Shown here: piece by piece, positions 1 to 64,000 of the stretch | How positions within the stretch are numbered: position 1 is the stretch's first letter | How the letters are laid out: every line of letters starts with the position of its first letter | Assembly (NCBI GenBank): GCA_963535465.1 | Contig: CAUSWF010000002.1 | Coordinates: 64,606-128,605 of the forward strand | Direction: 5' to 3' | Length of the DNA stretch: 64,000 nt | From: an uncultured Erysipelotrichaceae bacterium | Lineage (GTDB): Bacteria > Bacillota_I > Bacilli_A > RF39 > UBA660 | The notes under the pieces: generated by a model | Told to the model about the DNA's origin: nothing | Database searches by the model: none | What the model saw: the letters and a program-made list of their open reading frames with translations, nothing else | Made by a program: the position numbers and the translations under genes

Positions 1-1943
1 GGAGAACCTACCTGTCTTACTCTTGGTATTTTATTAGGATCTGGATAAGTAGCACGAGGTCTATTTATAAAGTATTTATAAAATCCTCTATCTCTTGCCC
101 ATGTAAGCATAGATACACGAGTTGCTTCTATATTAGCTTGACAATTATAATACATTAACATTTGCATAGCTGTTTTGTAAGCAACTCTAACATCGTCAGG
201 TCTTGCTAAATAGTAGGCTACATACATTGGTTCTTGATTTCCAAAAGCTCTTTTCTTTATAGTAATACAGAATTTAGAAGGAGATTTAGTAGCTTCAGAT
301 GTTTGATCTTGTCCTATATCAATAGAGTCAATTCCAGCTACATATAAATTTTTCATTTCTTTATAAGAAATTTTATTTCCTTCTTCATCTTCTGATTGTA
401 ATAACCATAATGGTTGCTATATTATATGAACTTCGCCTGTATTAGTTGGAATAAACTAAACATCTGTAATATTATCACACATATCCTATTTTCTTCCATT
501 ATTTGTTTTAAATATAAATTTAAATTCTCCATGTTGTACTTTAGGACCTTGCTTATGTAAACGTATCTAAGCTAACTAATCTGCAAGTAAAACCTTATTA
601 AATTTATTATCTCCTTCAAGGGCAAAGGCTTCTTCAGCAGTAAAACAATACTCAGCACAGTATGTTACTAAAGCTTTAGGATCTTTATATCTGTCTCTAT
701 GTTTTTGATAATGTTCTTTAGCTTTTACTTGGTCAACAACTCCTCTAGAATCTACCATATCAGGTAAATCTAAAGCAGAATAAGATGGAATAAAAAATCC
801 AGTAAATACTTGACTTCCATCATCAGTGTAATTATGTCTATAAGGCAATACAAGATAGGATTCTGGATCATAATATATTGTTTTTAATCCATCCAAGGCC
901 GCACCCGAGTCCCCTCCAGTACCACCTGCTATAAGGATACCCATTTTATTACCTCCAACATCTACTAAAGCTTCTCCTTGAATAAAAGATTTTAGTAAAG
1001 TCGGATTAGATCCAGCTTCTTCAAACATAACAAGTTCCGCACGATCACCTCTTACTTTTGAAGGTTTATCAGCAACAATGCCTTCAATTTGAGACTTCCA
1101 TCCATCTTCTACTTTTTGTCCATTTATTATTTTATAAAAAGAGGCTCTTTTAATATCTGCCTTATCAACAACTTGTCTTAATTTAAAAAATCCTCCATCT
1201 GTTTTATCATTTAGGAAAGTTAAAGCTCCCCATACTTTCTCTAGAGTTTTTTCTAATTTACCAGAATCAAAAGCAGTAATCATAGTAATACTATCTCTAT
1301 AACAAGAGTACTCATTAGCACATACAGATGCTAATATTTCCGAAAAACCTACAGCACGGCTTTTCATCATACATATATTTCTTCTTAATAATTTACATAA
1401 TTCTAAATAATGAAAGAACTCATACTAACATACCATAAACCGTGGAAATATATTTTTACGTGCTGTACCAGCTTTTTCTACTCTAGAATTTTTAAGTTGA
1501 TAGTAATTTAAAAAGAAATAATTACATCCTGTAATAGTATAACCATTAACAGTCATTCCATTACGGCATCTTTTATATTCTTGATTCCAGAAATCTCTGT
1601 ATAATTTAGATCCAAATTGATATTGACAATAATGTCCTGTCTTTTCAAAATTATCTCTTGCTTCTGTAAACCATGAAGGATTAAAATCGAGACCGTGTAT
1701 TGCATCTATTGGTTTATATCCACATATTTCGTAGGATTGTGTTCTATCAAAAAAAGATATAGTCTAACTAATTGGGTAATCCCATTCAAAATTAGTTCTG
1801 ACTATATCTTTCTCTATATCCTAAATAAATTCCTTTTCTTCCTTAGCTTCGGCCTGTTTTGTAGCATCTATAATAGACTAAACCTCATCAGGAAGTTTAA
1901 TTTTTCTAGGACGACCTCTTTTACGTTTTTTAATTTCTTCCAT
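1..1943 (-). CDS. terL: terminase large subunit, N-terminal ~647 codons; gene runs off the window at position 1; translated through multiple in-frame TAG codons
   Basis: ATG at 1943-1941 overlaps the upstream TAA (ATGTAATGG). Reading the minus strand gives MEEIKKRKRGRPRKIKLPDEV[TAG]SIIDATKQAEAKEEKEFI[TAG]DIEK...FPRFMVC[TAG]YEFFHYLE...MMKSRAVGFSEILASV... This continues into the listed 264-aa ORF (576..1370), which ends only at a TAG, and beyond it towards position 1. The product has a T4 gp17-like terminase ATPase/nuclease layout. The only stops in frame are TAG. Confidence 0.7.
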
Positions 1944-2485
1944 TACATATCTGTTGGTAAGAATCCATCAGTAGCACCTGCTCTAATTGCTGAGGCTTCT
2001 TGTTGCTCTTTTTGAACTTGCTGTTCTAATATTTTTAATTCATCATTTACTTTAGATATCTAAGACATTTCTTTCATAATATCAGAAACTTTATAAATAG
2101 GTTTACCTGTCTAATCATCAACTTCCATAGGATTAACAGTTTCAAAGTAAATAATAAATTTATCAACAGCCATCTAAGCAGCTTTAAGCATACGTATAGT
2201 ACGATTAGATTCTTGTATTTCTTTATATTTTCTACAAGCAGCTCTAAAAGTAGGATCATTCCATTCTTCTTCTGAAAGTCCTGCATCTTTTAAAGCTTCT
2301 TGGTGTCTATCTTGTTCTGTGTAATCTTTATAAAAAGATTCCCAGTCTATAGCTAAGTATATATATGTAAATTCTCGGTAAGCTCTTAAATGTTTCTTAC
2401 CTGTTTTATCTTCAGTGCAAACATTTCTCTTATCATCCATTAAAGCAGCAAATTCTCTAATTAAAAGAATTTGCCCTTTTTCCAA
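1943..2485 (-). CDS. hypothetical late protein (candidate small terminase subunit by position), 3 in-frame TAG codons, ends at TAA
   Basis: The listed 103-aa ORF 2174..2485 continues through TAG at 2174-2176 and two more TAGs to TAA at 1945-1943: ...MLKAA[Q]MAVDKFIIYFETVNPMEVDD[Q]TGKPIYKVSDIMKEMS[Q]ISKVNDELKILEQQVQKEQQEASAIRAGATDGFLPTDM*. It is translationally coupled to terL. Confidence 0.45.
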
Positions 2486-2535
2486 TTCTACCTAACCACT
2501 TGCATTATTGTACTGAAAAATATGTAACATTATAA

Positions 2536-3855
2536 TTATTTATTTAAATGAAGAATGCTTCTAAGTTTAACAAAATCAATATTACCTCCATTAAGACATT
2601 TCTTCATCTTTCCACCTTTTTTATCTTCTCTTACTTCAAACTGTGCTTTAGTTTTAGAAGATTGACTATTAAATTTTTTAATTAATCCTTGAAGTTCTTG
2701 TTCTTCCGCTGGAGTAAGTTTACCTTTAGCTCTTTTAGAAGTAAGTTGATACTGACGTGCATTATCTTGTTTAGTATAAGTAGGAACAACTTTTACATTA
2801 GAATTACCTGTACGCATATTTGAAACTGTAGAAGAAATTGCTTTTTTCTTAGTTTTATCTGCTGGCATTTCCATACCTTCTTCAGCAGTTCTCATTCCAC
2901 GACAAGCAGAGCATATACGACCTCCTGCTTTAAAATAATATTTATAAGTACCTTCAGGACATTCCCCTTTAATTTGTTTAATATAGTTTAATTTAGCACC
3001 AAGCTTTGCCATCTAGGTCTGTTTATTAGCTTCTTCTTGAAGATATTGTTGAAACTATTTCCAAGATTCTTCATTTGGTTGTAAATTATTAGCTTTACAA
3101 AATTCTGCAAAAGCTCTTTTAATTTCTTCGTTTTGGTCTAATTGACCTCCATTCTAATATTTCATACTATCGTTATTATAATCAAGTCTAATTCTACGTC
3201 TATCTCTAGCTCCAATATGCCCTTTAATACCTGTAGCTGCAAGATATTTTTCCCAATCTTCATCTTTACTAACATCTAATCCTCTATTTTTTAATTTAAT
3301 AGCTAAATCATTAATAAATAAATCTTTCCCCGGATTTATTAATGCGTTTCTAAATTGATCTATATTTTGTATACCATTATATCCTCTATCCATTAAAGAT
3401 CCAGATTGATTACGTAATCCTTGTCTTACAATAGCTCTATTTACTTGATTAAGTCTTGGCTATACATTTTTTCCAATTTCTGGTGTATAATTGTACACAT
3501 TAGGAGTAGTATTAAAAGAATGGTTTTCAAATTGTTCAGGAGTAGTTTTATCACCGTATCTAAATGTTTTAGCCATATTTAAAGCATTAGCTGTTTCATT
3601 TCCCCATAAACCATCTTCTTTAATATAACCTACTTCATTTCCATACATAGCATTGTACCATTTCTAAAAAGCAAGGGCATTATCAAAACCATGAGATTCT
3701 ACTCCATTATTATCCCATGTAATATTATTTAAATCTGGATTAGCATTAGCAAAAGCTTGAGCATATCCTAAACCATTATAACGACCTCTTTTAACTATTG
3801 CATTATCTTGTTTATATCTATACTAATCCCACTTTTGTACTGGTTTTTTTATCAT
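2536..3855 (-). CDS. hypothetical late/virion protein (~440 aa) with 6 in-frame TAG; C-terminal Cys-rich zinc-ribbon-like segment
   Basis: The listed minus-strand ORFs 3460..3648, 3154..3393 and 2536..3012 are in one frame, separated only by TAG codons at 3823, 3664, 3460, 3154, 3058 and 3013. The single product runs from MIKKPVQKWD[Q]YRYK... through ...GLWGNETANALN... and ...CSACRG... to ...LHLNK*, ending at TAA at 2536. Confidence 0.5.
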
Positions 3856-4065
3856 AGTTTAATTAAATCCTTAGTATTAAAAATTGCTTCCTATAATTTA
3901 TTATCTGTTGAGAACCATCTACATTTAATTCCTCGAAGAATTGGTTCTTTATCAGCATTTAGATGCTTGAATATTGTTGTTTCTTTCTTTATTACCAGCA
4001 TAGTAGGTTTATTAGGAATATCCTATTTAAGCGTTACTATATCTCCAGGCATAAAGTATATTTTA

Positions 4066-4662
4066 TCATTTATCATTATTATTAAATCTTTCTGTTAGTC
4101 CAGAGTTAAAAATAGCTATAAGACTATGTTCATTAACAAGAACAAAACCTTTACGATAAAATGGTATTATAGTTTCAGATGGTTTACGCCACATTACTAT
4201 ATCACCTACTTTAGTATAAGTGCATTTAGTTCCTACTTCCATAACTTTTCCTACTTTAATAAATGGATCTTCTTCATGCATAGCACCATCTTCTCTACTT
4301 TTATAAATAGGTGCTTTACCTCCAAGATCAACAATTAAACCATCAACTTTTTTAATTCGTTGAAAAGGATTAACTACAAAAGGAGAAATAATTATGCCTT
4401 CGTAAAGAGGTTTCATTTCTAAAGTATCTAGGTTAATGTCTTTACTATAATCTGTTAATTGTTTGTTATAATTATCTAAATTAGATAAATATTCATTTAC
4501 ATCTTCTTTATGCTTATTTTCTTTTTCTATAACAAGATCATCTATTGTTTGATCTTTATTTACTATGAAACTTTTAGAATCTTCTGAACTTACTTTGATT
4601 GCTACTTTTTCTTTATTAGACGGAGTAGTATTAACGTCTCTTCCATTAATTGTTCTTATCAT
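4066..4662 (-). CDS. GroES/cpn10-like co-chaperonin (T4 gp31-like) with N-terminal extension
   Basis: The C-terminal ~100 aa (MKPLYEGIIISPF...GLIVDLGG...FIKVGKVMEVGTK...TKVGDIVMW...EHSLIAI) follow the GroES pattern (PLgDRVlv...gGIilp...G.VvAvG.G...vkvGD.Vlf...e.dILAi). No in-frame TAG; TGA stop. Confidence 0.5.
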   Translation of the reverse strand: MIRTINGRDVNTTPSNKEKVAIKVSSEDSKSFIVNKDQTIDDLVIEKENKHKEDVNEYLSNLDNYNKQLTDYSKDINLDTLEMKPLYEGIIISPFVVNPFQRIKKVDGLIVDLGGKAPIYKSREDGAMHEEDPFIKVGKVMEVGTKCTYTKVGDIVMWRKPSETIIPFYRKGFVLVNEHSLIAIFNSGLTERFNNNDK

Positions 4663-4663
4663 A

Positions 4664-4903
4664 TTACCATTTATTACTAGGACATTTTTCTTCTTTTACA
4701 GAAGTTTTTAAATTGATAAAACATCCACATAGACCACATATTTTTTGATTATCTATTACCTCTAAATATTTACATCTATTACAATACTTTAATCTATTAA
4801 AAGAAAGCTCTTTATTTTTTCCAATAGTATAATTGAATAAACCTTTTATTATATGTTTAATTTTCGTTGGAAAATTCTCCATAATATTTTTTAGCTGCTT
4901 CAT
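4664..4903 (-). CDS. small Cys-rich (putative Zn-binding) protein, paralogue of 5474..5740
   Basis: 79-aa ORF with a CxxC...CGLCGC...KT...CPSNKW pattern shared with the ORF at 5474..5740. Confidence 0.35.
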   Translation of the reverse strand: MKQLKNIMENFPTKIKHIIKGLFNYTIGKNKELSFNRLKYCNRCKYLEVIDNQKICGLCGCFINLKTSVKEEKCPSNKW

Positions 4904-5480
4904 TCCTAGCTTTAACAGCTTCTTCTAATGTATCATAACGTCCAATATATTTAGTTTTATTATTTAATGTAATTTGGGCAGTCCACTTATTTTTATCTTT
5001 TGAAAAATATACACCTTTATGTCCAGATGTATTATTTTTTGGGACAGTACAATTACATAAATTTTGTTGGTTTGTACAAATTCTTAGATTGCATTTTCTA
5101 TTATCTAACCCATTATGATTGATATGATCTATCAATATTTTTGGATCAGTAATATTTAAAATATACCTATGCAATCTTCTAAATTGTTTATTATTAGAAG
5201 TACAATAATATGTATTTCTTTGCAGATCTGATTTATGCCATCTTATAGCTTTTACTTTTTCTATATCTTCTATATCTATTAAAGCTTTTCCACATATTTC
5301 ATTATCCCTATTTATTAAAAATATTTCAGCATGATCGTCAACTATTTCTATATGGTTTGTTTTATCTTTATACGAATATTTAAAAATTTTTCCGTATCTT
5401 CTTATTTGTGTATAATGTTTAGAACATAATCCATTAGCACAAACTTTTTTACCACATCCTTCAATTTTACATATTACCAT
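4857..5480 (-). CDS. HNH homing endonuclease with C-terminal AP2 DNA-binding domain
   Basis: HNH core ...HINHNGLDNRKCNLRI... C-terminal AP2-like segment GVYFSKDKNKWTAQIT...KYIGRYDTLEEAVKARNEAAKKYYGEF. Confidence 0.7.
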   Translation of the reverse strand: MVICKIEGCGKKVCANGLCSKHYTQIRRYGKIFKYSYKDKTNHIEIVDDHAEIFLINRDNEICGKALIDIEDIEKVKAIRWHKSDLQRNTYYCTSNNKQFRRLHRYILNITDPKILIDHINHNGLDNRKCNLRICTNQQNLCNCTVPKNNTSGHKGVYFSKDKNKWTAQITLNNKTKYIGRYDTLEEAVKARNEAAKKYYGEFSNEN

Positions 5481-5740
5481 TGTTCACAAGGGCAAACACT
5501 ATCCCTATTTTTTGTTTTATATTTTAAAACACAGCCGCATCCTTTAAAATAACCATCTTTCTTTTCTAAACTAACATCTTTTGTTTTAGGATTCATATAT
5601 AATTTAGGATTACATATTCCTCCGAACTCATCCTTATATAAAGGACATTTTTTACATATATCTATTCTTATTTTAGATATATCCTTATTAAGACCAAGTA
5701 ATTCATTTACATGACCTTTTATTATATTGCCAACTTCCAT
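5474..5740 (-). CDS. small Cys-rich protein, paralogue of 4664..4903
   Basis: 88 aa with C..C...C.C...KT...CPCEQW and the same Cys spacing as 4664..4903. The two flank the HNH-AP2 gene. Confidence 0.35.
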   Translation of the reverse strand: MEVGNIIKGHVNELLGLNKDISKIRIDICKKCPLYKDEFGGICNPKLYMNPKTKDVSLEKKDGYFKGCGCVLKYKTKNRDSVCPCEQW

Positions 5741-5776
5741 AATGTTTGTTTATTATCCTATTTTCTGATGATAATC

Positions 5777-7693
5777 TTAATATTCTATCGGTTTAAGTTT
5801 GGCTAATTTTTCTTGTTTAAAAACAGACTTTTTATAAAATTTTAGCATTGATTCTACTTCTTTCTTTAAATAAGGTAAATGATAAACTGTTTGATTATCA
5901 TTATGATCAAAGTGTACTAATATTAAATCTTTAATAGTATATTCTGGATTAATTTTTTGTAACATCCATGCATAAGTAGATAACTGTAAAGCATAATGCC
6001 AGTAATTGCAATCTTCCAAAGTGTTCAATGGATACTTCATTTTAACAGAACTACGAGTTTTAGTATCAAAGCCACTATGTTGTTTGATTTCTTTATTAGT
6101 ATTATGTGTAATTATACATTTATTAGTAACTAAAAAAGTATGTAAAGGGCTGTCTACTTCTAAACATTGTGTTGGAATAGTTTCTGTAATTTCTACTTTA
6201 TTAATATTTCTAAATGAATTTTTATCTATTTTTGGAAATTCAATTTCTTGATTTCTTATTAAAAAAGGATTTAATCCATTAGTTGAGAAACATACATCCC
6301 AAGCAATAAATTCTTTACCATTACATTTTTTTATTACTTCAAAAACAGTAGATTTTATACCTAATGTTCCTAATAATTTTACAGTACAATCTCTTTGCCA
6401 TTCTTGGCCCGTAGACATTACAAAACGTTTTCTTTTAGGATGATAATAACCATCAGTATCCATTAATCCTCTTAATAAGTCTAATCTTTGATTAAATGAA
6501 GCTGTATAATACTCTTCTGGAATATGTTTATTTTTTAAAAGATTCATTTTATTTAATAAAGTTCTTAATCCATAAACAGTCCTCATTTCAGTATTTTCTC
6601 TATCAGGATTATGTTGGGCATTTTCCCCTATATCAAAGCCACGATGTTTTAGTTCATCCCATAATTTAGATTGACTTGCTTGCGTAATAATACCACAATC
6701 TTTTGAACCATCACCTAACCAAACTCCTAATAAATAAGGATCTATTAGTAAATCTTTAGTTGGAGTATTAATAGGTTTTGGATTTAGTATTTTAGGAATT
6801 GTATAAGAATTTCTAGTATAAGTTTGCATATAATTATAAAGTTCCTTTGTAGTTATTACTCCTTTAGTATAAGGTGTTTTTTTACTTTGATTTTTAAATG
6901 ATACTTCCCAACGGTGATCTTCATCAGCTACTATAGTGTCTCCGTTATCAAAAGTTATTTTGAAGCATGGATTATTATGTATAGATGATTTATGCAAAAT
7001 TCGTGTAGGATTACCGTCTCCATCAAAAATAACATCCCCTTCTTTTACAGCTCCTATAGTAGTCCATCCAGAATTTGTTAATATTTCTGTGTCTAAAGGT
7101 AATCCTTTCCAATCCATGACTGTTATTTCATTACCTTGTTTAACTAATAAATCAATCTGTCCTGCAATTCTTAGCATGTTATCAGGAGAAGTACGAGAAA
7201 TTAAGTATTCAGGATATACTCCATTTTCTAAATCTAACGCAGTTCTTCCTTTATCGCATATAAATTTACCTCCTACACCAAATTTCTTTAGTGATACATT
7301 AGCACCCATCTTATACATACTTTGCTCTAGATCTGAATGTATTTTAGTACCTCTTTCACAAGATTCTCTATTAGTTTTATCCCATTCATCTAAAATACCT
7401 TGTTGTGCTTTATTAAAATCAAGTTCAGTAATATCATACGTACTTAAAAGTTCTTTAGGTATTTTGTGTGTATTCAACAAAGATTTTCTTTCTATTTTCC
7501 AAGCATCTGAGGGAATTAACTTTTCTAATGCCTTATATCCAGACCAAAAATCTTTATCAAAGGGTTGAGCAAACTTTTCTATTAAAGTTGTTACTGAAAT
7601 AAATCTATCATTTGTATCTGTATTCCAGTATACATGGTCATTTTCACTGAATGCAATGCTTCCATTCTGTTTGTCTATTTTCATATTATTCAT
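5777..7693 (-). CDS. PD-(D/E)XK exonuclease (lambda-exo / YqaJ-like) interrupted by a LAGLIDADG intein
   Basis: N-extein (aa 1-196) ...SVTTLI...GQIDLLVKQGNEITVMDWK. C-extein (aa 532-638) TNKEIKQHSGFDTKTRSS...YWHYALQLSTYAWML, typical of phage-type exonuclease motif III and the C-terminal Q/Y motif. Between them is a 335-aa Hint + LAGLIDADG insertion. No TAG codons. Confidence 0.65.
   Translation of the reverse strand: MNNMKIDKQNGSIAFSENDHVYWNTDTNDRFISVTTLIEKFAQPFDKDFWSGYKALEKLIPSDAWKIERKSLLNTHKIPKELLSTYDITELDFNKAQQGILDEWDKTNRESCERGTKIHSDLEQSMYKMGANVSLKKFGVGGKFICDKGRTALDLENGVYPEYLISRTSPDNMLRIAGQIDLLVKQGNEITVMDWKGLPLDTEILTNSGWTTIGAVKEGDVIFDGDGNPTRILHKSSIHNNPCFKITFDNGDTIVADEDHRWEVSFKNQSKKTPYTKGVITTKELYNYMQTYTRNSYTIPKILNPKPINTPTKDLLIDPYLLGVWLGDGSKDCGIITQASQSKLWDELKHRGFDIGENAQHNPDRENTEMRTVYGLRTLLNKMNLLKNKHIPEEYYTASFNQRLDLLRGLMDTDGYYHPKRKRFVMSTGQEWQRDCTVKLLGTLGIKSTVFEVIKKCNGKEFIAWDVCFSTNGLNPFLIRNQEIEFPKIDKNSFRNINKVEITETIPTQCLEVDSPLHTFLVTNKCIITHNTNKEIKQHSGFDTKTRSSVKMKYPLNTLEDCNYWHYALQLSTYAWMLQKINPEYTIKDLILVHFDHNDNQTVYHLPYLKKEVESMLKFYKKSVFKQEKLAKLKPIEY
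6101..7105 (-). mobile_element. intein (Hint domain with two LAGLIDADG motifs) inserted directly after the catalytic Lys of the exonuclease; residue 1 is Gly rather than Cys/Ser
   Basis: Block A GLPLDTEILT (canonical CLxxDTxIxT with G in place of C). Block B DTIVADEDH. LAGLIDADG motifs LLGVWLGDGS and LLRGLMDTDGYY. C-terminal VTNKCIITHN followed by +1 Thr. Confidence 0.6.
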
Positions 7694-8379
7694 TTACATA
7701 TTTTTTTATATTATTATAATCTAGTATTGCTGCTAACTTAGAAATTTCTGGACCTATAACTACTGGATAATAAGGCATCTTATACTCTTTCTTCTTTTTA
7801 TAAAGTATTATTATTAATCCAATAGGACTATTACTTCCTGCTATAGGATAAAAAGCAGCAGCTCTAGCATTACTTGCTAAAAGTTTATTGTAAAATTTTG
7901 GCATAGAATATTTAATAGAATCTATATTATTTACTCTTAATAGAGAGTAATTATTTATTTTCTATAACTCATCTATATAATAAACATATTCAAGTTCATG
8001 CCATTCTCTTTTTGTTTCTTGCGAATCTATGCCTCTAGTCTTCTCAGTAAGGCAATTTAAATACTAGTAACTAAAACCTTGTAAACTTCTAGTTGAATTA
8101 TGATAACTTAAAAGTATTACATTTGTAGCATCAGGATCTTTATCAAGTATTGCCTAAACACTTCTATCTATTTCTGGAGCCATTTTAAGAGTATACTTTT
8201 CAGCTTCCTACTTATCATTCTCCATAGATTCAGCCCATTGTTTAATGCTGTTTTTGTTTTCAGAAATTATATAATTTCCGAGGCACCATCCTAATAATCC
8301 AATTATAATTACAGTTTTTGTTTGTGTGCCCAAACTATCTAAAAATTCCCAAATCTTTTTTATTAATTTTAATTTCATT
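7686..8379 (-). CDS. membrane-anchored late protein (~230 aa) with N-terminal TM helix, 4 in-frame TAG
   Basis: ATG at 8379-8377: MKLKLIKKIWEFLDSLGTQTKTVIIIGLLGWCLGNYII... It continues through TAG codons (8213, 8156, 8069, 7969) into the listed 72-aa ORF 7686..7904 and ends at TAA. Confidence 0.45.
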
Positions 8380-8560
8380 AAATTTTTAATTAATACTTTT
8401 TATTAAGCTTTTACTTCCTTTCAAATCTTTACGCAAATCTTAATTCTAAATATAATAAATAAACTTACTAAATTTTGAACTAAACAAATTTAATAATATT
8501 TTTACAGTAATCAAATTTAGAGATATAAATTATAACAATTTTTATAAATACGTTTATAAT

Positions 8561-9330
8561 ATGGCAGTAAATAATAGTATTTACAATAACAAAAATCCTA
8601 ATATTAAATATAATATTTAGAATTTATTTACTACGGCTAAAATTGCTTCTTTATTAAAGAAAGGAGGTAATGTACATAGAACAGATATATTTCCAGGGGT
8701 TATAGATACTAATGCTAATTTTGATAATATGAGTCCTAGGAAAAAAAGAAAAAAGATTAAAAAACATCAAGATGGAGGAGAAATAGAAGTGGTTGAATAT
8801 AATCCTGTAGTATTATCTTTAAAAAAATTAGATTATCCAGAACTAAATAATATTAATACTAAAACTTTAGATATATCTGGATTATCTTTTGATAAATTTA
8901 CTCCACCTTCTATAAATAATATGCGCGTATAGGAAAATTATCCTATAAATCCAAATATTAGTTTAGAAGATTTATTAAAACAAGAAGGAGTAAATGCAAA
9001 AGTTTCTTCTGGTTATAGAAAGGGAGCAATATCAAAAAATGGACATAAAAGTAATCATAGTCATTTAAATTCTGATGGAACTCCAGGAGCTTATGATATA
9101 GTTCCTAATGATGGTAACTTTGAAAATCTTAGAAAGGAGATATATGGTAATCCACGTATAGTTGCATGGCTTAAAGCTAAAGGTTGGGGTATTTTAGAAG
9201 AAACTACTCCTAATATTATGAGAAAAACTGGAGCTACAGGTAAACATTGGCATTTTGGTCCTGATACTGCAGCCTTAGATATGTCTAGATAGAATGGAAT
9301 TAATTATACTAAATTAGGAGGTTTATTATG
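8561..9330 (+). CDS. M15-family (VanY/L-Ala-D-Glu-type) zinc peptidase, likely virion-associated peptidoglycan peptidase; 3 in-frame TAG
   Basis: The ATG at 8561 is in frame with the listed ORF 8729..8932. The frame continues past TAG at 8618, 8930 and 9284 to TGA at 9328. Motifs: SGYR, HSHLNSDGTPGAYD (H...D zinc ligands) and terminal GKHWHFGP. Confidence 0.65.
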
Positions 9331-10470
9331 ATAGAAACTACAAAATATGATAATATAGATCAGTAGTTTGAATATCCAGATTTACCAAGTATTAATAATT
9401 CTAATAATACTATAATAGCAGATGAGGCTACTGAAAATTATCTTAGGGCTGTTCAAAATGAATATGCTTTAAAGGCTTAGAGAGATAAAGAATTATGGGA
9501 ACAACAATAGAACGTTAAAAATAATTAGCCTAATTAGTAGTATTCATTTACAGATAATAATATACCTCAAATAAGTAGTTCTAATAAACAAGGATCTTAG
9601 AAAGTAAAAGAAATACTTGATAATATGATACATGATCCTACTAAAAAAACTATATTGTTAAAAATTGCAGAAAAAGAATCTAATTTTAAAATAGATGCTA
9701 AAAATGCTAAAAGTTCTGCTAGCGGTTTATTTGGATTTTTAAATTCAACTAAACAAAAATATGGTTATGGTAATACTGCTGAATAGTAGATTTAGGGAGC
9801 ATCTAAATTATATGATGCTCATGCTACTTAGTTATAGTAGTATATAAATAAATATGGAACTAGAGGTAAATCAATAACTTAGTTAATGTATGGTATGTGG
9901 TTTAGACCTACTTCTTTACTTCATTATTTACAAACAGGTCAAGATGATTATAAAGATGCACAAGGAACTAGTTTAGAAAAAATATTTGCAAAAATGGCTA
10001 AAAATGGAGGAATATTAAAAGCATAGGATGGAATAATAATTCCAAAAGCTCCTAATACATTTAGATAGTATGGAATAGATCCTAATAAGTTTGTTAATAT
10101 GTGGAACGGACTTGTTAATAAAGGAATATCTCCACAAGTAGCATTTGATGCTACATGGCAAGCTAATAAAGAAGTTCCTAAAGGATATTATTCATATGGA
10201 AAAAAGAAACCTAATCTCAATAGTTGGGTAGAAGCTGCTTCAGATAGTTTAACCACAGGAGCATATAAAAAAGCAAAGAATGCTTAGAATTTTGATTAGT
10301 ATAGATAGGCTACTTTTAAATATAATAAAAATCCAGAATATACTAATTGGTTAAAAACTAATAGATAGGATGCTGTTAATTTTATAAACAGATATAGACA
10401 ACAAAACGGAATAGTAGGTAAACCTATAGCTTAGCTTATCCCAGTAACTTAGATAATTAATAACGTATGA
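9328..10470 (+). CDS. lytic transglycosylase (SLT-domain) protein, Q-rich, ~20 in-frame TAG
   Basis: ATG overlaps the previous TGA (ATGATAG). The SLT catalytic motif is LLKIAEKESNFKIDAKNAKSSASGLFGFLNSTKQKYGY. The frame is closed only by TGA at 10468-10470. Many TAGs sit within Q runs (WEQQ[*]NVKNN[*]PN[*][*]YSF). Confidence 0.6.
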
Positions 10471-10748
10471 TAAAGAATTTTATAAAAAGTATGTTACTAG
10501 CTACTCAAGGATCTATAAGTTCTAAAAGAGTTTGTGGAGTTCTTGGTTGGTTAGTATGTTTAGGTATTTGTATTTACTGTACAGTTGGTTAGATACAAGC
10601 TCCTATACTAGCAGACAGTGTTCTTATAGGTAGCGCAGCATTAATGGGCGTAGATAGTGTTACAGGTATATGGAAAAATAAAAGAGATATAAATATTATA
10701 AAAGAAAATGAAACTAATGTAGAACAAAATAATAGTTTAGTATAATAA
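10467..10748 (+). CDS. holin-like small membrane protein (2 TM), 1 in-frame TAG
   Basis: ATGA overlap start. 93 aa: MIKNFIKSMLLATQGSISSKRVCGVLGWLVCLGICIYCTVG[Q]IQAPILADSVLIGSAALMGVDSVTGIWKNKRD... It lies between the peptidoglycan-hydrolase genes. Confidence 0.45.
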
Positions 10749-10750
10749 AT

Positions 10751-13183
10751 ATGACTCAAATAAAATTTGATAAATCTAAAAAATATTATGATAGTAAATT
10801 AAATAAATACTATGGTTAGGGTATTTGGTTTAAGGATACTAATGATGATGGTAAATATAATGAAGGAGAATCTTTAATTCCTATGGGAAATAGAATTAAA
10901 AATTCTAATAATTCTTATGTACAATTAAATTCTGATGGAAGTAGAACTTTATTATATTCTAAAGGTAAATTTACTAATACTAATATTTCAAATGTAGATA
11001 AATAGGCTATATCTAAAGGATTAATATATGGACGCAATGCTTCTTTACAAAATAATAAATATGTAAGATCTAATAATGGCATAAGTAATTGGGATATAGA
11101 TACAGTTAGACAAAAAAATAAAGATGGAAGTTATACAGATATTAATAATAATACATCTTTTATATATAATAAAAATAAATATATTGGAACAGCTGGCAGT
11201 AAAAATGTAATAGATTTATATCATAACGTAGTAAGTAATGATGGAGGTAAAACTTGGTCTAGAAATTCTACAACTCAAAAATCTGTAAGTCCTTTTATTA
11301 CAAGACGCTATGGTACATAGCCTTTAGGTTAGTATTTAAATCCAGATACTAATATTAAAACAAATTATGCTGAAGTTAATTTTGGAGATACTAATGGTTA
11401 GAATCAATATTTAAAAAATAATTATTGGGTATATGATGATGGTAATGGTAATGTTCAAACTATCGGATTTAGGTATAAAGATGGTAAAGATTATGCGTTT
11501 TTATCAGACGATAATAATTTTTTAAATGATAATGTTTCTGGTATTTTAAAATCTAAATAGAGTATAGGTTCATCTAAACTTAAATCTTATAGTGCTGGTT
11601 TTACTCCAGGTATGGAAAAATGGAGAGGAAAAGGTGGATGGTATACAAATGTAGGATAGGATCTCCCCGATATAGTATACGGTGCTAAAGATGGTTATTT
11701 ATATAATAAACAAGGATAGCAAATAGGATTTAATGCAAATGGTACTTATTATTTAAAAAATAATATTATTGCTTCTGAAGAAAAACCTACATTTAAGAAT
11801 ACTTTAGTAAATGGGTGGTCTGGCTTAGTACAAGACTTTAGTAATTTAAGTTCTAGATTTGATCCTTCTAATAATTAGGGTTTCCAAAATAGATTTACTG
11901 GAATATTTGGAGATTTAGGTAGAGGAATACAGCATGCTGCATAGGGTACTGTAGGGGCATTAGCTACTGCTATTATTCCAGATAGTTTGAATGAAACCAT
12001 AGGTAAGTATGGTTAGATTACCGATATAGGAAAAGATTTAAGAAGTATAACTAGTTTATTTGGTAATGGGAAATTTGTTACACCTTGGGATTAGGATAAC
12101 CATGGCCTTGTTGATTACGCAGATATAATTGGCAACAAACAAGGTCTTCAAGATATAAACGATGCATTAAATGGAGCAACTGTTTTAATCGGAACTAAAG
12201 GATTAGGCACAACAAAAGAAGTTTTAAAAGGAACACTGCAGGGAACAAAAGCTATGAGGTTTACTGAAGCTGCTCTTAAAGGAGCAAAAAATACTTCTAA
12301 AAATATATATTCAAATGGAGCATATTATACAGGAAAAGCAGGATTACGTCCAAGTAATATTACTCCTATGATTAATGCTGTTAAACAAGGTTTTAAAAAT
12401 GCACGTACTTATTATGAAGAATCTGCTCCAGTAGTAACAAAACCAACAATAGTTGAGTCTAAACCAGTAACAGCAGGTACAAAATAGTATATACAACCTA
12501 CAATAAAAAAACTTAATCCAAATAAAGGTGCTGAAGTAGTATATAATATGAAATTTAATCCTGTTTAGGAAGCTTAGAATATAATGGCTAAACCTAAATT
12601 TATATTTAAAGAAAATTCTATAGTACATGTTCCTAAAGGATTACCTGTAAAAGTAGAATAGCCTGTACTAACATAGCAACCTGTTGTTAAACCGTCTGTA
12701 CAAAAAATTCCTAAAACTGCACCTAAACAATTAACTTTAGAGTTTGTGGAAGATAAACCTAAATATGTACAACCTATATTAAAACAGCTTAATGATGCTA
12801 AAAAAGCTGAAATTGCAAGTAAAATAGTTCCTATAGATTATGCAAATGTAGCACATACTATAATGTAGTCTAAACCTACTATATAGCTTCCAGAATTTAG
12901 ATTTTCTTCTAAATTTAATCCTGTTTCTGAAGCTAAAGCTAGAACAGTTAGTAATACTTCAAATGTAGGAAATATTCCTAATAAAAATATTAAGTATGTA
13001 GAAAGTCAACCTACAGTTAATAATTCTAAAATACTACAGTGGAAGCAAGCTAAAGAAATTAAAGCAGTACCTAAAACAATGAAACCTAAAAGTAAAAGTA
13101 AAATATTGAAAAAAGTAAATAAAAAATATTTAGGTGGAATTTTAAATAATAAATTTAATAATTGGATAAATGCAAATAACTAA
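10751..13183 (+). CDS. large virion protein (~810 aa; tail fibre / receptor-binding candidate), ~23 in-frame TAG
   Basis: One frame is continuous from ATG 10751 to TAA 13181-13183 once TAG is read through, and it contains the listed ORF 12254..12487. Asn/Gly/Tyr-rich beta-like composition. Internal repeats KFNPV(Q/S)EA near the C-terminus. No recognisable catalytic motif. Confidence 0.5.
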
Positions 13184-13697
13184 TTTTATAAAATATATAT
13201 AGAGTTGGGAAGGAGGTTATGCTAATATACCTCAAGATAGTGGAGGTCCTACTAATAAAGGAATTACCCTAACTACTTTCCGATCTATATTTGGGCAAAA
13301 CAAAACAATAGATGATTTAAAGAAAATGACAGATGAGCAATGGTGGAAAGTATTTAAAACTAAATTTTGGGATAAATACAAAGCAGATAATATTAAAGAT
13401 GAATGGTTAAGATATTTATTAGTAGACTGGTTATGGTGTTCTGGTCAATGGGCTATTACTAAAGTTTAGAAATTACTGGGATTAAATCCAGATGGAATTG
13501 TCGGAGACAGAACTATAACAGCTATTAATAGTAAAAATCCTAAACAATTATTTGATACTATTTGGAAGATGAGAGAAAAATTCCTTCAAGATATTTCTAA
13601 AGGTAAGAATAGTATATTTTTAAAAGGATGGCTTAGACGTCTTAATGGGCTTAAATATGGTTATTTAGTAACTAGTAATAATAAAATATTAAAATGA
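13170..13697 (+). CDS. endolysin: GH108-family lysozyme N-domain plus PG_binding_3 C-domain; 2 in-frame TAG
   Basis: MQITNFIKYI[Q]SWEGGYANIPQDSGGPTNKGITLTTF (GH108 'EGGY...D.GG.T..GIT' motif) ...WAITKV[Q]KLLGLNPDGIVGDRTITAIN (PG_binding_3 'LQxxLG..DG..G..T'). Ends at TGA 13695-13697. Confidence 0.7.
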
Positions 13698-13924
13698 GTT
13701 TTATAACAAATTTTAAAGAATCCAATAGGTATAAACACTTTTGGTGTGCTATACCTATTGGATTAATTTTTACTATACTTTGTGTTATTGGGTGTGCAGG
13801 AGGTATGGAATTTAAAGATAAACAATATAGTAATTATTGGGATTGGAAAGATTTTGGATTTACTGTATTAGGAGGATTTGTCGGACAGATATTATAGATT
13901 ATATTAATATTAATTTTATTATAA
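13694..13924 (+). CDS. small 2-TM membrane protein (holin/antiholin-like), 1 in-frame TAG
   Basis: MSFITNFKESNRYKHFWCAIPIGLIFTILCVIGCAGG...FGFTVLGGFVGQIL[Q]IILILILL*. The listed ORF 13694..13897 stops at a TAG; the true stop is TAA at 13922-13924. Confidence 0.4.
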
Positions 13925-15273
13925 TGCCAAAACCTTTTGATTTAGATTTACATAAAAGTTATAATGTAAATAATAAAAGTAAAAATTATAAGTCCTTTAC
14001 TGGGGCTAATGGAGAATTATGGTATACTGATAGACCTTTAATTACTTATAATAATAGTAAATTAGCTTATGTAACTAACGGAAGAAATGCTAGATGGGTT
14101 ACTGTTGGAAATGAATTTAATACTTAGCCTTAGATGTTATCTAGAGAACAAGCTGTAAAACGAGATCTTAATAAACCTAGAATACAAGCAGCTAATGATT
14201 TAACTTAGGGTTTAACTGATCTTATTACAGGAGGAATGGCTGGATCATTAAGAGAAGGGGCTTAGAATCTTACTAAAGGTAATTATATTAAGGGTATTTC
14301 ATAGTTAGCTACACCTGCCATGTTTGGATCTGGAATTGCAGGAAATATAGCAAGAGCAGGTGTCGGATCTTATAATTTATTAAATGAAGATAGAGTTAGA
14401 AAAACATATAAATATATTAATAATAAGGAATATGGGAATGCTGCTGTTTCTGGATTAGGAGATATTTTAAATGGAGGTATGGCTATACATGGTGGTACTT
14501 AGTTATTTAAAAACTACAGAATAGTTGAACCTAAATTATTAAGTGCTAATTTAAATAATAAAAATATGCCATATTACTCTTAGTTTGAATAGTAGGAAGC
14601 ATAGCAACATATGATATCTGATATAAAAAGAGGTTATTAGAATTTTAAAGATTGGATGACGAATCCTCATTATTTAGAATCTACTTTAGACAACATGGAA
14701 GAAGCTAAAAGAATGGGTTTAAAATATACACCTACTTATGATAAACCTCATTATAAAGCACTAATGTAGAACGGTATTAAAATTAATTTTAAGAAATAGA
14801 TGCAGGGTAATGGTGCTACTAGTTAGTTTGGTGCATAGGCCGGACATCCTGCTGAAGTTGATTTAAATTTAGGATCACCACAATCATTTTTTAATACTGT
14901 AAGACATGAATCTGGGCATGCTGCTTATCATGGTAATGGGTTAACTCCAGATGAACTTAAATATTTAAGATTTAAAACTCATTAGGCTTTTATAGATAAG
15001 GCTGAGGCTGGTCCTTATGATTTTCATTAGTAGACTGGTGAAGCTGCTATGAACGGTAGAGATTTAGGACATGATTTAGGAATATCTGTAGGACAATCTT
15101 ATCCAGGATATTAGAAAGCTTTAGAAACATTAAATTCAGGACTAGGCAAATCTACAAAAGATGGAATGATTAAATTATTTAAAACAGATGAACAATCTAT
15201 GCCTTATGTATGGAAATTACTTAATGGTACTTTACTAGGAGGAGCTTTAGTAACTAAATTTAATAATAAATGA
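13924..15273 (+). CDS. virion/lysis-associated protein (~449 aa) with HExxH zinc-metalloprotease-like motif; ~20 in-frame TAG
   Basis: ATG 13924 (taATG overlap). The frame contains the listed ORF 14320..14502 and ends at TGA 15271-15273. Motif ...SFFNTVRHESGHAAYHGNG... (HExxH). Confidence 0.45.
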
Positions 15274-15278
15274 ATAAA

Positions 15279-15313
15279 GGCGAGCATCAATTAAGATGTT
15301 CGCCTTTCTTTTT
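15279..15313 (+). terminator. rho-independent terminator closing the recoded late block
   Basis: GGCGAGCATC-aattaa-GATGTTCGCC: a 10-bp stem with one G.U pair, followed by TTTCTTTTT. Confidence 0.6.
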
Positions 15314-15782
15314 AAATTTAAAATTATGAAAAACTTTATTAATTTCTTTTTCTAGATCTTCTTTTATTTTTCTATTAATTCTATCAGCAATTTCTTGCTA
15401 CCTAATACATATTTTCCAAGAAGATTTTTCATTTTCTATCTGGATCTATTGATAGTTTATTTAACTCATCTTGATAATCTAAAAACCAAGATTCGTCTAA
15501 ACATTTATTATCTGTACATAACTTTCTAAATGTATATAAATTCTTAATTAAAAACTTAGAAAGTTTCTTAAGTATTTTAATTTTTAATTTCATCCAATAA
15601 TTTTTGTTTCCAAAATAAATATTCTTTTGAATTTTCTAGTTTATGTAATTTAAAGAATTTCTTTATTCTTTTTATATTCTTTATACTATGATATAGTTTA
15701 TTCTTATAACATTCTGAAATTTCATCATTAGATACATTAAAATACTTACAAAGTTTAATCATTAAGTGGTATACTAACATAG

Positions 15783-15870
15783 TTGCCTCGCTAGGATTCG
15801 AACCCAGATTGACGCCCTCAGAAGGCTACAGATTTAGAGTCTGCCGTAATAACCATTATACTACAAGGCA
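15783..15870 (-). tRNA. amber suppressor tRNA, anticodon CUA, class II (long variable arm, 87 nt); anticodon arm matches bacterial tRNA-Tyr
   Basis: Reverse complement: tgccttg-ta-gta/taatggttat/tac-g-gcaga/CT[CTA]AA/tctgt-long variable arm-ctggg/ttcgaat/cctag-cgaggca-A73. The anticodon stem-loop GCAGA CUCUAAA UCUG(U) differs from the E. coli tRNA-Tyr arm (GCAGA CUGUAAA UCUGC) only at position 34 and the closing pair. Confidence 0.65.
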
Positions 15871-15876
15871 TTAAAG

Positions 15877-15948
15877 TTATCCCACTAGGATTCGAACCCA
15901 GACTAAGAGGGTTAGAGCCTCCTGTGCTAGCCGTTACACCATAGGACA
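15877..15948 (-). tRNA. amber suppressor tRNA, anticodon CUA, class I (72 nt), tRNA-Gln-derived
   Basis: Reverse complement: tgtccta-tg-gtgt/aacggcta/gcac-a-ggagg/CT[CTA]AC/cctct-tagt-ctggg/ttcgaat/cctag-tgggata-A73. U1:A72, D-arm, 4-nt variable loop and T-arm closely parallel the phage tRNA-Gln(UUG) at 31788-31858. Confidence 0.65.
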
Positions 15949-16134
15949 ATAAATGTGGGAGCCGCCCACTTAATAAAATAAAAGATTTATTGGCTAAATA
16001 ATCTTAATTATTAAAATACTCAATCACCATCCTTTATATTCTCCTTAAGTATTTTAATTTCTTCACTTAGTATTGCTAAAGCATGTCTTGCTTGAAATAA
16101 TCTATTTTCTAATTCAGAAAATATTTTATCTTTA

Positions 16135-16503
16135 TTAATCATTTAAATACGTTACTAAGCGTTTTATTTCTGCACGTACTGTGTTATGTACTACAGTTTT
16201 AAACATATCAAGTACTTCGCTTGCAGTATTGTTTAAATTCCACTCATTGAGGGTTTTACCTGTTTGAGTTTCTACTTGCTCACAAGCTTTATTGAAAACA
16301 TCATCATCTAAATTATTTAAATAATCCTTAAGTTCTTTAGCAGATTTAAGTTCACTTTCATCACCAACTAACTTAATTGATATTGTTCCGTCTTCCTTAT
16401 TAATTTCATCTACTTTATAAGTAATGCCATCAATAATATAATTTTCCTCTTCTATACTATTTTCGGCAATACTATTAATTAAATTTTGTAATACTTCTTG
16501 CAT
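16135..16503 (-). CDS. hypothetical protein (acidic, 122 aa)
   Basis: Intact ORF with no TAG, same strand as the adjacent helicase-like gene. Confidence 0.4.
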   Translation of the reverse strand: MQEVLQNLINSIAENSIEEENYIIDGITYKVDEINKEDGTISIKLVGDESELKSAKELKDYLNNLDDDVFNKACEQVETQTGKTLNEWNLNNTASEVLDMFKTVVHNTVRAEIKRLVTYLND

Positions 16504-16707
16504 GTTTATTATTTAATTTTTAACTGTTACAATTATATATAAATATTAATTTATTACCAAATATAAAATGTTAATTTTTGTTGTTTTGTACTAAATTTTC
16601 TAATTTTAAAATTCTTTCTTTAAGCGACTTAATATCATTAGTATTCTTTTGTATTCTCTGTTCATGATTCTCAAGAACAGATATAATTTCTTGGTTTATT
16701 TCTTTTT

Positions 16708-18180
16708 TCATAATATAAATTTATAAATAGTTACTCTTTTATAATCTACTTGTTTTCTTGTCTTTTTAAATTCAGGAAAAAATGATTTTATTGTATTATT
16801 ATTCCATGTAAGTTGGTGTTCTTTTAATAAAGGTTTAAATATTTCCTGTATTTCATCTGAAGTATATTCTGATTTATTCAGTTCTACTAATTTATTATAT
16901 ATAAAAGGCAAGCCATGTTTAATTTTACTTGTAGCAATATTTGGTGTAAATGAATATTCCTCTGCTTCTTTTAATACTGCTAAACTATCAGAATAAATTT
17001 CACTAATTAAATCGTAGTTATATAGATCCAGTTTTCTAAGATTATCATCGTAAAATATCTTATCATTATGTTTATTAAGATATAAATTATAATAAGTATC
17101 TTTACTAAATAATTTTAATTCAGTTATATAATCATCAGCATCTAATTTATCTGTAAGTTCTGCTTTTCGTATACCTCTTCTTCTGGAATCTTCTACTAAA
17201 TTTAGAAAGTCTGTTTTAATAGTTCCTGCATATCTATGTTTATTTGTATTTAATATAAGTATACATTCATCTTTATATTTAGAATCTCGAAGTCGTCCAC
17301 ATACTTGTCTAACTTTAGTAGCTATATCTAATACTGTATTAGATACATTAGTATCTGATAATATTATACATAATCCATTTTTATCGTAAATATCACATCC
17401 TTCAAAAGCACATGATGTATAAAAATTTAAATGTTTTACTTCTGAATTTACTTCTGCATAATTACGTATTTTATTTTTACTATTTACTGAGCATACTACT
17501 CTATAATCTGGATTATCTAATTTTTTAATGATCGCATTTATTGTAGCTATAGAATTTAAAAATATATGTAAGTTTCTATCTTTATACATATCTATAATAT
17601 ATAATAATTCTTTCTGCACATAAAAAGTATCTCGAATATTTAGTTTAACAGGAACAGAATTTTGCCATTCATATGTAATTTGAGGTATATCCTTTAACTC
17701 TTCTAAAATACATTCAGGCTTAAGCGGAGTAGCTGTTAAGAATGCCCAATCTTTAAATTTATTAAAGTTTTGAAGAATATTTACAATAGCATCATTTCTA
17801 AAACTATAATCATTAAATAATAAGTGATATTCATCTATTAGTAAAAAATAATCTGGATAATTAGGAATTAACTCCATAAGTCTTGGAAGAGAATCATATG
17901 TAGCTATAATCTTTTTATATTCTAATGCTTTCTTTAAATAATTTTTAATTACTGTATTACCTACATCTCCCGTAACTCCTAGAACATTATCATTTGATTT
18001 AGATATTACTAAATTTTTAGTAGGACTAAGTATTAAACTATTCCGCCTAGCATTGATTTCAAGAGTTGTTCCGCCACAACCTGTGATTCCTTTATTAATA
18101 AGACAGTGTGATGGTAATTCATTAATTATATCTGATAAATATTGACACTTTTTGTCAATTAAAATTTTTTCATTTTGCAT
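16708..18180 (-). CDS. superfamily-2 DExH-box helicase-like ATPase
   Basis: P-loop GITGCGGTT, DExH-like LLIDEYH, motif III LTATP. 490 aa, no TAG. Confidence 0.5.
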   Translation of the reverse strand: MQNEKILIDKKCQYLSDIINELPSHCLINKGITGCGGTTLEINARRNSLILSPTKNLVISKSNDNVLGVTGDVGNTVIKNYLKKALEYKKIIATYDSLPRLMELIPNYPDYFLLIDEYHLLFNDYSFRNDAIVNILQNFNKFKDWAFLTATPLKPECILEELKDIPQITYEWQNSVPVKLNIRDTFYVQKELLYIIDMYKDRNLHIFLNSIATINAIIKKLDNPDYRVVCSVNSKNKIRNYAEVNSEVKHLNFYTSCAFEGCDIYDKNGLCIILSDTNVSNTVLDIATKVRQVCGRLRDSKYKDECILILNTNKHRYAGTIKTDFLNLVEDSRRRGIRKAELTDKLDADDYITELKLFSKDTYYNLYLNKHNDKIFYDDNLRKLDLYNYDLISEIYSDSLAVLKEAEEYSFTPNIATSKIKHGLPFIYNKLVELNKSEYTSDEIQEIFKPLLKEHQLTWNNNTIKSFFPEFKKTRKQVDYKRVTIYKFIL

Positions 18181-18636
18181 ATTTTTAAAATTTTAAATTT
18201 ATTAGTACTTAAGTATGAAAAAAGGTTCTCGTGTCAAACCTTAATATTATAGTGCCAAGACAAAATCGGGATTGTGTCAAGACATATCTTGTGCAGTAAC
18301 CAAGACAATGCTAAAGTAAATATATTATTTTTATTTTCAAATTATATTTTTAATTTTAACATTTTTTTATTTAATCTTTCCCCCCCCATTTTAAAAATGT
18401 AGTTCGTTTTAAATTTATTATAATATCGTATAAACGAGAGTATAATTAAAAAATTTATAAGTTATATGAGAGAGAGTCCACTCCCTTCGGTCGCCCCCCG
18501 CCTATCGTCGTGGGAAAATAGTCTACATTTATAAACTCCTATATGAATTTAGGGGATTGAACATTAAAAGATTGTTTAATCCAGGCTAAGTACGCATGCC
18601 TTAAATTGCGCACACCTCAAAAAGGATTAAGACTTA

Positions 18637-18942
18637 ATGAATTTCATTAATCTTACTCCACACGCTATTGTGCTGAACGATGGTGCAGTGTACCAGCCTT
18701 CTGGTACTATAGCACGCGTTTCGGCTCAGTTCAGCGAGGTTGTAGATGGATTCTGCACACAGACCTTCGGGGATGTTGTAGGACTGCCTGCACCTCAGGA
18801 TGGTGTGTACTACATCGTATCTGCTATGGTCTTTGCAGCCACAGACAGAGTTGATGTAGTTGCACCAGCCACTGGGCATCCTGCGTGTGTAAGGAATGAC
18901 AAAGGTCAGATAGTATCTGTACCTTGCTTCCTTAGACACTAA
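18637..18942 (+). CDS. hypothetical protein in GC-rich island
   Basis: 101-aa ORF in ~50% GC DNA. An antisense ORF overlaps; the + strand is preferred because of a plausible start after an AT-rich leader. Confidence 0.35.
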   Translation: MNFINLTPHAIVLNDGAVYQPSGTIARVSAQFSEVVDGFCTQTFGDVVGLPAPQDGVYYIVSAMVFAATDRVDVVAPATGHPACVRNDKGQIVSVPCFLRH

Positions 18943-19067
18943 GGACGTGTGGGACTTTGGTTTAGGCAATACCAAAGGTTGTAGATAAAATTGCAGCTGA
19001 GCTAAAGGAGTGGTAGCTTTATGTCCACTCCGTAGTTTATAATTCTTTTATAAACTTTAATAAAATC

Positions 19068-19691
19068 ATGGCAAAACGTGATTCTTATTTAAAGCTTATA
19101 GTCAGAGCAGAATTCGAAGAGAAGACTGTCTGTGCTTATGAAGATGGGGATGAAACTTTCCACACAATACATCACGGCGATGCTTGTGAGGCAAGTACAT
19201 TTCAGGTCTTCAAAAGGGCATGGGTAGAAGTTTATTCGATCTTTCCTGCGGAAAAGAAGTTATTGAAAGAATTTAATGACTTAGTTGCATCTAAGAAGGA
19301 TGCATTCTACGCATTAAGAGATTCTTTCAGTGAGTTCTATGAATTCCCTAAGATCGAGATAAACACTTCTCGTGTGGAGTTCTGCGAAGAAGAGAGAAAG
19401 CTAGGAGAGTTAGACCTCACTGAAGAAGAGTATGATCAGTTAAAAGCTGATAAGGACTTCTTTAGTAAAAGAGGTACTTTCGTTATATGCTATAACGGAA
19501 AGAACTTCAATGGTCTAGCTATTGCTGGTCAACCTGGATTCAACTCTAAATTTAACTGGGAACAGTTAAGATCAGAGTGGCATCCTAAGGAGATCAGCGG
19601 CATTCTTAGAGAAGATTGGGATTACCTGAAAAACAGGGATTACAGTCTTTTCGAAGACTTGCTCGAGGCTAGTCTCTCTGAACTGATGTAA
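19068..19691 (+). CDS. hypothetical protein (207 aa) in GC-rich island
   Basis: Intact ORF, TAA stop, GC-rich codon usage unlike the rest of the phage. Confidence 0.45.
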   Translation: MAKRDSYLKLIVRAEFEEKTVCAYEDGDETFHTIHHGDACEASTFQVFKRAWVEVYSIFPAEKKLLKEFNDLVASKKDAFYALRDSFSEFYEFPKIEINTSRVEFCEEERKLGELDLTEEEYDQLKADKDFFSKRGTFVICYNGKNFNGLAIAGQPGFNSKFNWEQLRSEWHPKEISGILREDWDYLKNRDYSLFEDLLEASLSELM

Positions 19692-19913
19692 GCTCAAGTT
19701 GAGTTGCTAAACTCAATATATAGAAAAAATTAGCTATGCGAAGCTACCTCGCAGAATAAGTAGGTAGCATAGTTTCAATTATCCTAAACATTAATAAATA
19801 TGGATAAAAGAATCGTCATCATTGAACCAGACGGACGTGTTGCCGTGTTCAATGATAGAGGGGCTTTCCTCGCTTACTTAGAAAGTAAGAAAGAGGCGTA
19901 GTCTTCTCGAGTT

Positions 19914-20537
19914 GTGTTATGCCACACAACGTGTAGACAAAAGGCACCGAGTTCACTTGCTCTCGTAAAAGCAAGTACACTTTTAACAACCAGAAGTTGC
20001 GCACGACACGAATCAGTGCATAAAGTTATGCAGATCGCAAATAACTTTTCAGAGAGAACTTTCGCAGCAGCATCTTTGCTGTCAGCTGGTAGCTCATTTA
20101 AGATTGTAAAGGTTGACATCTTTACAATCGCAGGTTCAACCAACAGCTACGTTGGCATTGAACTTGAAGGTCAAGAGCGTAAACCTGGCTTGCGTTCCTT
20201 GATCTCTAAGGGGCAATTAGGTCAACCTGTTACCTTTAAAGGTGGCAGAATGACAACTGCTAAGGACCAAACTGTTATCCGTAACGAAGGCACATTCGTT
20301 ACAGAGTTTAAGGATTGGTTGGCAGCTAATCCTGCAGCTACCAACAAGACTGTTTGCGAGCACTGGACCAAGGTGCTTACAGGCAAGTACCTGAATTGCG
20401 GATTCGGTTCCGCGATCATCAACGAGTACAACAAGGTACGTTGTACCCTCGCACTCTCAGTGTCAGATCAGCCTGATGCTGAGTTTACAAAGTTAACCGC
20501 AGAGCAAGAGACAGCTCTGCAGTATGCATCTATCTAA
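19914..20537 (+). CDS. hypothetical protein (207 aa) in GC-rich island
   Basis: Intact ORF, GC-rich, TAA stop. Confidence 0.4.
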   Translation: MLCHTTCRQKAPSSLALVKASTLLTTRSCARHESVHKVMQIANNFSERTFAAASLLSAGSSFKIVKVDIFTIAGSTNSYVGIELEGQERKPGLRSLISKGQLGQPVTFKGGRMTTAKDQTVIRNEGTFVTEFKDWLAANPAATNKTVCEHWTKVLTGKYLNCGFGSAIINEYNKVRCTLALSVSDQPDAEFTKLTAEQETALQYASI

Positions 20538-20607
20538 GTCTCTGTCCTGAGCATGACATTAAAAGGCTCTTTCTTTTTTAATATAAACACTTTAAAAAAA
20601 TACAATT

Positions 20608-20988
20608 ATGAAAGAGAAATTAATAACAAACTTAATAAATCTAGGTGCTGAAATAGTAAACCACCCAGATAAAGACAAAGCTATTTCTTGGTTAAAGATC
20701 TGGGGATTAGATTCTCCTGACACAGAAGCTCTTATAGAACTGTTGTGTCGTAAATATAAAGAGAATAATAAATTTTCTTGTAAGTTATTTTACTGGAACC
20801 TAGAAGACGGATGGAAAGTTTATCACAAACTCAAAGAAGCTGCGAAGAATATGCAATTAGACGAAGAAACTCGCTATGTTGCAAGTAGCTTACTGCATGA
20901 CGGATCTCCGTCTGCAATGGGCTACAGTCTAAGGATGAATGCTTACTATATAGAACATTTCATTAAGATTGTAACATTTGCATGTTAA
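20608..20988 (+). CDS. hypothetical protein (126 aa)
   Basis: Intact ORF, TAA stop. Confidence 0.4.
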   Translation: MKEKLITNLINLGAEIVNHPDKDKAISWLKIWGLDSPDTEALIELLCRKYKENNKFSCKLFYWNLEDGWKVYHKLKEAAKNMQLDEETRYVASSLLHDGSPSAMGYSLRMNAYYIEHFIKIVTFAC

Positions 20989-21696
20989 AATATCAATCAG
21001 TTATTTATTTAATATTTCACAACTATGAATAAAAGCATGTTTGTGGCAACATTAAGAGGAAAAATGTTTGGCAGGAGTGTTCTTTATTTAAGATAATTGC
21101 TGATACACAAGAGCATACTTTAAACAATCTTGCTAAAGATATTAGTTCTCAATATGGAATTAATGTGTCTGAGTTTCATTATGATCATGGGTACCTTAAA
21201 GCCCAGACCTCAAATGAAAATATTACGATCTATATAGAAGAAGTGAACTTAGAAGAGGTGTGACAACCTCTTCTTTTATATTAATATTTAAAATATAGAA
21301 CTATGTTTACATTCATAATTAATAGTATTGAACTACTTCAAGATAAGAAAGGTACAATAGGTCATCATGCAGTGGTAGCCTGTGCCAACGAAGTAACCGA
21401 AGAGGTTCGTCAAAAAGTGGGAGTACAAGTTAAAAAAAGATTCGGTCTAACATTGGATACAACAACAGGAAAGACATCTGATCCAGATGTCTTTCTGACC
21501 ATTTCAACTACTATTTTAATAAAATAAAATAAACTATGTTACAGTACAATAATAAATCACTCAGATTTTGCTCTTACTCTGATATAGAGAATAAGGAGCA
21601 TAAGTGGATCGGTCAAACAAGAACTGATGAGTTCGGACGATCATTACAAATCTGGCAAGTAGGCGATGCCTACTATGCCTGCATAGCTTAAAGAAT

Positions 21697-21729
21697 AAAG
21701 GGAAGGCTTCGGCTTTCCCTTTATTTTTT
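21697..21729 (+). terminator. rho-independent terminator
   Basis: AAAGGGAAGGC-ttcg-GCTTTCCCTTT followed by ATTTTTT. Confidence 0.55.
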
Positions 21730-21927
21730 CTCTATATGCTTGCTGGGAGGAGAGAAAATAGTCTTTTCTTCACTTAAAAATAGTCTATGTATAAACTGCT
21801 ACATTACCTTAGCGGAAAGACTACAATGTTTATGTATAGGCTGAAACAGCCAAAAGAAATCCTATACATCACATTGTACGCTAAATTCAATAAGTAATAA
21901 TTAAAAGTATCTTTTGGCAAATTAATC

Positions 21928-22464
21928 ATGCAAATAGTAGAAGCAATGAACAGAGAGTTGGAAATGGTAGTAGCTAATGGTGGTAAGCAGCAGGATGCTT
22001 TCAGTAGCAAGGCTATTCAGTCAGAAATTGAGACTCTTGAGAAGGGTGATGTATTCCAGGTATTTGGAAAGGTATTCAGTTCTCCTGTTCGTAGAGGTTC
22101 TAATGCCATTGCAGAATACAAACAGGCTCGTGTGTTTAAGATGAAGGATGGTAAAGCTGATCCAGACTCTATGAGAATTGTAAACATTTACCCATCATTC
22201 TTTAACAAGAGTGTAGTGGAAGTAAACGAGAAGTGTGAGCGTACAGGTCGCATTATTCGTGCTGACGGTAGTGTTTGCCAGGCTTATAAGAGCCATGGTA
22301 ATGTTACTAAAGGTTGGGATCAAGTAATCGAGGGTAAAGTAATCGAAGTTACTGAGGTAACACCTGTACTACGCAAACGTTATGGTACAGAGAACCAGAC
22401 ACAGACTACCAAAGTGTGCAACTTTGAGTATTCTGATGTTACATTACCAGAACTCGATGCATAA
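21928..22464 (+). CDS. hypothetical protein (178 aa) in GC-rich island
   Basis: Intact ORF, TAA stop. Confidence 0.45.
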   Translation: MQIVEAMNRELEMVVANGGKQQDAFSSKAIQSEIETLEKGDVFQVFGKVFSSPVRRGSNAIAEYKQARVFKMKDGKADPDSMRIVNIYPSFFNKSVVEVNEKCERTGRIIRADGSVCQAYKSHGNVTKGWDQVIEGKVIEVTEVTPVLRKRYGTENQTQTTKVCNFEYSDVTLPELDA

Positions 22465-23127
22465 CATATACACATTGAAGGGTTACCTTATAGGTAACTC
22501 TTCTTTATGTATAAAATCAGGGCAATACATTGATTTAGTTTCTGTTAATCCGATTTTACCGAGGTTAAAAGAAGGCTTTTTCAATGTATTGTTGAAAAAT
22601 GGCAGATATGAATTAATTGATGCCAAGTGGACTACTCCACTCAAGATAGACCATTAAGAGTAGTGCGTTGGTGAGAGTAATCTCACCAGGTTGGTTGTTA
22701 TAAAGTGTTTATTTATTGAGGAGTTAGGGAGTGATGGTGAAGGGAAGGCTGTGTGAGCGCACAGAACCACCCACCAACCATTCTCTCTTTCCCCAATAAA
22801 ATCATTTTTTAAAAAATAAGGATTTGTATAATACTCTCTTAAAAACAAATATAATGTAATCATTTCAATTAAAAATTATTAAATAAATGATTTTAAAATA
22901 AAGTCATTAATGAAATACACAGTTTGTGAAAATAGTGTATTTTTTCTTTAAAAAATTCGTGTCAACAAACAAATAAACACTAATAAAAATATGGAATTAT
23001 TATTATTTATCATATTATTGGTAATTACATTAATATGTATTGCCAATTTAGCTAGTAAATTAGGTAAAGATTTTAATAGCTTCTTAGAAGAAAAATTTCC
23101 AAATATTAAAGAATAAAATTCAAAAGT

Positions 23128-23565
23128 ATGTATATAATAACCATTTTAGGCATTCTAGGAATATTAATCATTATTCTAGGAATAATATGCTATAATAAGA
23201 AACAAAATAAGAAAATTTTAAAGGAACAATTAAAAACTTTAAAAGAACTTAGAGACAATATAATTGCATCAAAAAATCTTATTGACTTATATCATATACA
23301 TAAACGTATATTTAAAGAGTTTGAAAAGTATTATATTCCTTCTTGTATAGGCATTTCTAAATATGGATTTTTTAGAGCTTCTTCTAGAGAAGATTTAGAT
23401 CCAGATAATATTTTCTTAGGAAATATTTTTGGATTAAATACTTTAAATCTTTCATATTGGAATTCTTATAATGATATAGAAATAAAAAATTTAATTCTAA
23501 ATCAATATAAACAAATATTGTCTTTAGGATTAATTAATATTAAAAATAAAATTAATAATGAGTAA
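23128..23565 (+). CDS. membrane-anchored hypothetical protein
   Basis: N-terminal TM segment MYIITILGILGILIIILGIICY. Confidence 0.4.
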   Translation: MYIITILGILGILIIILGIICYNKKQNKKILKEQLKTLKELRDNIIASKNLIDLYHIHKRIFKEFEKYYIPSCIGISKYGFFRASSREDLDPDNIFLGNIFGLNTLNLSYWNSYNDIEIKNLILNQYKQILSLGLINIKNKINNE

Positions 23566-23567
23566 CG

Positions 23568-24089
23568 ATGCTTGCTGGCTTTTTACAGCCTTATTCTATT
23601 TATTTATATATGTTTTTTCAAAATCCAATAAACAAGATGAGTGATATTATTATTATTTACCCAAAGGATTATCCACAGGTAACAAAAGAAGCTTTACAAA
23701 AAGCTAACCATATTATTACAGTAGTTAATGCCACAAATATTGATGGTGCTATTGAACAATTGGAAAGAGTCTATAAGTTAACGGCTGATTACCCAGAACT
23801 TATACAAGACAAATTAGCATTAGTAATTAATGACACTACTCTTGTTAATTTTCCAGAATCTACTTTAGAAATTCTCCAAAATTTAAGAGTATTCATACAA
23901 GTAACGACAACTAAGAATTTAGAAGTAACATTAGCTACAGCTATCGCTTTAGATGCTATGCTTATATTTCCAAAAGAGTTTATAGAAGAACAACATTCCG
24001 ATTTAGTCATGCTTACTTTAATGGCTATGAGAATGAATAATCGTCTTATAACTCGATTACCTAACTCTGCAGAAAAATTATCTTTCTAA
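23568..24089 (+). CDS. hypothetical protein
   Basis: 173-aa ORF; ATGA overlap with the next ORF (24089..24397). Confidence 0.45.
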   Translation: MLAGFLQPYSIYLYMFFQNPINKMSDIIIIYPKDYPQVTKEALQKANHIITVVNATNIDGAIEQLERVYKLTADYPELIQDKLALVINDTTLVNFPESTLEILQNLRVFIQVTTTKNLEVTLATAIALDAMLIFPKEFIEEQHSDLVMLTLMAMRMNNRLITRLPNSAEKLSF

Positions 24090-24397
24090 TGGGATTAATC
24101 AAAACAATAAATACTAAAATTCAATCAGCTGTTGCGAAGAAAGTACCAACAGCTGATGAGGCTTATTCTCAAGCTTTATTTAATGCTTCATCAATAGAAG
24201 AAGTAATTAAGTTTGAAAAAGAATGTATTATTGATAAGATACAAGATGCAATAATGCATAAGCAGACACATGTATTTTATGTGCCTACAGATCAACTTGA
24301 TTATTCTTCTATAGAAGAAGAACTAAAAGAGAAAGGATACAATGTGATCAAATATAATGACCCTTTTGATTACTGGATAATTAATTGGAATCATTAA
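24089..24397 (+). CDS. hypothetical protein
   Basis: 102-aa ORF, translationally coupled to the upstream gene. Confidence 0.4.
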   Translation: MGLIKTINTKIQSAVAKKVPTADEAYSQALFNASSIEEVIKFEKECIIDKIQDAIMHKQTHVFYVPTDQLDYSSIEEELKEKGYNVIKYNDPFDYWIINWNH

Positions 24398-25013
24398 CAA
24401 CTTTTAACAATTATAGATTTGAGAATCTTATTTTCGAGTCTATAATTGTTAAACATTTCATAAAATATGAGTAGAAGTTATAAAAAATCTAAAGTTTATA
24501 ACATTTTGCAGATCATGAATCTGACAAAGAAGATAAAGTAAGATCTCACAAGAAGTTCAGAAGAACAGCCAAATATAAAATGAAAATTGATGCAGATCTT
24601 CCAAATAAACTTTCTGAAGTGGACGATATTTGGGATTATAGCTCTAAAGGAGTAAATATTTATGATGAAAATATAGATCCAAAATATTTAAGAAAATGAA
24701 CACAGCAAAAAAATATAAATTATATGATTCAAAAGATCATTTAATTTGTTCTTTTCAATCTTATCAACAAGCATCAGTTTATAAATTAGCTTATGGTAAT
24801 AAAGGTTGGTATATAAAATAAAAAATATGTATAAGTAATTAACCTTGGCTGGTGACAGTACAGAGACATCCTAAGCAATATGGGTCATTGCGCACTTTAT
24901 ATCACATATTTCTGGGTGAAATATCATATAATCTTCCTAGGTAATGAAAGATATTTCAGAACTATAAAAGTAAATACATTGCAATTATGGTAGTCTAATT
25001 ACTTATACATTTT

Positions 25014-25086
25014 GGGGCAATAGCAAAGCTGGTCAATGCGTTGGACTGAAAATCCAAAGATAATGGTTCGATTCCATTTTGTCCCA
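25014..25086 (+). tRNA. tRNA-Phe (anticodon GAA)
   Basis: ggggcaa-ta-gca/D-loop/tgc-g-ttgga/CT[GAA]AA/tccaa-agata-aatgg/ttcgatt/ccatt-ttgtccc-A. Confidence 0.7.
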
Positions 25087-25094
25087 CTACAAAT

Positions 25095-25166
25095 CGCGAG
25101 GTAGAGCAGTGGTAGCTTATTAGGCTCATAACCTAATGGTCGCAGGTTCGATTCCTGCCTTCGCAA
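25095..25166 (+). tRNA. tRNA-Met (anticodon CAU), initiator-like C1xA72 mismatch
   Basis: cgcgagg-ta-gagc/agtggta/gctt-a-ttagg/CT[CAT]AA/cctaa-tggtc-gcagg/ttcgatt/cctgc-cttcgca-A. Strong similarity to bacterial tRNA-fMet. Confidence 0.65.
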
Positions 25167-25172
25167 CATATT

Positions 25173-25259
25173 GGAGAGTTGGCTGAGTGGCTTAAAGCGC
25201 TGGTCTTGAAAACCAGAGGGCGGTAAAACGCTCCAAGAGTTCGAATCTCTTACTCTCCT
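25173..25259 (+). tRNA. tRNA-Ser (anticodon UGA), class II
   Basis: ggagagt...ctggt/CT[TGA]AA/accag-long variable arm-aagag/ttcgaat/ctctt-actctcc. Confidence 0.65.
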
Positions 25260-25267
25260 CTTATATT

Positions 25268-25353
25268 GGAGATTTAAGCCTAATTGGTAAGGCAGCAGTT
25301 TGCTAAACTGCCAGTAATCGTAGTAATATGATGTATAGGTCCTATAATCTCCA
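25268..25353 (+). tRNA. tRNA-Ser(GCU)-like with non-canonical T-arm (possibly degenerate)
   Basis: Good acceptor stem (ggagatt/aatctcc), D-arm and anticodon arm gcagt/TT[GCT]AA/actgc. The region where the T-arm should be is a short hairpin (tatagg-t-cctata) without a TTC loop. Confidence 0.35.
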
Positions 25354-25375
25354 CAATTAATTTAAATAAAAGATT

Positions 25376-25585
25376 ATGAAAAAATTTAATAATCATTTGT
25401 TACCAAATGGTTTATGGTATTTAGTACAAGCATACCTTATTAGTACAGAATGGCAATGGTATAAGGATAATAATATTAAATATGAATCTGCTACAAAATT
25501 AACTGCTGGGCAATTATCTAATTTAGTTGCTAATGCTATTAGTTGGAGTGTAAAACGTATTCAATATAATACTGAAAATACTTAA
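25376..25585 (+). CDS. small hypothetical protein, member of a tRNA-adjacent paralogue pair (with 27967..28194)
   Basis: MKKFNNHLLPNGLWYLVQAYLISTEWQWYKDNN... versus MKKFKGHVLPDDLFYMIVSYSEKTKWQWFKDNN... Each lies immediately 3' of a tRNA gene. Confidence 0.45.
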   Translation: MKKFNNHLLPNGLWYLVQAYLISTEWQWYKDNNIKYESATKLTAGQLSNLVANAISWSVKRIQYNTENT

Positions 25586-25635
25586 AAGATAAATAAAAAT
25601 CTACAGGCAATAATAATTTAATTAAAGCCTATTAT

Positions 25636-25706
25636 GCTCTTGTCGTCTAATGGTAGGACATGAGACTTTCTATCGTAGAATTACGGTTCGAATCCGTGCT
25701 TGAGTA
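25636..25706 (+). tRNA. tRNA-Glu(UUC)-like, degenerate (two U.U mismatches in acceptor stem, A.G mismatch in anticodon stem, U37): possible pseudo-tRNA
   Basis: D-arm gtct/aatggta/ggac and T-arm tacgg/ttcgaat/ccgtg are canonical and resemble the intact tRNA-Glu at 30128. The acceptor (gctcttg/cttgagt) and anticodon stems are imperfect. Confidence 0.35.
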
Positions 25707-25942
25707 CAATTATTAGTTCTTACATAATAATTACGTCATTGTATTGTCGGGTATAAAAATACAACGGTAATAGATATTCCGTAAATATATCTAAGTACAA
25801 GCAGTAGTACTAGTTAGTAATTCATAAGTAAGACATTGATTACTAAAACTGAAAACAGTTATATCTATTATAATTGCAAATATAGTATTTATAATTACAG
25901 TAAGTTTGTTATACTCTAATGTGGGTTTTGAACTTACTAAAT

Positions 25943-26010
25943 TGGAGTACCAAGGCTGGAGAATCTCCCTTGCATGGAGATTGTGGGGAGTTCGATTCTC
26001 TTTACCTCCA
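25943..26010 (+). tRNA. tRNA-like element (canonical T-arm; anticodon-arm hairpin reading UGC/Ala-like); 5' half could not be folded into a standard acceptor stem
   Basis: atctcc/CT[TGC]AT/ggagat perfect anticodon-arm hairpin, then ttgtg, gggag/ttcgatt/ctctt, tacctcc-A. No upstream partner for the acceptor 3' strand was found by eye. Confidence 0.3.
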
Positions 26011-26359
26011 CATTTCTAACATGATATCGGGACAAAGCGTTGTCCAATCTAGCAGAATATAAATACATCATTTTTAAACAAGTAGTAAGTTATTGTGAAA
26101 TAATTTACTATATTTGCTTAGGTAGTCAACGACAGCAGGCTTGCCCCGAAAGGTTCATAGGTCCTATCCTAAGCGCATTTACTAATTAAACATTTTATAA
26201 ACATTAAAAAAGAAATATATTAAACCAGAAATCAAAACAATTAAAATAGATAATGAACCTTGTATGAATAATACAAGCCAACATAAAGAAGGATCTTCAT
26301 GGGTATGTCCATGTGATAAAGACTCTGTTACTATAGAAAATTTAATAAATAAATAAATA

Positions 26360-27232
26360 ATGGAAAATAAAGTATTTTTTGGAGAAAGTGGTTTAACTTC
26401 TACAAGTGCAAATCATGTAGCAAACCTTGCTAAAGAGTTCATTAGTTCAAATGAAAACTATCTTAATAGCATTTCTTTCATTAATTGTAAAGTAGGACTT
26501 ATCGGTAGTGATAAAGATCAAACTTACAGTTTAGGTGTACAAAATTTAAATGATATTGAAGTTATATTAGCAGATATTGCTAAATGTAAAGCATTGATTG
26601 CTTGGTTACGTGAGGCTATTAAAGCTAAGAATGCTTTAATTTCAGATATTAATAATTTTAATATTTCAAGTTATTGTCAACTTAAAGGACTACCTAATCC
26701 TGAACGTCCTCAACTTCCAGATTATTTAACAGCTGAAGAATATTATGATTCTCTTCCTATTAAAGAAAGAAATGAATATTATTCTTTGGAAGCAGAAGCA
26801 GCAACTTTAGGTCAGTTTATTCATCCTGGAGGTAATCTTAATCAGCAACGTAGTTTGTTATCTGAGAAATTAATGCACCCAATTAAATCTGAGGGAGAAG
26901 GAAGGGATACCATATTGTATAAGTATAGTCCTTCTATTAGTTTAGAAGAAGTGGATAGTACTTTCTTTAAGCTGCAGGCTAAACATAGAGAAATTCAAGC
27001 CAGATTAAATGGGATGAAGCATCTTTGTGAAATAGCTATGCAGCAAGACCGATTGCAAAAGGATAATACTTATAAGGCAGCTGATAATACATATTTTACA
27101 AAAATGCATGAACTTGCAAACGAAGTTAATATCTATAAAGACGAAGAACTTACAAGAATTCAGAATCTTAAGATTGTTATTCCAAATTCTCTAGAAAGTA
27201 TTTATAAAAAGATACAATCATTGGGTAAATAA
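26360..27232 (+). CDS. hypothetical protein (290 aa)
   Basis: Intact ORF, TAA stop, no TAG. Confidence 0.5.
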   Translation: MENKVFFGESGLTSTSANHVANLAKEFISSNENYLNSISFINCKVGLIGSDKDQTYSLGVQNLNDIEVILADIAKCKALIAWLREAIKAKNALISDINNFNISSYCQLKGLPNPERPQLPDYLTAEEYYDSLPIKERNEYYSLEAEAATLGQFIHPGGNLNQQRSLLSEKLMHPIKSEGEGRDTILYKYSPSISLEEVDSTFFKLQAKHREIQARLNGMKHLCEIAMQQDRLQKDNTYKAADNTYFTKMHELANEVNIYKDEELTRIQNLKIVIPNSLESIYKKIQSLGK

Positions 27233-27859
27233 GAACTTAGAGGCTTGACCTCTTAATCTTATTGAATATGTTTAATAGATGTCATTTATCTATGAATAAA
27301 ATTATTGCTAATTTAGTAATAATATTTTAAGTTTGTAACTTAAAATTGAATGTATACTCTTTCAAAACTTATATTTAAAAGTAATCTGAACAATTACTGC
27401 TTTTGTTTTCGAAGAAAGAGTATGTTCTTGATATTGATTTTATTTTAGTTTTAGTTGGCATTTATTAAACATAACTCAATATTTTAAATATGTTTTTAAA
27501 TTTATTAATTATTATAATATTAGTATTAATTTTTGAATTATTACTTAATATTATTAAAATAATAGCTAAAATTTATCTTGATGAAATACGTAATTTGTAA
27601 TTATAATAATTATTCAGTAATTGAAATAATCGAATCTGATAACTTTATAAAAGTTGAAGAAAGATTAAAACAATTAAATAAAGGTTATAATAACGAATTA
27701 ATTATAATATCCTTACATAGGTATAATAAACTTATTAAAGGATTAGTATCAAAAATAAATAGAATTAAAAATATGTTAATGTAAAAATATGTGGAGAGGA
27801 GCAATGTTCTACTGTGGAGATGATAATGCATTCCTAGAATTATTCAACCCTTTCCCTAT

Positions 27860-27932
27860 GCTCATATAGCTCAGTTGGTAGAGCACTGGTCTCCAAAACC
27901 AGGTGTCCCCGGTTCGATTCCTACTGTGAGTG
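27860..27932 (+). tRNA. tRNA-Trp (anticodon CCA) with weak T-stem
   Basis: gctcata-ta-gctc/agttggta/gagc-a-ctggt/CT[CCA]AA/accag-gtgt-cccgg/ttcgatt/cctac-tgtgagt-G. Body nearly identical to bacterial tRNA-Trp. The T-stem has only 2 Watson-Crick pairs. Confidence 0.55.
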
Positions 27933-27966
27933 CATTTTAATAAATTAATTAATTAATTAAATAATT

Positions 27967-28194
27967 ATGAAAAAGTTTAAAGGACACGTATTACCAGATG
28001 ATTTATTTTATATGATTGTATCATATAGTGAAAAAACTAAATGGCAATGGTTTAAAGATAATAATTTAACTATTCCTGAAGATTTTGGTTTTTCATTAGT
28101 TAAGAAAATATCTAAAGAACAATTGAATGATTTAATTAATTATGCTGTTAAATATAATATAGATAACATTAAATATGAAACTGAAGACTATTAA
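27967..28194 (+). CDS. small hypothetical protein, paralogue of 25376..25585
   Basis: See 25376..25585; immediately downstream of tRNA-Trp. Confidence 0.45.
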   Translation: MKKFKGHVLPDDLFYMIVSYSEKTKWQWFKDNNLTIPEDFGFSLVKKISKEQLNDLINYAVKYNIDNIKYETEDY

Positions 28195-28766
28195 AAAATA
28201 TTTATTTAACGAAATTAATTTACTTACAGATAAAAAATGTAAGCCAGCACAAAATAGTAATTTATTGTTAATGTTCAGTGAACATAAAAAATATAGAAAA
28301 CCGTTCAACGGTTTAAATTTTTATAGAAAAAGATGTAATTTTTATGATACATCTGAAGCTTGTGAACTAATGGCTGAACATTTTTGGGAATTTGAAAAAT
28401 ATGAATGGTTTCAATTAATGATATTAATTAATGAATTACCCCTTGAATATTCTGGAGTTCCATTTAAATTAAAAGCTTATGCCAACGCATATTGTGATTG
28501 GTTTAAAAGAAATTTACCTGAATTATGGGAAGATTATAAAGAAGCACATAGAGAATAAAAATATGAAAATAAAATATACAGAATATTTAGATGTCCCAGG
28601 ATTATTTGAAAACAATAATACCATAGATGATATTATAGCAGACCTTCAAAATTTGAAAGAAGCACATCCTGATACATCACATATAGATTTTATTTATGAT
28701 GATGGTTATGACTATAAATCTTCATTTGTCCAAATTAATTATTATATATAATAAAAATTTTTAATT

Positions 28767-29540
28767 ATGAATCTTTTTAAAAAGAAAAAATATAAAATTC
28801 TAAAAGATGATTTTAGAATAATTGATGGTATTAAAGTTTATAGAATACAAGCTTTAAAATCATTTGCTAATGTAAAGAAAGGCGATTTAGGAGGATTTAT
28901 ACAATCTGAAGAAAATCTTTCACAACAAAATACTTGTTGGATATATGATGTAGCTATAGTTAAAGATGAAGTTAAAGTTCTAGACGATGCTAAAGTTTTT
29001 TCAAATTCTATATTAAGAGGTGTATTTACAGTAGAAGATGCTTGTAGTATTGTTGATTCCACTATTAAAGTTAAATTATGTGGTAGTATAAAAGATGGTA
29101 TACATCTTTGCGAAACTAATATAGATTCATATACTATGACACTTAAGACTGGAGTATTAAATAATAATGATATATATGCTACCAATTTAACAGTAATCGA
29201 CTCTTCTTTAAAATATGTAACTTGCAATGAAAGTAATTTATATTTTAATAATAGTTATTTATATGATGTAAAAATTAATAATTCTGTAACTTTAAATCAA
29301 GTAATGGCAAAACAAACTGAAATATCTTCAAATTCTGATATTTTTGTTTTTTTAAATAATTGGTCTAGCTTACGTTATTTTAATTACGTAGTTCCTAATA
29401 AGACTTGGTATGTTGGCTGTTTTATAGGTTCAGGAGAAGAACTTATTAAAAAAGCTTATAAAGACAGTGAATTATCTGGAAAAATGTATGAGAAATATGT
29501 TAAGTTTATAGAAAAACTAAATGAAGATAAGAACCCTTAG
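28767..29540 (+). CDS. hypothetical protein (257 aa); TAG terminator with in-frame TAA 7 codons downstream
   Basis: Ends ...KNP-TAG-aaa-acg-tct-ttt-cta-TAA. Confidence 0.45.
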   Translation: MNLFKKKKYKILKDDFRIIDGIKVYRIQALKSFANVKKGDLGGFIQSEENLSQQNTCWIYDVAIVKDEVKVLDDAKVFSNSILRGVFTVEDACSIVDSTIKVKLCGSIKDGIHLCETNIDSYTMTLKTGVLNNNDIYATNLTVIDSSLKYVTCNESNLYFNNSYLYDVKINNSVTLNQVMAKQTEISSNSDIFVFLNNWSSLRYFNYVVPNKTWYVGCFIGSGEELIKKAYKDSELSGKMYEKYVKFIEKLNEDKNP

Positions 29541-30127
29541 AAAACGTCTTTTCTATAATTATTCTTTTTAAATAAAAAATATGGAAAAAATAATTCATCT
29601 ATATATAATTAATGAATGTGGTAAGAAATGCCCAATGTGTTGTAATAAGTTTTATAATATGGTTAAACTCCCCAGGGACTACAACCGGAATATTTCCGGA
29701 CACGGTCGCTTAGTGTGAACGACAGCACGTTTAATATTTTGCAGTGTGAAGAATGAGTGATTTAATTAACCTTTCTAAGTTGAGGATATAATTTAGTTGC
29801 TCGAATACCCAGAGAACGCGTAAAACAGGGACTTTTGTATAGTTAAGTATAAAAACTATATAAGCAATATTGTATTTGCTATTAGCAATATTGTGATTAC
29901 TCTACCTACTGAGTAAGGGTCTATGTAATTATAGGCTAGGAGTGTAGGGAATAGTGGGTACAGCCTAAATTACATTATAGGAACTTCTGTACGGCGAAAC
30001 TAGAGGATGATTACTATGGATATGCGATTACATATCTAATCTGGTTGAATATTAATGTTAGTAGAGCATATATTAATTCTTTAAAAGAACAGCTACCTCT
30101 ACTTAGGATTAATCCTGTTCTTTATTT

Positions 30128-30199
30128 AGCCTCATCGTCTAACGGTCAGGACATAAGGTTTTCATCCTTGTAATTGGAGTTCGATTTTCCATGAGATTA
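30128..30199 (+). tRNA. tRNA-Glu (anticodon UUC)
   Basis: agcctca-tc-gtct/aacggtc/agga(c)-a-taagg/TT[TTC]AT/ccttg-taat-tggag/ttcgatt/ttcca-tgagatt-A. One C.A mismatch in the acceptor stem. Confidence 0.6.
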
Positions 30200-31089
30200 C
30201 TTAATTTAAAATAAAAAATTATAGCAGCAGCTGATAAAATTTACTGTAAATATTACAGTGATTATTACACATTTAAAAAATGGATAGAAAAATACAGACC
30301 AAGTTTGTTAGAAATTTTTGCTTTGTATGATTCGCAACAATGGGAAGATATAATTGAAAATAGTCACGATGAAGACCTTTTTGTATGTTATTTTCCTTAT
30401 TACTTAACTAAATGGCTTCTTTGGCGATGTCCTGTTAGTATCATTAGAGAAGAATTAGAAGAAAGAGGATATGAAACAAAATGGTATCATAAATTGTTTT
30501 TTAAGTATTAAACTATGAATAAAGATGAATTATTTAAATTAAACTCAGAAATAACTGATTTAGAAATAAAATTAGCTAAATTAAAGAGTAAGAGGAAACA
30601 ACTACAAAATAATATAGACTGTTTAATCGGAAGCTATCTTACTAGAGGTAAGTTTTATTATAAAATACTATCTATAAATAAAGAGAAACAAACAATAGAA
30701 GCTTTATGTATAAATTACGAAGACGAAGAATATAGTATCTCTTTTCTTCCAGCTTTAAATTTTGAATATATTAATGGTTTAGCTTTAATGTCTTCAAAAG
30801 TATTTGAAAAACTGTATAAAGAAGTAATGGAAAAAATATCTAAATAATTATGTTAGTATTTTTAATTTATATATTAGGAAATATTATTGCTTTCTTTTTA
30901 TCTTTACATGTACTTTATTATTATAGTAAAAATAATAGTTATATGGTAAAACACCAAAGAAGATTTTTTTGAAGAAGAAAGTCCGTTTATTATATTTGCA
31001 TTTATATTTTCTTGGGTTGGAGTACTTGGGTGCTTAATGTGTTATATTGGTATTTTATTTAATAAATTTATAAATTATTTATCTAATAA

Positions 31090-31782
31090 ATGGTTTTAAT
31101 GAATAAAGGAACTATTACTAAATTTAAGAATTGGATTTTAGAAAATTCAAATCTTAAGCTTTTAGAGAGTAAATCTACTGAAAGTATATATCTTACAAAT
31201 GATTCTTTAAAAATTAGAATTTCTGACCATATACAGGGTTCAGATCGTTCTAATATTCGATTTGATATAAGTATATTTATTCCAGAAGAAAGTAAACAAT
31301 ATATAGTTTCTATTGGATATAAAATTTATATTTATAATACTTTACTCGAAGTAAAGAATTTGTTAATATCTGTATTTAGAATTAACTTAGGAATTGACAC
31401 TACTACTATTAATAAAGCTGTAAATAAACAAAAAGAAGCAAATAAAGAAATTAACAGTGCATTATCGCAACAAATAGCTAATTTATCTAAGAAAAATAAT
31501 AAGTATAAAGTAAGACTAGCTAAGCTTAGTGAAAAAGCAACTAAATATGATAAACTAACGAAAGTTCATAATAAAAAATTAAAAGAGTACCAAAAGCTAC
31601 AAGCAAAATGTGGTTCTTTTATGAATGATATTTCGAAAGCTAAAGATATAATATCTGAATTGCAAAATAATCCCGATGCTAGAAAAGCTATTCAAATCTC
31701 TGATAAAACTTATTATATTGATAATTTTCCTAAGGATATACAAGACTTATTAAAAGAATCAATTCAGTATTATAACCAATAA
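31090..31782 (+). CDS. hypothetical coiled-coil protein
   Basis: 230-aa ORF, Lys/Glu-rich C-terminal half. Confidence 0.4.
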   Translation: MVLMNKGTITKFKNWILENSNLKLLESKSTESIYLTNDSLKIRISDHIQGSDRSNIRFDISIFIPEESKQYIVSIGYKIYIYNTLLEVKNLLISVFRINLGIDTTTINKAVNKQKEANKEINSALSQQIANLSKKNNKYKVRLAKLSEKATKYDKLTKVHNKKLKEYQKLQAKCGSFMNDISKAKDIISELQNNPDARKAIQISDKTYYIDNFPKDIQDLLKESIQYYNQ

Positions 31783-31787
31783 AAGTT

Positions 31788-31858
31788 TGGGATATGGTGT
31801 AATGGTAACACAGCGGGTTTTGATCCCACTATTCCTGGTTCGAATCCGGATATCCCAA
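31788..31858 (+). tRNA. tRNA-Gln (anticodon UUG)
   Basis: tgggata-tg-gtgt/aatggtaa/cac(a)-gcggg/TT[TTG]AT/cccac-tatt-cctgg/ttcgaat/ccgga-tatccca-A. U1:A72 is a Gln hallmark. Confidence 0.65.
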
Positions 31859-33616
31859 CAAAATAATTTACTAATTAAATTAAAAAATTATGAGTAAGAA
31901 AAATTTTGTAAATCTTATGCAAAAAAAGCATAAGGAGTTTGTTCAGTTTGCTAATGCAACTAACTATTATAAAAAACATAATATTGAAAATTTTTTAACT
32001 AAAGAATACGAATAAATTATGGAAACAAGAGAATTAGTAATTACTATCCCAGAAGGATATGAAATTGATAAAGAAAATTCAACTTTCGAATGTATTAAGT
32101 TTAAAAAGAAAGTTAAGAAAATAGATACTTGGGATGATTTAGATAATATTTCTGGATATATGATAAATAATATGTCAGAAATTATTACTATACCTGTAAT
32201 TTCTGCAGAAGATATGGATAAAAATGTATTTATATCTGAAAAATATGCAAAAGCAGCATTAGCTTTAGCTCAAATCTCTCAGCTTATGCCTTATTATGGT
32301 GGTGAGATAACTGAAGAAGAGTGGAAAAATGTTAGGCTGAAAAAGTATGGAGTGTTATTGTACAATAGTAAAATAGCAACAAACATCTACTATGATACAA
32401 AACAAATGATTGGTTTCCATACAGAAGAACAGTTAAATAGATTTCTATATTTCCCAGAGAATATACAACTCGTAAAGGACTTATACATGGTAGGTTAAAA
32501 TAAAATAAAACAAAAATGTTGTAGGGATTTTGTACCTAAAGGGTTTTATTGAGGGTTAATAGATTACCTACTTTTTAAATATTATGGATAATTTAGAAAA
32601 TTATTGTAAATTCCACAAAAAAATTTATTTTATAGATACTAATGGAGTTATTTACAAATACATTTATAATAGAAATACTTTTATAAAATTAACTCATTGG
32701 TCTATGGGTGAGGATCGTAGAATTTCTATTGAATATTTATCTAAAAAATATACTAATAAAGAATTAAAAATCCTTACTTCACAAAAAGCTAATGAATTAA
32801 CTAACCAATATTGGAATAATCTTACCAGAGAATGGGAATATGATGGGAGAAAATATAAAGTATTATCTATAAAAGATGCACTTACTCAAAATATTGACCC
32901 TGAAGATGATGGTAAATTACATATTTTTCCTGAAGAGTATTTTAGATATTATGTCGGTTTATATCGAAATAGAATAATTTGGTATACTTATACTTCTTAT
33001 AATTGTTCTTGTTTAATATTTAAATTTGCAGATATAAATAAACAACCATCAGTACTTAATGATTTTTGTGGATATATTAGTAGGAAAGGTATTCAACCTA
33101 TCTTAGACTGTGAAACTAATGAATTTATTTAAAATATAATTATATAATGGACTGATTGTTTATGTTCGTTCAGTTTAAAAGAAGGATACAATATGTTGAA
33201 AACAACGGGAAAGCAATGTAAGTAATGAAGGCTTCGACACCGAACCAACTATATAATTTTAATTATGGGAAAACTTTTAAATCAATTAAAAAATTATTTC
33301 GAAAATACTCCTAAAGAAGTATTAGAGAAAGAAGCAAAAAAATTAGACTATCTCAATAAAATAGGTCCAGATGTTTTAGAGTATGCTAAAATAGTTAGAG
33401 GATATTAAATTTAATATATAAAAATGAATACAATACAAGCTATATTGGTTATTCCAATAATATTTCTTGGATGGGTTTATTTTGCAGCTATTACTTCTTT
33501 GTGGCAAGATTATGTTAAAATAAATAATGTGGTTATTAATAGTTTATTATACCTATCATGTATGGCTATATCTACTATTCCATTTATACATTTACTAAAA
33601 TTAATTTATTAAAAAT

Positions 33617-34684
33617 ATGAAAAAATTTATTATTTTTATGATGGCTACTATGTTTAGCCTCATCACCAATGCTCAAACAGCATTACAAACAACTAAAGTA
33701 CTTGATAATACCTATATTGGTATTAATGGCGGTGTTACTACTCCTATGAGTTTAGATAAAGCACTTCCACTTAATCCAACTTTTGGTATTCGAGTAGGCA
33801 AGGACTTTACTCCAGTTATTGGTATAAATGTAGAAGGAACTACATGGTTTGGTTCTAATTTTGATCTTAAAATTGGTAAGAATATGTTTAGAGCAGTTAA
33901 TGTAGGTGTAAATCCAACTATTAACTTAACTAATCTATTTAAAGGTTATAATGGATCTCCTCGTAAGTTAGAATTTATAACTGTAACAGGTCTTGGTTGG
34001 TTGCATAACTTTGGAAATTCCAATAATTATCTTACATCTAAGATGGCTATAGATATGGTATGGAATCCATGCTCATTCTTAAGTTTTTATATAGAACCTG
34101 GAGTATTTTGGAATCTTAATCAAGGAAAGAATCAATTAACAAAAGTTTCTGGATTCTATGATAAACCTATGAATACTATGCCTTATGTAATTCAAGATAT
34201 TACACAATATAATAAAGTACAATTTACTAAAAACGGTGCTCAGTTATTTGTAAATGTAGGTATTACTTATAAATTTAAGACATCTAATGGAACTCATAAT
34301 TTTAAATTGTATAATATTGGTGATTTAAATAATGAAATTAATTCTCTTAGAAATGAACTTAATAAGAAACCTACAGAGATAATTAAAACAAAAACTAATA
34401 CTGTTGTTAATAATGTAGGTACTTATGTAATATTCTTTGCACAAGGTAGTTCTGAACTTTCTAATGATGCTTTACGTACTCTTGATAAAGTTAAAGGAGA
34501 TGTTATAGTTGAAGGTTTCGCTTCTCCAGAAGGATCTGCTGAGTTTAATCAAACTCTATCTGAAGAACGTGCTAAAATAGTTACTACATTCTTAAAATTA
34601 AAGAAAGTAAATGTTATTGAATCTGTTGGAAGAGGTGCTACAAGTAATACTTCTAATAGAGTAGTAATTGTTACTAATAAATAA
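33617..34684 (+). CDS. OmpA-family outer-membrane protein (N-terminal beta-barrel region plus C-terminal OmpA-like peptidoglycan-binding domain) with Bacteroidetes-type signal peptide
   Basis: Signal MKKFIIFMMATMFSLITNAQ. C-terminal ...VIFFAQGSSELSNDALRTLDKV...VEGFASPEGSAEFNQTLSEERAKIVTTFL... (OmpA_C pattern). Confidence 0.6.
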   Translation: MKKFIIFMMATMFSLITNAQTALQTTKVLDNTYIGINGGVTTPMSLDKALPLNPTFGIRVGKDFTPVIGINVEGTTWFGSNFDLKIGKNMFRAVNVGVNPTINLTNLFKGYNGSPRKLEFITVTGLGWLHNFGNSNNYLTSKMAIDMVWNPCSFLSFYIEPGVFWNLNQGKNQLTKVSGFYDKPMNTMPYVIQDITQYNKVQFTKNGAQLFVNVGITYKFKTSNGTHNFKLYNIGDLNNEINSLRNELNKKPTEIIKTKTNTVVNNVGTYVIFFAQGSSELSNDALRTLDKVKGDVIVEGFASPEGSAEFNQTLSEERAKIVTTFLKLKKVNVIESVGRGATSNTSNRVVIVTNK

Positions 34685-34694
34685 TATTAAAAAA

Positions 34695-35159
34695 ATGAAG
34701 AATCTAATTTTATTTTTAATCTGTACTTTATTTTGTTTAACTTCATGTAAAGAACATTTTTCTGATGGAGAAAGAGTTGGCGTAGTAACTAAGTTTTCTA
34801 AAGCTGGAGTAGTTTGGGATTCTTGGGATGGACATCTTAATATTACTCAAACAGGAATGAACTCAGCTGGTGAACCTTTTGCTTTTTCATTAGATAATGA
34901 TAGAAACGATCAAGATTCTATTGTAGAGTTACTTACTGAAGCACAGCTTAAAGGTTGGAAAGTTAAACTTTTATATCATCAAGTTTGGGGTTTTAAGAAT
35001 GTTTTTCATAATAGAGGTGAATCTGATTACTTTGTTGATGGTGTAGAAATACTTGATAAGAATTTTTCAAAACCTTTAGAAATTATAAATAATAATAATA
35101 AAACTAAAGGAAGTGTTATTGATACTATTTACGTAGTTATTGATAAAAATAAACAATAA
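34695..35159 (+). CDS. lipoprotein (lipobox LTSC), unknown function
   Basis: MKNLILFLICTLFCLTSCKE... Start chosen at the internal Met of the listed ORF 34668..35159. Confidence 0.45.
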   Translation: MKNLILFLICTLFCLTSCKEHFSDGERVGVVTKFSKAGVVWDSWDGHLNITQTGMNSAGEPFAFSLDNDRNDQDSIVELLTEAQLKGWKVKLLYHQVWGFKNVFHNRGESDYFVDGVEILDKNFSKPLEIINNNNKTKGSVIDTIYVVIDKNKQ

Positions 35160-35954
35160 AAGTAGCTGAGTCTTATTAGTTCCTCATTCAAAGAACTATA
35201 ACTCTCCTTAGCTCAACTGCAAAGAGCAACTTTCTTCTAAAAAGTGGGTTACAAGTTGGAATCTTGTAGGAGAGACTAATTAGTACTTTATTTAATATGT
35301 TTAATATATTATTTTTTTATATTCTGTTATTTCTTTGTAGGATTTATATTGTCTCTTCCTTATATATACCTTACTGATAAATATTGTAAACTAAGTAAAT
35401 ATCGTATAGAAAATTTACCTTCATTTTTACTTATTTTATTTATCTGGCCCATATGTTGGACATTTATTCCTGTAATTATATTATTAATAATTCAACATAA
35501 AATTAAAAATTCATGACATTTGGAGATTTTAAAAACGAAATAACTAGAGTAATTGAAAATAGACCTAAAAATTGGAGAAAAGGTCAAACTGTATTTAATT
35601 ATATTGAATCGAAATATGATGTTGCAAGAAGTGTGCAATATAGTGATAAAATTGATTGTTTTTATGATGATTCTAAAATTGAAGAATTTATAAAAGCAGC
35701 ATATAAAAGAATTATTAATTCTTAAAACTATTAAAGCTTTTGACTATATTGAAGTCTGTTAGCAATAACAGTTATAATTTAGTAAAGAGGTTAAGACTTT
35801 CTGATGTGTAGAAAGTTTGGAGCCAACCTTATTATGGGTGAGGACTCTATTCCCATATTTTACATCTTTAGTAAGATTGTATTTCAAGATTAGCTATTCG
35901 AGAAAGTATTGCATATCTTGCGTATAGGTGGAAATATTCCACCTATTTTTATTT

Positions 35955-36273
35955 GGGGCTGTTTGGTTTTGATTGTATAAGGAAGTAAAAATAACATGCA
36001 AAGACTGATGGAAAGACATCAATTCAAATTAAATGCTAAGGTTATTCCTATGAACAGCTTTGCTGTTCGCATTGCAGCTTAATGACTGCCGAGCTGGTAA
36101 CTTGCTTAGGAACAGAAAAGTTACAAATTTATAATTAAGTTATCCCTTCTTTAAAAAGGAAATTTTCATATTGCTAAATAATATAAAGATGATGTAACAT
36201 CTATAAAAAACTAAGCATGTAAAATTATTTGAGGTATTTATACAAGACGAGAGTTCGAATCTCTCCAGCTCCA
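35955..36273 (+). ncRNA. ssrA: tmRNA (ssrA), phage-encoded
   Basis: 5' GGGGCUG pairs with 3' CAGCUCC-A (G3.U70 Ala identity). The 3' segment CUAAGCAUGUA...GAGAGUUCGAAUCUCUC-CAGCUCCAC is nearly identical to E. coli ssrA (GACUAAGCAUGUAG...GGGUUCAACUCCC-GCCAGCUCCACCA), recalled from memory. The tag-encoding region ...att gca gct TAA TGA c tgcc aligns with E. coli GCA GCU UAA UAA C CUGC, giving a tag ending ...AVRIAA**. Confidence 0.8.
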
Positions 36274-36376
36274 CTTTAGTTGGCTACTGACTACAAAATA
36301 GTAGATGACTTCTAGGGCCGTTCAACATGTAAACAACCTAGGTAATGGCATACCTGTTAAAATCAAAGCATGCTAA

Positions 36377-36406
36377 GGGTACTCATAAGAGTGCCCTTTA
36401 TTTTTT
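36377..36406 (+). terminator. rho-independent terminator
   Basis: GGGTACTC-ataa-GAGTGCCC followed by TTTATTTTTT. Confidence 0.55.
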
Positions 36407-36599
36407 ATATAAATCTAAAATAAATAAAGATAAAATTAGTAAATTAATATATGGAAGAATTAATAAGAGAATATGTCATTCCTATAAAACCTGTAGAAAT
36501 GATTGATTGTAGTTATCTACCCAACAAAAAGAGTAAATCACGTGCAGGGTCAACACCCTACGCAAGTAAGAGGAAAAATAAACATAAAAAGTAAATAGT

Positions 36600-37154
36600 A
36601 TGAAAATAGAATTACAATGTGATGATACAATCCCTATTCCTGAAGGTTGTAAAGCAGTTATCAAAGATGGAAATGTAGTATTTGAGAAAGAATTTAAGAA
36701 AGGAGATATACTTAGTTCTGGTAATATAATATTAATATTTAAAGAAACCCATGAAGATAATATAAGTCATTTTCGTTCCTATTATGATATTACTAACCAA
36801 GCTGACATCTGTTGGATTCCTGATAATGAGAATAACTATTGGGTTATAAAAGCTTTTCACCATGCTACTGAAGAAGAAAAACAGTTACTCTTCGATAAAA
36901 TGAAAGAGCAAGGACTGCTCTGGAATGCTGAAAAGAAGCGTGTCGAAAATATTAGGTGGAGAGCAAAGTATGACGAAAAATATTACTATGTTAGTACAGA
37001 AGGAATTGTATTAGAAGATACAGAAGGGTGTCATATTATTGATGATAATAGATATAAATTTGGCAACTATTTTCAAACAAAAGAACACGCAGAAGAAGCT
37101 TCTGATCGTATAAAAGAAACATTACAAAAATATCATGAAGATTTAGGATATTAA
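36600..37154 (+). CDS. hypothetical protein (184 aa)
   Basis: Intact ORF, standard code. Confidence 0.45.
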   Translation: MKIELQCDDTIPIPEGCKAVIKDGNVVFEKEFKKGDILSSGNIILIFKETHEDNISHFRSYYDITNQADICWIPDNENNYWVIKAFHHATEEEKQLLFDKMKEQGLLWNAEKKRVENIRWRAKYDEKYYYVSTEGIVLEDTEGCHIIDDNRYKFGNYFQTKEHAEEASDRIKETLQKYHEDLGY

Positions 37155-37847
37155 ACTATAGCTAGATTTAGACTTGTAGATGTAAATAATAATAGAAATA
37201 TTATAGAACATTATCGTTCTGAAATGTTTCCAGGTGATAAGGGGAATAAGGATTTTGACAAAGATTATGCTGACTGCTTGTAAAGATTCAGTGATGAACT
37301 TCATTTTGTAGATTATGAAAATTCTTCTCCTAATTTAGAAACTCAAATTACTTATGATGATAAAGTTTAGGATTATATGTCAGATCCTATAGAAGATTTT
37401 TATAACTTATAAATAATAAAATATGAATAATAAATTAAAATGTGTACCTTTTATCATTAAAAATGATAATAAAACACCATGTGGTTATGCTAATGGTTAT
37501 GTAGCTGTTCCTATAACTCATTCTTTATATGAAAGATATTATTTTGATGATGTTGAAGACTTTATAGATGTACATGGAGGATTAACTTTAAGTGAACATT
37601 TCGAGTCTTTTAGAAATGCTGATATAATTCCTTTAACTACTGATATTATATCTGAACATAGTTGGGTATTTGGCTTTGATACAAAGCACTACGATGATAA
37701 TAAACGTAATTGGGATAGATTAAATTGTATTGATGAGACTTTCAAGTTATTAAAACAATTAGAAGATTACGATAAAGAAAATTGATTTAAGTCAATTTGA
37801 TAAAAAATTTAATTTTACTATTTTTGAAAAAGTAAATTTAAATAAAT

Positions 37848-37921
37848 GGGTTAGGTAGTGTTAATGGTCAGCACGATTGTTTGTGGCACAATTAGTTTGA
37901 GTTCGAGCCTCAATTTAACCC
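37848..37921 (+). tRNA. tRNA-His (anticodon GUG) with G-1:C73
   Basis: g-ggttagg-ta-gtgt/taatggtca/gcac-g-attgt/TT[GTG]GC/acaat-tagt-ttgag/ttcgagc/ctcaa-tttaacc-C. Confidence 0.65.
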
Positions 37922-38087
37922 CAAATCCATCCTAATACTAAGTATTAACTAAAAATTAATAGCGATGATTAGAAAAATGAAAAAGTTAATTAAGAAATGT
38001 GGAATAATTTATGCTGAAAATTTCTATAAACTTAATAAAAAAGTAATAGACGCAGGATTATTTCCGCTTATCTAAAAAATTTAGATT

Positions 38088-38609
38088 ATGATTAGAAAAA
38101 GAAAAGTAAATTATCATTGTATTTACTGTCTTTGCATAGGAATCTTATTAGGAATTATTTTTAGTAATTCTAAAAAAGAACCTAATGCAAAAGATCAAAT
38201 TGAAATTAAGATGAATGTTATTAAGGATAGTGTTGTATTCGATACTATGATTGTTAAAAAACAAGTCATTACTAAGAAACTCACGTCAAATAGAGCACTC
38301 CCTCTTAACGAAAATAATTTGAGGAAAGTTTTAAAAGACAATAATGTATGCCAATCTCATATTGTTTTAGCACAAGCTAAACTTGAAACAGGTAACTTTT
38401 CTTCAAAAGTTTGTAAAACAAAAAATAATTTATTTGGACTTCGTAAGGGAAATACTTATAGAAGTTATTCTCATTGGTCTGAATCTGTTAAAGCCTATAA
38501 AAAACTTATTCAATCTAGGTACAAAGGAGGAAATTATTATTCTTTTTTAGATAGAATTGGATATGCAGGCGATAAAAGTTATACAACGAAATTAAAAGAA
38601 CTTGTATAA
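38088..38609 (+). CDS. membrane-anchored N-acetylglucosaminidase (GH73 / FlgJ-like glucosaminidase domain)
   Basis: N-terminal TM CIYCLCIGILLGIIF. Catalytic region ...VLAQAKLETGNFSSKVCKTKNNLFGLRKG... matches the glucosaminidase pattern AQA.LESGWG...NNLFGIK. Confidence 0.5.
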   Translation: MIRKRKVNYHCIYCLCIGILLGIIFSNSKKEPNAKDQIEIKMNVIKDSVVFDTMIVKKQVITKKLTSNRALPLNENNLRKVLKDNNVCQSHIVLAQAKLETGNFSSKVCKTKNNLFGLRKGNTYRSYSHWSESVKAYKKLIQSRYKGGNYYSFLDRIGYAGDKSYTTKLKELV

Positions 38610-39167
38610 AGTTCATAAGATTTATTATTATTAATTAAAATTTTTATTAAAATGAAGAAAATTATGATTGTTGCTGCTGTTTTTACAGCTGTAAGTTTTA
38701 CGTCTTGTAATCGTACTGCGAATAATTCTAAACAGACAGTAGATACTGTACGAATTGATACAGTACATACAGATTCTGTAAAATAATCACTAGCTAGCTT
38801 TAAGCTAGCTTTTTTCGTTTATATATGATTGCAATTATTTTTATTATAGGAATATTATTAGTAATATCTTATAAACCACATTTTGAAATAATAAATGGCA
38901 AGTCTTTAATATTATGGTATACAAATCTTAAGAAAGAAAGAAAATGGATCCTTATATTATAATATTTCTATTTCTTTTATTGATTGTATTAGTTACTCTT
39001 ACATTAATATATTATAATACTGATGATTATTTTATTGGTATAGTAATTTCTAAAACAAAAGAATATTATTATGTAGATAATTTAATCAGTAAGCAAGTAG
39101 TAAAATGTAAAAGTAATAAAGAGTATCAAATAGGAGATAGAGTAACTGCTTTTAGAAAATACTTAAC

Positions 39168-39602
39168 TTGGTATTTAGTATGATAAATTATACAATTTAT
39201 ACAGACGGTGCTTATAAACCTAGTTTAAATGCTGGAGGAATAGGTATCGTCTTTTTACGTAATGGGCAAAAAGTTTTTGAGCATTCATCTAAATATAAAG
39301 ATACTACTAACCAAAGAATGGAAATGCAAGCTGTATTAGTTGCTCTAAATTCTATAATAAAAGAAATTGACTCTCTTACAATCATTACTGATAGCATGTA
39401 TGTAGTAGGAACTCTTACTAAAAACTGGCAACGAAAAACTAATAATGATTTATGGAATAAATTAGATATTGCTTTAAGTAAAGCTAAAAAATTAGTTAAA
39501 ACACCTATACAATTTAAGCATGTTAAAGGTCATAATGGGGATAAATATAATGAACAATGTGATAAATTAGCAAGTGAAGCATGTTATGAAATTGAATGTT
39601 GA
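39168..39602 (+). CDS. rnhA: ribonuclease HI
   Basis: IYTDGA...NQRMEMQAVLVAL...ITDSMYVVG...FKHVKGHNGDKYNEQCDKLA. The canonical D-E-D-D RNase H residues are all present. Confidence 0.7.
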   Translation: MVFSMINYTIYTDGAYKPSLNAGGIGIVFLRNGQKVFEHSSKYKDTTNQRMEMQAVLVALNSIIKEIDSLTIITDSMYVVGTLTKNWQRKTNNDLWNKLDIALSKAKKLVKTPIQFKHVKGHNGDKYNEQCDKLASEACYEIEC

Positions 39603-42600
39603 TTTTTTAGTTAAATTAGCTAGTAAATGTGGTAAAGTTTATGAAGAAGAAATAAACAAAGCAGTAGAAGAAGGTAAGTTAATTACAGCTGCAGATGTTG
39701 TTCTTTTTCTTTCTTTACTAACAGATGATATTGTTGGCGGTTACTGTAAAGCTACTAAGTCAGATTATAAAAGTTTATTTTTAGATTATATTAAGTTTTT
39801 ACAAGGAGTAAAAAAAGAAATTGAGCAGAGAAAAGAAATTAATAGAGAAATCGAAGATTCTAATAAGTCAAATTGATGACCTTTTTAAAGATTCAGATTG
39901 TTCTCTTTTAGAAGTAATATATATTATATCAATGACTCTTTACATTTATTTTAATGTAAATGGTATTAATGTAGAAGATTTTGTAAAAGCTCTTTATGCA
40001 GCTGGTGATCACTTTAAAAAACAAAAGAATAATGAAATACAAACATAAATTAGCTGGTTTATTAGCTTACCAAAAAGCTTGGGAAGCAACAAGTTCAAGA
40101 CATCAAGATAGTACAACTAAACCAGGCTCTCAAAAAAAGTGGGGATGCGCACATCCTCATTCTGCTAAGTAAGTTATGATTATAAAAACTAATGATTATA
40201 TTCTTAAACAAATATCAGAAGATTCTTTATTTTGGGATTTAACTTTTTCTAAAGTAATTAATAAAGGTAAAGATACTGAAAGAATAGAATTTAAAGATCC
40301 TATATACGGAGTTACTATAGAATCGGCTAAAAAACGTATTGCTCTATGGCGTACTAATAAAAAATGTTCTGAAGAAATTACTCCACAAGAATTTAATAAA
40401 GTATATTCAAATGAAAAGCATTTAATTGAAAAAGAATTAATTGATTTATAATGAAGGCCATTGAAAAATTAGTTAAAAATTTAAATATATTATTTGATAA
40501 ACTTAACGACAAGTATGATATTAATTATGGAGGTTGTTGTTTTGTAGCTTATATCATTGCTAAAGAGCTAGAAAAAAGAGAATTATACGATTTTAATTTA
40601 CGTATATATGGTTATAATATATTTAATTATTCTGAACAAGAATTACGTAATAATATCATAAATAATATTGATGATGTTCCTTGTAAATATCATACTGTAT
40701 CTCACTATAGTATTGTATATAATGATATTTATGAAATTAATTCTAGAGATAATGATGAAGATTCTGATTTTATAGATATTTATAATTTAAATTCTTTTGA
40801 TATTAAACGTATTTACGATTATGGTGATTGGAACTGTGCTTATTCTATTAGTAATAATATATATGTAGAAAGATTTATTAAAATAATATTTAATAATTAT
40901 GATAAAGAAAGCAAAAATACTTAAATGTAAATTTTGTGGTTGTAAAACAACCCATTTTCTTACAAGTCAAGGAGAATACAAGTGTAGTACTTGTGGTAGT
41001 ACAAACAAAACTATAGCTATAAAAGATATAGTTTTTGAACCTGAATTTGATTTAGATACTAATAAAGAGGAAGCTCAAGAAGAAGTATCTGAATAATGCT
41101 TAGAGAATTAGATTATTTTCTCTATGAACTTAATATTTATAAAATATTTAGTAAAGAAAAAAGATGTGAATTAATCTATTCTAAATTCTATAAAAGCGGT
41201 AATGAATTGCCTGTAAAAATTAAAGTAGATTATTTTCCTAATAAAAAGAAACCAGAAATAATCTACGAAAAATCATTTAATTTAATAGGTGCTCCTAAAG
41301 ATTATATAGAGAGATTGCCTAAACCTAAAGAAAAAAAGAAGAAACATGAAAAAAGAAATCGTACAGTATGCAACAGGAAAGTTTAAGCATTTTGATGGTA
41401 AGGAACGTGAATTTACAGTTTGTATGGTGAGTATTTCTCCAGAAACAAACAACGATATGGAATCATATTACCAGAATATGGATGGAGATTATCTTTTTGA
41501 AAACGAATCTCATATCTATACTAAAGCATGTTCTAAAGGAATTATAGCAAAATGGGAACGCTATGTCAATTTTGGTATTTCTGTAAGAAATCCAAATGAT
41601 TCTTACAATGAAGACATTGCTAAGAAAATTGCTTATGGTAAGGCTAACAGTGTTAAAGGCTATACAGTAGCTTTTGATGATTTAGCTTTAATAAGTAAAG
41701 ATGTAGTTAATGCTCTCCTTAATAATTTTGTAAAAAAAGTTTCTAATGATCCTTCTTTAGCTATTCAGAACTATGAAGAACAAGAAGCATTATATAATGC
41801 TAAGAAAGCTAAAAAGGCTATGTTCAATAGTAATGACACGTTTTCAATATAACAAACTAATAGTATTAATTAGTATTACTGTTATTATATTCTTTGGTTT
41901 TTGGTACTATGGAAATTATAATAATAGTAATACTATAATACATCATTATAAAAAAGATTCTGTTTATTACCAAAAGCGGGATAGTTTGCATAAAGTTAAT
42001 GATACAATATCTACTAAAATACAAACAATAGAACATACTTATGAAAAGAAAATTGAAACTATTAAGCGTATGCCTATTGATTCCGCTTATATCTTTTGGG
42101 CAGACTATATCCAAAGATACAGGATTAATAATGACTCCGCAACAATTAAGAACTACTAATCTAATATTTTTGGAACATGAAAAATGGTCTAAACAAATTC
42201 CTCTTCTAAAACAGCAAATACAAAATTATCAAAAACTTGATAGTTTAGCTTATAAACATGATTCTTTACAAACACAGCAATTAATAGATTTAAATAATAC
42301 TATTGATTTACAAGAAAAAAAGATAAATAAATTAAAGAAAACTAAAAGTTTTGGTATTGGAGTAATAATTGCTTTAATATTAGGATTGATATGCAAGTAG
42401 TAAAGGATAAAAATGGAATTAAATTAAAATTTCCTGAAAGATCTTGTAAAGATTGTCGATCTTATCCTTGCATGCAAAATATGAATAAATTTAAATGTGA
42501 TATAGCTAAATATGGATGTAGAGGATTCAAAATTCATAACTCTACTAACAAGAGTTGAGGCTATATTACATGATTCCTCAGGATACACTACTTACATATT

Positions 42601-42885
42601 TAAAAATATAGATGATAAAGCCTCTTTTTTATATAAATATATAATGTGTACAAGATATCCTAATTGGGAACATAGAGGTTTAAAGATTGGCGAAGAAGGA
42701 TTTTTAACTTATCAACCAGTAAATGAAGGGATTGATAAATGGTTTGATGGTTATAATTTAGTCCCTTATAAATTTTCAGCAAATAGGTTTATCAATTTTA
42801 TTAGTAAACCTAACGAAAAAATAATAGATAATAAATATATAATGTAGATGAGATATTTAAGATATGTAAAAATTATAAGAAAAAC

Positions 42886-43776
42886 ATGGGAGTTTTAGGC
42901 GAAAAATTAACACAAGCAATCAATAAACATGAAAACAATGTAGAAAACTTTATTTGGAAAGGTCCAAAGAAAGAAGTAAATGGAGTAAGAGTACAAGAAG
43001 AAGTCAGACTTATGGATGCTACTCCAGAGCAACTTAATAAATTTTATGCTCATTGTATGTCCATGTTATATAGTAACGATAAAAAGAATCCAGGCAGAAC
43101 AATTCTACTTGATATAATCAAAAGACAAAGACAGAAATGTAATGCAGAATTATATCTTCGTTGGCTCGAAAATAAGTATCAAACAAATATTCCTAACGTA
43201 CGTAAACCTTATCCTAGATTTCTTTATAATAGCGATATTAGAGAAGTTCTAGAAATAAATAAAGAGAGTATTCCACATGAAGAATATGCTAATACTCCTA
43301 TTACTGTTTTAACTGATGGGGTTCCTATGGAATTTAGGGATGTCATGATTCAAGATGTACTTCATGGTGCTGTTGGTGTGTTGGGTTTGTTTGATAGATC
43401 ACATATTTCTCTTAGTTTTATTACTAAGATGGGTGTTTGGTTGACCGATAAAGAAATGAACGAACTTCTCGAAAGAGATAAGGATGGAAAGGCCCGCAAC
43501 AGAATTGATATAATTAAGGAACGTTTTAATCTTCGTAAAGATATTAAATTGTATCCAAATGAAAATGGCTTGAGTTATACAGAACTTCGAGCTATGTTAA
43601 ATCTTAAAACTAAGAAATATTCTGAATTAACAACAGACCAGCTTCTTGTTTTAAGAGATAAAGTATTGTTCCGATTTGAAGACGAGGTGCGCTTTCATAT
43701 TTCTCAATGGGAAGATATTATTAATAAAATTGAACGTGTTGCTGAAATTAAAGGTATTACTTTGGAACGTAATTAA
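42886..43776 (+). CDS. hypothetical protein (296 aa)
   Basis: Intact ORF, TAA stop. Confidence 0.45.
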   Translation: MGVLGEKLTQAINKHENNVENFIWKGPKKEVNGVRVQEEVRLMDATPEQLNKFYAHCMSMLYSNDKKNPGRTILLDIIKRQRQKCNAELYLRWLENKYQTNIPNVRKPYPRFLYNSDIREVLEINKESIPHEEYANTPITVLTDGVPMEFRDVMIQDVLHGAVGVLGLFDRSHISLSFITKMGVWLTDKEMNELLERDKDGKARNRIDIIKERFNLRKDIKLYPNENGLSYTELRAMLNLKTKKYSELTTDQLLVLRDKVLFRFEDEVRFHISQWEDIINKIERVAEIKGITLERN

Positions 43777-43833
43777 TTTAGTAGATTTATTTCCTATAGA
43801 TACATATTCAGCTTTAATTTATTATATTAGTTA

Positions 43834-45108
43834 ATGAATTTATTTGGATATGTATCAAGGGATGAACGTCAGGAACAATGTAGGGTAACTTGGATTAAAA
43901 ATAAGTGTAAAGGATCTATACAAGCCTGCACGGGCTTCGGAAAAACGCATGTAGGACTTAATTGTATTAAAACTTTACTGTCTAAAAGACCTGGATCTAG
44001 AGTTCTTATCGTTGTTCCTACAGACGTACTGCAAAATCAATGGCAAGATATACTCGTTAATAATGATTTATCTTTTTATTGTACAGTTGAAGTTATTAAT
44101 ACTGTTGTTAAACATTCATGGCATTGTGATTTACTCATTTTAGACGAAGAACATCGTTATGCTGCGGATACTTTTAAACAAGTATTTAAAAAAGTACAAT
44201 ATAAGATGATATTGGGACTAACTGCAACTTTTGAAAGACTTGATGGAAGAGAAAAAATTATAGCTAAATACTGTCCAGTTATTGATAAAATTACTGTACA
44301 AGAAGCCTTATTAAATGGTTGGGTATCTAAATTTAAAGAATATTTAGTTCTTATTGATGTTGATGATATTGATAAATATAAACAACTTAATAAAGAATTT
44401 ACATCACATTTTGAATTTTTTAATTTTGATTTCGATTTAGCTATGAAAATGATCGGAAAAGATGGTTATAAATATAGAATAGCTTATAGAGACCAATTAC
44501 TTCCAGACAATGCTTTAGAAGAAGATAGATCTAATATGTTTAAAAATATTACTATTCATGCTATGGGATTTATGAGAGCTATGCAAGATCGTAAAGCTTT
44601 TATAAATAATCATTTAAAAAAGACAGAAATAGCTAATATGATTATACAGGCTAGACCTAATTCTAAAATCATTACTTTCTCTAATAATATTAAAATGGCT
44701 GAATCTATAGCAGTAGGAGAGGTATATAGTGGTAAGACTTCTAAAAAGAAAGGAAGAACTACTATATCTGAATTTAATTTAAAACCTACAGGAGTATTAA
44801 ATACAATTAAAAAAGCTATAGAAGGGCTCGATGTAAAAGGATTATCTGTAGCTATTAATATAGGTATAGATAGTTCTGAAATAAAAGCTGTCCAAAAACT
44901 TGGAAGAATTATTAGAGCAGAAGAAGGAAAAGAAGCAGAAATGTTTAATATCATTATAAACAATACAGCAGAGGTTGAATGGTTTAAACGGTCCCATAAA
45001 AATGCTGAGTATATAACTATTGATGAAGAAAATTTAAAGAAAGTATTATTAGGAAAAGAATATAGTGAATATAAGAAACCTGTTCCTAAACTTTCTTTTA
45101 GGTTTTGA
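43834..45108 (+). CDS. superfamily-2 DEAD/DEAH-box DNA helicase (UvsW-like)
   Basis: Motif I ACTGFGKT, motif II LDEEHRY, motif III GLTATFER, C-terminal helicase domain. Confidence 0.6.
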   Translation: MNLFGYVSRDERQEQCRVTWIKNKCKGSIQACTGFGKTHVGLNCIKTLLSKRPGSRVLIVVPTDVLQNQWQDILVNNDLSFYCTVEVINTVVKHSWHCDLLILDEEHRYAADTFKQVFKKVQYKMILGLTATFERLDGREKIIAKYCPVIDKITVQEALLNGWVSKFKEYLVLIDVDDIDKYKQLNKEFTSHFEFFNFDFDLAMKMIGKDGYKYRIAYRDQLLPDNALEEDRSNMFKNITIHAMGFMRAMQDRKAFINNHLKKTEIANMIIQARPNSKIITFSNNIKMAESIAVGEVYSGKTSKKKGRTTISEFNLKPTGVLNTIKKAIEGLDVKGLSVAINIGIDSSEIKAVQKLGRIIRAEEGKEAEMFNIIINNTAEVEWFKRSHKNAEYITIDEENLKKVLLGKEYSEYKKPVPKLSFRF

Positions 45109-45190
45109 TACATATAATAAAACTCCGAGAGGAGAATAAATATTTTGTAGTTTGAGATATGTTAGTGAACAATTCTTAAGCTAATTTAAG

Positions 45191-45814
45191 TTGAAAAAAT
45201 TTAATTATTCTATTGATGATGATATTGCATTTCAAGAAAAATACCAAATAACCCCTACCGAATTATTTGTACTAAAGATTATTCTTTTATTGCAGGAAGA
45301 TACTCAAGATGAAGATTATCTTAAAAGATTTCTTCAAATTTCTGATAATAAAGAATGTTTTAGAGATACTTTACAATCTTTGCAAAATAAGGGGTTGCTT
45401 TTAAAATCTTATAAAATTCCTAATAAAGGAGAACCATTTAATCCTTATGATATTGCTATTAATAAAGTGCTAACCAAAAATATGCATAAAGCATCTTTTG
45501 ATTTAGGTCAGGAACTGATGGAAGTTTATCCAAGATATGGTACTATTAATGGAGGCATGGTTCCTTTACATGGAGTTTCTAAACGATTTGGAAGTCGGGA
45601 AGATTTTTATCGTTTTTATAGTAAAATTATTAATTGGAATCCAAAAACTCATAATAAAATTATAGAGTTAATTAAATGGGAACAAGCTAATAATATAGGA
45701 TTTTTAAATATGACTGTTTTATCTTTTGTAATTGATCATCGATGGGAAGCATTACAAGATATTAAAGATGGCAAGTTAAGTAATGTTACATTTAATACCA
45801 TAGAAAGTTTATAA
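45191..45814 (+). CDS. hypothetical protein (207 aa), upstream of and coupled to the replicative helicase
   Basis: ATGA overlap with the next gene. Possible helicase loader by position only. Confidence 0.4.
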   Translation: MKKFNYSIDDDIAFQEKYQITPTELFVLKIILLLQEDTQDEDYLKRFLQISDNKECFRDTLQSLQNKGLLLKSYKIPNKGEPFNPYDIAINKVLTKNMHKASFDLGQELMEVYPRYGTINGGMVPLHGVSKRFGSREDFYRFYSKIINWNPKTHNKIIELIKWEQANNIGFLNMTVLSFVIDHRWEALQDIKDGKLSNVTFNTIESL

Positions 45815-46875
45815 TGAGTTATAAATCATTATTAGCTGAAATTGATAAAGGAAGAGCAGGTAGAAGTCACGGTACTTCTATTGGATTGCCTAAATTAGAG
45901 GAATTAACTGATGGAGTAACACAGGGAACTTATACTTTAATCTTTGCTGGATCTGGAATAGGTAAAACCAATTTATTAGTATATGCTTATCTCTATAGAG
46001 TTATTATGGAGCATCTTGATGATGGAAAATTAAGAATTAATTTCTTTTCTTTAGAGATGAAGTCTGAAATTATACTAGCTAAATTACTTTCTTTATACAT
46101 TTATGAAAAATTTGGAAAGAGATTGGGATTCAAAGAATTACTATCCAGAAAAAAAGACTATATATTATCTGAAGAAGATTATAAAATAGTTAATCAGTGT
46201 ATTCCTTGGCTTGAGAAAGTCGATAAAATATTAAATATAATTGATAAAAATGTTAGTGCAGATGGAGCATATGCAATAGTAATGGAGGATCTTAAAAAAG
46301 AAGGAACTTTTGAAGGTGCTGGTAAAGCACGTAAATATATTCCTAATGATCCAGATAAACTATTGATAACTATGATGGATCATATGGCTTTGTTGAAATA
46401 CACAAAATCTAAAAAAGATGAGATTGATAAATGGTCTCATTATGCAGTTAGTCTTAGAAATAGAACTAACATGTCTTTTGTAATGTTAATGCAAAGCAAT
46501 AGAGATGCAGCTTCTATGGATAGAAAAAAGCAAGGTTATCAGGAACCTATGCCTTCTGACCTAAAAGATAGCGGAGGTCCTTATGAAGATTGTGATTGTT
46601 GTTTATCAATATATGATCCAATTGTAGATCATTTAGCAAATTATCATGAATATAACATTAAAGCACTGAATGGAAGATTCAAAGCTATTATCTGTTTAAA
46701 AAATAGATACGGAGCATCTAATAAGGCTGATTATTGTTATTTTGATGGTAAAATTAGTTATTGGAGAGAACTTCCTCCAGCTAATGAGATACATGACTAT
46801 ACTAACATATTTAATAAGAAAGATAAAGTTAAAATAGAAGATAATAACGATACTAAATTTAACTTTACAATGTAA
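45814..46875 (+). CDS. DnaB-family replicative DNA helicase (RecA-like C-terminal domain)
   Basis: GTSIGLPKLEELTDGVTQGTYTLIFAGSGIGKTNLLVY (Walker A), later DHMALL and LMQSNR motifs typical of DnaB/T7 gp4 helicases. Confidence 0.6.
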   Translation: MSYKSLLAEIDKGRAGRSHGTSIGLPKLEELTDGVTQGTYTLIFAGSGIGKTNLLVYAYLYRVIMEHLDDGKLRINFFSLEMKSEIILAKLLSLYIYEKFGKRLGFKELLSRKKDYILSEEDYKIVNQCIPWLEKVDKILNIIDKNVSADGAYAIVMEDLKKEGTFEGAGKARKYIPNDPDKLLITMMDHMALLKYTKSKKDEIDKWSHYAVSLRNRTNMSFVMLMQSNRDAASMDRKKQGYQEPMPSDLKDSGGPYEDCDCCLSIYDPIVDHLANYHEYNIKALNGRFKAIICLKNRYGASNKADYCYFDGKISYWRELPPANEIHDYTNIFNKKDKVKIEDNNDTKFNFTM

Positions 46876-46879
46876 AAAA

Positions 46880-47578
46880 ATGGCAGAATTAATAGCTATA
46901 GTAGGAGAAAGTGGTAGTGGTAAAACCACATCAATTAGAAATCTAAATCCAGAAACTACTTTTATTATATCAACTACAGGAAAGCGTCCTGGAATTAAGG
47001 GTGCTAAGAAAAAGTATCCAGATTTTAAAGTAAATAAAGAAACTAAAGAAATTTCAGGCAATTTCTATACTACAAGCAATATAGATCAGATTGCAAAGAT
47101 GATGAGCCTCATCAATACTAAGTTAACTAATATTAAAGTGTTGATTATTGATGATTTTCAATATCTACAAGCCTTCGAAGCTATGGCTAGAGTAGATGAG
47201 AAAGGCTATAGTAAGTTTACTGACATGGCAAAGCATGCTTATGAAGTTCTTAAGTCATCAATGGATCTTAGAGATGATCTATATGTAGCAGTACTTACTC
47301 ATAGTGAGAATACTGGTGATAATCTTAATCCCTACTGGAAAATTAAGACTCAAGGCAAAATGTTGGATAGTGTTATTACACTTGAAGGTCTTTTCACTTA
47401 TGTACTTTTCACTAAGGTTGTTCGGGATGAAGGATCTAATGAAATACAATATAAGTTTCTTACTAATTCAGATGGAACATGTACAGCTAAATCCCCTATG
47501 GGACTGTTTGATGATACTCTAATAGATAATGATTTAAATTTTGTTATTGATAAAATTAAGGAGTATAACGAAGACTAA
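46880..47578 (+). CDS. Sak4-like (AAA_24 / RecA-fold) ssDNA-annealing ATPase
   Basis: IAIVGESGSGKTTSIRNL Walker A; VLIIDDFQYL Walker B. Size and neighbourhood (followed by an SSB-like gene) are typical of phage Sak4. Confidence 0.5.
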   Translation: MAELIAIVGESGSGKTTSIRNLNPETTFIISTTGKRPGIKGAKKKYPDFKVNKETKEISGNFYTTSNIDQIAKMMSLINTKLTNIKVLIIDDFQYLQAFEAMARVDEKGYSKFTDMAKHAYEVLKSSMDLRDDLYVAVLTHSENTGDNLNPYWKIKTQGKMLDSVITLEGLFTYVLFTKVVRDEGSNEIQYKFLTNSDGTCTAKSPMGLFDDTLIDNDLNFVIDKIKEYNED

Positions 47579-48190
47579 TGAAACTTGTTAAAATTACTGT
47601 AAAATCTGAATGGGTAGATGAAACAACTGGTGAAATTATTACCGACGAGCGAGTTCTTAACAATTCCACTGTAAAGACTAAGAAAGCCTCAACTTCTAAA
47701 AAGAAAAAGGAAGAAGATAATGATCCAACACCTAAACTCACTTTAGATGATACTAAGTATCATTTAAATAATGCAGCTATTCAACTTTTAGGAGTAGAAG
47801 CTGGAGATAAAATTGATATTAAATATCAAAAGGTAGATGGATTTAATGGTAAGGTTCCAATTATTGGAACTAATGCTACTTTCCAAACACAAGGAGGTAA
47901 TAAACTTTCTAAGTCAAATACAGTTATTTGTAGGGGTACAGGTAATGATAGGTTATCAGAATATGGGCATAACTTTGTATTAACTGTTCATCCTCATAAT
48001 GATAATTTATTTGTTCTTAATGGTGATGCTACTTTAGAAGAGACAATTGCTCCAGAAGAAATAAAAGTTCCAGAAAAAGAAGCAGAGCAAGAAGTAGATA
48101 ATTTATTAGATAATTTAGATAGTAAAACAATAGATAATGAAGAAATTAATGCAGATGATTTTGATTTTACTTTTTAAATTTAAATAAATT

Positions 48191-48886
48191 ATGATGAATT
48201 TTGGTTCTTTAGCAGAAACAGTAGCAGTTAGTGGTAGTAGACGTCTTAAGCCTTGGGGTATTTATCCTGTTAAGTTTCAAGGTGTGGAGGTACGAGAAAT
48301 TCAAGGAAAAAAAGATACTTCTAAGACATATAAAATACTAACAACTAAGTTTGAAGGAGAAAATGGATACTACAATGAAGATACATTCTTTCCTAATGAA
48401 GACAGTGCTAAAAGAAATACATATACTAATAAAGAAGGGCATGAAGTAGAAATGCCTTCTAGTTTTGAGCAAATTATGACTTATATTGCTCAACTTGCAG
48501 GAGTTCTTAATCCAGAAGGATTTAAGAAGATGCAAGCTGCTTCATCTAAGTTTAAATCTTTTGATGATGTATGTAAAGCATTAAAGCAAATTCTTACTCC
48601 AAAAGTAGGTACAGAGTGCTTTATTAAATTGGTTGGACGTAATCGTGATGGTCGTATTCAACCAGCTTTGCCTCGTATTACTGCATTAAATAAAGAAGGT
48701 AAGGCATTTACAAGTGATAATTTTATTAGCTTGAAGCAAGATATTCTTGCCTTTACCGAATACGAGGAAACACAAATTAAGGCATACAAGAATGCTAAGC
48801 CTACAAGTATGCCAAACGATATTGATGATGAACCTACAAGTCAAAGTCAGGATTCAGAAGATGATGACTTTTCTGACTTGCTTTGA
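48191..48886 (+). CDS. putative single-stranded DNA-binding protein with acidic C-terminal tail
   Basis: C-terminus ...DIDDEPTSQSQDSEDDDFSDLL resembles the SSB acidic tip (DDD-F). Located after the Sak4-like gene. Confidence 0.4.
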   Translation: MMNFGSLAETVAVSGSRRLKPWGIYPVKFQGVEVREIQGKKDTSKTYKILTTKFEGENGYYNEDTFFPNEDSAKRNTYTNKEGHEVEMPSSFEQIMTYIAQLAGVLNPEGFKKMQAASSKFKSFDDVCKALKQILTPKVGTECFIKLVGRNRDGRIQPALPRITALNKEGKAFTSDNFISLKQDILAFTEYEETQIKAYKNAKPTSMPNDIDDEPTSQSQDSEDDDFSDLL

Positions 48887-48934
48887 TGCTTAAATAAATA
48901 AGCTTATATTTAAGGTTCAATTTTAAATTTATAT

Positions 48935-49954
48935 ATGACATTAGATTTTACATTTGAACCAAAAATTACTAAGTCTTATTTACTTTCTAAATATTCAGAG
49001 GAAACTTATATGGAATATTATCTTGGAATAAAGGTAGCTAAAGGATTATTTTGTTCTCCTTTAAGAAAAGATAATACTCCTACTTGTTCTTTTTATAAAA
49101 ATAAATCTGGAGAACTTATATTTAAGGATTTTAATGGAAGTTTCTATGGTAACTTTGTAAATGTTGTTATGGAAAAATTCCACGTTAATTATCATCAAGC
49201 TTTAAAAATAATAGCAGAAGATTTTGGCTTATCTAATAAGCATGTTGATAGAGAAATTCAACCTATTAAACCAAGTACTACTGTTTTTAAAGATGAAGGT
49301 CCTGCAGATATAAGAATAGAGGTAAAAGACTTTACTATAGCTGAACTACAGTGGTGGGAAAGTTATGGTATTACTCCAGATATATTAAAAAAGTATAATG
49401 TCTATTCTTGTCAAAATGTATTTTTAAACGGAGATTTATTTAAAACAGAATATAAAGATAACTTTATGTTTGGTTATTATGGAGGTAAAAAAGATAAACT
49501 AGAATTATGGAGAATCTATTTTCCTAAACAATCTACTTATAGATTTCTTACTAATTGGCCAGCTAGAAAGATTCAGGGTTATAAACAACTTCCTAAAATA
49601 GGTAAATTGTGCGTTATTACAAAATCAATGAAAGATGTAATGTGTTTATATAGCTTAGGGATTAATGCAATAGCTCCAAATAGTGAGAATTTATTTATTT
49701 CTGATAGTGTATTAGAAGATCTAAAAAAGAGATTTAAATATATTGTCGTTTTTTATGATCATGACCTTCCTGGATTGCAGAATATGCAAAAAATAAAAAA
49801 TAAACATAAAGAACTTATTTATTTTTATATACCAAGACATTATAAAACAAAAGATATAAGCGACTTTCATAAAAAATATGGAAGAGATAAAACTTTGAAA
49901 TTTATTAAAGAAAGCATTTTAAAATTTAAAAAATATGAAGTAGAAAGAACTTAA
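48935..49954 (+). CDS. DNA primase (DnaG-like zinc-binding plus TOPRIM)
   Basis: Zinc-ribbon CSPLRKDNTPTCSFY (CxxxR...PS/TCxF pattern), TOPRIM-like ...YIVVFYDHDLPG... Confidence 0.55.
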   Translation: MTLDFTFEPKITKSYLLSKYSEETYMEYYLGIKVAKGLFCSPLRKDNTPTCSFYKNKSGELIFKDFNGSFYGNFVNVVMEKFHVNYHQALKIIAEDFGLSNKHVDREIQPIKPSTTVFKDEGPADIRIEVKDFTIAELQWWESYGITPDILKKYNVYSCQNVFLNGDLFKTEYKDNFMFGYYGGKKDKLELWRIYFPKQSTYRFLTNWPARKIQGYKQLPKIGKLCVITKSMKDVMCLYSLGINAIAPNSENLFISDSVLEDLKKRFKYIVVFYDHDLPGLQNMQKIKNKHKELIYFYIPRHYKTKDISDFHKKYGRDKTLKFIKESILKFKKYEVERT

Positions 49955-50932
49955 TACATCTTGTAGAATAACTTATCCTGATAAAACTACATTAGAATTT
50001 GAATCTTTAGAAGAAGCAGCTAAAGGAACTGAAGAGTATTTTAATTCTCATCCAGAATTACCTAAGAAATTCAGACCTATTTTATCTGTAAATTCTATTA
50101 AACTACGCTGTAATAAATCTACTCCTACAAAAGATGGAATATTATGCGAATGGTTAGATTCTCATACTAAAAAGTCATATCAAGCTAAGAAAAGTAAATC
50201 TAAAGGAAATAAATATGAATTACAAATAGTTCATGAGTTAACTAATATGGGATTTTCAGGATTAGTAACTTCTAGATCTCAAAATAGATTATTAGATAAT
50301 GCAAAAGTGGACATTGCAGAAACTGACGAAAAATTAAGTTGTTATATACAATGTAAAGCAACTAGTAATATGCCAAGTGTTTCTAATATAACTAATTCAT
50401 GTCCACTGAAAGATAGACCGTTATCTATATTTTGGAAAAAACAAGATCAATCAAAAGAAGAATATGTAATAATCCCAAAAGATTATTTCTATAATTTATT
50501 AGCTAAATATCATAAAAAAACTAACTACAAATGATTGGATAATTAAAGGAGTTAGATTCTGAAACTTTTAATAAAATTTTATGGGTTAATACAAATAATG
50601 AAAAATGTACTATAATTCCAGAAGATTTCTTTTATAAGTTACTTGATGCTTATACTAAAATTAATAAAATATAATGAAACAACAATGGTATGTAATTAGT
50701 TGGGGAGATATGAAAGAAGACCCAACTCAGATTCTTGCATATTATACCACTTCTGAAGAGAAAGCTCGAAAATATATATTGAATTATATATTGAATGAAC
50801 TATTACATAAATTAGCTGATATATCTGAATTTATAAATATGGATTGGGATACTGTGATAGAAGTGGTTAAAAATAAATATAATGTAAGTTTATCTTACAT
50901 GTTACACCTAGAAAATGATAAATAAATAATAT

Positions 50933-51451
50933 ATGTTACGAATAGGTTTGGACATTGATGAAGTATTAGCAGATTTCTTTAATACTTATTTATCAATTTT
51001 TGGTCATCCTAAAAATGGCTACGAAATTACAAGAAATGTACAAAGAATTTTATCTAAAAATAAAGATTTCTGGTTAAATTTACCTAAATTAAGGGATATT
51101 GATTTTATTCCAGAACTTTATTGTACTAAAAGAGTAAACCCTAAACAATGGACTAAACAATGGTTGAATAGTAATGGATTTACAAGTAGTCCTGTATATC
51201 AAATGTATTACCAAAAAGGTAATAAAGCTAATATGATTAAAGGACGTTGTGATGTATTTGTTGACGACTCTGTATCTAATTTTAAAGCAATGAATAAAAG
51301 AGGTGTTCCTTGCCTACTAATGGATACTCCATTTAATCAAGATGCAGGTCCTATATTACGTATATACTCACTTGATAAATATGAAATTGAAGAAGTTTAT
51401 AACTTAGGTAAAGAACAAAACCTATTTAAAAACTTTGAAGACTTATATTAA
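50933..51451 (+). CDS. 5'(3')-deoxyribonucleotidase (HAD superfamily)
   Basis: HAD motif I GLDIDEVLADF; C-terminal VFVDDS motif. Confidence 0.55.
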   Translation: MLRIGLDIDEVLADFFNTYLSIFGHPKNGYEITRNVQRILSKNKDFWLNLPKLRDIDFIPELYCTKRVNPKQWTKQWLNSNGFTSSPVYQMYYQKGNKANMIKGRCDVFVDDSVSNFKAMNKRGVPCLLMDTPFNQDAGPILRIYSLDKYEIEEVYNLGKEQNLFKNFEDLY

Positions 51452-52477
51452 ATGAAATTAAGTGAAATTCATATTAAACCACTTTTAGAAACTTTAAGAT
51501 TTGAAGATATAGATGATGAAATTTATTTCTCAGAAAAATATAGTGGTTATGTGAGTAATTCACGTCTTTCTAGAATAAATCCAGATCAAGATGGATCTCC
51601 AGAAAAGTTTTTTAATCAAACTTTAGGTATATATACAGATAGTATAGTATTTGGTTCAGCTATGCATACTTTAGTATTGCAACCAGAGAGTTTTGAATTA
51701 AATGAATTAGCTAATAGACCTACAGCTAAAGCTGGATTTATGGCTGATGAAGTATTTAAAACTTATAAAAATAATGGTAATATTATAGAAGCTATTTATA
51801 AAGCTTCTGATAAAATTGGATATTATAAAGGTAAATTAACTGATAATAAAATTAATAAGTTAATTAATCAATGTACTCCATATTGGCAAGATAGATTAAA
51901 GTTCGAGCAAAATAATAATCCAGATAAAATACAGATATATTTGGATTCTAAATCAAGAGAACGTCTAAAATCTTGTTTATTTGCTATCAATAAAAATGAT
52001 AATATTAAATCATTATTAAATCCTAAAGGTATTATAGAAGATCCAGAAAATGGATACGAAAAAGCAATTCTATTAGATGTAGAAGTAACTTTTGATGATC
52101 CTAATAGAAAACCTTTTATCTTACGTTTAAAATCTAAATTAGATAATTATACTATTGATAAGGAAAATAATACTATATTAGTAAATGATTTGAAAACTCA
52201 TGGAGCAATTCTTCCAGAGTTTGATAATGCAGTTACTAAATATCATTATTATAGAGAAATGGCTATGTACTCATGGTTATTATCTATGGTAGCTAAAAAG
52301 TATTATAATATGGATAATCCAACTATTAAAAGTAACTTTTTAGTAGTACAGACTATTCCAGAATTTTATACTAAAGTATCTCCTATGACAGGTAGATTAT
52401 TTAATCTCGGATTTGATGAACTTAAAAGACTTTTAAAATTAGTTGCTTTTTATAAAGCTAATGGGTATGTCCTTTAA
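51452..52477 (+). CDS. hypothetical protein, possible PD-(D/E)XK nuclease
   Basis: 341-aa ORF, weak resemblance to YqaJ-type nucleases (SNSRLSRI..., YREMAMYSW). Confidence 0.35.
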   Translation: MKLSEIHIKPLLETLRFEDIDDEIYFSEKYSGYVSNSRLSRINPDQDGSPEKFFNQTLGIYTDSIVFGSAMHTLVLQPESFELNELANRPTAKAGFMADEVFKTYKNNGNIIEAIYKASDKIGYYKGKLTDNKINKLINQCTPYWQDRLKFEQNNNPDKIQIYLDSKSRERLKSCLFAINKNDNIKSLLNPKGIIEDPENGYEKAILLDVEVTFDDPNRKPFILRLKSKLDNYTIDKENNTILVNDLKTHGAILPEFDNAVTKYHYYREMAMYSWLLSMVAKKYYNMDNPTIKSNFLVVQTIPEFYTKVSPMTGRLFNLGFDELKRLLKLVAFYKANGYVL

Positions 52478-52985
52478 AGAATTAAAACATCTTTATGAAG
52501 AAAACTTTAGCTTAGGTTATATAGATTTAGATATTAATAATAAATTTGCATTGATATCTTTAATTTGTTATATAACTACACATATGCAAGCTAAAAAACC
52601 TGATGTTACTTATTATCAAATTATATGTAAGTTAGCTGAAGGAACTGGTTGGAAAGAAAAAGATATATATAAACTTACTATTATGTGCGAAGATTTCGGA
52701 TATGGATGTAAAGAATTTCCTACTTTCGGACTAAAACCAAAGGAAATGTCTGCAAAAATAAAAGAAATCATGTATAAATCTCTTCCCTTTTAAAGGTTAG
52801 TCAGATTTCCAAGTAATTAGTAAAATAGATAAAAATTAATTTTAATGTGATTTTAACATTTATTCACTTTGACTGAAAAAGTTTTGAGTATATAATTGTA
52901 TCACAAACCTCAGAAATGAGGTAAAGATAATTAAAACACATGTAGATAATTTTTATGAATTAATGTTTAAATTTTTATTATTAAT

Positions 52986-53528
52986 ATGGAAAATGTATTG
53001 AATTTTAAGAGAGTAGAATTGATGGGAGCAACTAAGGAAGAAGCTTTGGCAAAGGCTCCATTTGAAATTATGGGTGATGCTACACAAGCTTACAAAAACT
53101 GGAAGAAGACAGCTACAGCTGATTCTGATGTAAACGATTTCTATCGTGAGTACTTGACAAAGAAGTCAAAGAATGTAGCTGGTGTTGGTTTCTCAATCAC
53201 TATTGATGCAGCTGTTGCTGACAGTCGTGAGCGTCCTTGGAAGATTACTGATGTAAAGAACGAACAAGGTAAGCGTAAGTATGAAACAGTTCTTGTTTTG
53301 AAAGATATTGCAACAGGTAATGTTCTTGGTAAGGTAGCTGGCAAGAAAGTTGATGCTAAAGAACTTGCTAAGAAAGTTATTAAGGACGGTTTCAAAGGTA
53401 AAGGTATTGCTGTTTATTCTAAGGAAGTTACAGTAGGTGAACCTAAAGCATTTACTTTTGAATATGCTCCTTCTAAGAGTTCACATGCTGGTACTTATGT
53501 AGTATTTGGCATAGTAAAAAATGCGTAA
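52986..53528 (+). CDS. hypothetical protein (180 aa), GC-richer codon usage, followed by a strong terminator
   Basis: Lys/Ala/Val-rich. Probably highly expressed given the terminator and composition. Confidence 0.45.
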   Translation: MENVLNFKRVELMGATKEEALAKAPFEIMGDATQAYKNWKKTATADSDVNDFYREYLTKKSKNVAGVGFSITIDAAVADSRERPWKITDVKNEQGKRKYETVLVLKDIATGNVLGKVAGKKVDAKELAKKVIKDGFKGKGIAVYSKEVTVGEPKAFTFEYAPSKSSHAGTYVVFGIVKNA

Positions 53529-53547
53529 TCTACTCTAACAATATAAA

Positions 53548-53587
53548 GGGTAGTCGAGGATAACACTTCGGCTACCCTTATTTTTTA
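53548..53587 (+). terminator. rho-independent terminator
   Basis: GGGTAGTCGA-ggataacact-TCGGCTACCC followed by TTATTTTTT. Confidence 0.6.
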
Positions 53588-53648
53588 TAACAACTTGAAA
53601 AAGTAATAATTATTAAAACTCGAAAGAGTATAAATTAAATTTTAAAAT

Positions 53649-55193
53649 ATGACAAGACAAACAACTATTAATAAAGTAATTGATTTTCTAACTCGAATAA
53701 AAGAAGCAGGATATACAAATGTAAAACAATATTGTAAAGATTTTAATGAACCTTATTCTTCTTATGCTAATAATGTAAGTAAAATTATGAATGATGCTGA
53801 TGTTCATGATGATTATAAAAATACTATTAAAACATTAAAATCTGATATTAAATGTAATAATAAATCTAATAATTCTGTTATTAACTCTGAAAAACTTGAT
53901 TCGGATGATCGTGCTAATACAGAAATAGTGCGCGATGAAGAAGGTAAAGTACTTTATTATAAGTTTGAAATTTATCGTAGAGATAAATCTCCTGTAGTAG
54001 GACAACTTACACGTGAAGAAATGAATAGTGTGTATCGTCTTTATTCATACTATGGTGCTAATATTACTCAACGTGAAATTTCTCGCACTCTTCCAGAATA
54101 TTCTTTAGTTGATTTTAAACGCATTCTTAGAGTATTTAATATTACTAAAGCTTGTTCTCCTTTTGCACCTCATATGTTTGAGGAATATTCAGAAGAAGAA
54201 CTCAAGGATATGCACTTACGTTTAAAAGAAAATGACTTTCTTAAGAAACTTGAAAAAGATGAAATTAATGATTTACGTAAATTAAATACTAATTTAGCTA
54301 AAGAATTAAATAATTTTAAGACTAATGTACTTCAAAATGTAATTGATGCAGGTATTGAAATTAAAGATTCTAATTTTAAACCGCGTGAATTTACACAAAA
54401 AGAACCTAATACAAAGAATTTGATCATTTGGTTGTCTGATATGCATATTGGAGCATATAATGATGCTTTTGGTACATATAGTATTGTTGAATATAATAAA
54501 GAAGATATACAACATCGTCTTGATGTTATTGTTAGTAAGTTTGCAAATAAAACTTATACTAATATTTATGTAGTAAATTTGGGAGATTCTGTAGATTCCT
54601 TTAAGAAAGAAACTACAAGAGGTGAACACCCATTGCCATCTGTATGGAATGATAAAGAGATTTCAATGAATTATATAGAATTAATGAAACAATTCTTTGT
54701 AAATTTGCAAGCTAATACTCATTATACTAATATGACTTATCTGTGTATTGGTGAATCCAACCATGACGGTGACACGGGATGGCTTAATAATAAAATTCTT
54801 GAAGCTCACCTTCAGAATATGGGAATATATACTTATATTAGTAACTATTCTATTGATGTATTTGGTGTTGGTAATCATACATTTGTGTTTGCACATGGAA
54901 AAGATAACCAGAACCAATTTAAGAATTTCCCGCTTACTCTTAACGATAAAACAGATTTGTATTTTACACAATGGATGAATGAAAATAATGTTGTTGGTAA
55001 ATATAAATATGTAGTAAAAGGTGATTTACATCGTTTTGCTTATACTGTAGGTAATACTTTTGATTATATCAGTGTGGGTTCTCTTTATGGTAGCAGTAAT
55101 TGGATTACAGCTAACTTTGGTAATACTAAGTGGAGTATTAATTTTATGGAAATACAAGGTAATGACATGCAAATCGGAACAATCCGCGAGTAG
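53649..55193 (+). CDS. Mre11/SbcD-like calcineurin-fold metallophosphoesterase nuclease (T4 gp47-like); TAG terminator
   Basis: Motifs LSDMHIG (D-x-H), NLGDSVD (GD), GESNHD (GNHD/E), FAHGKD. Ends with TAG at 55191-55193. Confidence 0.55.
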   Translation: MTRQTTINKVIDFLTRIKEAGYTNVKQYCKDFNEPYSSYANNVSKIMNDADVHDDYKNTIKTLKSDIKCNNKSNNSVINSEKLDSDDRANTEIVRDEEGKVLYYKFEIYRRDKSPVVGQLTREEMNSVYRLYSYYGANITQREISRTLPEYSLVDFKRILRVFNITKACSPFAPHMFEEYSEEELKDMHLRLKENDFLKKLEKDEINDLRKLNTNLAKELNNFKTNVLQNVIDAGIEIKDSNFKPREFTQKEPNTKNLIIWLSDMHIGAYNDAFGTYSIVEYNKEDIQHRLDVIVSKFANKTYTNIYVVNLGDSVDSFKKETTRGEHPLPSVWNDKEISMNYIELMKQFFVNLQANTHYTNMTYLCIGESNHDGDTGWLNNKILEAHLQNMGIYTYISNYSIDVFGVGNHTFVFAHGKDNQNQFKNFPLTLNDKTDLYFTQWMNENNVVGKYKYVVKGDLHRFAYTVGNTFDYISVGSLYGSSNWITANFGNTKWSINFMEIQGNDMQIGTIRE

Positions 55194-55889
55194 GATAATA
55201 TCTTTAGACAATTTATTAGAGTATTTTAAGTATTTAGAAGTTAATTTTATTTGGACTTATGATGAATTTTCTAAAATACTAAATAAATATAAATACTTTA
55301 TAAATAAATATAACATTACAATAAATTGGGAATCCTATGATCCAGGATTCACTGATTTAGAAAAATACATATCTACAATTGTATTAAAAAGAATTTTAAG
55401 AAATGTGAAATTTGATAATACTTGTTTAGGTATAGTATCATGCAAAAGAAGCAATTTAACAGATAAACAATATTTAGAATTACAAAAATTTTCAGAATAT
55501 TGTAGATTTGATATAAATTTTTTATAATTATATAAATTTTATTATGATTAAAACATGGAAAATTTAGTAGAAAAAGTAATTAAATTATGTGATAATATTT
55601 GTAATGGTAATTATCCTATTGATAATTTAGGTGTATATAAAAGTTATAATACTGGCTTTACTATTAATAATAAACTAGCTATATTTATAAATTCTGATAC
55701 TTTAAACATAAGTACAAATAAAGGTATATTATCTGTAAATATGGATATAGTTGAAAAAGCTAGTATAACTATTGCATTTCAAAAATTAGAAGAATATTCT
55801 AAACAATTAGCTGAAACTGTTTTAGATGAATATATTAATGTAGAAAATACTAAGATTTCTAATATTAATGAATTAGACTGTAATAATTA

Positions 55890-56669
55890 ATGGATATTCA
55901 ATTAGACGATTTACTAAAAGGAAAACAAACAAGAATTAAAGATAAAGAATATTTTGAAACAGAAGCTTATGTAAATCCTTTCTTAGAAAGAATGAGTAAA
56001 ATTACTTCTGATTTTAGAGTTAAAGTAGAGTTACCTCCACAGGTAACTCTTACTAAAGAAGGCGATGTAAATCTTGAAGATATTACTTATAATAGAGTAT
56101 GGTTACAAGCTGTACTTCCAGAAAGTTATAATGTTGATAATCATCAAGATGTAGTAGGAATGGTTTACGGTTTAGATACTAGAAAACCAGTTGTTAAATT
56201 CTATAGAGGTGGATTGAATATGGCATGTACTAATTTATGTGTATTTAATCCAGATTATCTTGATGTACAAGAGTTACAACCAGAAGCTGCCATTGATTAT
56301 CGTCCTTTAGATGCTTTAATTAATAAAGCAAGTGAGATTAAAGTATTTTTGGATAAGTTACATAATCATACTTTCCCAAGAGACAATCAATATATTAATG
56401 AACAATTAGGTATGTGGATAAGAAATAGTCTTAACATGCCTTATTATAATGGAGTTAATAATGTAAAGTTAGCAACTTCTACTGCAATTGATGCATATAA
56501 GCTTCTATTTGAAAAAGAAGCTTCTCCTTATTTTGTACCATCAGATTCTAATACTAATATGTTTAATGTATACAATGCTTTCACCGAACTTATTAGCAAT
56601 GATAAAGATAAGGATATTATGAATAAATGCGAAAAAACACTACTTCTAAAGAGTATTTTAGGCATCTAA
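55890..56669 (+). CDS. hypothetical protein (259 aa)
   Basis: Intact ORF, ATGA-coupled to the upstream gene. Confidence 0.45.
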   Translation: MDIQLDDLLKGKQTRIKDKEYFETEAYVNPFLERMSKITSDFRVKVELPPQVTLTKEGDVNLEDITYNRVWLQAVLPESYNVDNHQDVVGMVYGLDTRKPVVKFYRGGLNMACTNLCVFNPDYLDVQELQPEAAIDYRPLDALINKASEIKVFLDKLHNHTFPRDNQYINEQLGMWIRNSLNMPYYNGVNNVKLATSTAIDAYKLLFEKEASPYFVPSDSNTNMFNVYNAFTELISNDKDKDIMNKCEKTLLLKSILGI

Positions 56670-56678
56670 TTAGTTTTG

Positions 56679-56717
56679 AATTGTGAATTATTTAGACTAT
56701 CTTTATAGTTCACAATT
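56679..56717 (+). promoter_or_regulatory. inverted repeat (candidate operator) upstream of nrdD
   Basis: AATTGTGAA-21 nt-TTCACAATT, ending 15 nt before the nrdD ATG. Confidence 0.3.
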
Positions 56718-56731
56718 TAAAATACTAATAT

Positions 56732-58837
56732 ATGATTGTAATTAAAAGAGACGGACGAAAAGAACAATTTAATGAAAACAAGATTAAGAAAGCTATTTCA
56801 AAATGTTACTTAGCTAATGACGAACTGCCAGATGAAATACAAATTAACAAGATTGTATCAGAGATAGAAAATTTAACTGATGAATTAACAGTAGAAGAAA
56901 TACAAGACTTTATAATTAATGATTTAGAAGATTTAGATATAGCTCAATCTTATAAAGAATATAGAGAACAACGAAATAAAATTCGAGACTTTAAATTAAA
57001 TCAAAAATTTTACAACACTGTTACTGAATTAGTTGATAGGAAACAAAACGAAGCATCTAAAGAAAATTCTAATAAAGATGCTACTCAAATCCATGTAATT
57101 AGAGATTTAATCGCAGGAGAAACTTCACGTAAACTTTATAATGAACTTATAATGCCTAAGAAATTACGTGAATTACATGAAAAAGGAATACTTCACGTAC
57201 ATGATACTGACTATAGATTACAACAAAATGAGACTAATTGCGAGCTATCAAATCTTGAAGATACTCTAAGTAAGGGAACTGTAATGAATGGCAAATTCAT
57301 TGAACCACCTAAGAGTTTAAGAACTGCTTGTACTGTGGCTTCTCAAATTATTACAGCTGTAAGCTCATCTACTTATGGAGGGCAAACTATTACTATGTCA
57401 CATTTAGCTAAATATGTTAAAGTATCCAAAGAAAAGATAACTAAGAAAATGGCTAAGTTAAGAGTTACTGATCCTAATGTAGTTAATGCTTTATTACAGG
57501 ATGAAATTAAAGACTCAATACAAACTTTACTATATCAGTTGAACACTATCTCTTGTACTAACGGACAGAGTCCTTTCATAACGTTATTTTTATACCTTGA
57601 TGAGAAACCAGAGTATAAAAAAGAAACTTTAATGCTTTGTAAAGAGGTAATTAAACAACGCATAGAAGGAATGAAGTCTCCTTCTAGATATATTATTAGT
57701 CCTACATTCCCTAAATTAGTAATTTGTTTAACTGATAAAATGTTTATTGAAGGTACTCCTGATTATGAATTTGCAAAATTATGTGCTAAATGTGTAACAA
57801 AACGTATGGTTCCAGATTTCATATCTGAGAAGAACATGAAGGCACTTAAAGAAGGATGTGTAATACCGCCAATGGGATGCAGAAGTATATTACATCCTTG
57901 GAAGGATAAGAACGGTAATTATCAAATATACGGTAGAAATAATGTTGGTGTAATATCAATTAATTTACCATATTTAGCTCTTGAAAGTAAAACTATAGAA
58001 GAATTTTATGGTAAACTTGAAGATATGATTGACTATGTGTCTAAGACACAAAAATCTATCTATGATGTTATTGTAGATTCTCCTGTAGATATTGCTCCTA
58101 TACTTTATATGTATGGAGTATTAGATAGAGCTAAATCAGGAACTAAAATTAAAGATGTCATTGGTAATTGTAAATGTTCTGTATCTATAGGATATATGGG
58201 AATTGCAGAATGTGTTGAACGATTTGGAATAAGTTATAATACTAAAGAAGGGCATGATTTAGGTATTAGTATTATTAAACATATGTTTGATAGAACTAAT
58301 TACAATAAAGAAAAATATGATATAGCTCTTAGTTTATATGGGACTCCTGCCGAGAGTTTGACCACGAAGTTTGCTAAAGCATTAAAAGTATTTCCAATTA
58401 TCCCTCATGTTAATGATAGAACTTATATTACTAATAGTTATCACATTCCTGTTGAAACACATATAGATGCTTTTAGTAAGATGGATTTTGAATCAGAGTT
58501 TCAGAAATACTCTACAGGTGGTGCGATTTCTTATGTTGAAGTACCTGATGTTCGTAATAATCCAGAAGCAATCTTTGAATTAATGAAACATATATATGAT
58601 GTAATGGTTTATTGTGAGATAAATACTACATCATGTTCAATTTGTTATAATTGTGGTTTTGAAGGTGAAATAGAATTATCAGAAGATGGTACTCATTGTA
58701 CTTGTCCTAATTGTGGATGTACTGATCCTTCAAAATTACATGTTATCCTCCGCTCTTGCGGATATCTTGGTGAGTATTCATTAGGAACATCTATTGGAAG
58801 AGCTGGAGATATAACTAATAGAGTAAAACATTTATAA
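56732..58837 (+). CDS. nrdD: anaerobic ribonucleoside-triphosphate reductase
   Basis: 701 aa. C-terminal Zn ribbon CSICYNCG...CTCPNCGC and glycyl-radical motif RSCGYLG. Confidence 0.85.
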   Translation: MIVIKRDGRKEQFNENKIKKAISKCYLANDELPDEIQINKIVSEIENLTDELTVEEIQDFIINDLEDLDIAQSYKEYREQRNKIRDFKLNQKFYNTVTELVDRKQNEASKENSNKDATQIHVIRDLIAGETSRKLYNELIMPKKLRELHEKGILHVHDTDYRLQQNETNCELSNLEDTLSKGTVMNGKFIEPPKSLRTACTVASQIITAVSSSTYGGQTITMSHLAKYVKVSKEKITKKMAKLRVTDPNVVNALLQDEIKDSIQTLLYQLNTISCTNGQSPFITLFLYLDEKPEYKKETLMLCKEVIKQRIEGMKSPSRYIISPTFPKLVICLTDKMFIEGTPDYEFAKLCAKCVTKRMVPDFISEKNMKALKEGCVIPPMGCRSILHPWKDKNGNYQIYGRNNVGVISINLPYLALESKTIEEFYGKLEDMIDYVSKTQKSIYDVIVDSPVDIAPILYMYGVLDRAKSGTKIKDVIGNCKCSVSIGYMGIAECVERFGISYNTKEGHDLGISIIKHMFDRTNYNKEKYDIALSLYGTPAESLTTKFAKALKVFPIIPHVNDRTYITNSYHIPVETHIDAFSKMDFESEFQKYSTGGAISYVEVPDVRNNPEAIFELMKHIYDVMVYCEINTTSCSICYNCGFEGEIELSEDGTHCTCPNCGCTDPSKLHVILRSCGYLGEYSLGTSIGRAGDITNRVKHL

Positions 58838-59220
58838 TTATGGAAGATTGTATAAAAATAATTCATAATGAAAATAATTCATTTACAGTTTCTTACAAAG
58901 ATAAGTATGCTGATGAATTATGTTGGGAAGAAATGTTAGGTTTAATTGCTAGTTTAACTATTAGTAGTAATAAACCTTGTCAACAATGGTTACGAACAGA
59001 CGAAGAACATGAAAAATTCAATCAATCTTTACGTAAATACTCAACAGTTTAAAAATAAAAAATTTATAAATTATGGATGAAGAATTGTTTGATAAAGAGT
59101 TGCAAAAAAGACTTGGAATAGTTTATCACAAAGAAACTGGCACAGTTAGTGTCTGTGGTTATATTCCAGATCCTATTGCTTATACTAATATAGCAATATA
59201 TAAACAAATCATGGGAATGA

Positions 59221-59703
59221 ATGCTTAACATTTTAGAAATAAAACAATATGATGTTATCAACGGTCCTGGAATAAGATGTTCTATTTGGGTAGCTGGATG
59301 CAATAATCATTGCGAAGGTTGTTGGAGTCCTCATACATGGAATCCAAATCAAGGTAGACCTTTAAAAGAGTGTATTCCTGAAATTAAGAACTATCTTAAT
59401 AATCCGAAAGTAACTGGAGTATCTATATTAGGTGGAGATCTATTTTATCATTTATTTAATGGAGATTATAACGATGTAGTAACATTATTAATGCTATGTC
59501 ATAGTTATAATAAACCTGTATGGGTATGGACTGGTTATACAAAAGAAGAAATAGATAAACGTTTACAAGAATTACGTATACCTAAATTATTAAATGCTTT
59601 TGTAGATGTTCTTATTGATGGACGATTTGATATTACTAAAAAAGATATGAACCTTAAATGGAGAGGTTCCTCAAATCAAAGAATAATTAAAATAAATAAA
59701 TAA
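59221..59703 (+). CDS. nrdG: anaerobic RNR activating protein (radical SAM)
   Basis: GPGIRCSIWVAGCNNHCEGCWSPHTW (CxxxCxxC radical-SAM cluster). Confidence 0.8.
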   Translation: MLNILEIKQYDVINGPGIRCSIWVAGCNNHCEGCWSPHTWNPNQGRPLKECIPEIKNYLNNPKVTGVSILGGDLFYHLFNGDYNDVVTLLMLCHSYNKPVWVWTGYTKEEIDKRLQELRIPKLLNAFVDVLIDGRFDITKKDMNLKWRGSSNQRIIKINK

Positions 59704-62700
59704 CTTAAGCTCACTATATTAATTTATAGTGAGCTATTTTTATGTACTTATGGAGTTAACTTATACAGATGGTTGTATTGCTACTAGTCTTGATATAGAT
59801 GGAGTAGAAAGTATTGATATGAGTATTGAAGACTTTAGAAAAGTTATTCATAAAATTGTTGATAATATTAATGATTTAGCATCACTACAAACTATTTTTA
59901 CTGATTTTGTAGAATGTAATGGTAAACTTGTTAATGAGTATCATTGTGATTGTTGTGGTGATTATGTTACTACTTATACAATAACTATATGAAAAAATTT
60001 AAATTAATTAGGTCCGAAGTTATACCTGTAATGGTTACTTCAACTATAGAAATAGAAGCTGAAAATTTAAAAGAAGCTATAGAACAGGTAGTTGAGGGTG
60101 AAGGTGATATACTTTATACTTCAGAAGATGTAGTGGATTATGCGTATAATATAGAAAAGTATGCTGATAACGCTACTTTATCTATATATGATACTAATAA
60201 TAAATTATTATATAATGATAACGAAACATTTGCTTATGGGCACAATCCATACAAATGTTTTGAATAAATATTAACTTTTTAAAAATTAAAATTATGAATA
60301 AGTTTGAAAAATTAATTAGTGCAAACAGTAATTCAACATTAAAACGTCGTGCAGGCATTATTAGTAATGAAGCTAAAATGGCTCAAGAAGATATTGTAGC
60401 TACGATTAAACGTGCAATCAATCAGGAAGAACTTAAATTAATGAGCCTTACCGACTTTGCTCCTTCACATACTACGAGTTTACAACCAGGTAATTTTGAG
60501 CAAGGAGGTGCTACAGAATGGGCACAAGAATTACAAAAGTGTAAGGAAAATATTTATAATTTGAATATTAAACTTCAATTAGCTAATGATACTTATAAAG
60601 AGTATTTCGCTGAAGAAAATATAGAGGAGGTTTAATCATGGGACCACGTAAAGTTTTTAATTTTAAAGTTAAAGAGATAATTGGATACATTGAACATTAT
60701 AACGGAAATTCAGGTGAAAGCAGTAATGATGAGAATATTGATTCAGTAGATATTTATTTATCTGGAGGTAAAGTAGTTACTTTAGATCTAACAGATGATC
60801 CTCTTAATGGCGATGAACTTGCTAAAATCTTAGGATATAATTCTGACTATTGGGATACTTTGTACGGTAAAGAAAATCCAACTAAATTACTTAGATCTGA
60901 ACTGAAATCCAAATCAACATATAATCCTTATGAATAAAGAAACGGAAGCTAAATACGATAAATTATATGAGAATTATTTAGAAAATTATTATTCTGATAT
61001 TCTAAAAAGAAAGGAATTTTTTGACATCCTAACTAAATATTCTGATGATCTTCCAAAAGATTATGAATTAGAAAATTATGATGTTGAATATTTTTCTTTT
61101 GAAGAGCAATTAATTACGGATATTATCCAATATAATTGTGATGATGCTTATATTTATATCAATATTGATAAAGTAGAAATTGAAGATATAGAAGATATTT
61201 CTGAAAAAGATCTTAATTATATTGTTAAATTTTGCAAGAAACATAATTTAGATATAATAAATATCAATAAAAGAAATTAATTTAAATGATTTTAGATAAT
61301 TTAATAGGGAAAAGTATTTATATTAGATTTAAAAGAAATAGTTATAGTTCTAATAAAAATGTTATTTTATTAGAAGTTAATAACTTTGGTATATGGATAA
61401 AAGAGGGGAATTATGATCATCGTTTCTATCCGTATAATAGTATTGAATATATTTCAACTGATAATTTATAAAATTATGCTAAATGATAAGTTAGATTCTA
61501 TGATTATAGAATCAAGAAAAAGTAATAATTCGGATAAATTAAGAGTATTACAAGCTATTAAATCTGAATTTAGTAAAGTTATTCATTCTAAACAAATTTT
61601 AGATGAAGCTAAAGAATTAAAAATTCTTAATAAAATGTATAAGGAACGTGTAAATTCTGCTAAAATTTATGAAGAAAATGGAAGAAAAGATTTAGCTAAA
61701 ATAGAAAATGCAGAAGCTAGAGAACTAAATCCATTTTTACCTGAAAGAATTAATGAATCTGTGATTATAACATTTACTGAAGATTATATTAAATCTTTAA
61801 ATAGAGATATTTCTATGAAGGATTCTGGGCTTATTATTAAAACAGTTAAAAATAAGTATCCTAGTGCTGAAGGTAAATTAGTAAGTAATATAATTAAACA
61901 ATTTGTAAATAATGGAAATAAATAAATCTTTATTTGAAGAAAGATGTTATTATGAAATTTATCATACTTTATTAAATCTTTTTGAGTATTTTGTTAAACA
62001 TATTAATTCTTATAACGAATTAAGTGAAGAGGAAAAACAACTTTGCCCTAAAAATATATTTGATCAATTAGTTGTATAATATGGAAGTAAATAAACTTTT
62101 ATTCAAACCTATTAAAGTTCCTGTTGAATTTTATTATATGTTGTTAAGACATCTTCAATATTCTATTAAAGATATAGAATCTTATGACGAATTAACTAAA
62201 GAAGAAAAAGAGATATTTCCTAAAGATATATTTGAAAATTTAATAATTAAAAAATAATATGTTATATTTTACAATAAAATTAGCAGAAAATAGTACTTAT
62301 AACTATGAAGTAGATAAAATTAGTTATAATATTGAAAATTTTAATACAAAAGAAATCATATTTTATACATCTAAAAATTTAAATAAAGGAGATATTATAG
62401 ACTTTTGGGAATTAAAGGATTACGATGTTTACTCTGAATATGTTTATAAAATATTAGATTCTAATAAAAATATTGCTACAGTCATAGATTATGATGACAT
62501 TTATGATGTAATTAGTTATGAATATACTAACATGATGATTGTAGTTAGAATAGAACAACTATTTTATGATAAAAAAGAAATAATAGATATTATGGAACGC
62601 ACTAGTGAAATATTATGTGATATATGTGAACTAGATATTCCAATTTACTAATTAAAAATTAATCAATTATGCTATATTTTTCAATACAACATCCTAATGA

Positions 62701-63041
62701 ATACGATCTAGAATTTGCATGTCTTTTATGCGTTTCAAAAAATATAAATGATATTAAGAGTTCTTTAATATTTAAAACTGATGATGATTCTGTTACAATA
62801 AGAGACGAAGATAGTTTAGACTTTTATGAAGTTTATTCTGGGAGTTATGCAGTATTACAATATATGGATGGTTTTAAGTTTAGATCATTTGATATGAGTA
62901 TAGATGCTACTTCCGAATATTATGCAGATTATTTTGATAATGAATCAATAAAAGAAATGAAGGAATGTAAATACTATATTAAAAAAGATGGAAAAATTAT
63001 ATTAGAAAAAGATATAACAGATAACATTAAAAATTTAGTAA

Positions 63042-63752
63042 ATGCATAACATATTAATTGTTCCAGATATTCATGGTAGAACTTTTTGGAAGAAATTAAA
63101 TCCAAATGATGCTGATTTAATTATATTTTTAGGAGATTATACTGATCCATATAATAATGAAAATATAACTCCTGAAATGGCTATAAATAATCTTAAAGAA
63201 TTAGTAAATTTCTATAATAAATATAAGGATAAATGTGTCTTCTTAAAAGGAAATCATGATTATCCTTATATATCAGAATTATATAAAAAGAACTTCGATT
63301 ATTTGTGTAGATATGATTATGAACATGAAGAAGAAATAGTTTCTTTATTAAAAGAACTAAATCTTAAAGATTGTTATATCATTAACAATTATATATTTAG
63401 TCATGCTGGTTTTAATAATCATTATTGGAAACTAATTCAACCTGGATTTAAAGTAGGAGAATCTATTAGTGATGTATTATCTAATTACCCAGAATTAGCT
63501 GCAAGAGTATCTTGGAGAAGAGGTGGAGTTTTTAATTATGGTAGTCACGTTTGGGAAGATTTACATTATTTTCTTGAAAGTTCTCCTAATAAAGAATTAT
63601 CTAAGTATATTCAAATATTTGGACATACCTTTATAAAAGAAGCTATACATCATAATAATTGTTACTGTCTAGATTGTCAAGATATATTTAAATTAAATTT
63701 AGAAACACGTAAATTATGTTATGCTTCAGGAAAAGAAATTACCGAAATATAA
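63042..63752 (+). CDS. calcineurin-like metallophosphatase (Ser/Thr phosphatase-like)
   Basis: VPDIHG, LGDYTD, KGNHD, SHAG, FGHT motifs. Confidence 0.55.
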   Translation: MHNILIVPDIHGRTFWKKLNPNDADLIIFLGDYTDPYNNENITPEMAINNLKELVNFYNKYKDKCVFLKGNHDYPYISELYKKNFDYLCRYDYEHEEEIVSLLKELNLKDCYIINNYIFSHAGFNNHYWKLIQPGFKVGESISDVLSNYPELAARVSWRRGGVFNYGSHVWEDLHYFLESSPNKELSKYIQIFGHTFIKEAIHHNNCYCLDCQDIFKLNLETRKLCYASGKEITEI

Positions 63753-64000
63753 ATTAGGAGAAGAACAAGAAGAAGCATTATCAAGAATAAAAGATTTTGT
63801 AAAAAATAGTAAAGAAATTAGTTTTTCTTTATTTGGGCCTGCTGGAACGGGTAAATCTTTAATGATTTCTTATGTTATTAAATATTTAATAGATGAAGGG
63901 TATGATTATGCTCTATGTGCTCCTACTCATAAAGCTGCTTTAGTTATGAGAACATATACAGGAGAAGATACGACTACTCTTCATAGCCTTTTAGCTTTGT
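63721..64000 (+). CDS. Dda/RecD-like SF1 DNA helicase, N-terminal fragment (runs off window)
   Basis: MLQEKKLPKYKLGEEQEEALSRIKDFVKNSKEISFSLFGPAGTGKSLMISY...YALCAPTHKAALVM. Overlaps the end of the previous gene. Confidence 0.55.
   Translation, partial: MLQEKKLPKYKLGEEQEEALSRIKDFVKNSKEISFSLFGPAGTGKSLMISYVIKYLIDEGYDYALCAPTHKAALVMRTYTGEDTTTLHSLLAL

Follow-up and report, generated by a model that had tools for sequence, protein, structure and literature searches.

The 64,000-nt stretch of DNA analysed here (the window) very probably stems from a distant crAss-like phage of ~160 kb with a late module in which TAG serves as a glutamine codon by means of suppressor tRNAs, in a form of timed suppression. 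The recoded module comprises the terminase, virion-associated proteins, an endolysin, and holin-like and other lysis-region proteins, while the replication module of the same window is free of in-frame TAG.

In-frame TAG codons in the late block

Based on stop-to-stop ORFs with TAG allowed and on ATG-started gene models, 92 in-frame TAG codons map to 12 ORFs within positions 1-15273:

1..1943 (-): TerL (terminase large subunit), first 647 aa; 9 TAG; runs off the window start
1943..2530 (-): 195-aa protein; 4 TAG; phrog_16390, E 3e-7
2536..3855 (-): 439-aa protein; 6 TAG
3852..4076 (-): 74-aa ORF; 2 TAG
7686..8378 (-): 230-aa protein with a hydrophobic segment at the N-terminus; 4 TAG
8561..9331 (+): 256-aa protein; 3 TAG
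9328..10470 (+): SLT-like transglycosylase candidate; 22 TAG, 61% of its own Gln codons
10467..10745 (+): 92-aa holin-like ORF with a hydrophobic segment (hydrophobicity scan); 1 TAG
10751..13183 (+): 810-aa protein ("fibre-like"); 19 TAG
13170..13697 (+): GH108 + PG_binding_3 endolysin; 2 TAG; Pfam E 5e-21 and 2e-10
13694..13924 (+): 76-aa holin-like ORF with two TM segments, overlapping the endolysin stop; 1 TAG
13924..15273 (+): 449-aa protein with a HESGH motif; 19 TAG, 73% of its own Gln codons

Reading TAG as sense raises the coding density of region 1950-15313 from 45% under table 11 to 94%, while a control with TGA as sense leaves it at 45%. This bears out the proposal of the earlier note that TAG is a sense codon in the block, and a table 11 gene model does not reach equal density. 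Outside the block there is no gain (74% versus 75% with TAG as sense in 18.2-64 kb). The note's count of four plus-strand ORFs of at least 60 aa has to be corrected to six ATG-started ORFs (table 11, 8459-15313). In-frame TAG accounts for 2.5% of late codons compared to 0 of 11,665 early codons, whereas the off-frame frequency is alike in late and early genes (0.029 and 0.026), demonstrating that the effect is frame-specific and not compositional. If TAG is counted as Gln, the late genes contain 5.7% Gln; TAG then provides 43% of their Gln codons, ranging from 28% in TerL to 61-73% in lysis-region genes. The first TAG is found at codon 11-68 in every late ORF. All readthrough ORFs ending inside the window stop at TAA or TGA, which results from the way the ORFs were constructed and adds no evidence of its own.

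Under table 11 the block appears as a run of broken genes, and one might therefore attribute the TAGs to damage, i.e. pseudogenes, a defective phage, or assembly or sequencing errors. This explanation is almost certainly wrong. The late frames are interrupted by TAG only, never by TAA or TGA (stop-to-stop ORF scan), and matching suppressor tRNAs are encoded next door. Moreover, identical TAG positions are found again in at least four independent assemblies (L002-L005), among which the protein sequence is conserved, which argues against sequencing errors as their origin. The recoded block of relatives extends past TerL, where the next ORF harbours 29-30 TAGs.

The TerL product matches phrog_6681 (E 4e-62), with an alignment from aa 61 to 634 that spans the TAGs. 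The adjacent 195-aa gene, whose TAA stop overlaps the TerL ATG, is conserved in relatives L002-L009 and L012. Searches of Pfam, PHROGs and PDB gave no family match for the 439-aa protein or the 449-aa HESGH protein, and searches of Pfam and PHROGs gave none for the 810-aa protein. The 256-aa product had been labelled an M15 peptidase, a label for which no match is seen in Pfam, PHROGs or PDB. The SLT label of its neighbour is retained for a candidate, with weak matches to Pfam SLT (E 5e-4) and phrog_4067 (E 8e-6).

It had also been claimed that every gene of recognisable late function is broken by TAG. This holds for the 12 ORFs above, but three genes inside the block contain no TAG:

4066..4662 (-): GroES-like protein; 0 TAG; phrog_3188, E 2.5e-5
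4857..5480 (-): HNH + AP2 homing-endonuclease-like gene; 0 TAG
5777..7693 (-): PD-(D/E)XK-type nuclease with a ~335-aa LAGLIDADG intein; 0 TAG; weak Pfam matches

The Pfam matches of the HNH-AP2 gene (AP2 E 2e-7, HNH_3 E 2e-4) are both under Pfam's own cut-offs, and the ORF lists of L004 and L005 contain no 200-aa ORF at the corresponding place. The L004 ortholog of the nuclease (300 aa) aligns only to aa 4-196 and 532-638 of the product. As the nuclease gene overlaps a same-strand TAG-containing gene, with which it may be co-transcribed, position in the block alone does not dictate recoding.

Glutamine identity and the suppressor tRNAs

To which amino acid TAG corresponds can be read from the relatives. 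In L002-L009 and L012 the codon opposite a TAG of the window is most often TAG, then CAA, then CAG, and in close relatives TAG is replaced mainly by CAA (9) and CAG (3). As two mutations separate CAA from TAG, the swap reflects synonymous exchange rather than closeness by mutation. In the likelihood ranking Gln comes first in all comparison sets; its lead is 7 log units in the smallest one, with 5 informative positions, 9-38 in the other sets and about 320 with L005 as the query.

This is further supported by individual sites. The TerL TAG at aa 173, 21 residues upstream of KSRAVGFS, had been proposed to occupy a conserved Gln position upstream of the Walker-A-like segment; Q is present at the site in 119 of 119 database homologs, and six relatives encode it by CAA or CAG. 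Together with aa 456 it is a conserved Gln, with true Gln codons (CAA/CAG) in 5-6 relatives. The predicted Gln site in PG_binding_3 is likewise borne out, as the three bacterial homologs of solved structure (2nr7, 7dnp, 2ikb) all have Q opposite the TAG at aa 100 of the endolysin. The endolysin TAG at aa 11 faces L, F and L in distant homologs and CAG in close relatives. The replacements, the likelihood ranking and the conserved sites support, at the level of sequence comparison, the suggestion of the earlier note that TAG is a glutamine codon in the late genes for packaging, virion and lysis.

Two suppressor tRNA genes lie 5 nt apart at the edge of the late block, within a minus-strand gene cluster without in-frame TAG. 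They are listed with two further features relevant to Gln:

15876..15948 (-): suppressor tRNA 1, anticodon CUA, ordinary short variable loop, tRNA-Gln-like; ARAGORN; Rfam 54.1 bits
15782..15870 (-): suppressor tRNA 2, anticodon CUA, 17-nt extra arm in the variable region; ARAGORN; Rfam 57.7 bits
31788..31859 (+): phage tRNA-Gln(UUG); U1-A72, A73 and the D-arm type common to the suppressors
61413..61922 (+): YqeY-like protein (GatB C-terminal domain type); TAG-free; Pfam PF09424, E 1e-21; PDB 8xjg, 1ng6

Within the window the tRNA closest to suppressor 1 is Gln(UUG), and the suppressor is 92% identical to a tRNA of the crAss-like phage cr7_1 that is annotated as tRNA-Gln and likewise has the anticodon CTA. 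Suppressor 2 (89 nt) is less ordinary. The Rfam model places its insertion in the variable region, and a long arm at this position resembles class II tRNAs (Ser, Leu, Tyr). It is nevertheless very unlikely that TAG encodes an amino acid other than Gln, or that its reading is ambiguous between Gln and Tyr, Leu or Ser. The D-arm of suppressor 2 is of the class I type, with a stem of 4 bp and a small loop as in tRNA-Gln, and U1-A72 is present in 8 of the 9 aligned variants of its family, which show cloverleaf covariation. Its nearest tRNAs in the window are Glu and Gln, and comparison with those tRNAs for Ser or Tyr that the window and loci provide showed no likeness. In the 13-kb contig L045 the long-arm type is the sole suppressor found, and TAG is best explained as Gln there, by 49 log units.

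A few TAGs do have Ser, Lys, Trp or Leu as their counterpart in relatives, but the ~100 aligned codons include only one TAT and a few TTA or TCT, and Tyr, Leu and Ser rank far below Gln in all likelihood tests. The TAGs of the distant relative L008 fall most often opposite Ser of the window; this signal comes from six positions that were counted repeatedly, against four near-identical genomes. ARAGORN labels both suppressors as 'Pyl', solely because of the CUA anticodon. tRNA-Pyl has an atypical architecture, while both suppressors match the full length of the standard tRNA model and have normal 5-bp anticodon stems, and no pyl-related family was detected among the ORFs scanned with Pfam.

The suppressor 2 family, which is found in viral contigs only, provides a new lead. 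The acceptor stem reads UGGGGUA/UACCCCA in several variants, whose D-arm is near that of the window tRNA-Gln, and in suppressor 2 itself the extra-arm loop UUCUGAG resembles a Gln (CUG) anticodon loop. The suppressor is tRNA-Gln-like, and the loop of its additional mini-arm copies that of a Gln anticodon.

Classical amber suppressors of the E. coli supE type derive from tRNA-Gln, whose anticodon becomes CUA by a change at position 36; they insert Gln at UAG and are charged by the normal Gln system. The window suppressors likewise combine a tRNA-Gln-like body with a CUA anticodon. Unlike supE they are encoded by a phage and come as two copies, of which one has a mini-arm displaying the unmutated Gln anticodon loop. 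A Pfam scan of 38 larger ORFs outside the TAG-containing genes detected no release factor or aminoacyl-tRNA synthetase, and the YqeY-like protein is a candidate helper for tRNA-Gln handling.

Early genes and termination at TAG

None of the 73 ORFs in 18-64 kb needs TAG readthrough. The replication genes at 42-59 kb, encoding SNF2/DEAD helicase, DnaB, AAA_24, primase, NrdD and NrdG, all lack in-frame TAG. Features discussed here are:

43834-45105: ResIII/DEAD helicase
45814-46872: DnaB_C
46880-47575: AAA_24
48935-49951: Toprim
53649..55193 (+): early or middle exonuclease gene ending in TAG; phrog_284, E 1e-16

The earlier note had observed that no gene terminates at TAG. This is correct for the late block, but 4 of the 73 ORFs in 18-64 kb end in TAG. 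The rarity of such ends, each of which is backed by a further in-frame stop within 0-20 codons, would be compatible with full reassignment of TAG in the phage-host pair (genome-wide code 15 or a host reading TAG as sense) and no temporal switch. We consider this highly unlikely. Orthologs of the exonuclease gene terminate at this very codon, by TAG-TAA, TAG or TAA, so that TAG is the terminator in this gene, and the term reassignment used in the earlier note is too strong as at least one early gene still terminates at TAG. Furthermore, the split between late and early codons would be pointless under a uniform code, and the published hosts of such phages are Bacteroidota with the standard code (bioRxiv 10.1101/2021.08.26.457843).

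Relation to known phages and proposed mechanism

Contigs of the relatives measure 157-176 kb. Among the tblastn matches listed for TerL, two unclassified gut phages (44-50% identity) are followed by Crassvirales TerLs (27-29%) and Flavobacterium phage Fpv1 (24%). With only about 28% identity to the TerLs of named Crassvirales, the phage probably represents a deep branch. The crAss-like replication block is present (primase, DnaB and SNF2 helicases, AAA ATPase). Genes for a crAss-type capsid, portal and giant RNA polymerase would sit beyond TerL, outside the window.

Late-gene recoding of TAG to Gln is already published for crAss-like phages and is not new, and public gene calls already use TAG=Q for the phage lineage of the window. 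Code 15 has been described in crAss-like gut phages (Yutin et al. 2021, PMC7886860; Borges et al., bioRxiv 10.1101/2021.08.26.457843; Peters et al. 2022, PMC9523058), and the architecture seen here in crAss-like and other gut phages (PMC7886860; bioRxiv 10.1101/2021.08.26.457843). The window agrees with these phages in confining in-frame TAG to packaging, virion and lysis genes with TAG-free replication genes, in the alignment of TAG to Gln, in the phage-encoded tRNA(CUA), in the strongest recoding being found in lysis-region genes and in the low GC content (28%). It differs in its pair of tandem suppressors, one of which has an extra arm; and while metaproteomics verified the recoding in two crAss-like phages by peptides with Gln at TAG (PMC9523058), here it is deduced from sequence comparison.

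Phages of the Zeta group have genomes of 145-192 kb with many introns, inteins and tRNAs (PMC7886860, PMC12386605). The window resembles them in its intein, homing-endonuclease-like gene, 12 tRNA genes and tmRNA, in the contig size of its relatives and in the SNF2 and DnaB helicases, AAA ATPase and primase of its replication block. The YqeY/GatB-like gene recalls the amidotransferase-like gene of phage Lera (PMC12386605). No named Zeta genome is among the TerL matches listed from the phage collection. Phage phAss-1 also carries more than one amber suppressor gene per genome (tRNA-SUP-CTA), with TAG aligning to Gln in TerL and no dedicated synthetase found. In contrast to the window phage, it is a member of an unrelated group of phages, its predicted host is one of the Bacillota, and an extra arm on its suppressors is not mentioned (PMC10607447).

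We propose that unmodified host machinery would first translate the early and replication genes, which lack in-frame TAG. Before suppressors accumulate, every late ORF would terminate early, at its first TAG. The suppressor tRNAs would then build up, receive Gln from the Gln-charging system of the host, and allow ribosomes to read through the 92 TAGs into full-length late proteins. With TAG meaning stop in early genes but Gln in late ones, the phage would employ timed suppression and no fixed change of the code, an arrangement that may serve a regulatory purpose.

Amber codons in the late block

The window has a GC content of 27.9%, and its long ORFs carry many in-frame TAGs within 1-15273 and almost none between 16 and 64 kb. 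ORFs were listed from stop to stop with TAG counted as sense, and in-frame TAGs were then counted in ATG-started gene models, giving a total of 92 in 12 ORFs of the late packaging, virion and lysis block (1-15313).

Genes of the late block, with the in-frame TAGs read through in each
1-1943, (-): TerL, PHROGs terminase large subunit (E 4e-62, alignment aa 61-634 spanning TAGs); 9 TAG
1943-2530, (-): ORF; 4 TAG
2536-3855, (-): ORF; 6 TAG
3852-4076, (-): ORF; 2 TAG
4066-4662: GroES-like gene; TAG-free
4857-5480, (-): HNH-AP2 gene; TAG-free
5777-7693, (-): nuclease with intein; TAG-free
7686-8378, (-): ORF; 4 TAG
8561-9331, (+): ORF; 3 TAG
9328-10470, (+): SLT-like gene, weak match (Pfam E 5e-4; phrog_4067 E 8e-6); 22 TAG
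10467-10745, (+): holin-like small ORF with hydrophobic segments; 1 TAG
10751-13183, (+): ORF; 19 TAG
13170-13697, (+): GH108 and PG_binding_3 (Pfam E 5e-21 and 2e-10); 2 TAG
13694-13924, (+): holin-like small ORF with hydrophobic segments, overlapping the endolysin stop; 1 TAG
13924-15273, (+): ORF with a HESGH motif seen in its translation; 19 TAG

Reading TAG as sense raises the coding density of 1950-15313 from 45% with table 11 (TAG as stop) to 94%, and a control with TGA as sense gives 45%; over 18.2-64 kb the corresponding values are 74% with table 11 and 75% with TAG as sense. TAG is thus a sense codon in the late block, as the earlier note had proposed from the sequence. The accompanying statement that every gene of recognisable late function is broken by TAG holds for the 12 ORFs and fails for the GroES-like, HNH-AP2 and nuclease genes, and the plus strand of 8459-15313 holds six table 11 ORFs of at least 60 aa where four had been counted. 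That the genes terminate in TAA or TGA is true of the readthrough ORFs, because of the way in which these were built.

Late and early genes are alike in their frequency of off-frame TAG (0.029 and 0.026 per position), so that the TAG signal is frame-specific. Identical TAG positions recur in independent assemblies of related phages, which shows that the TAGs are not errors. Sense TAGs are evenly distributed along the late genes, and the base at +4 does not differ from that of other codons (p = 0.57), with no context bias. As the first TAG of every late ORF lies at codon 11-68, these ORFs would yield only short stubs without suppression. In two close relatives of the phage, L004 and L005, the ORF next after TerL (12583-14757 in both, 724 aa) carries 29-30 in-frame TAGs, indicating that the late block reaches beyond the left edge of the window. 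For annotation, the late region needs to be translated with TAG as Gln; otherwise half of the late genes are lost.

Several gene labels of the earlier note fare less well than its codon assignment. The M15 peptidase label for 8561-9331 is without support in Pfam, PHROGs or PDB sequences, and the same searches gave nothing significant for the HExxH protein, the 810-aa and 439-aa proteins or the 230-aa membrane protein, so that all these labels stay unverified. The Pfam SLT match is present with TAG entered as X and gone with TAG entered as Q. The intein of the nuclease is of the LAGLIDADG type (~335 aa, aa ~197-531); it begins with Gly (GLPLDTEIL) instead of Cys or Ser, ends in IITHN followed by T, and is missing from the 300-aa ortholog in L004. 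The HNH-AP2 gene has no counterpart in the ORF lists of L004 and L005.

Glutamine at the amber codons

To assign the amino acid we compared codons with relatives fetched via TerL. These comprise L002-L005 (93-96% identical, contigs up to 166 kb), L006-L009 (51-58% identical, one contig of 176 kb) and L012 (MT835470, 44% identical), the last with few signs of recoding. In codon-level alignments the window TAGs are TAG in most close relatives as well, and the non-TAG codons found at these positions are CAA (9), CAG (3), AAA/AAG (3), TCT (2) and others occurring singly. Since CAA is two substitutions away from TAG, the pattern is one of Gln codons replacing one another, not of codons within easy mutational reach. 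A likelihood ranking built on the substitution frequencies of these alignments puts Gln at the top for every set, with a margin of 7 log units in the smallest (L002, 5 positions), 9 to 38 log units in the others, and ~320 log units with L005 as query.

Two conserved sites at which the earlier note had expected glutamine agree with this. In TerL the site is aa 173 (C-TAG-YEFF), 21 residues ahead of KSRAVGFS, where six relatives have CAA/CAG; in the PG_binding_3 domain of the GH108 protein, the three solved bacterial homologs (2nr7, 7dnp, 2ikb) all have Q opposite aa 100. At TerL aa 456 four relatives likewise have CAA/CAG. Database homologs show Q at aa 173 in 119/119 and at aa 456 in 118/119 cases, counts that are partly circular because public gene calls of the lineage already write TAG as Q: the gene of the database protein P0001 has 16 in-frame TAGs, every one written as Q. 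We therefore rest the case on the codon-level comparison. Codon exchange, likelihood ranking and conserved sites agree, and the amino acid at the late-block TAG is glutamine.

With TAG included, Gln accounts for 5.7% of the late-gene codons, and 43% of these Gln codons are TAG. TerL lies below that value (28%), the SLT-like gene (61%) and the HExxH gene (73%) above it, which matches the bias reported for lysis-related genes (bioRxiv 10.1101/2021.08.26.457843).

For the in-frame TAGs of the more distant relatives L007 and L008 (51-58% TerL identity), the commonest aligned residue in the window phage is Ser. For L008 Ser ranks slightly above Gln, a weak result from six positions against near-identical genomes (pseudo-replicated), and L007 as a whole favours Gln.

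Suppressor tRNAs and the two uses of TAG

ARAGORN and Rfam identify two tRNAs with a CUA anticodon, 5 nt apart and just past the end of the late block.

Suppressor tRNA genes
15876-15948, (-): suppressor 1
15782-15870, (-): suppressor 2, with a long variable arm

The minus-strand ORFs flanking both genes contain no in-frame TAG. Suppressor 1 is 92% identical to tRNAs annotated as tRNA-Gln in the crAss-like phages cr7_1, cr124_1 and others, and its cr7_1 counterpart likewise has the anticodon CTA. Among the tRNAs of the window its nearest is tRNA-Gln(UUG), and U1-A72 and A73 are common to both suppressors and the window tRNA-Gln. An Rfam search of 15300-23000 with E up to 0.1 returned only these two tRNAs; a theta ribozyme, for which a descriptor has been published (PMC10879173), could still adjoin them.

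Outside the late block TAG also stands at the ends of ORFs. Between 18 and 64 kb it closes 4/73 ORFs, and in each of the four another in-frame stop follows within 0-20 codons.

Early and middle ORFs ending in TAG
28767-29540, (+)
42041-42400, (+)
42512-42847, (+)
53649-55193, (+): exonuclease

The coding sequences of exonuclease orthologs stop at the identical position, with TAG-TAA at three loci, TAG at one and TAA at one, so that TAG is a genuine terminator there. One genome thus uses TAG in two ways, as a stop in an early/middle gene and as Gln in the late genes, which is suppression and falls short of a complete reassignment. No in-frame TAG is found in the genes between 42 and 59 kb, which encode a ResIII/DEAD helicase, a DnaB helicase, an AAA_24 ATPase, a Toprim primase, two exonucleases, NrdD and NrdG. 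A glucosaminidase-domain peptidoglycan hydrolase at 38088-38606 (+) (PF01832, E 2e-17) is also TAG-free, unlike the recoded lysis genes.

This dual use fits the published model in which early genes follow the host code and late genes become translatable after the phage suppressor appears (PMC7886860; bioRxiv 10.1101/2021.08.26.457843). The mechanism is most likely timed suppression by the two phage tRNAs, the timing itself being what we infer. Late in infection the four TAG-ending early or middle proteins would gain short C-terminal extensions. The window is a clean example of a two-code genome, with the code boundary adjoining the suppressor tRNA genes.

The Pfam-scanned ORFs, mostly the larger ones, gave no match to a release factor, to an aminoacyl-tRNA synthetase or to the catalytic subunit of an amidotransferase. 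A free-standing, TAG-free YqeY-like protein is encoded at 61413-61922 (+) (PF09424, E 1e-21; PDB 8xjg, 1ng6); this is the type of domain found at the C-terminal end of GatB. In Deinococcus GlnRS the YqeY domain increases the affinity for tRNA-Gln, only if fused to the enzyme (PMC1865053). From its sequence we suggest the phage protein as a candidate helper that may handle tRNA-Gln or the suppressors.

Two further RNA genes were noted. Rfam detects a tRNA at 25268-25353 (+) (42 bits, missed by ARAGORN) with a long variable arm and an unusual T-arm, whose anticodon loop UUGCUAA suggests Ser(GCU). A phage tmRNA lies at 35955-36276 (+) (Rfam, 72.8 bits); the stops that close its tag frame AKVIPMNSFAVRIAA are TAA TGA, not TAG, and the tmRNA might free ribosomes that have run past TAG stops of the host. 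The region 18000-22000 forms an island of 36-37% GC against 28% for the genome; its ORFs 19068-19688, 20028-20534 and 21928-22461 have no Pfam or PHROGs matches, and Rfam finds nothing in 18000-22000.

Among the matches listed, two records of unclassified gut phages share 44-50% identity with the TerL, and Crassvirales TerLs ~28%. Several features of the phage match the large 'Zeta' crAss-like group (PMC7886860, Yutin et al.; PMC12386605), namely contig sizes (157-176 kb for its relatives), many tRNAs, an intein together with a homing-endonuclease-like gene, and a replication block of primase, DnaB and SNF2 helicases and AAA ATPase. Recoding of late-gene TAG to Gln with phage suppressor tRNAs has been described (PMC7886860; PMC12386605) and was confirmed by metaproteomics in two crAss-like phages (PMC9523058), and several CUA suppressors in one genome are on record (PMC10607447). 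Late-gene TAG as Gln is thus an already known phenomenon, correctly recognised here, and contributes nothing new to published accounts in which late-gene recoding acts as a translational timer for lysis and assembly.

The long-arm suppressor family

Suppressor 2 carries a 17-nt insertion within the variable region of the standard Rfam tRNA model. Pattern scans of a viral collection found the same tRNA type in >15 contigs, with nine distinct aligned variants.

Loci of the long-arm tRNA family (L numbers denote viral contigs)
Window: 15782-15870, (-)
L020: 8759-8847
L031: 2031-2120
L033: 10166-10253
L044: 303-391
L045: 103-192
L047: 5232-5319
L052: 681-768
L053: 737-826
L054: 6304-6391

A near-identical gene occurs in phages that have nothing else in common with the window across the locus, one of them on a 396-kb contig. 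Most loci with the long-arm tRNA are strongly TAG-recoded; in the L045 contig no other suppressor was found, and Gln is the best explanation of TAG there. Several other viral matches to the arm patterns were not tRNAs. Exact-pattern scans of 185,579 representative genomes gave no cellular tRNA with this arm, the sole bacterial match for the extra arm being a chance hit and not a tRNA.

The nine variants fold into a common cloverleaf, in which 98.6% of cells are paired and 11 pairs show compensatory changes. U1-A72 is present in 8/9, and several have the acceptor stem UGGGGUA/UACCCCA and a D-arm near that of the window tRNA-Gln, which makes the bodies of these tRNAs tRNA-Gln-like. The anticodon arm of suppressor 2 resembles that of E. 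coli tRNA-Tyr; a Tyr identity is rejected because D-arm, acceptor stem and alignments speak against it.

The acceptor, D and T stems differ among the variants through compensatory changes, whereas the 17-nt arm is near-invariant. It consists of a 3-bp GCC/GGC stem and a 7-nt loop Y-U-(C/U)-U-G-A-N, which in most variants reads UUCUGAG, CUCUGAA or CUCUGAC, corresponding to a CUG 'anticodon', and in L033 CUUUGAA, corresponding to UUG. This C to U is the sole change at the 'wobble' position, and the resulting triplet is still one for Gln. Where the arm loop is CUCUGAA, it differs from the working loop CUCUAAA at position 36 only, and a search with the loop left unconstrained found no tRNA bearing the arm with another loop. 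In sequence the arm loop has the form of an anticodon loop of tRNA-Gln (CUG or UUG), and the tRNA carries it as a second anticodon-like arm beside the working arm with CUA. Independently of what the arm does, it strengthens the assignment to Gln.

A tentative explanation is that the arm presents the cognate anticodon of tRNA-Gln to a partner and so makes good the G36 lost in CUA. This partner could be the charging machinery (GlnRS, or GluRS with the amidotransferase) or some factor of the phage, for instance the YqeY-like protein, and the mini-arm tRNA would be charged as tRNA-Gln yet decode UAG. We regard this as possible but rather doubtful, since the binding geometry of GlnRS makes a simple reading in cis uncertain.

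In the published work on recoding that we consulted there is no mention of a variable arm on suppressors; the long-arm suppressor goes beyond the known recoding picture and deserves separate attention. If the arm is a mimic of the Gln anticodon, it would be a phage answer to the problem of charging a tRNA with an altered anticodon, and a natural design for efficient amber suppressors.

Follow-up and report, generated by a model that had tools for sequence, protein, structure and literature searches.

How an intein could splice when its first residue is a glycine is the question raised by one open reading frame in the 64,000-nucleotide stretch of DNA analysed here (the window). This ORF, located on the minus strand at 5777..7693, encodes 638 amino acids, ends in TAA and has no internal stop. 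An initial reading made from the sequence alone had described within it a 335-aa LAGLIDADG-type intein at 6101-7105 whose first residue is Gly, and had concluded that the intein must either splice by a non-canonical route or be dead for splicing. The coordinates, the GGA codon for Gly1, block B, both LAGLIDADG motifs and block G are all as that sequence-only reading described them. Translation of the insert (6101..7105, minus strand, as for all features below) gives GLPLDTEILT...CIITHN, with ...VMDWK immediately upstream and TNKEIK immediately downstream. The surrounding DNA is that of a phage, being AT-rich (23-33% GC over 4-10 kb), TAG-recoded and related to phage records from human faeces. 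A megablast search of positions 1-12000 of the window against annotated phages returned no match.

The interrupted protein is a RecB/Cas4-like PD-(D/E)XK exonuclease, a group already known for class 3 inteins between the Lys and Thr of (D/E)xK-T. The N-extein (aa 1-196; 7106..7693) ends in ...GQIDLLVKQGNEITVMDWK and contains the motif II Asp181 and the motif III Asp194-x-Lys196, the C-extein (107 aa and the TAA stop; 5777..6100) begins TNKEIKQH and contains the Q-x-x-x-Y motif (LQLSTY), and the insertion point falls between Lys196 and the Thr of the (D/E)xK-T motif. In-silico splicing raised the score against Pfam PDDEXK_1 from 18.6 bits for the precursor, which is below the cutoff of 22, to 27.5 bits, and the spliced extein matched phrog_298 'exonuclease' at 7e-25. 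The lambda-exo/YqaJ-type host first proposed was not supported, with neither the precursor nor the spliced extein matching the YqaJ family model at E <= 1. Cas4 proper was also considered and rejected, as the extein scores 18.3 bits against TIGR00372 (cutoff 65) and, in place of the four-Cys Fe-S cluster of Cas4, has just three Cys, which are scattered and do not cluster at the C terminus. In an alignment of 127 sequences of close homologues, position -3 is Asp in 106 sequences and position -1 is Lys in all 109 that have a residue there. The nuclease motif columns are at least 90% conserved in an alignment of 63 sequences (A1) made up almost wholly of intein-bearing proteins, a pattern of conservation that we count as support for the host gene probably remaining functional while carrying the intein.

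Alleles that lack the intein define its boundaries. In related phages, the intein-free allele P0121 is 303 aa, which is exactly the predicted spliced length, and is 96% identical. The junction reads ...VMDWK-TNREIK in P0121 and at loci L007-L010, and ...IVDYK-TNKSI at L002. Because intein-free homologues read straight through MDWK-TN, the junctions are exact, and the proposed insertion directly after the catalytic Lys with Thr at +1 is supported. At the DNA level, the sequences on either side of the intein-free site match the window at 90-94% identity, with the 1005-nt insert missing cleanly. Likewise, none of the 120 closest extein homologues, which are 66-96% identical and ~300 aa long, contains the intein, which argues against the 335-aa region belonging natively to the nuclease family. 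Among close extein homologues, P0122 (437 aa) alone has an odd length; it was considered as a possible further intein and rejected, as it contains an internal duplication that is probably an assembly artefact. Base composition gave no signal of a foreign origin for the intein relative to its flanks (GC 0.23-0.31 and 0.22-0.33, respectively). Homologues of the insert are abundant and the matches lie well past chance level, with metagenomic matches at E values down to 3e-130 and 10,810 representative proteins matching at E <= 1e-10.

Block A of the intein (GLPLDTEILTNSG; 7067..7105) starts with the non-nucleophilic Gly1. The sequence-only reading implied that a glycine here is rare; instead it is the rule at this site. 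Among the 127 aligned close homologues, Gly1 is found in 105 of the 108 that have a residue at that position, and of 136 cluster representatives tabulated at 50% identity, 110 have it. In a tabulation of 78 class 3-like inteins from viral contigs, 28 begin with Gly and all four codons are used (GGA 11, GGT 9, GGG 5, GGC 3). The cultured Streptomyces phage Frankenweenie has Gly1 too. We count this distribution as support for Gly1 being, as judged from sequence, under selection. Furthermore, the identical protein is recorded on at least 5 contigs, two of them shown from separate runs. The sequence-only reading had named two findings that would overturn it, a sequencing error at codon 1 and an insert native to the nuclease family. 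Given these recurrences in more than 100 homologues, and the clean absence of the region from intein-free relatives, an error at codon 1 (whether from sequencing or from assembly) and a native domain are both scarcely credible.

What, then, could take the place of a nucleophile at residue 1? In a HMMER search against PDB sequences, the top three matches were class 3 inteins (E about 1e-16), with the insert aligning to Msm DnaBi1 (6bs8, E = 4e-16) and to MchDnaB1 (6rix, 6riy). Gly1 aligns with Ala1 of 6bs8 and 6rix, and His64, Trp66, Cys314 and Asn335 align with His65, Trp67, Cys118 and Asn139 of Msm DnaBi1; mutational work has shown that class 3 splicing depends on each of these four residues (PMC5222942). 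Block B (GDTIVADEDHRWEV; 6902..6943) provides Asp61 (B:7), His64 (B:10) and, two residues beyond this in His64-Arg-Trp66, the Trp of the WCT triplet (B:12), which is conserved in 115 of the 115 aligned sequences that cover this position. Block F (PTQCLEVDSPLHTFLV; 6128..6175) contains Cys314 (F:4), the counterpart of the class 3 initiating nucleophile by alignment and by published mutagenesis (PMC5222942), and a Cys is present in 121 of 121 aligned sequences with a residue at that position. Block G (KCIITHN followed by T; 6098..6121) contains Thr333 (G:5), His334 and Asn335, conserved in 120, 121 and 120 of 121 sequences, respectively, and ends at the nucleophile Thr+1, one of the residues (Ser or Thr, rarely Cys) expected at +1 of a class 3 intein and the same Thr that is conserved in the DxK-T motif of intein-free alleles. 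Taken together, D61, H64, W66, C314, T333, H334, N335 and T+1 show little or no variation in the 127-sequence alignment and none in A1. The WCT motif, proposed at the outset as a check, is thus complete (W66, C314, T333) and unvarying in relatives. Class 3 inteins have been reported to be monophyletic. The insert groups with known members of the class both through its top PDB matches and through its homology to Catera gp206, and with Gly1 it lacks the Cys, Ser or Thr that a class 1 intein has at position 1.

In the Pfam comparison suggested at the outset, no Hint or intein-splicing model matched, LAGLIDADG_3 scored 22.2 bits, just under its cutoff of 22.5, and the only other matches in Pfam and NCBIfam scans of the intein were weak ones to intein-bearing RNR and Tes models. 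Therefore, the class assignment draws on the PDB search, the alignments and the predicted fold. The AF2 model of the intein (pLDDT 97.3, pTM 0.94) matches 6bs8 with a target-normalised TM of 0.83-0.86 and PI-SceI with a query-normalised TM of 0.76. On this evidence, the insert is very probably a class 3 intein that is competent to splice and has a LAGLIDADG homing endonuclease nested within it, placed in motif III, (D/E)xK-T, of the exonuclease. A glycine at position 1 is normal for an intein of this type because class 3 inteins use the internal Cys as nucleophile, and in all likelihood Gly is, along with Ala and Pro, one of the tolerated non-nucleophilic first residues of the class and the one preferred at this site.

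A residue 1 without a nucleophile is equally a property of class 2 inteins, and class 3-signature inteins could in principle have followed a class 2 or a class 3 route until Cys F:4 was mutated (PMC5222942). However, the class 2 hallmarks of Ala1, Cys+1, Ser G:6, Asp F:4 and KlbA orthology (PMC4031507) are all absent, and the insert has Gly1, Thr+1, His G:6 and Cys F:4 in a PD-(D/E)XK nuclease host. In addition, the hydroxyl of Thr is poorly suited, as a nucleophile, to attacking an amide directly, and all WCT inteins tested need Cys F:4. A class 2-like route is consequently highly improbable.

The other outcome foreseen by the sequence-only reading was that Gly1 blocks the first step, so that the precursor persists and the exonuclease is inactive or serves in another role. 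Published biochemistry gives this some weight. An engineered A1G change in the class 3 AceL NrdHF intein abolished trans-splicing, supposedly because glycine relaxes a strained bond (PMC7891396), and the only Gly1 intein that has been tested, Arsp-FB24 Arth_1007, was inactive and is a pseudogene (PMC3196547). Our literature search found no characterised Gly1 class 3 intein with demonstrated splicing. Decay does occur in this lineage, since the copy in a 99.2% identical relative (L013) has lost 32 nt within the endonuclease domain, which shifts the frame. Nevertheless, Arsp-FB24 also lacks His B:10 and Cys F:4 (PMC3196547), both of which are present here, and every class 3 catalytic residue of the insert is in place and invariant. 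Moreover, Gly1 is kept across 110 clusters (<= 50% identity) through all four Gly codons, which is unlike the behaviour of a disabling lesion, the nuclease motifs of the extein are still conserved in intein-bearing genes, and the ORF is intact across 638 codons. Of the two outcomes first envisaged, the non-canonical route therefore stands and, given the full set of WCT residues, is favoured as a class 3 route, while a dead or decaying intein is quite improbable.

If splicing follows class 3, the finding that A1G abolishes it in AceL NrdHF means that a clade keeping Gly1 would need something to compensate, perhaps through the -1 Lys, Asp61 or Cys47. It is a tentative idea, and rather an unlikely one, that class 3 inteins with a natural Gly1 make up a large sub-lineage, strictly conserved and linked to the nuclease (D/E)xK-T site, in which the N-terminal scissile bond is activated differently from that of Ala1 or Pro1 inteins. 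Alternatively to compensation, splicing in the Gly1 clade could be conditional. Cys47 (6965..6967), which is invariant in the clade (63 of 63 A1 sequences) and is shared by Catera, ScoobyDoobyDoo, Frankenweenie and Synechococcus phage B23, corresponds in the alignment to Cys48 of Msm DnaBi1. The latter forms a disulfide with Cys118 under H2O2, and all seven substitutions tried at Cys48 abolished splicing (PMC6195587). By analogy, a Cys47-Cys314 disulfide might form under oxidising conditions and gate maturation of the exonuclease by redox state. However, because Cys48 is needed for splicing as such, the invariance of Cys47 may reflect a structural or catalytic role only, and the related records come from human faecal samples, so that oxidative episodes may be rare for the phage. 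We regard redox gating as doubtful.

For the favoured class 3 route, the sequence features are those observed here and the chemistry is that of characterised class 3 inteins. In the newly made 638-aa precursor, the intein would divide the nuclease active site between Lys196 and Thr. Cys314, rather than residue 1, would attack the Lys196-Gly1 peptide bond, activated by His64 and Trp66. This would yield the block F branched intermediate, in which a thioester links the N-extein to Cys314, and then, by transfer of the N-extein to the Thr+1 hydroxyl, the block G branched intermediate. Cyclisation of Asn335, aided by His334 and Thr333, would free the intein, and an O-to-N acyl shift would yield the 303-aa exonuclease with its DWK-T motif restored.

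The freed intein may then act on DNA. Its homing-endonuclease domain occupies approximately intein aa 100-295 (6221..6808) and contains two LAGLIDADG motifs, motif 1 (block C, DPYLLGVWLGDGSK; 6701..6742) reading LLGVWLGD132G and motif 2 (block E, RLDLLRGLMDTDGYY; 6443..6487) reading LLRGLMDTD218G. The acidic residues Asp132 and Asp218 are at least 90% conserved, and the predicted fold is PI-SceI-like, matching PI-SceI and I-DmoI. Judged by these features, the domain looks intact. As a LAGLIDADG endonuclease, the intein would cut intein-free alleles between ...GATTGGAAA and ACNAAT..., and repair of the break would copy the intein into the cut allele. We infer this activity and target site with indirect support from the presence/absence polymorphism and from mosaic flanks. 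The empty site at L008 reads ...ATGGATTGGAAA followed across the junction by ACAAATCGAGAA..., the window-type variant after the junction is ACTAATAAA, and three substitutions adjoin the junction. The mosaic tracts are centred on the insertion site and show recombination there. Also in favour of mobility, the 120 closest extein homologues lack the intein, and the inteins are 46-55% identical while their exteins are mostly 27-44% identical, with two at 59-63%.

Class 3 inteins at this exact site of phage RecB/Cas4-like exonucleases are already documented, so in kind the present example adds little. The inteins of Catera and of the cluster C1 mycobacteriophage RecB/Cas4-like exonucleases share the RecB motif III (D/E)xK-T site (PMC5050341; bioRxiv 10.1101/2025.01.02.630785), and have in common with the insert the WCT triplet, THN followed by T, a nested LAGLIDADG endonuclease, a similar size and a phage host. 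In Catera gp206 the intein, read as SLACSTPILT...PTHN, lies at the same site between ELK and TQN and is 32% identical to the insert by tblastn over the intein and 26 N-extein residues; efficient class 3 splicing has been reported for it (PMC3196547, citing Tori and Perler 2011). The intein begins with Ser in Catera, with Ala in ScoobyDoobyDoo and with Gly in the window. At the end of the Catera extein lies a Cys-rich tail (...CCMPQSKEMDACPARYQC) that we take for a Cas4 Fe-S cluster, whereas the window extein has no such cluster, and Catera-type hosts are actinophages whereas the window belongs to an AT-rich, TAG-recoded phage. Closer in its first residue is gp79 of Frankenweenie ('Cas4 exonuclease and intron'), in which GLALDTPLPT...VVTHN is inserted at the same site between LVDWK and TT, with WCT present and 38.5% tblastn identity to the window, although its extein has diverged further and this cultured actinophage infects a high-GC host. 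The 2025 survey mentions the class 3 lineage of Frankenweenie, and we noticed no comment on Gly1 in it (bioRxiv 10.1101/2025.01.02.630785).

Comparison with better-characterised inteins places the insert similarly. The DnaB mini-inteins of Msm (DnaBi1, 6bs8) and M. chimaera (DnaB1, 6rix and 6riy) match it residue for residue at H, W, C and THN and resemble its fold (target-normalised TM 0.81-0.86), but lack an endonuclease domain, have Ala1 and Ser+1, and reside in the P-loop of the DnaB helicase. The class 3 prototype, the Bethlehem DnaB intein, which we compared by its published description, is likewise a phage intein, of 341 aa, but has Pro1 and a helicase host (PMC2807308). PI-SceI, TliVMA and PI-PfuI share the two-domain architecture of HINT and LAGLIDADG (query-normalised TM up to 0.76), but are class 1 inteins with Cys1 and Asp F:4 and show only ~15% sequence identity to the insert.

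For annotation, the 638-aa ORF is an intein-interrupted exonuclease with a predicted mature product of 303 aa, and Pfam sees the nuclease only once the intein is removed in silico. The occurrence of near-identical phages that have or lack the intein, together with the mosaic tracts, provides a clean illustration of homing in nature, among phages akin to those recorded from human faeces. At this site Gly predominates as the first residue, and it accounts for about one third of the class 3-like inteins in the viral-contig tabulation, yet the published biochemistry covers Ala1, Pro1 and Ser1, with A1G lethal in one class 3 intein. Given that contrast between dominance in nature and loss of splicing on engineering, the clade offers a natural test of the idea that class 3 splicing depends on a strained scissile bond.

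The exonuclease precursor is encoded by an ORF of 638 amino acids at 5777..7693 (minus strand), and within it the segment GLPLDTEILT...CIITHN, 335 amino acids by translation (6101..7105, minus strand), lies between ...NEITVMDWK and TNKEIKQH. The first codon of the segment is GGA, block B is GDTIVADEDHRWEV, the two LAGLIDADG motifs are DPYLLGVWLGDGSK and RLDLLRGLMDTDGYY, block F is PTQCLEVDSPLHTFLV and block G is KCIITHN/T, all placed as in the sequence-only reading. Searching with the in-silico spliced extein (303 amino acids) recovered 3436 homologues, the top one being a 303-amino acid protein (P0121, representing 159 member sequences) with 96% identity over 100% of the query. The distribution of the intein is sporadic, as the insert is missing from all of the best 120 of these homologues (66-96% identity), and this rules out the possibility that the 335-residue region is a native domain of the family. 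The sole length outlier among the 120 is P0122, an intein-free protein of 437 amino acids on an ENA contig, in which residues 274-407 copy residues 140-273; this tandem duplication of ~134 amino acids is probably an assembly artefact. At the DNA level, four loci carrying P0121 (L007-L010) match the window at 90-94% identity on either side of the insertion and lack precisely 1005 nt. Over the 45 nt leading up to the site, the window and the P0121 loci do not differ, and the empty site reads ...ATGGATTGGAAA/ACAAATCGA..., that is ...MDWK/TNR. Likewise, MT835470, an unannotated phage record from human faeces, has ...IVDYK-TNKSI at the junction and no intein. The predicted 335-residue intein is therefore real, its borders are right and the extein junction is exact. 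Furthermore, the Pfam PDDEXK_1 score (cutoff 22) rises from a sub-threshold 18.6 bits for the precursor to 27.5 bits for the spliced protein, indicating that in-silico splicing restores the nuclease domain.

In family-model scans of the host protein, the spliced extein hit PDDEXK_1 and phrog_298 'exonuclease' (7e-25) and, less strongly, models of AddA and Cas4; no match to YqaJ was returned. The earlier description of this protein as a lambda-exo/YqaJ enzyme interrupted after the active-site lysine is therefore wrong in detail as to the YqaJ label and correct as to the lysine: the intein sits directly behind Lys196 of D194-W-K196 and in front of a conserved threonine. The site corresponds to RecB motif III, which an actinophage survey gives as 'EFKT' (bioRxiv 10.1101/2025.01.02.630785). 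Cas4 proper was rejected, because the TIGR00372 score is 18.3 bits (cutoff 65) and the four-cysteine cluster is absent.

Of all solved structures, those matching the intein best are three of class 3 mini-inteins, Msm DnaBi1 6bs8 (E = 4e-16) and MchDnaB1 6rix and 6riy. In the HMMER alignment, His64, Trp66, Cys314 and Asn335 pair with 6bs8 residues 65, 67, 118 and 139, which are His B:10, Trp B:12, Cys F:4 and Asn G:7, each required for class 3 splicing as demonstrated by mutation (PMC5222942). The remaining class 3 positions, G:5 and +1, are occupied by Thr333 and by a threonine. Tori et al. defined class 3 by a non-nucleophilic residue 1 that co-varies with a Trp-Cys-Thr triplet, together with Thr or Ser at +1 (PMC2807308). 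Judged by its sequence, the intein has every one of these features, including the full WCT triplet (Trp66, Cys314, Thr333) that the sequence-only reading proposed looking for. Class 2, characterized by Ala1, Cys+1, Ser G:6 and Asp F:4 (PMC4031507), was rejected because none of the four is present. Membership of class 3 resolves the anomaly of a glycine at position 1; the class, the insertion site and the host-protein family were all known before.

Glycine at position 1 is widespread. In an alignment of 127 sequences, 105 have G at position 1, 2 have A and 1 has S, and D61, H64, W66, C314, T333, H334, N335 and T+1 are nearly invariant. When 1.84 billion cluster representatives were searched exhaustively, 10,810 relatives emerged at E <= 1e-10; among the 150 listed, 136 had a match spanning both intein ends, with Gly in 110, Ala in 19, Pro in 5, and Cys and Asp in 1 each. 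The Gly1 representatives are nucleases of ~600 amino acids with the arrangement DxK/G...THN/TN, and Ala1 and Pro1 occur mostly in longer proteins. At 78 tabulated IMG/VR loci, residue 1 is Ala (35), Gly (28), Pro (13), Met (1) or Cys (1), the glycine codons are GGA (11), GGT (9), GGG (5) and GGC (3), and some P-loop GK/ sites also carry Gly1 inteins. In addition, the identical 638-amino acid protein is found on at least 5 contigs, two of which are shown to come from separate sequencing runs. A sequencing error at codon 1 is therefore excluded by this recurrence in contigs and homologues and by the use of four glycine codons. Sequence conservation indicates that Gly1 is a selected state, common and not exceptional in class 3 inteins.

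No Gly1 class 3 intein with demonstrated splicing was found in the literature searched. In the class 3 AceL NrdHF intein, A1G destroyed trans-splicing, which the authors attributed to lost scissile-bond strain (PMC7891396). The Arsp-FB24 intein has Gly1 and is dead, but His B:10 and Cys F:4 are missing from it as well (PMC3196547). Given the deep conservation of Gly1, the catalytic residues and the nuclease motifs of the intein-bearing genes, the window intein is very probably splicing-competent. By analogy with its class, Cys314 would attack the Lys196-Gly1 amide, itself activated by His64 and Trp66, the N-extein would be handed from the thioester to Thr+1, Asn335 would cyclize, and an O-to-N shift would give the 303-amino acid nuclease with DWK-T back in place. 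Cys47 (6965..6967, minus strand), which lies in none of the named splicing blocks, is conserved in 63/63 aligned inteins and pairs with Msm DnaBi1 Cys48, a residue essential for splicing that forms a disulfide with the catalytic cysteine under oxidative stress and was labelled 'non-conserved' by the authors (PMC6195587). By this analogy, redox-conditional splicing through Cys47 is possible.

An AlphaFold2 model built from a 63-sequence alignment has a pLDDT of 97.3 and a pTM of 0.94. Foldseek matched the whole intein to PI-SceI (E = 3e-19, query-normalised TM 0.76), TliVMA and PI-PfuI, the splicing domain to 6bs8 and 6rix (target-normalised TM 0.81-0.86) and the endonuclease domain to I-DmoI. 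The endonuclease domain looks functional because D132 and D218, the acidic residues ending the LAGLIDADG helices, are at least 90% conserved. The free intein would then cleave empty alleles, and repair would copy the intein in.

Besides the sporadic distribution, a sign of mobility is that inteins of this kind share 46-55% identity, whereas their exteins mostly share 27-44% (two reach 59-63%). The same intein is present in contig L013, which shares 99.2% identity with the window. Across nt 1-400 and 800-912 of the spliced gene, the window matches L013 (98-100%) and both differ from empty L008 (82-94%), whereas across nt 400-800, spanning the junction at nt 588, the window matches L008 (94-100%) and L013 differs (56-96%). 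From about -190 to +210 nt (about 5900..6100 and 7106..7300) the window flanks are of the intein-free allele type, and the rest of the gene is of the L013 type. In the first 9 nt past the junction, the window has ACTAATAAA, L013 has ACTAATAAG and all four empty alleles have ACAAATCGA; three substitutions here set intein-bearing alleles apart from empty ones. Such a junction-centred mosaic would be expected from gene conversion at a homing site. The L013 gene (3902..5786, ERZ28634295 scaffold_680) has lost 3 + 29 nt from its LAGLIDADG domain, around window 6553..6600, which shifts the frame, and the gene is called as 377 + 261 amino acids; this is either decay of the endonuclease or of the gene, or an assembly error.

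A free-standing HNH-AP2 homing-endonuclease gene (4857..5480, minus strand; phrog_99, 3e-46) sits between paralogous small Cys-rich ORFs at 4664..4903 and 5474..5740 (phrog_13558/DUF6171). It is found in the related loci L008, L010 and L012 and is replaced by a gene of 203-208 amino acids in L007, L009 and L013, a second mobile-element polymorphism ~300 nt from the intein-bearing gene. The phage appears to read TAG as sense in some genes, an observation drawn from 2..1943 (minus), 7686..8378 (minus) and 9313..15273 (plus). All 9 in-frame stops of the terminase large-subunit frame are TAG, and reading TAG as sense gives ORFs of 385-816 amino acids where the standard code gives none of at least 300. 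Neighbouring tRNAs of 89 nt and 73 nt at 15782..15870 and 15876..15948 (minus) each have a CUA anticodon. The neighbouring gene of 230 amino acids, directly upstream of the exonuclease, contains 4 in-frame stops, all stop types counted together, and the intein-bearing ORF has zero TAG and a TAA terminator. ARAGORN predicted a tmRNA at 35955..36274 (plus; tag peptide AKVIPMNSFAVRIAA) as well as nine other tRNA genes within 25014..37922 (plus). A second exonuclease-like gene lies at 53649..55193 (plus; phrog_284, 1e-16). The gene at 56732..58837 (plus; phrog_487, 1.6e-180) resembles the anaerobic ribonucleotide reductase NrdD, which fits an anaerobic host.

A tblastn search of annotated phages matched 788 records, 299 of them mycobacteriophages. 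Catera gp206, cited in PMC3196547 as an efficiently splicing class 3 intein, reads ...VELK/SLACSTPILT...DAEHLWQV...VRCITV...PTHN/TQN and has both the insertion site and the WCT triplet in common with the window intein. For cluster C1 phages, Kelley et al. reported 40 inteins of this type in RecB/Cas4-like exonucleases (PMC5050341), and a 2025 survey put the number in Cas4 exonucleases at 138 (bioRxiv 10.1101/2025.01.02.630785). Unlike the window intein, residue 1 is Ser in Catera gp206 and Ala in both ScoobyDoobyDoo gp195 and the Synechococcus phage B23 terminase intein, whereas Streptomyces phage Frankenweenie gp79 shares Gly1 (LVDWK/GLALDT...VVTHN/TT). The same kind of intein is therefore already documented at this exact insertion site, and the window intein adds another member.

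Follow-up and report, generated by a model that had tools for sequence, protein, structure and literature searches.

The window analysed here, a stretch of 64,000 nucleotides of DNA, holds between positions 8561 and 15273 a block of genes which becomes visible when TAG is read as a sense codon. Under the standard code all ORFs of this region are of 96 aa or less. With TAG taken as sense, seven tightly packed ORFs are found on the + strand; together they contain 67 in-frame TAGs, and neither TAA nor TGA interrupts any of them (Table 1). Three junctions from g1 to g7 are ATGA overlaps, and the others are overlaps of 14 nt and 1 nt and a gap of 5 nt. A co-directional, TAG-dependent and peptidoglycan-directed gene set had been predicted here, and this is supported. 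The seven-gene late phage block is real and joins the usual cell-lysis kit to additional wall-cutting enzymes, and the original prediction largely holds.

Table 1. Features of the block and of its surroundings, in window coordinates
Feature	Position	Strand	Remarks
g0m	7686-8378	-	Conserved, 230 aa, 4 in-frame TAGs; divergent from the block and listed as context, not as a proven part
Divergent intergenic spacer	8379-8560		182 bp, AT-rich; between head/packaging operon (-) and block (+)
g1	8561-9331	+	256 aa, 3 in-frame TAGs
g1 catalytic-type domain	8957-9289	+	SGYR, S164-x-H166, D179, H229-x-H231 invariant across homologues
g2	9328-10470	+	380 aa, 22 in-frame TAGs
g2 SLT domain	9616-9975	+	E117-S118 catalytic-type motif, GLFGF
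g2 domain X	10030-10467	+	About 145 aa, uncharacterised; invariant Glu (window E282 in KEVPKG)
g3	10467-10745	+	92 aa, 1 in-frame TAG (codon 42)
g4	10751-13183	+	810 aa, 19 in-frame TAGs
g5	13170-13697	+	175 aa, 2 in-frame TAGs (codons 11, 100)
g6	13694-13924	+	76 aa, 1 in-frame TAG (codon 68)
g7	13924-15273	+	449 aa, 19 in-frame TAGs
Intrinsic-terminator-like hairpin	15276-15317	+	13-bp stem, 6 GC pairs, then T-run; 3 nt past the g7 stop
tRNA, CUA anticodon (amber suppressor)	15782-15870	-	89 nt, additional variable-arm hairpin
tRNA, CUA anticodon (amber suppressor)	15876-15948	-	73 nt; downstream of TAG-free - strand genes 16135-18180

The divergent spacer is likely the late promoter region; two sigma-70-like matches (8428-8456 and 8532-8560) lie within it and are weak evidence, the scan being no richer than that of shuffled sequence. 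Beyond the spacer, g0m has a single moderately hydrophobic N-terminal segment (hydropathy maximum 1.51, residues 22-40) and gave no match in the family search, and its orthologues adjoin the block in L001, L005 and MT835539. At the other side the hairpin, a strong one, probably marks the end of the block transcript, and it argues against an ORF at 15296-15529.

The TerL fragment of the window (3-1943, - strand) is 96% identical to the TerL of a close relative, L005; that protein has a PHROG TerL match at 4.5e-72, and its identity to Crassvirales terminases is about 28%. Judged from sequence, the window is part of a crAss-like phage of about 165 kb with TAG recoded to Gln, and its host is probably a Bacteroidota bacterium, as deduced solely from the crAss-like affinity. 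L005 retains g1 to g6 with 78-93% aa identity and 36 TAG positions in common, and the relatives of about 165 kb retain the block with its modules shuffled, fused or lost.

A pair of tRNA-CUA genes is found at the equivalent position in L005. Where the TAGs of the window face sense codons of L005, 12 of 22 fall on CAA or CAG, and the reverse comparison of L005 TAGs with window sense codons gives 14 of 23; by this alignment TAG is shown to be decoded as Gln in the window phage. Late-gene TAG, tRNA-CUA, TAG-Gln alignment and a crAss-like TerL, which together characterise the code-15 crAss-like phages, were all found. The original prediction described the block as entirely TAG-gated. All seven genes do hold a TAG, so none of them would be made until the phage tRNA-CUA is abundant, but this dependence is not specific to the block: TAG makes up 0.53 of the Gln positions in the block, compared with portal at 0.55 and TerL at 0.43 in the relative L005. 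Since terminase and portal are equally TAG-dependent, the gating extends over the late region as a whole and is not peculiar to these genes. The early genes are without TAG. Inside the block the lysis genes g3, g5 and g6 have the fewest, just 1-2 each, and g1, g2 and g7 are rated far more TAG-loaded than these.

Earlier descriptions of crAss-like gut phages already include a block of this kind and its TAG dependence. A coupling of lysis timing to suppressor tRNA, as predicted for the window, is a hypothesis already published for crAss-like phages, by Borges et al. (10.1101/2021.08.26.457843) and in a Crassvirales review (PMC10136315). The window shares with the recoded gut phages of these two sources a low GC content, replication genes in the standard code, in-frame TAG only within structural and lysis genes, TAG read as Gln and a phage tRNA-CUA beside the lysis genes, and the idea that suppression gates lysis may be carried over to it. 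It differs from them in belonging to a larger (about 165 kb) and divergent lineage, with TerL about 28% identical to classified Crassvirales, in having a GH108 muramidase as endolysin where theirs is reported to be of amidase or M15 type, and in its canonical lysis genes being the least, not the most, TAG-loaded of the block.

The product of g5 is composed of a Glyco_hydro_108 domain (residues 8-92; PF05838, 4.9e-21, 75.5 bits, cut-off 21.2) and a PG_binding_3 domain (residues 95-158; PF09374, 1.4e-11, 44.8 bits, cut-off 24.6), and the predicted GH108 lysozyme with PG_binding_3 was thus recovered on the read-through translation. Its best PHROG match is an endolysin family (1.5e-33). By inspection SWEGGY is present at residues 12-17, with EGGY at 14, which we take to be the catalytic motif of the GH108 family. 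No signal, SAR or TM segment was detected in g5 (hydropathy maximum 0.52), which points to a cytoplasmic GH108 endolysin of the holin-dependent type. Holin-dependent GH108 muramidases (PF05838 with PF09374; NF040573) share with it the two-domain build, EGGY, the lack of a signal and the small membrane neighbours; against NF040573, 'holin-associated N-acetylmuramidase', it scored 2.8e-13 and 50 bits where the equivalog cut-off is 240, and it is hence a member of the superfamily and not that equivalog.

Two small proteins of two TM segments each had also been predicted, at 10467-10748 and 13694-13924, and hydropathy agrees for both g3 and g6, the second segment of g3 being weak. In g3, TM1 (22-40) is strong (KD 2.27), TM2 (47-65) reaches 1.58, and the C-terminal tail, KNKRDINIIKENETNVEQNNSLV, is highly charged, so the topology is like that of class II holins. 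In L001 the g3 homologue stands two genes upstream of GH108, beside another TM protein, and g3 is conserved at the DNA level in MT835539; in the window the 810-aa g4 sets it apart from g5. In g6 both TM segments (16-34 and 58-76) are strong, with a conserved loop GMEFKDKQYxNxWDW, and the protein matches phrog_38535 at 3e-13. Its start overlaps the g5 stop (ATGA). A lipobox-like VIGC in g6 is not kept among the homologues, and g6 has no charged C-terminal tail of the kind typical for holins. We take it to be a small membrane protein associated with lysis, possibly a holin, an antiholin or a partner. Holin HMMs of Pfam, PHROG and NCBIfam matched neither g3 nor g6, and no spanin candidate was identified; topology and neighbourhood together suggest a holin role for the two.

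A close arrangement for g6 was seen in the crAss-like phage cr113_1 (Buchavirus coli, NC_055896), where the g6 homologue, the 'putative lipoprotein' gp54, runs into the start of the gene annotated as 'endolysin' (gp53), with a 'holin' (gp49) several genes downstream and the whole locus amid large tail or receptor-binding genes. The endolysin there is a 138-aa peptidase of M15 type (SGYRS..SQHxxGxAxD), whereas in the window the M15-like domain is in the separate 256-aa g1 and GH108 takes the endolysin position. Neither SLT nor domain X was seen in the cr113_1 locus.

The g1 protein starts with an extension (residues 1 to about 130) that includes a lysine-rich KKRKKIKK, and its C-terminal part is a LAS/M15-like Zn-peptidase domain. 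In alignments of 22-29 homologues S150, R153, S164, H166, D179, H229 and H231 are invariant, and they fit the Zn-ligand pattern of M15/LAS enzymes, that is His...Asp and a distal H-x-H, together with SxHxxGxAxD-like and SGYR motifs. The original prediction named an M15 peptidase and held that failing domain searches on the read-through translations would speak against it. In the event, the g1 sequence gave no match in Pfam, PHROG, NCBIfam or PDB, and its relatives reach Peptidase_M15_3 only below threshold (E 0.005-0.03, 15-17 bits, cut-off 23.2). The AF2 model of the domain (pLDDT 92.3) has as its best eight PDB matches M15 enzymes of VanY type throughout (LdcB, VanY, VanXY), weak at E >= 0.04 and TM 0.3-0.43, with Hedgehog N-domains ranking below them; in BFVD it matches 'Peptidase' (1e-10), 'Tail protein' (5e-8) and then, weakly, M15A proteins. 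The M15-type endolysin of cr113_1 aligns with g1 by hhalign at E 2e-4 across the SGYR..SxH motif. By its Zn-ligand residues, modelled fold and sub-threshold matches g1 is a probable peptidase of M15/LAS type; in the HMM test named with the original prediction the M15 label did not pass. The relatives that reach 15-17 bits are without the 5-residue loop insertion of g1.

In g2 a Q-rich N-terminal region is followed by an SLT lytic transglycosylase domain and by the C-terminal domain X. The full-length protein had no SLT match in Pfam at E <= 0.1; the isolated domain scored 24.0 bits against PF01464 (cut-off 21.3, E 3e-5), and PHROG families of transglycosylase, baseplate hub and tail fibre were matched at 3e-6 to 1e-5. 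The predicted SLT transglycosylase is upheld by the isolated-domain score and the PHROG transglycosylase families. The domain is 50% identical to the SLT half of a fusion protein in L001, inspection gave AEKE117-S118-NF and GLFGF at 133 (GLFQF in relatives), and SLT scores of 3e-5 to 3e-9 were obtained for P0035, P0036 and the MT835539 protein.

Both g1 and g2 have N-terminal extensions of about 95-130 aa, and hydropathy showed no signal peptide, SAR or TM segment in either. LAS and SLT are fused in a single 414-aa protein in L001 and L007, and LAS and domain X in P0005. Among proteins with homologous domains the names tail protein, baseplate hub and tail fibre occur, all of them automated annotations. 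The original prediction took basic or extended N-termini as typical of virion-associated lysins; the extensions, the missing export signals and the fusions agree with it, and from the extensions, the fusions and the homologue names g1 and g2 would most likely be such lysins. Among known virion-associated proteins, phi29 gp13 has a lysozyme-like domain and a LAS peptidase of M23 type, and T7 gp16 has an N-terminal SLT domain. The likeness, drawn from general knowledge, consists in a glycosidase or transglycosylase together with a LAS-type metallopeptidase, in one protein (L001, L007, P0035) or in adjacent ones (window), and in non-catalytic extensions without an export signal. Only domain superfamilies are common to them; the peptidase of the window is M15-like and not M23, and domain X has no counterpart. 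The two reference proteins are virion proteins, and the window proteins are putative ones.

The two large proteins g4 and g7 are lineage-specific. In g4 the N-terminal region of about 145 aa is common to a 423-aa protein of L001; the remainder varies, its middle being rich in G/A and its C-terminal region rich in K/P/Q and containing short repeats. It had been called fibre-like, and this found no support: families, phage records and PDB gave no match. In g7 an RHExGHxxxH motif is conserved (HESGH at residues 328-332, nt 14905-14919), RHE[STV]GH being present in all full-length homologues inspected, and a downstream GEaxMNGRD at 372 is conserved too. Neither its sequence nor its profile matched Pfam or PDB, and its AF2 model (pLDDT 42.8) was unusable for a fold search. 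It is lineage-restricted and varies in position among relatives, and the block of L005, the closest relative, does not contain it. Of the HExxH metalloprotease predicted here the motif and its conservation stand and an HMM match was not obtained; by the conserved motif, g7 is a zincin-like candidate only.

We consider it fairly probable that the block is a late host-envelope module, in which a holin-endolysin core is interleaved with wall hydrolases that are probably virion-associated. Two functional layers would thereby be interleaved within one operon. One would be a conventional lysis core, where the signal-less g5 muramidase needs a membrane lesion from g3 and/or g6. The other would be made up of accessory muralytic modules, the LAS/M15-like peptidase g1 and g2 with its SLT domain and domain X, which would most likely be carried in the virion and breach the wall during entry. 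Both g4 and g7, large and lineage-specific, would probably be their virion- or tail-associated partners, and the production of g1 to g7 would await abundant phage tRNA-CUA, whose two genes are located just downstream, behind TAG-free genes.

The placing of all genes in one tightly coupled operon with holin-like genes, the hydrolases all without export signal, and the M15-type peptidase annotated as endolysin beside the g6 homologue in canonical crAss-like phages would also suit a pure lysis cassette. There g1, g2 and g5 would all be endolysins, freed together through a g3/g6 holin lesion and cutting different peptidoglycan bonds for fast lysis, with g4 and g7 as accessories, for example spanin substitutes. 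We regard this as rather unlikely, because the long non-catalytic N-termini of g1 and g2 and the multi-domain fusions in relatives are features seen more typically in virion-associated hydrolases, large proteins that bear the labels tail, baseplate or fibre contain homologous domains, and the TAG load of g1, g2 and g7 resembles that of structural genes, far above g3, g5 and g6.

The opposite reading, with the whole block as a tail or ejection apparatus, GH108 as a tail lysozyme, the TM proteins as ejection or membrane-channel parts and the lysis genes elsewhere, has only a small chance of being right. In Crassvirales the lysis genes lie amid tail-fibre genes, a g7 relative adjoins a fibre-like Peptidase_S74 protein, and some proteins of the L001 block match families that PHROG calls 'tail protein' and 'virion structural protein'; against these stand the small two-domain g5 with its PHROG endolysin and NCBIfam 'holin-associated N-acetylmuramidase' matches, and its overlap with a 2-TM protein from a family found directly beside endolysins in other crAss-like phages.

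An equally improbable reading is that of proteolytic maturation, in which g7, or the papain-like Peptidase_C1 protein of L001 and L007, cleaves K-x-Q-x-GG at module borders to release or activate the LAS, SLT and X modules: the motif is limited to late proteins (twice each in m3 and g1, and at the C-terminal end of g4), is kept in L005 and is located close to domain borders in g1, g2, P0005, P0146 and MT835539, and a protease-type gene is beside the block in every version examined, but the motif was set by eye after the data were seen, homology of the three HExxH proteins is not demonstrable (hhalign E 0.2), L005 lacks g7 and yet keeps the motifs, and the Peptidase_C1 homologue is absent from the window.

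Domain X of g2, a part of the accessory layer in the host-envelope module that we prefer, had no match of its own in Pfam or PDB. It is new in this analysis, and in other proteins it is the partner of five kinds of wall-hydrolase domain, being joined to LAS, SLT, NlpC/P60, Glucosaminidase or Phage_lysozyme2.

The block at window 8561-15273 had been predicted to be a peptidoglycan-degrading cassette, a description that is real and mostly accurate. Under the standard code no ORF of this stretch exceeds 96 aa, and with TAG taken as sense the stretch is filled by seven abutting, tightly packed plus-strand ORFs, g1 to g7, in which 67 TAG codons stand in frame against 60 CAA/CAG codons and internal TAA or TGA codons number zero. 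The junctions g1/g2, g2/g3 and g5/g6 are ATGA overlaps, g4/g5 overlap by 14 nt and g6/g7 by 1 nt, a gap of 5 nt separates g3 from g4, and AGGAGG lies directly 5′ of the g2 ATG. An AT-rich spacer of 182 bp, common to the divergent minus-strand operon, precedes the block, and a hairpin (13-bp stem and T-run) is placed 3 nt past the g7 stop. The ORF at 15296-15529 was disqualified as a gene because this terminator hairpin covers its start. A g1-g2 fusion via frameshift or readthrough is unsupported, as the close relative L005 also has two separate ORFs.

Positions of the block genes, the terminase and the suppressor tRNAs in the window
Feature	Position	Strand	Length	In-frame TAGs	Remark
g1	8561-9331	+	256 aa	3	
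g2	9328-10470	+	380 aa	22	
g3	10467-10745	+	92 aa	1	
g4	10751-13183	+	810 aa	19	
g5	13170-13697	+	175 aa	2	
g6	13694-13924	+	76 aa	1	
g7	13924-15273	+	449 aa	19	
Large terminase (TerL)	3-1943	-	first 647 residues		crAss-like; runs off left end of window
tRNA, CUA anticodon	15782-15870	-	89 nt		amber suppressor
tRNA, CUA anticodon	15876-15948	-			

With moderate confidence, we read the block as a holin-endolysin core with interleaved virion-delivered wall enzymes and tail or virion partners, all dependent on tRNA-CUA. Of the four domain labels in the original prediction, GH108/PG_binding_3 and SLT pass HMM searches, M15 is probable only and HExxH stands as a motif only. The protein g5 is unambiguously predicted to combine a GH108 muramidase domain with PG_binding_3 (Pfam 4.9e-21 and 1.4e-11, respectively); it matches a PHROG endolysin family at 1.5e-33 and the NCBIfam ‘holin-associated N-acetylmuramidase’ at 2.8e-13, the latter far under the equivalog cut-off. 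A signal-arrest-release (SAR) endolysin was ruled out for g5 because hydropathy gave no hydrophobic segment at its N-terminus. For the two holin-like proteins, transmembrane prediction bears out two segments each: in g3 a strong one and a weak one, followed by a highly charged tail, and in g6 two strong ones. In the crAss-like phage cr113_1 a g6-family member (gp54, named ‘putative lipoprotein’ in its GenBank record) extends over the start of the gene annotated as endolysin; a lipoprotein or u-spanin role for g6 was rejected because gp54 does not keep the lipobox Cys and the periplasmic loop is no longer than ~23 aa. The conventional holin-endolysin core of the operon would be formed by g5 with g3 and/or g6.

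The g1 protein has zero matches in the curated libraries (Pfam, PHROG and NCBIfam). In its C-terminal 110 residues S-G-Y-R, S164-x-H166, D179 and H229-x-H231 are invariant in 22-29 homologues, and its AF2 model is confident (pLDDT 92). The best eight PDB matches of this model are M15 VanY-type (LdcB, VanY, VanXY) and weak (E >= 0.04, TM ~0.4), and Hedgehog N-domains, likewise weak, come lower in the ranking. The search of BFVD gave two genuine homologues, which carry the names ‘Peptidase’ and ‘Tail protein’, and then weak M15A matches; relatives that do not have the loop insertion of g1 gave sub-threshold matches to Peptidase_M15_3, and the g1-family profile aligned with the cr113_1 endolysin, which is M15-type, over the SGYR..SxH motif (E 2e-4). 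As curated-library matches are absent while motif and model evidence agree, g1 is only probably a LAS/M15-like peptidase, a likeness and not a demonstrated membership.

The SLT domain of g2 is not picked up by Pfam in the full-length protein and passes when the domain is taken alone (24.0 bits, threshold 21.3); the E117-S118 motif is present. The PHROG matches of g2 are to transglycosylase, baseplate-hub and tail-fibre families, and in GenBank phage records it matched only MT835539 and, weakly, one Acinetobacter phage. Both g1 and g2 would be accessory muralytic proteins interleaved with the core, probably entry enzymes delivered by the virion. A pure multi-endolysin lysis cassette is rather unlikely.

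For g4, no relatives were detected beyond the lineage in Pfam, PHROG, phage records and PDB, and the first ~145 residues alone are common to g4 and the corresponding protein of the related locus L001. The g7 family has 25 members, restricted to these phages, in which RHExGHxxxH and the downstream GE..MNGRD are both conserved; sequence and profile searches gave no further assignment for g7, and its AF2 model (pLDDT 42.8) is unusable for fold comparison. Querying GenBank phage records at DNA and protein level with the block and with g1, g4 and g7 yielded no useful match, and PDB sequence/profile searches with g1, g2, g7, g4 and the further queries A1, A3 and A5 gave no meaningful match. Within the favoured arrangement of lysis core and virion-delivered enzymes, g4 and g7 would be interleaved large lineage-specific proteins, probably associated with the tail or virion; that the whole block, the GH108 gene included, is structural is very improbable.

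Where TAGs of the window face sense codons of L005, CAA/CAG is found in 12 of 22 cases, and in 14 of 23 in the reverse comparison; TAG thus reads as glutamine. The first TAG is codon 20, 13, 42, 23, 11, 68 and 68 in g1 to g7, respectively, and by this reading suppression is required by every block gene, whose products would be translated only when the phage tRNA-CUA is available. The original interpretation is partly supported, and its TAG-gating part is neither new nor particular to the block: suppressor tRNA gating of late/lysis genes in crAss-like phages is a hypothesis already published (10.1101/2021.08.26.457843; PMC10136315), and such gating is not specific to the block because the portal and TerL of L005 are also TAG-loaded (TAG/Gln 0.55 with 36 TAGs and 0.43 with 15 TAGs, against 0.53 in the block). 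Within the block TAG/Gln is lowest in the canonical lysis genes (g5 0.22, g3 0.25, g6 0.33), which tempers the published idea of preferential lysis-gene recoding.

The 89-nt suppressor tRNA has a class II-like cloverleaf fold, in which the variable arm forms an additional hairpin of 5 bp, and its L005 orthologue has a normal 73 nt, which raises the question of the charging synthetase. In the early region, the genes at 53649-55229 (+) and 28767-29558 (+) have their sole in-frame TAG near TAA (codon 515 of 526 and 258 of 263); since these lone TAGs sit few codons before TAA, TAG may still be a stop for some early genes, with an extension of 5-11 residues once suppression starts.

The comparison of related phage loci argues for a conserved neighbourhood in which modules are fused, split, swapped or lost. 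In L005, g1 to g6 are present at 78-93% aa identity, g7 is absent and both suppressor tRNAs have their counterparts. The loci L001 and L007, likewise TAG-recoded, have a block with a papain-like Peptidase_C1 protein, one 414-aa LAS+SLT fusion, a homologue of the g4 N-terminus, two small TM proteins, GH108 and a coiled-coil ‘virion structural’-like protein followed by a reverse transcriptase. Additional to L001 are a separate domain-X protein and a protein with LysM x2 and YkuD, and a 255-aa HExxH protein takes the place occupied in L007 by a g7-family protein of 717 aa. In MT835539, domain X and SLT are present, as are a small HExxH protein and the g3 homologue, and in L008 a g7 relative adjoins a giant Peptidase_S74 fibre-like protein. 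Homology among the HExxH proteins of different block versions was not shown (hhalign E 0.2).

The LysM x2 + YkuD (L,D-transpeptidase-type) and papain-like proteins of L001 are encoded at 12488-14227 and 9429-10004, and its reverse transcriptase (RVT_1) at 18531-19700 is possibly part of a diversity-generating retroelement. The HExxH protein of MT835539.1 (5973-6293, minus strand, 106 aa), with a HETIH motif and hydrophobic segments, adjoins the g3 homologue and makes a third HExxH protein in such blocks, apparently unrelated to the others.

The most interesting remainder is this module shuffling together with the uncharacterised domain X, the C-terminal 145 residues of g2 (~235-380), for which Pfam and PDB gave no match and which has no more than 32 relatives in an exhaustive HMMER search. 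Its invariant residues are Glu, Tyr, Trp, Asn and Leu, and its partners in relatives are NlpC/P60, Glucosaminidase, Phage_lysozyme2, SLT and the g1-type peptidase; gene fusions connect the LAS, SLT and X modules with one another. A GH73-like nature (YNKNPEYTNWL recalls YATDPxY) was rejected because the Glucosaminidase match of the homologous protein P0156 falls outside domain X.

A K-x-[QYL]-[NDE]-G-G-x-[ILV] motif recurs in late proteins only, twice in m3, twice in g1 and at the C-terminus of g4, while copies in g2 (~10000) and at the C-terminus of g7 fit it more loosely; the motif is kept in L005 and is close to module borders in relatives. The C-terminal LGG motif as mere Shine-Dalgarno of the next gene fits g1/g2 only and not g4 or g7. 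The m3 gene (2536-3855, minus strand) encodes a 439-aa lysine-rich late protein adjoining the terminase, and its stretch DGLWGNETANALN recalls by eye a peptidoglycan-binding-domain motif, with no Pfam match. Domain X is swapped among at least five wall-hydrolase domain classes. It is unlikely that it is an undescribed peptidoglycan-directed domain and that the K-x-Q-x-GG motifs are processing sites; domain X may then be a glycosidase-type catalytic domain on the invariant Glu or a wall- or virion-docking module. If these sites are processed, the block would encode an entry complex of several enzymes, matured by proteolysis, delivered by the virion and particular to large crAss-like phages. An enzyme set matured by a protease at these recurrent motifs has, as an explanation of the block, very little probability.

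The block shows that the lysis core (GH108 endolysin and small membrane proteins) of the large crAss-like lineages, which are poorly annotated, can be recognised only after code-15 translation. This core is accompanied by LAS, SLT and domain-X modules in shuffled arrangements, mostly missed by current HMM libraries. The block opens no new class of system, and it supplies candidates for the entry lysins of phages of gut Bacteroidota, together with a wall-associated domain that is uncharacterised.

The window terminase is 96% identical to TerL of L005, which matches a PHROG TerL family at 4.5e-72 and has ~28% identity to Crassvirales terminases and 45-50% to unclassified human-gut ‘Bacteriophage sp.’ records. 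These matches, with block homologues on contigs of 160-168 kb, indicate that the source of the window is a large, divergent crAss-like phage. The ORF 1553-1888 (-), in another frame, is spurious because the TerL N-terminus is encoded over it. Transcription of the block diverges from the head/packaging operon. A TAG-free HNH + AP2 ORF of homing-endonuclease type (4857-5480, minus strand) lies within the TAG-containing late minus-strand operon, and the called-gene list of L005 has no size- or domain-matched gene at the equivalent position. The TAG-free PD-(D/E)XK exonuclease gene at 5777-7693 (-), of 638 aa, is split by a LAGLIDADG-type insert of ~330 residues, which resembles an inserted intein or homing endonuclease because it is missing from the 303-305-aa orthologues of L001 and L005. 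The right-hand 45 kb has TAG-free replication genes (NrdD, helicases, DnaB and a Toprim-domain protein), ten tRNAs and one tmRNA; these ordinary tRNAs and the tmRNA are dispersed over 25014-37922 in the standard-code early region, the phage-encoded tmRNA being at 35955-36274 (+) with the tag peptide AKVIPMNSFAVRIAA.

Follow-up and report, generated by a model that had tools for sequence, protein, structure and literature searches.

Two tRNA genes with the anticodon CUA stand in tandem beside the recoded late genes of a gut phage, and the longer of them is, judged by its sequence, a tRNA-Gln in which the anticodon arm is present twice in tandem. Both genes are read here as amber suppressors of glutamine lineage, and in the long tRNA the retained second loop would act as a pseudo-anticodon for GlnRS; we give this reading a probability of roughly 0.7. 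All positions refer to the window, i.e., the whole stretch of 64,000 nt that was analyzed, which has a G+C content of 28% and in which ARAGORN finds twelve RNA genes.

Anatomy and glutamine lineage of the two tRNAs

Both minus-strand tRNAs are real, each with CUA in a 7-nt anticodon loop, as the first-pass annotation had proposed. ARAGORN places them at 15876–15948 and 15782–15870, and Rfam RF00005 scores the class I tRNA at 54.1 bits and the long tRNA at 57.7 bits against a gathering score of 29, so that the covariance model accepts both cloverleafs, at scores within the range of the window's ordinary tRNAs. CUA occupies positions 34–36 of the loop in both (CUCUAAC and CUCUAAA, respectively), with U33 before it and a purine at position 37. 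The structural details given earlier also hold: U1:A72 and A73 are found in both tRNAs, and the long one has a 3-bp D stem and an extended variable region of 20 nt.

The class I tRNA (15877–15948, minus strand) has 72 nt and carries its anticodon at 15913–15915, with ARAGORN likewise placing the anticodon at position 34. It reads UGUCCUA-UG-GUGU-AACGGCUA-GCAC-A-GGAGG-CUCUAAC-CCUCU in its 5' half and UAGU-CUGGG-UUCGAAU-CCUAG-UGGGAUA-A in its 3' half, which gives a D arm of GUGU-AACGGCUA-GCAC, an anticodon arm of GGAGG-CUCUAAC-CCUCU and a 4-nt variable loop, UAGU; CCA is not encoded. By alignment it resembles the phage's ordinary tRNA-Gln(UUG) (31788–31859, plus strand), our reference for the Gln body with its U1:A72 pair, UG, GUGU D stem and A73. 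When annotated phages were searched by blastn, only the class I tRNA had matches, and no annotated relative of the long tRNA was found there. The matches, 90–95% identical, are CUA tRNAs annotated as tRNA-Gln in the crAss-like phages cr7_1, cr53_1 and cr124_1, and Crassvirales cr60_1 belongs to the same identity group. Isotypes were compared with 20 ad hoc HMMs, built from about 1,170 phage tRNAs with their anticodons masked, and the best model for the class I tRNA was Gln at 29.6 bits, followed by Glu at 19.1 bits. This tRNA is a tRNA-Gln derivative, as had been suggested, and a regular representative of a known kind.

The long tRNA (15783–15870, minus strand; 88 nt) follows after a 6-nt spacer, CUUUAA (15871–15876, minus strand), which implies that both tRNAs lie on one transcript; the spacing is equally tight in six relatives (L004, L007, L008, L012, L013 and L017). 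Its 5' part reads UGCCUUG-UA-GUAU-AAUGGUUA-UUAC-G-GCAGA-CUCUAAA-UCUGU and its 3' part A-GCCUUCUGAGGGC-GUCAAU-CUGGG-UUCGAAU-CCUAG-CGAGGCA-A. The acceptor stem UGCCUUG/CGAGGCA supplies the U1:A72 pair, the D arm GUAU-AAUGGUUA-UUAC combines the 3-bp stem with a U.U mismatch, and the T arm CUGGG-UUCGAAU-CCUAG is identical to that of the class I neighbor. The decoding arm, GCAGA-CUCUAAA-UCUGU (15828–15844, minus strand), lies at the canonical 27–43 position according to both the sequence and Rfam, with CUA at 15835–15837. It is followed, in the variable-arm position and within the variable region A-GCCUUCUGAGGGC-GUCAAU, by a putative pseudo-anticodon arm, GCC-UUCUGAG-GGC (15814–15826, minus strand), whose loop presents the Gln anticodon CUG at 15819–15821 and then A. 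This loop lies 12 nt before the T stem, which is the place of a class I anticodon.

The origin of the extra arm is indicated by a collection scan with its string, in which the pattern GCC-N7-GGCGU-N7-GGUUCGAAUCC matched two kinds of tRNA. The first kind comprised class I tRNA-Gln(UUG/CUG) and tRNA-Glu, where NCGCC-CUYUGRA-GGCGU is the anticodon arm and is followed by a 4-nt variable loop. In the second kind, long tRNAs, the string occupied the variable position, and CUA was found in the preceding arm of every one matched. Since the string is that of an ordinary tRNA-Gln anticodon arm, the "variable arm" corresponds to the 15 nt at the 3' end of such an arm. The long tRNA can also be aligned over its full length with Gln tRNAs (the phage UUG tRNA, the class I CUA tRNA and others) with one 16-nt insertion.

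With regard to isotype, the long tRNA scored 19.9 bits with the Gln model, 17.4 bits with Ser and 15.3 bits with Tyr, so that the Tyr assignment of the first-pass annotation comes third. The modest Gln margin is due to the diverged D arm; relatives of the long tRNA carry the 4-bp GUGU/GCAC D stem of Gln tRNAs. After removal of the extra hairpin the Gln score rose to 25.4 bits, and a less diverged relative (L027) reached 31.8 bits. A nearest-body comparison of the 5' and 3' segments gave 26.1 for Gln versus 24.7 for an odd Leu and, as it favored Gln only weakly, was replaced by the HMMs. The D arm of class II tRNAs, in which a 3-bp stem closes a long GAGCGG/GAGUGG-type loop, was not found in the long tRNA, whose loop is AAUGGUUA. 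By body and alignment, this tRNA evidently belongs to the Gln lineage and not to the class II lineages of Tyr, Ser or Leu.

Recurrence and conservation of the second arm

Relatives were collected by a scan for CUCUAAA with a T loop 20–34 nt later, both of which are forced by the search, and the 120 loci among the matches listed served as the sample. At least 57 distinct long CUA tRNAs were obtained, 44 with Gln bodies and 13 with other bodies. Among the matches listed, the 44 Gln-bodied tRNAs have a class I D arm, with G73 in 33 and A73 in 11, and their 1:72 pair is weak or mismatched (U:A, A.C, U.C, U.U or A:U) in 41. The variable hairpin of these tRNAs contains Y-U-G in all 44 and Y-U-G-A in 43 (again among the matches listed), versus 3.3 of 44 for Y-U-G-A in composition-preserving shuffles. 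Elsewhere among the matches listed, YUGA occurs in one of the 13 other-bodied long CUA tRNAs, which are mostly canonical class II, and in none of 19 long UCA and eight long UUA tRNAs.

The stems around this loop are diverse, with hairpin pairs such as GCC/GGC, GCG/CGC, CCA/UGG, CC/GG, GGGG/CCCC and CUGG/CCAG. An 18-sequence family alignment, in which 94% of the cells are paired, showed compensatory changes at two of the five hairpin pairs and at all five pairs of the CUA arm, and this covariation supports the cloverleaf of the family. Acceptor and decoding-arm stems are widely diverged across the family, and the covarying decoding-arm stems include GCAGA/UCUGU, GCGGA, GCGGU, CGACU, GGAGU, CCGGU and GCUGA. 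Position 34' of the pseudo-loop is only C or U, i.e., the two Gln anticodons, with no fewer than three switches in arms that are otherwise nearly the same (L167/L142, L027/L016 and L080/L177). G36' precedes the T stem by 12 nt in 40 of the 44 and by 11 nt in the other four, among the matches listed; class I tRNAs whose variable loop has 4 nt show this 12-nt spacing too, and the 5' linker varies by five nucleotides. On this pattern, purifying selection apparently keeps a Gln anticodon loop in the second arm and holds it at a constant distance from the T stem.

When one genome for each of 185,579 prokaryotic species was scanned, only six such long tRNAs were found, all on MAG contigs (Bacillota, Acutalibacteraceae, Oscillospiraceae, Erysipelotrichaceae, Mollicutes and Nanosyncoccus). 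The long CUA family is essentially phage-borne.

Long UCA (opal) tRNAs were scanned in the same way as the CUA ones and yielded nineteen distinct sequences among the matches listed. Their variable hairpin contains CCA in all 19 and CCAA in 18 (among the matches listed), mostly in a loop (C/G)UCCAAA, which is the tRNA-Trp anticodon loop, and CCAA is absent from all 44 Gln-bodied long CUA tRNAs among the matches listed. A Trp-type body with A1:U72 and G73 is present in 13 of the 19, and the second arm is a complete anticodon arm with 5 bp and a 7-nt loop in eight, both counts applying to the matches listed; the register to the T stem is 11–12 nt. Long UUA (ochre) suppressors, which served as a control, lack a pseudo-anticodon and belong to canonical class II, and suppressors of that class stand apart as a group that has neither the YUGA nor the CCAA motif. 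GlnRS and TrpRS are strongly anticodon-dependent and SerRS and LeuRS are not, so the occurrence of the second loop among the suppressors is consistent with a part in recognition by the synthetase.

The recoded late block and the meaning of TAG

The window belongs to the genome of a large crAss-like phage of the gut, a kind that Yutin et al. (PMC7886860) described, as follows from the likeness of its class I tRNA to Crassvirales tRNAs together with the size of the contigs that carry terminase homologues (140–190 kb). Its late-gene block (1–15273) uses TAG as a sense codon, as judged from in-frame TAG counts and PHROG matches, and the ORFs there are long only if TAG is read as sense. Among the recoded genes are the large terminase (1–1967, minus strand; match to phrog_6681), a transglycosylase-like protein (9313–10470, plus strand) and an endolysin (13170–13697, plus strand; match to phrog_315). 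Nine late genes of the block hold 88 in-frame TAG in 3,580 codons, versus none in the 5,280 codons of fourteen other genes sampled; the tRNA pair does adjoin a recoded block, as first described. The remainder of the window follows the standard code and encodes helicases, a DnaB-like protein, a primase-like protein and NrdD. The genes of the late block are the clients of both CUA tRNAs.

The pair forms the end of a short minus-strand standard-code unit, in which genes from 18180 to 16135 are followed by the tRNAs, and it faces the end of the plus-strand recoded block. Right after the last recoded gene, a terminator-like hairpin with a 13-bp stem and a T run (15276–15307, plus strand) converges on the tRNA pair; two terminator-like sites were seen versus 0.2 expected. 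Just upstream of the class I tRNA, a short G+C hairpin, GUGGGCGGCUCCCAC, is followed by AUUUAUU (15955–15969, minus strand) and may act as an attenuator or processing signal between the tRNAs and the standard-code genes that precede them. A sigma-70 promoter scan, whose coverage did not extend to Bacteroidota promoters, gave no excess over shuffles. A search for a Theta- or HDV-like ribozyme beside the tRNAs was negative for the AT-rich trailer of the window and, with Rfam, for 11 related loci.

To read the codon itself, the terminase was translated with X at TAG and aligned to 120 database homologues. TAG positions 173 and 456 face Q in 119 of the 120, position 509 faces E in 104 and Q in 16, and no TAG column among these homologues prefers Y, S or L. 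In the nucleotide alignment, eight of the nine loci that cover position 456 have CAA or CAG there. A codon-by-codon comparison with three relatives of 67–93% identity (L013, L018 and L012) showed TAG facing CAA or CAG in about 40 of roughly 80 non-identical cases; AAA and GAA were the next commonest exchanges, TAT occurred once, and TTA, TCA and TCG were rare. Two mutations separate TAG from CAA and one separates it from TAT. The predominance of CAA and CAG, although TAT is nearer, is therefore the pattern expected of synonymous Gln codons. Amino acid composition does not discriminate, with Gln moving from 3.2 to 5.7% if TAG is read as Gln and Tyr from 5.2 to 7.7% if it is read as Tyr. By these comparisons TAG is evidently a Gln codon here, as in the published code-15 phages, for which proteomic proof of TAG as Gln is available (PMC9523058).

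The class I and long forms as a pair

Both CUA forms occur together in at least 21 of 91 CUA loci, a lower bound owing to the shortness of the loci, and the paired genes are usually 3–6 nt apart. The pair is found in unrelated lineages (the group of the window, L167/L169, L170, L173, L175/L082 and L009), whose acceptor and anticodon stems are unrelated. Its recurrence argues that the two forms are complementary and not merely redundant. Both tRNAs of the window are 100% identical in three relatives (L007, L013 and L017), whereas the flanks are only 83–90% identical, which points to purifying selection and not to chance matches. Within the window, the two differ at anticodon-loop position 38, which is C in the class I and A in the long tRNA, and in the extra arm. 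Since the class I partner is conserved without this arm, the arm is not essential for suppression.

Proposed mechanism and alternative explanations

In the mechanism that we propose, the pair would probably be made from one transcript, both tRNAs would insert Gln at UAG, and the late genes would become translatable once the tRNAs accumulate. The 5' arm of the long tRNA, with its canonical D-stem junction, full 5-bp covarying stem and CUA, would read UAG on the ribosome. The 3' arm, which has the canonical junction to the variable loop and T arm, a shortened stem and the native Gln loop (CUG plus A), would take the place of a class II variable arm and be tolerated like such an arm during decoding. 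GlnRS is reported to read U35 and G36 (Rould 1991; Jahn 1991). A CUA anticodon has no G36, and the retained loop would supply U35-G36-A37 for the host GlnRS. In this way, the anticodon presented to the synthetase would be uncoupled from the one that the ribosome reads. The class I partner may be either the simple form, charged less well, or a complement that decodes differently (C38 versus A38). Each of the two arms retains a canonical junction at one end, so that either might in principle stack beneath the D stem; a switch between charging and decoding conformations is conceivable, if speculative. In the known GlnRS–tRNA complex the enzyme lies along the inner side of the L, away from which the variable region points. 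A short hairpin in the variable position would have to reach the anticodon-binding domain, so a tertiary rearrangement must be postulated for the pseudo-anticodon role.

The first-pass annotation had instead taken the long tRNA for a supF-type tRNA-Tyr(CUA) and suggested that TAG is read ambiguously as Gln or Tyr. Its decoding arm is indeed close to the E. coli tRNA-Tyr arm, from which it differs by the anticodon base and one stem base. Yet GCAGA/UCUGU is just one of the many stems that covary freely in the family. The TyrRS identity elements are divided: A73, U35 and the long variable region are present and are also Tyr determinants, and some charging by TyrRS is conceivable, whereas the first pair is U1:A72 and not G1:C72. 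A73 also occurs in the phage tRNA-Gln(UUG), and the G73 of most family members, among the matches listed, does not fit a Tyr tRNA. Even though Tyr-charged phage CUA tRNAs exist (PMC12636597), the class I, Gln-type D arm, the T arm shared with the neighbor, the lower Tyr score, the Q columns of the terminase and the single TAT exchange leave this explanation with hardly any credibility, and the suggested ambiguity falls with it. It is also very unlikely, though slightly less so, that anticodon-blind LeuRS or SerRS accepts the tRNA on account of its long variable region, in the manner of nematode nev-tRNAs and allo-tRNAs, with TAG partly Leu or Ser. The variable-region hairpin, an A73 as in tRNA-Leu and the second-best score for Ser speak for such charging, but the hairpin is short (3–5 bp) and is followed by six unpaired nucleotides on its 3' side, the D arm belongs to the class I type, and the canonical class II suppressors, which lack the YUGA loop, group apart. 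Moreover, the TAG columns never prefer L or S, and exchanges with TTA, TCA and TCG are rare.

The first-pass annotation had also allowed for another role of one of the two tRNAs, which the extra arm of the long one may yet serve. The remaining alternatives accept the Gln lineage and differ in what the arm does. If it were a functionless relic of the duplication, the two tRNAs would be redundant and would simply raise the suppressor dosage; the duplication origin is clear, and class I tRNAs work without the arm. However, U35', G36' and A37' are nearly invariant and 34' is only C or U while stems and 5' linkers have diverged, the 3' register is fixed, Trp-type opal suppressors share the pattern, and the class I and long pair is kept in unrelated lineages, all of which makes a relic unlikely, although it keeps more weight than the other alternatives. 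Conservation shows selection and not its agent, so the arm might also function apart from the synthetase, as a decoy or shield against anticodon nucleases, as a site for a phage factor or modification enzyme, or in tuning ribosome or EF-Tu interactions. Phages counter tRNA-targeting defenses, which lends this possibility some general plausibility, and the geometry problem at GlnRS counts in its favor as well. We nevertheless consider it improbable, somewhat more so than the relic, because the loop is the cognate anticodon precisely where the synthetase is anticodon-dependent (Gln, Trp) and is absent from long UUA and canonical class II suppressors, whose likely synthetases are anticodon-blind.

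Two further ideas were discarded. A UGA stop mimic in the extra loop is contradicted by the base before UG, which is always C or U and never a purine. The CUA hairpin as an excisable insertion, the removal of which would leave tRNA-Gln(CUG), disagrees with the mismatch that the remaining stem would have in most family members, and we know of no splicing in bacteria of a 17-nt hairpin at that tRNA position.

Comparison with known systems

TAG is reported to encode Gln in code-15 phages (Ivanova 2014; Yutin 2021, PMC7886860; Borges 2021 preprint; Peters 2022, PMC9523058). As in these gut phages, whose hosts keep the standard code, Gln is used at TAG in late genes here, and the window tRNAs share with the code-15 phage tRNA-Gln(CUA) and with E. 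coli supE a CUA anticodon on a tRNA-Gln body. Unlike the code-15 suppressors, the long tRNA bears a further arm of 16 nt whose loop is that of a Gln anticodon, and an extra anticodon-type arm is not mentioned in the main recoded-phage papers named here (Ivanova, Yutin, Borges, Peters). How suppressor tRNAs stay good substrates of host synthetases is left open in the Borges 2021 preprint. In E. coli extracts, phage CUA tRNAs were charged with Gln and UCA tRNAs with Trp (PMC12636597).

The long tRNA has the long, hairpin-forming variable region of bacterial class II tRNAs (Tyr, Ser, Leu) and supF, and it shares A73 and a 3-bp D stem with them. It differs from them in U1:A72 in place of G1:C72, in its class I D arm and in a TAG that does not stand for Tyr, and its hairpin is short, has a long 3' linker and is derived from an anticodon arm. 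Nematode nev-tRNAs and allo-tRNAs (Mukai 2017, PMC5389517) likewise combine a long V arm with an anticodon unmatched to class II amino acids; there the V arm gives Leu or Ser identity, whereas here the body and V loop point to Gln. The closest layout is that of the engineered allo-tRNAs of Mukai 2020, in which a variable-arm hairpin mimics the cognate anticodon arm and so recruits the anticodon-binding domain of a synthetase while CUA decodes UAG. These rely on an engineered allo-tRNA chassis and HisRS fusion enzymes, in contrast to the natural Gln and Trp bodies described here, and a pseudo-anticodon in our case would need to work with unmodified host enzymes. Engineered pseudo-anticodon V arms do work in E. 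coli, with a modest effect (PMC7590224). A natural layout with two anticodon arms was not found in the openly accessible literature that was searched, the nearest being the synthetic one of Mukai 2020. We found no description of the architecture of the long tRNA family there, whereas the class I tRNA is of a kind already known.

Implications

For this window, the suggestion of ambiguous Gln/Tyr decoding is removed. Stop-codon reassignment in gut phages is already known. A route is shown by which a class I tRNA gains a long variable arm, namely duplication of the anticodon arm, and the long tRNAs are natural scaffolds for orthogonal tRNA design. The proposed separation of a decoding anticodon from an identity anticodon is a testable mechanism; the retained loop matches the parental amino acid (Gln, Trp) and is absent from the anticodon-independent class II suppressors. 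Extended to both groups, the tentative view, to which we give somewhat less than even weight, is that phages have evolved natural two-headed suppressors, with a CUA or UCA arm for the ribosome and a second arm with CUG/UUG (Gln) or CCA (Trp) for the synthetase. If true, the two-headed design would solve the crippled charging of a tRNA-Gln or tRNA-Trp with a changed anticodon and would offer a ready-made design for genetic code expansion. It would also be a general mechanism behind the reassignment of TAG to Gln and of TGA to Trp in phages.

tRNA and protein genes in the window

Besides the minus-strand pair of CUA suppressors, the standard-code region of the phage carries ten more tRNA genes, dispersed over positions 25014-37922 of the plus strand and assigned to Phe, Met, Ser (two), Glu (two), Trp, Gln, Arg, and His. 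Neither a tRNA-Tyr nor a tRNA-Leu was found within the window. One of the ten, a Ser-GCU-like gene at 25268-25353 (+) immediately preceded by tRNA-Ser(UGA), was detected by Rfam only (42 bits), and no call was made by ARAGORN at this position. The predicted tRNA is class II-like with an anticodon loop of UUGCUAA, corresponding to GCU (Ser AGY), and its T arm is apparently reduced to a 5-bp stem and a 3-nt loop.

Directly upstream of the tRNA unit lies a gene for a 490-aa protein (16708-18180, minus strand), which matched no entry in Pfam or PHROG and contains the helicase-like motifs GITGCGGTT, LLIDEYH, and TATP. This gene is conserved in the closely related L013, where it likewise adjoins the tRNA pair. 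Within the recoded block, a PD-(D/E)XK-type nuclease-like gene (5777-7693, minus strand) uses the standard code. The encoded protein is split by an intein with the LAGLIDADG motifs LLGVWLGDGS and LMDTDGY, and the 300-aa homologue in another close relative, L018 (3908-4810, PDDEXK_1), lacks the insert.

Unusual tRNAs and canonical suppressors in other loci

Further tRNAs of note adjoin a long CUA suppressor in two other loci. In the related phage locus L079, the neighbor is a 92-nt tRNA (1713-1804, minus strand) whose acceptor is Gln-like (UGGGGCA..., G73); its variable region is long, and its anticodon loop, CCUGAAA, is odd. ARAGORN assigned it as Ser-UGA, yet it carries a C at position 33, and it may be one more unusual member of this tRNA group. 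In L120, Rfam matches of 194 and 131 nt (2137-2330 and 2876-3006, plus strand) suggest intron-containing tRNA genes, consistent with the intron-rich nature of zeta crAss-like phages.

Canonical class II CUA suppressor tRNAs were also found in phage and Bacteroidales contigs, namely in L375 (2626-2718), an Alistipes finegoldii contig, and in L011/L014, L087, L093, and L132. They are marked by G1:C72 or a similar pair and a GAGCGG/GAGUGG D loop, and may be true amber suppressors of the Tyr, Ser, or Leu type.

Ribosome rescue and a possible link to recoding

The window further encodes a tmRNA (35955-36276, plus strand; Rfam, 72.8 bits), also called by ARAGORN, with two stops after the tag peptide AKVIPMNSFAVRIAA. 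The related locus L079 likewise holds a tmRNA, together with a ROOL RNA. The ribosome-rescue RNA of a phage with stop-codon suppression may be linked to the recoding.
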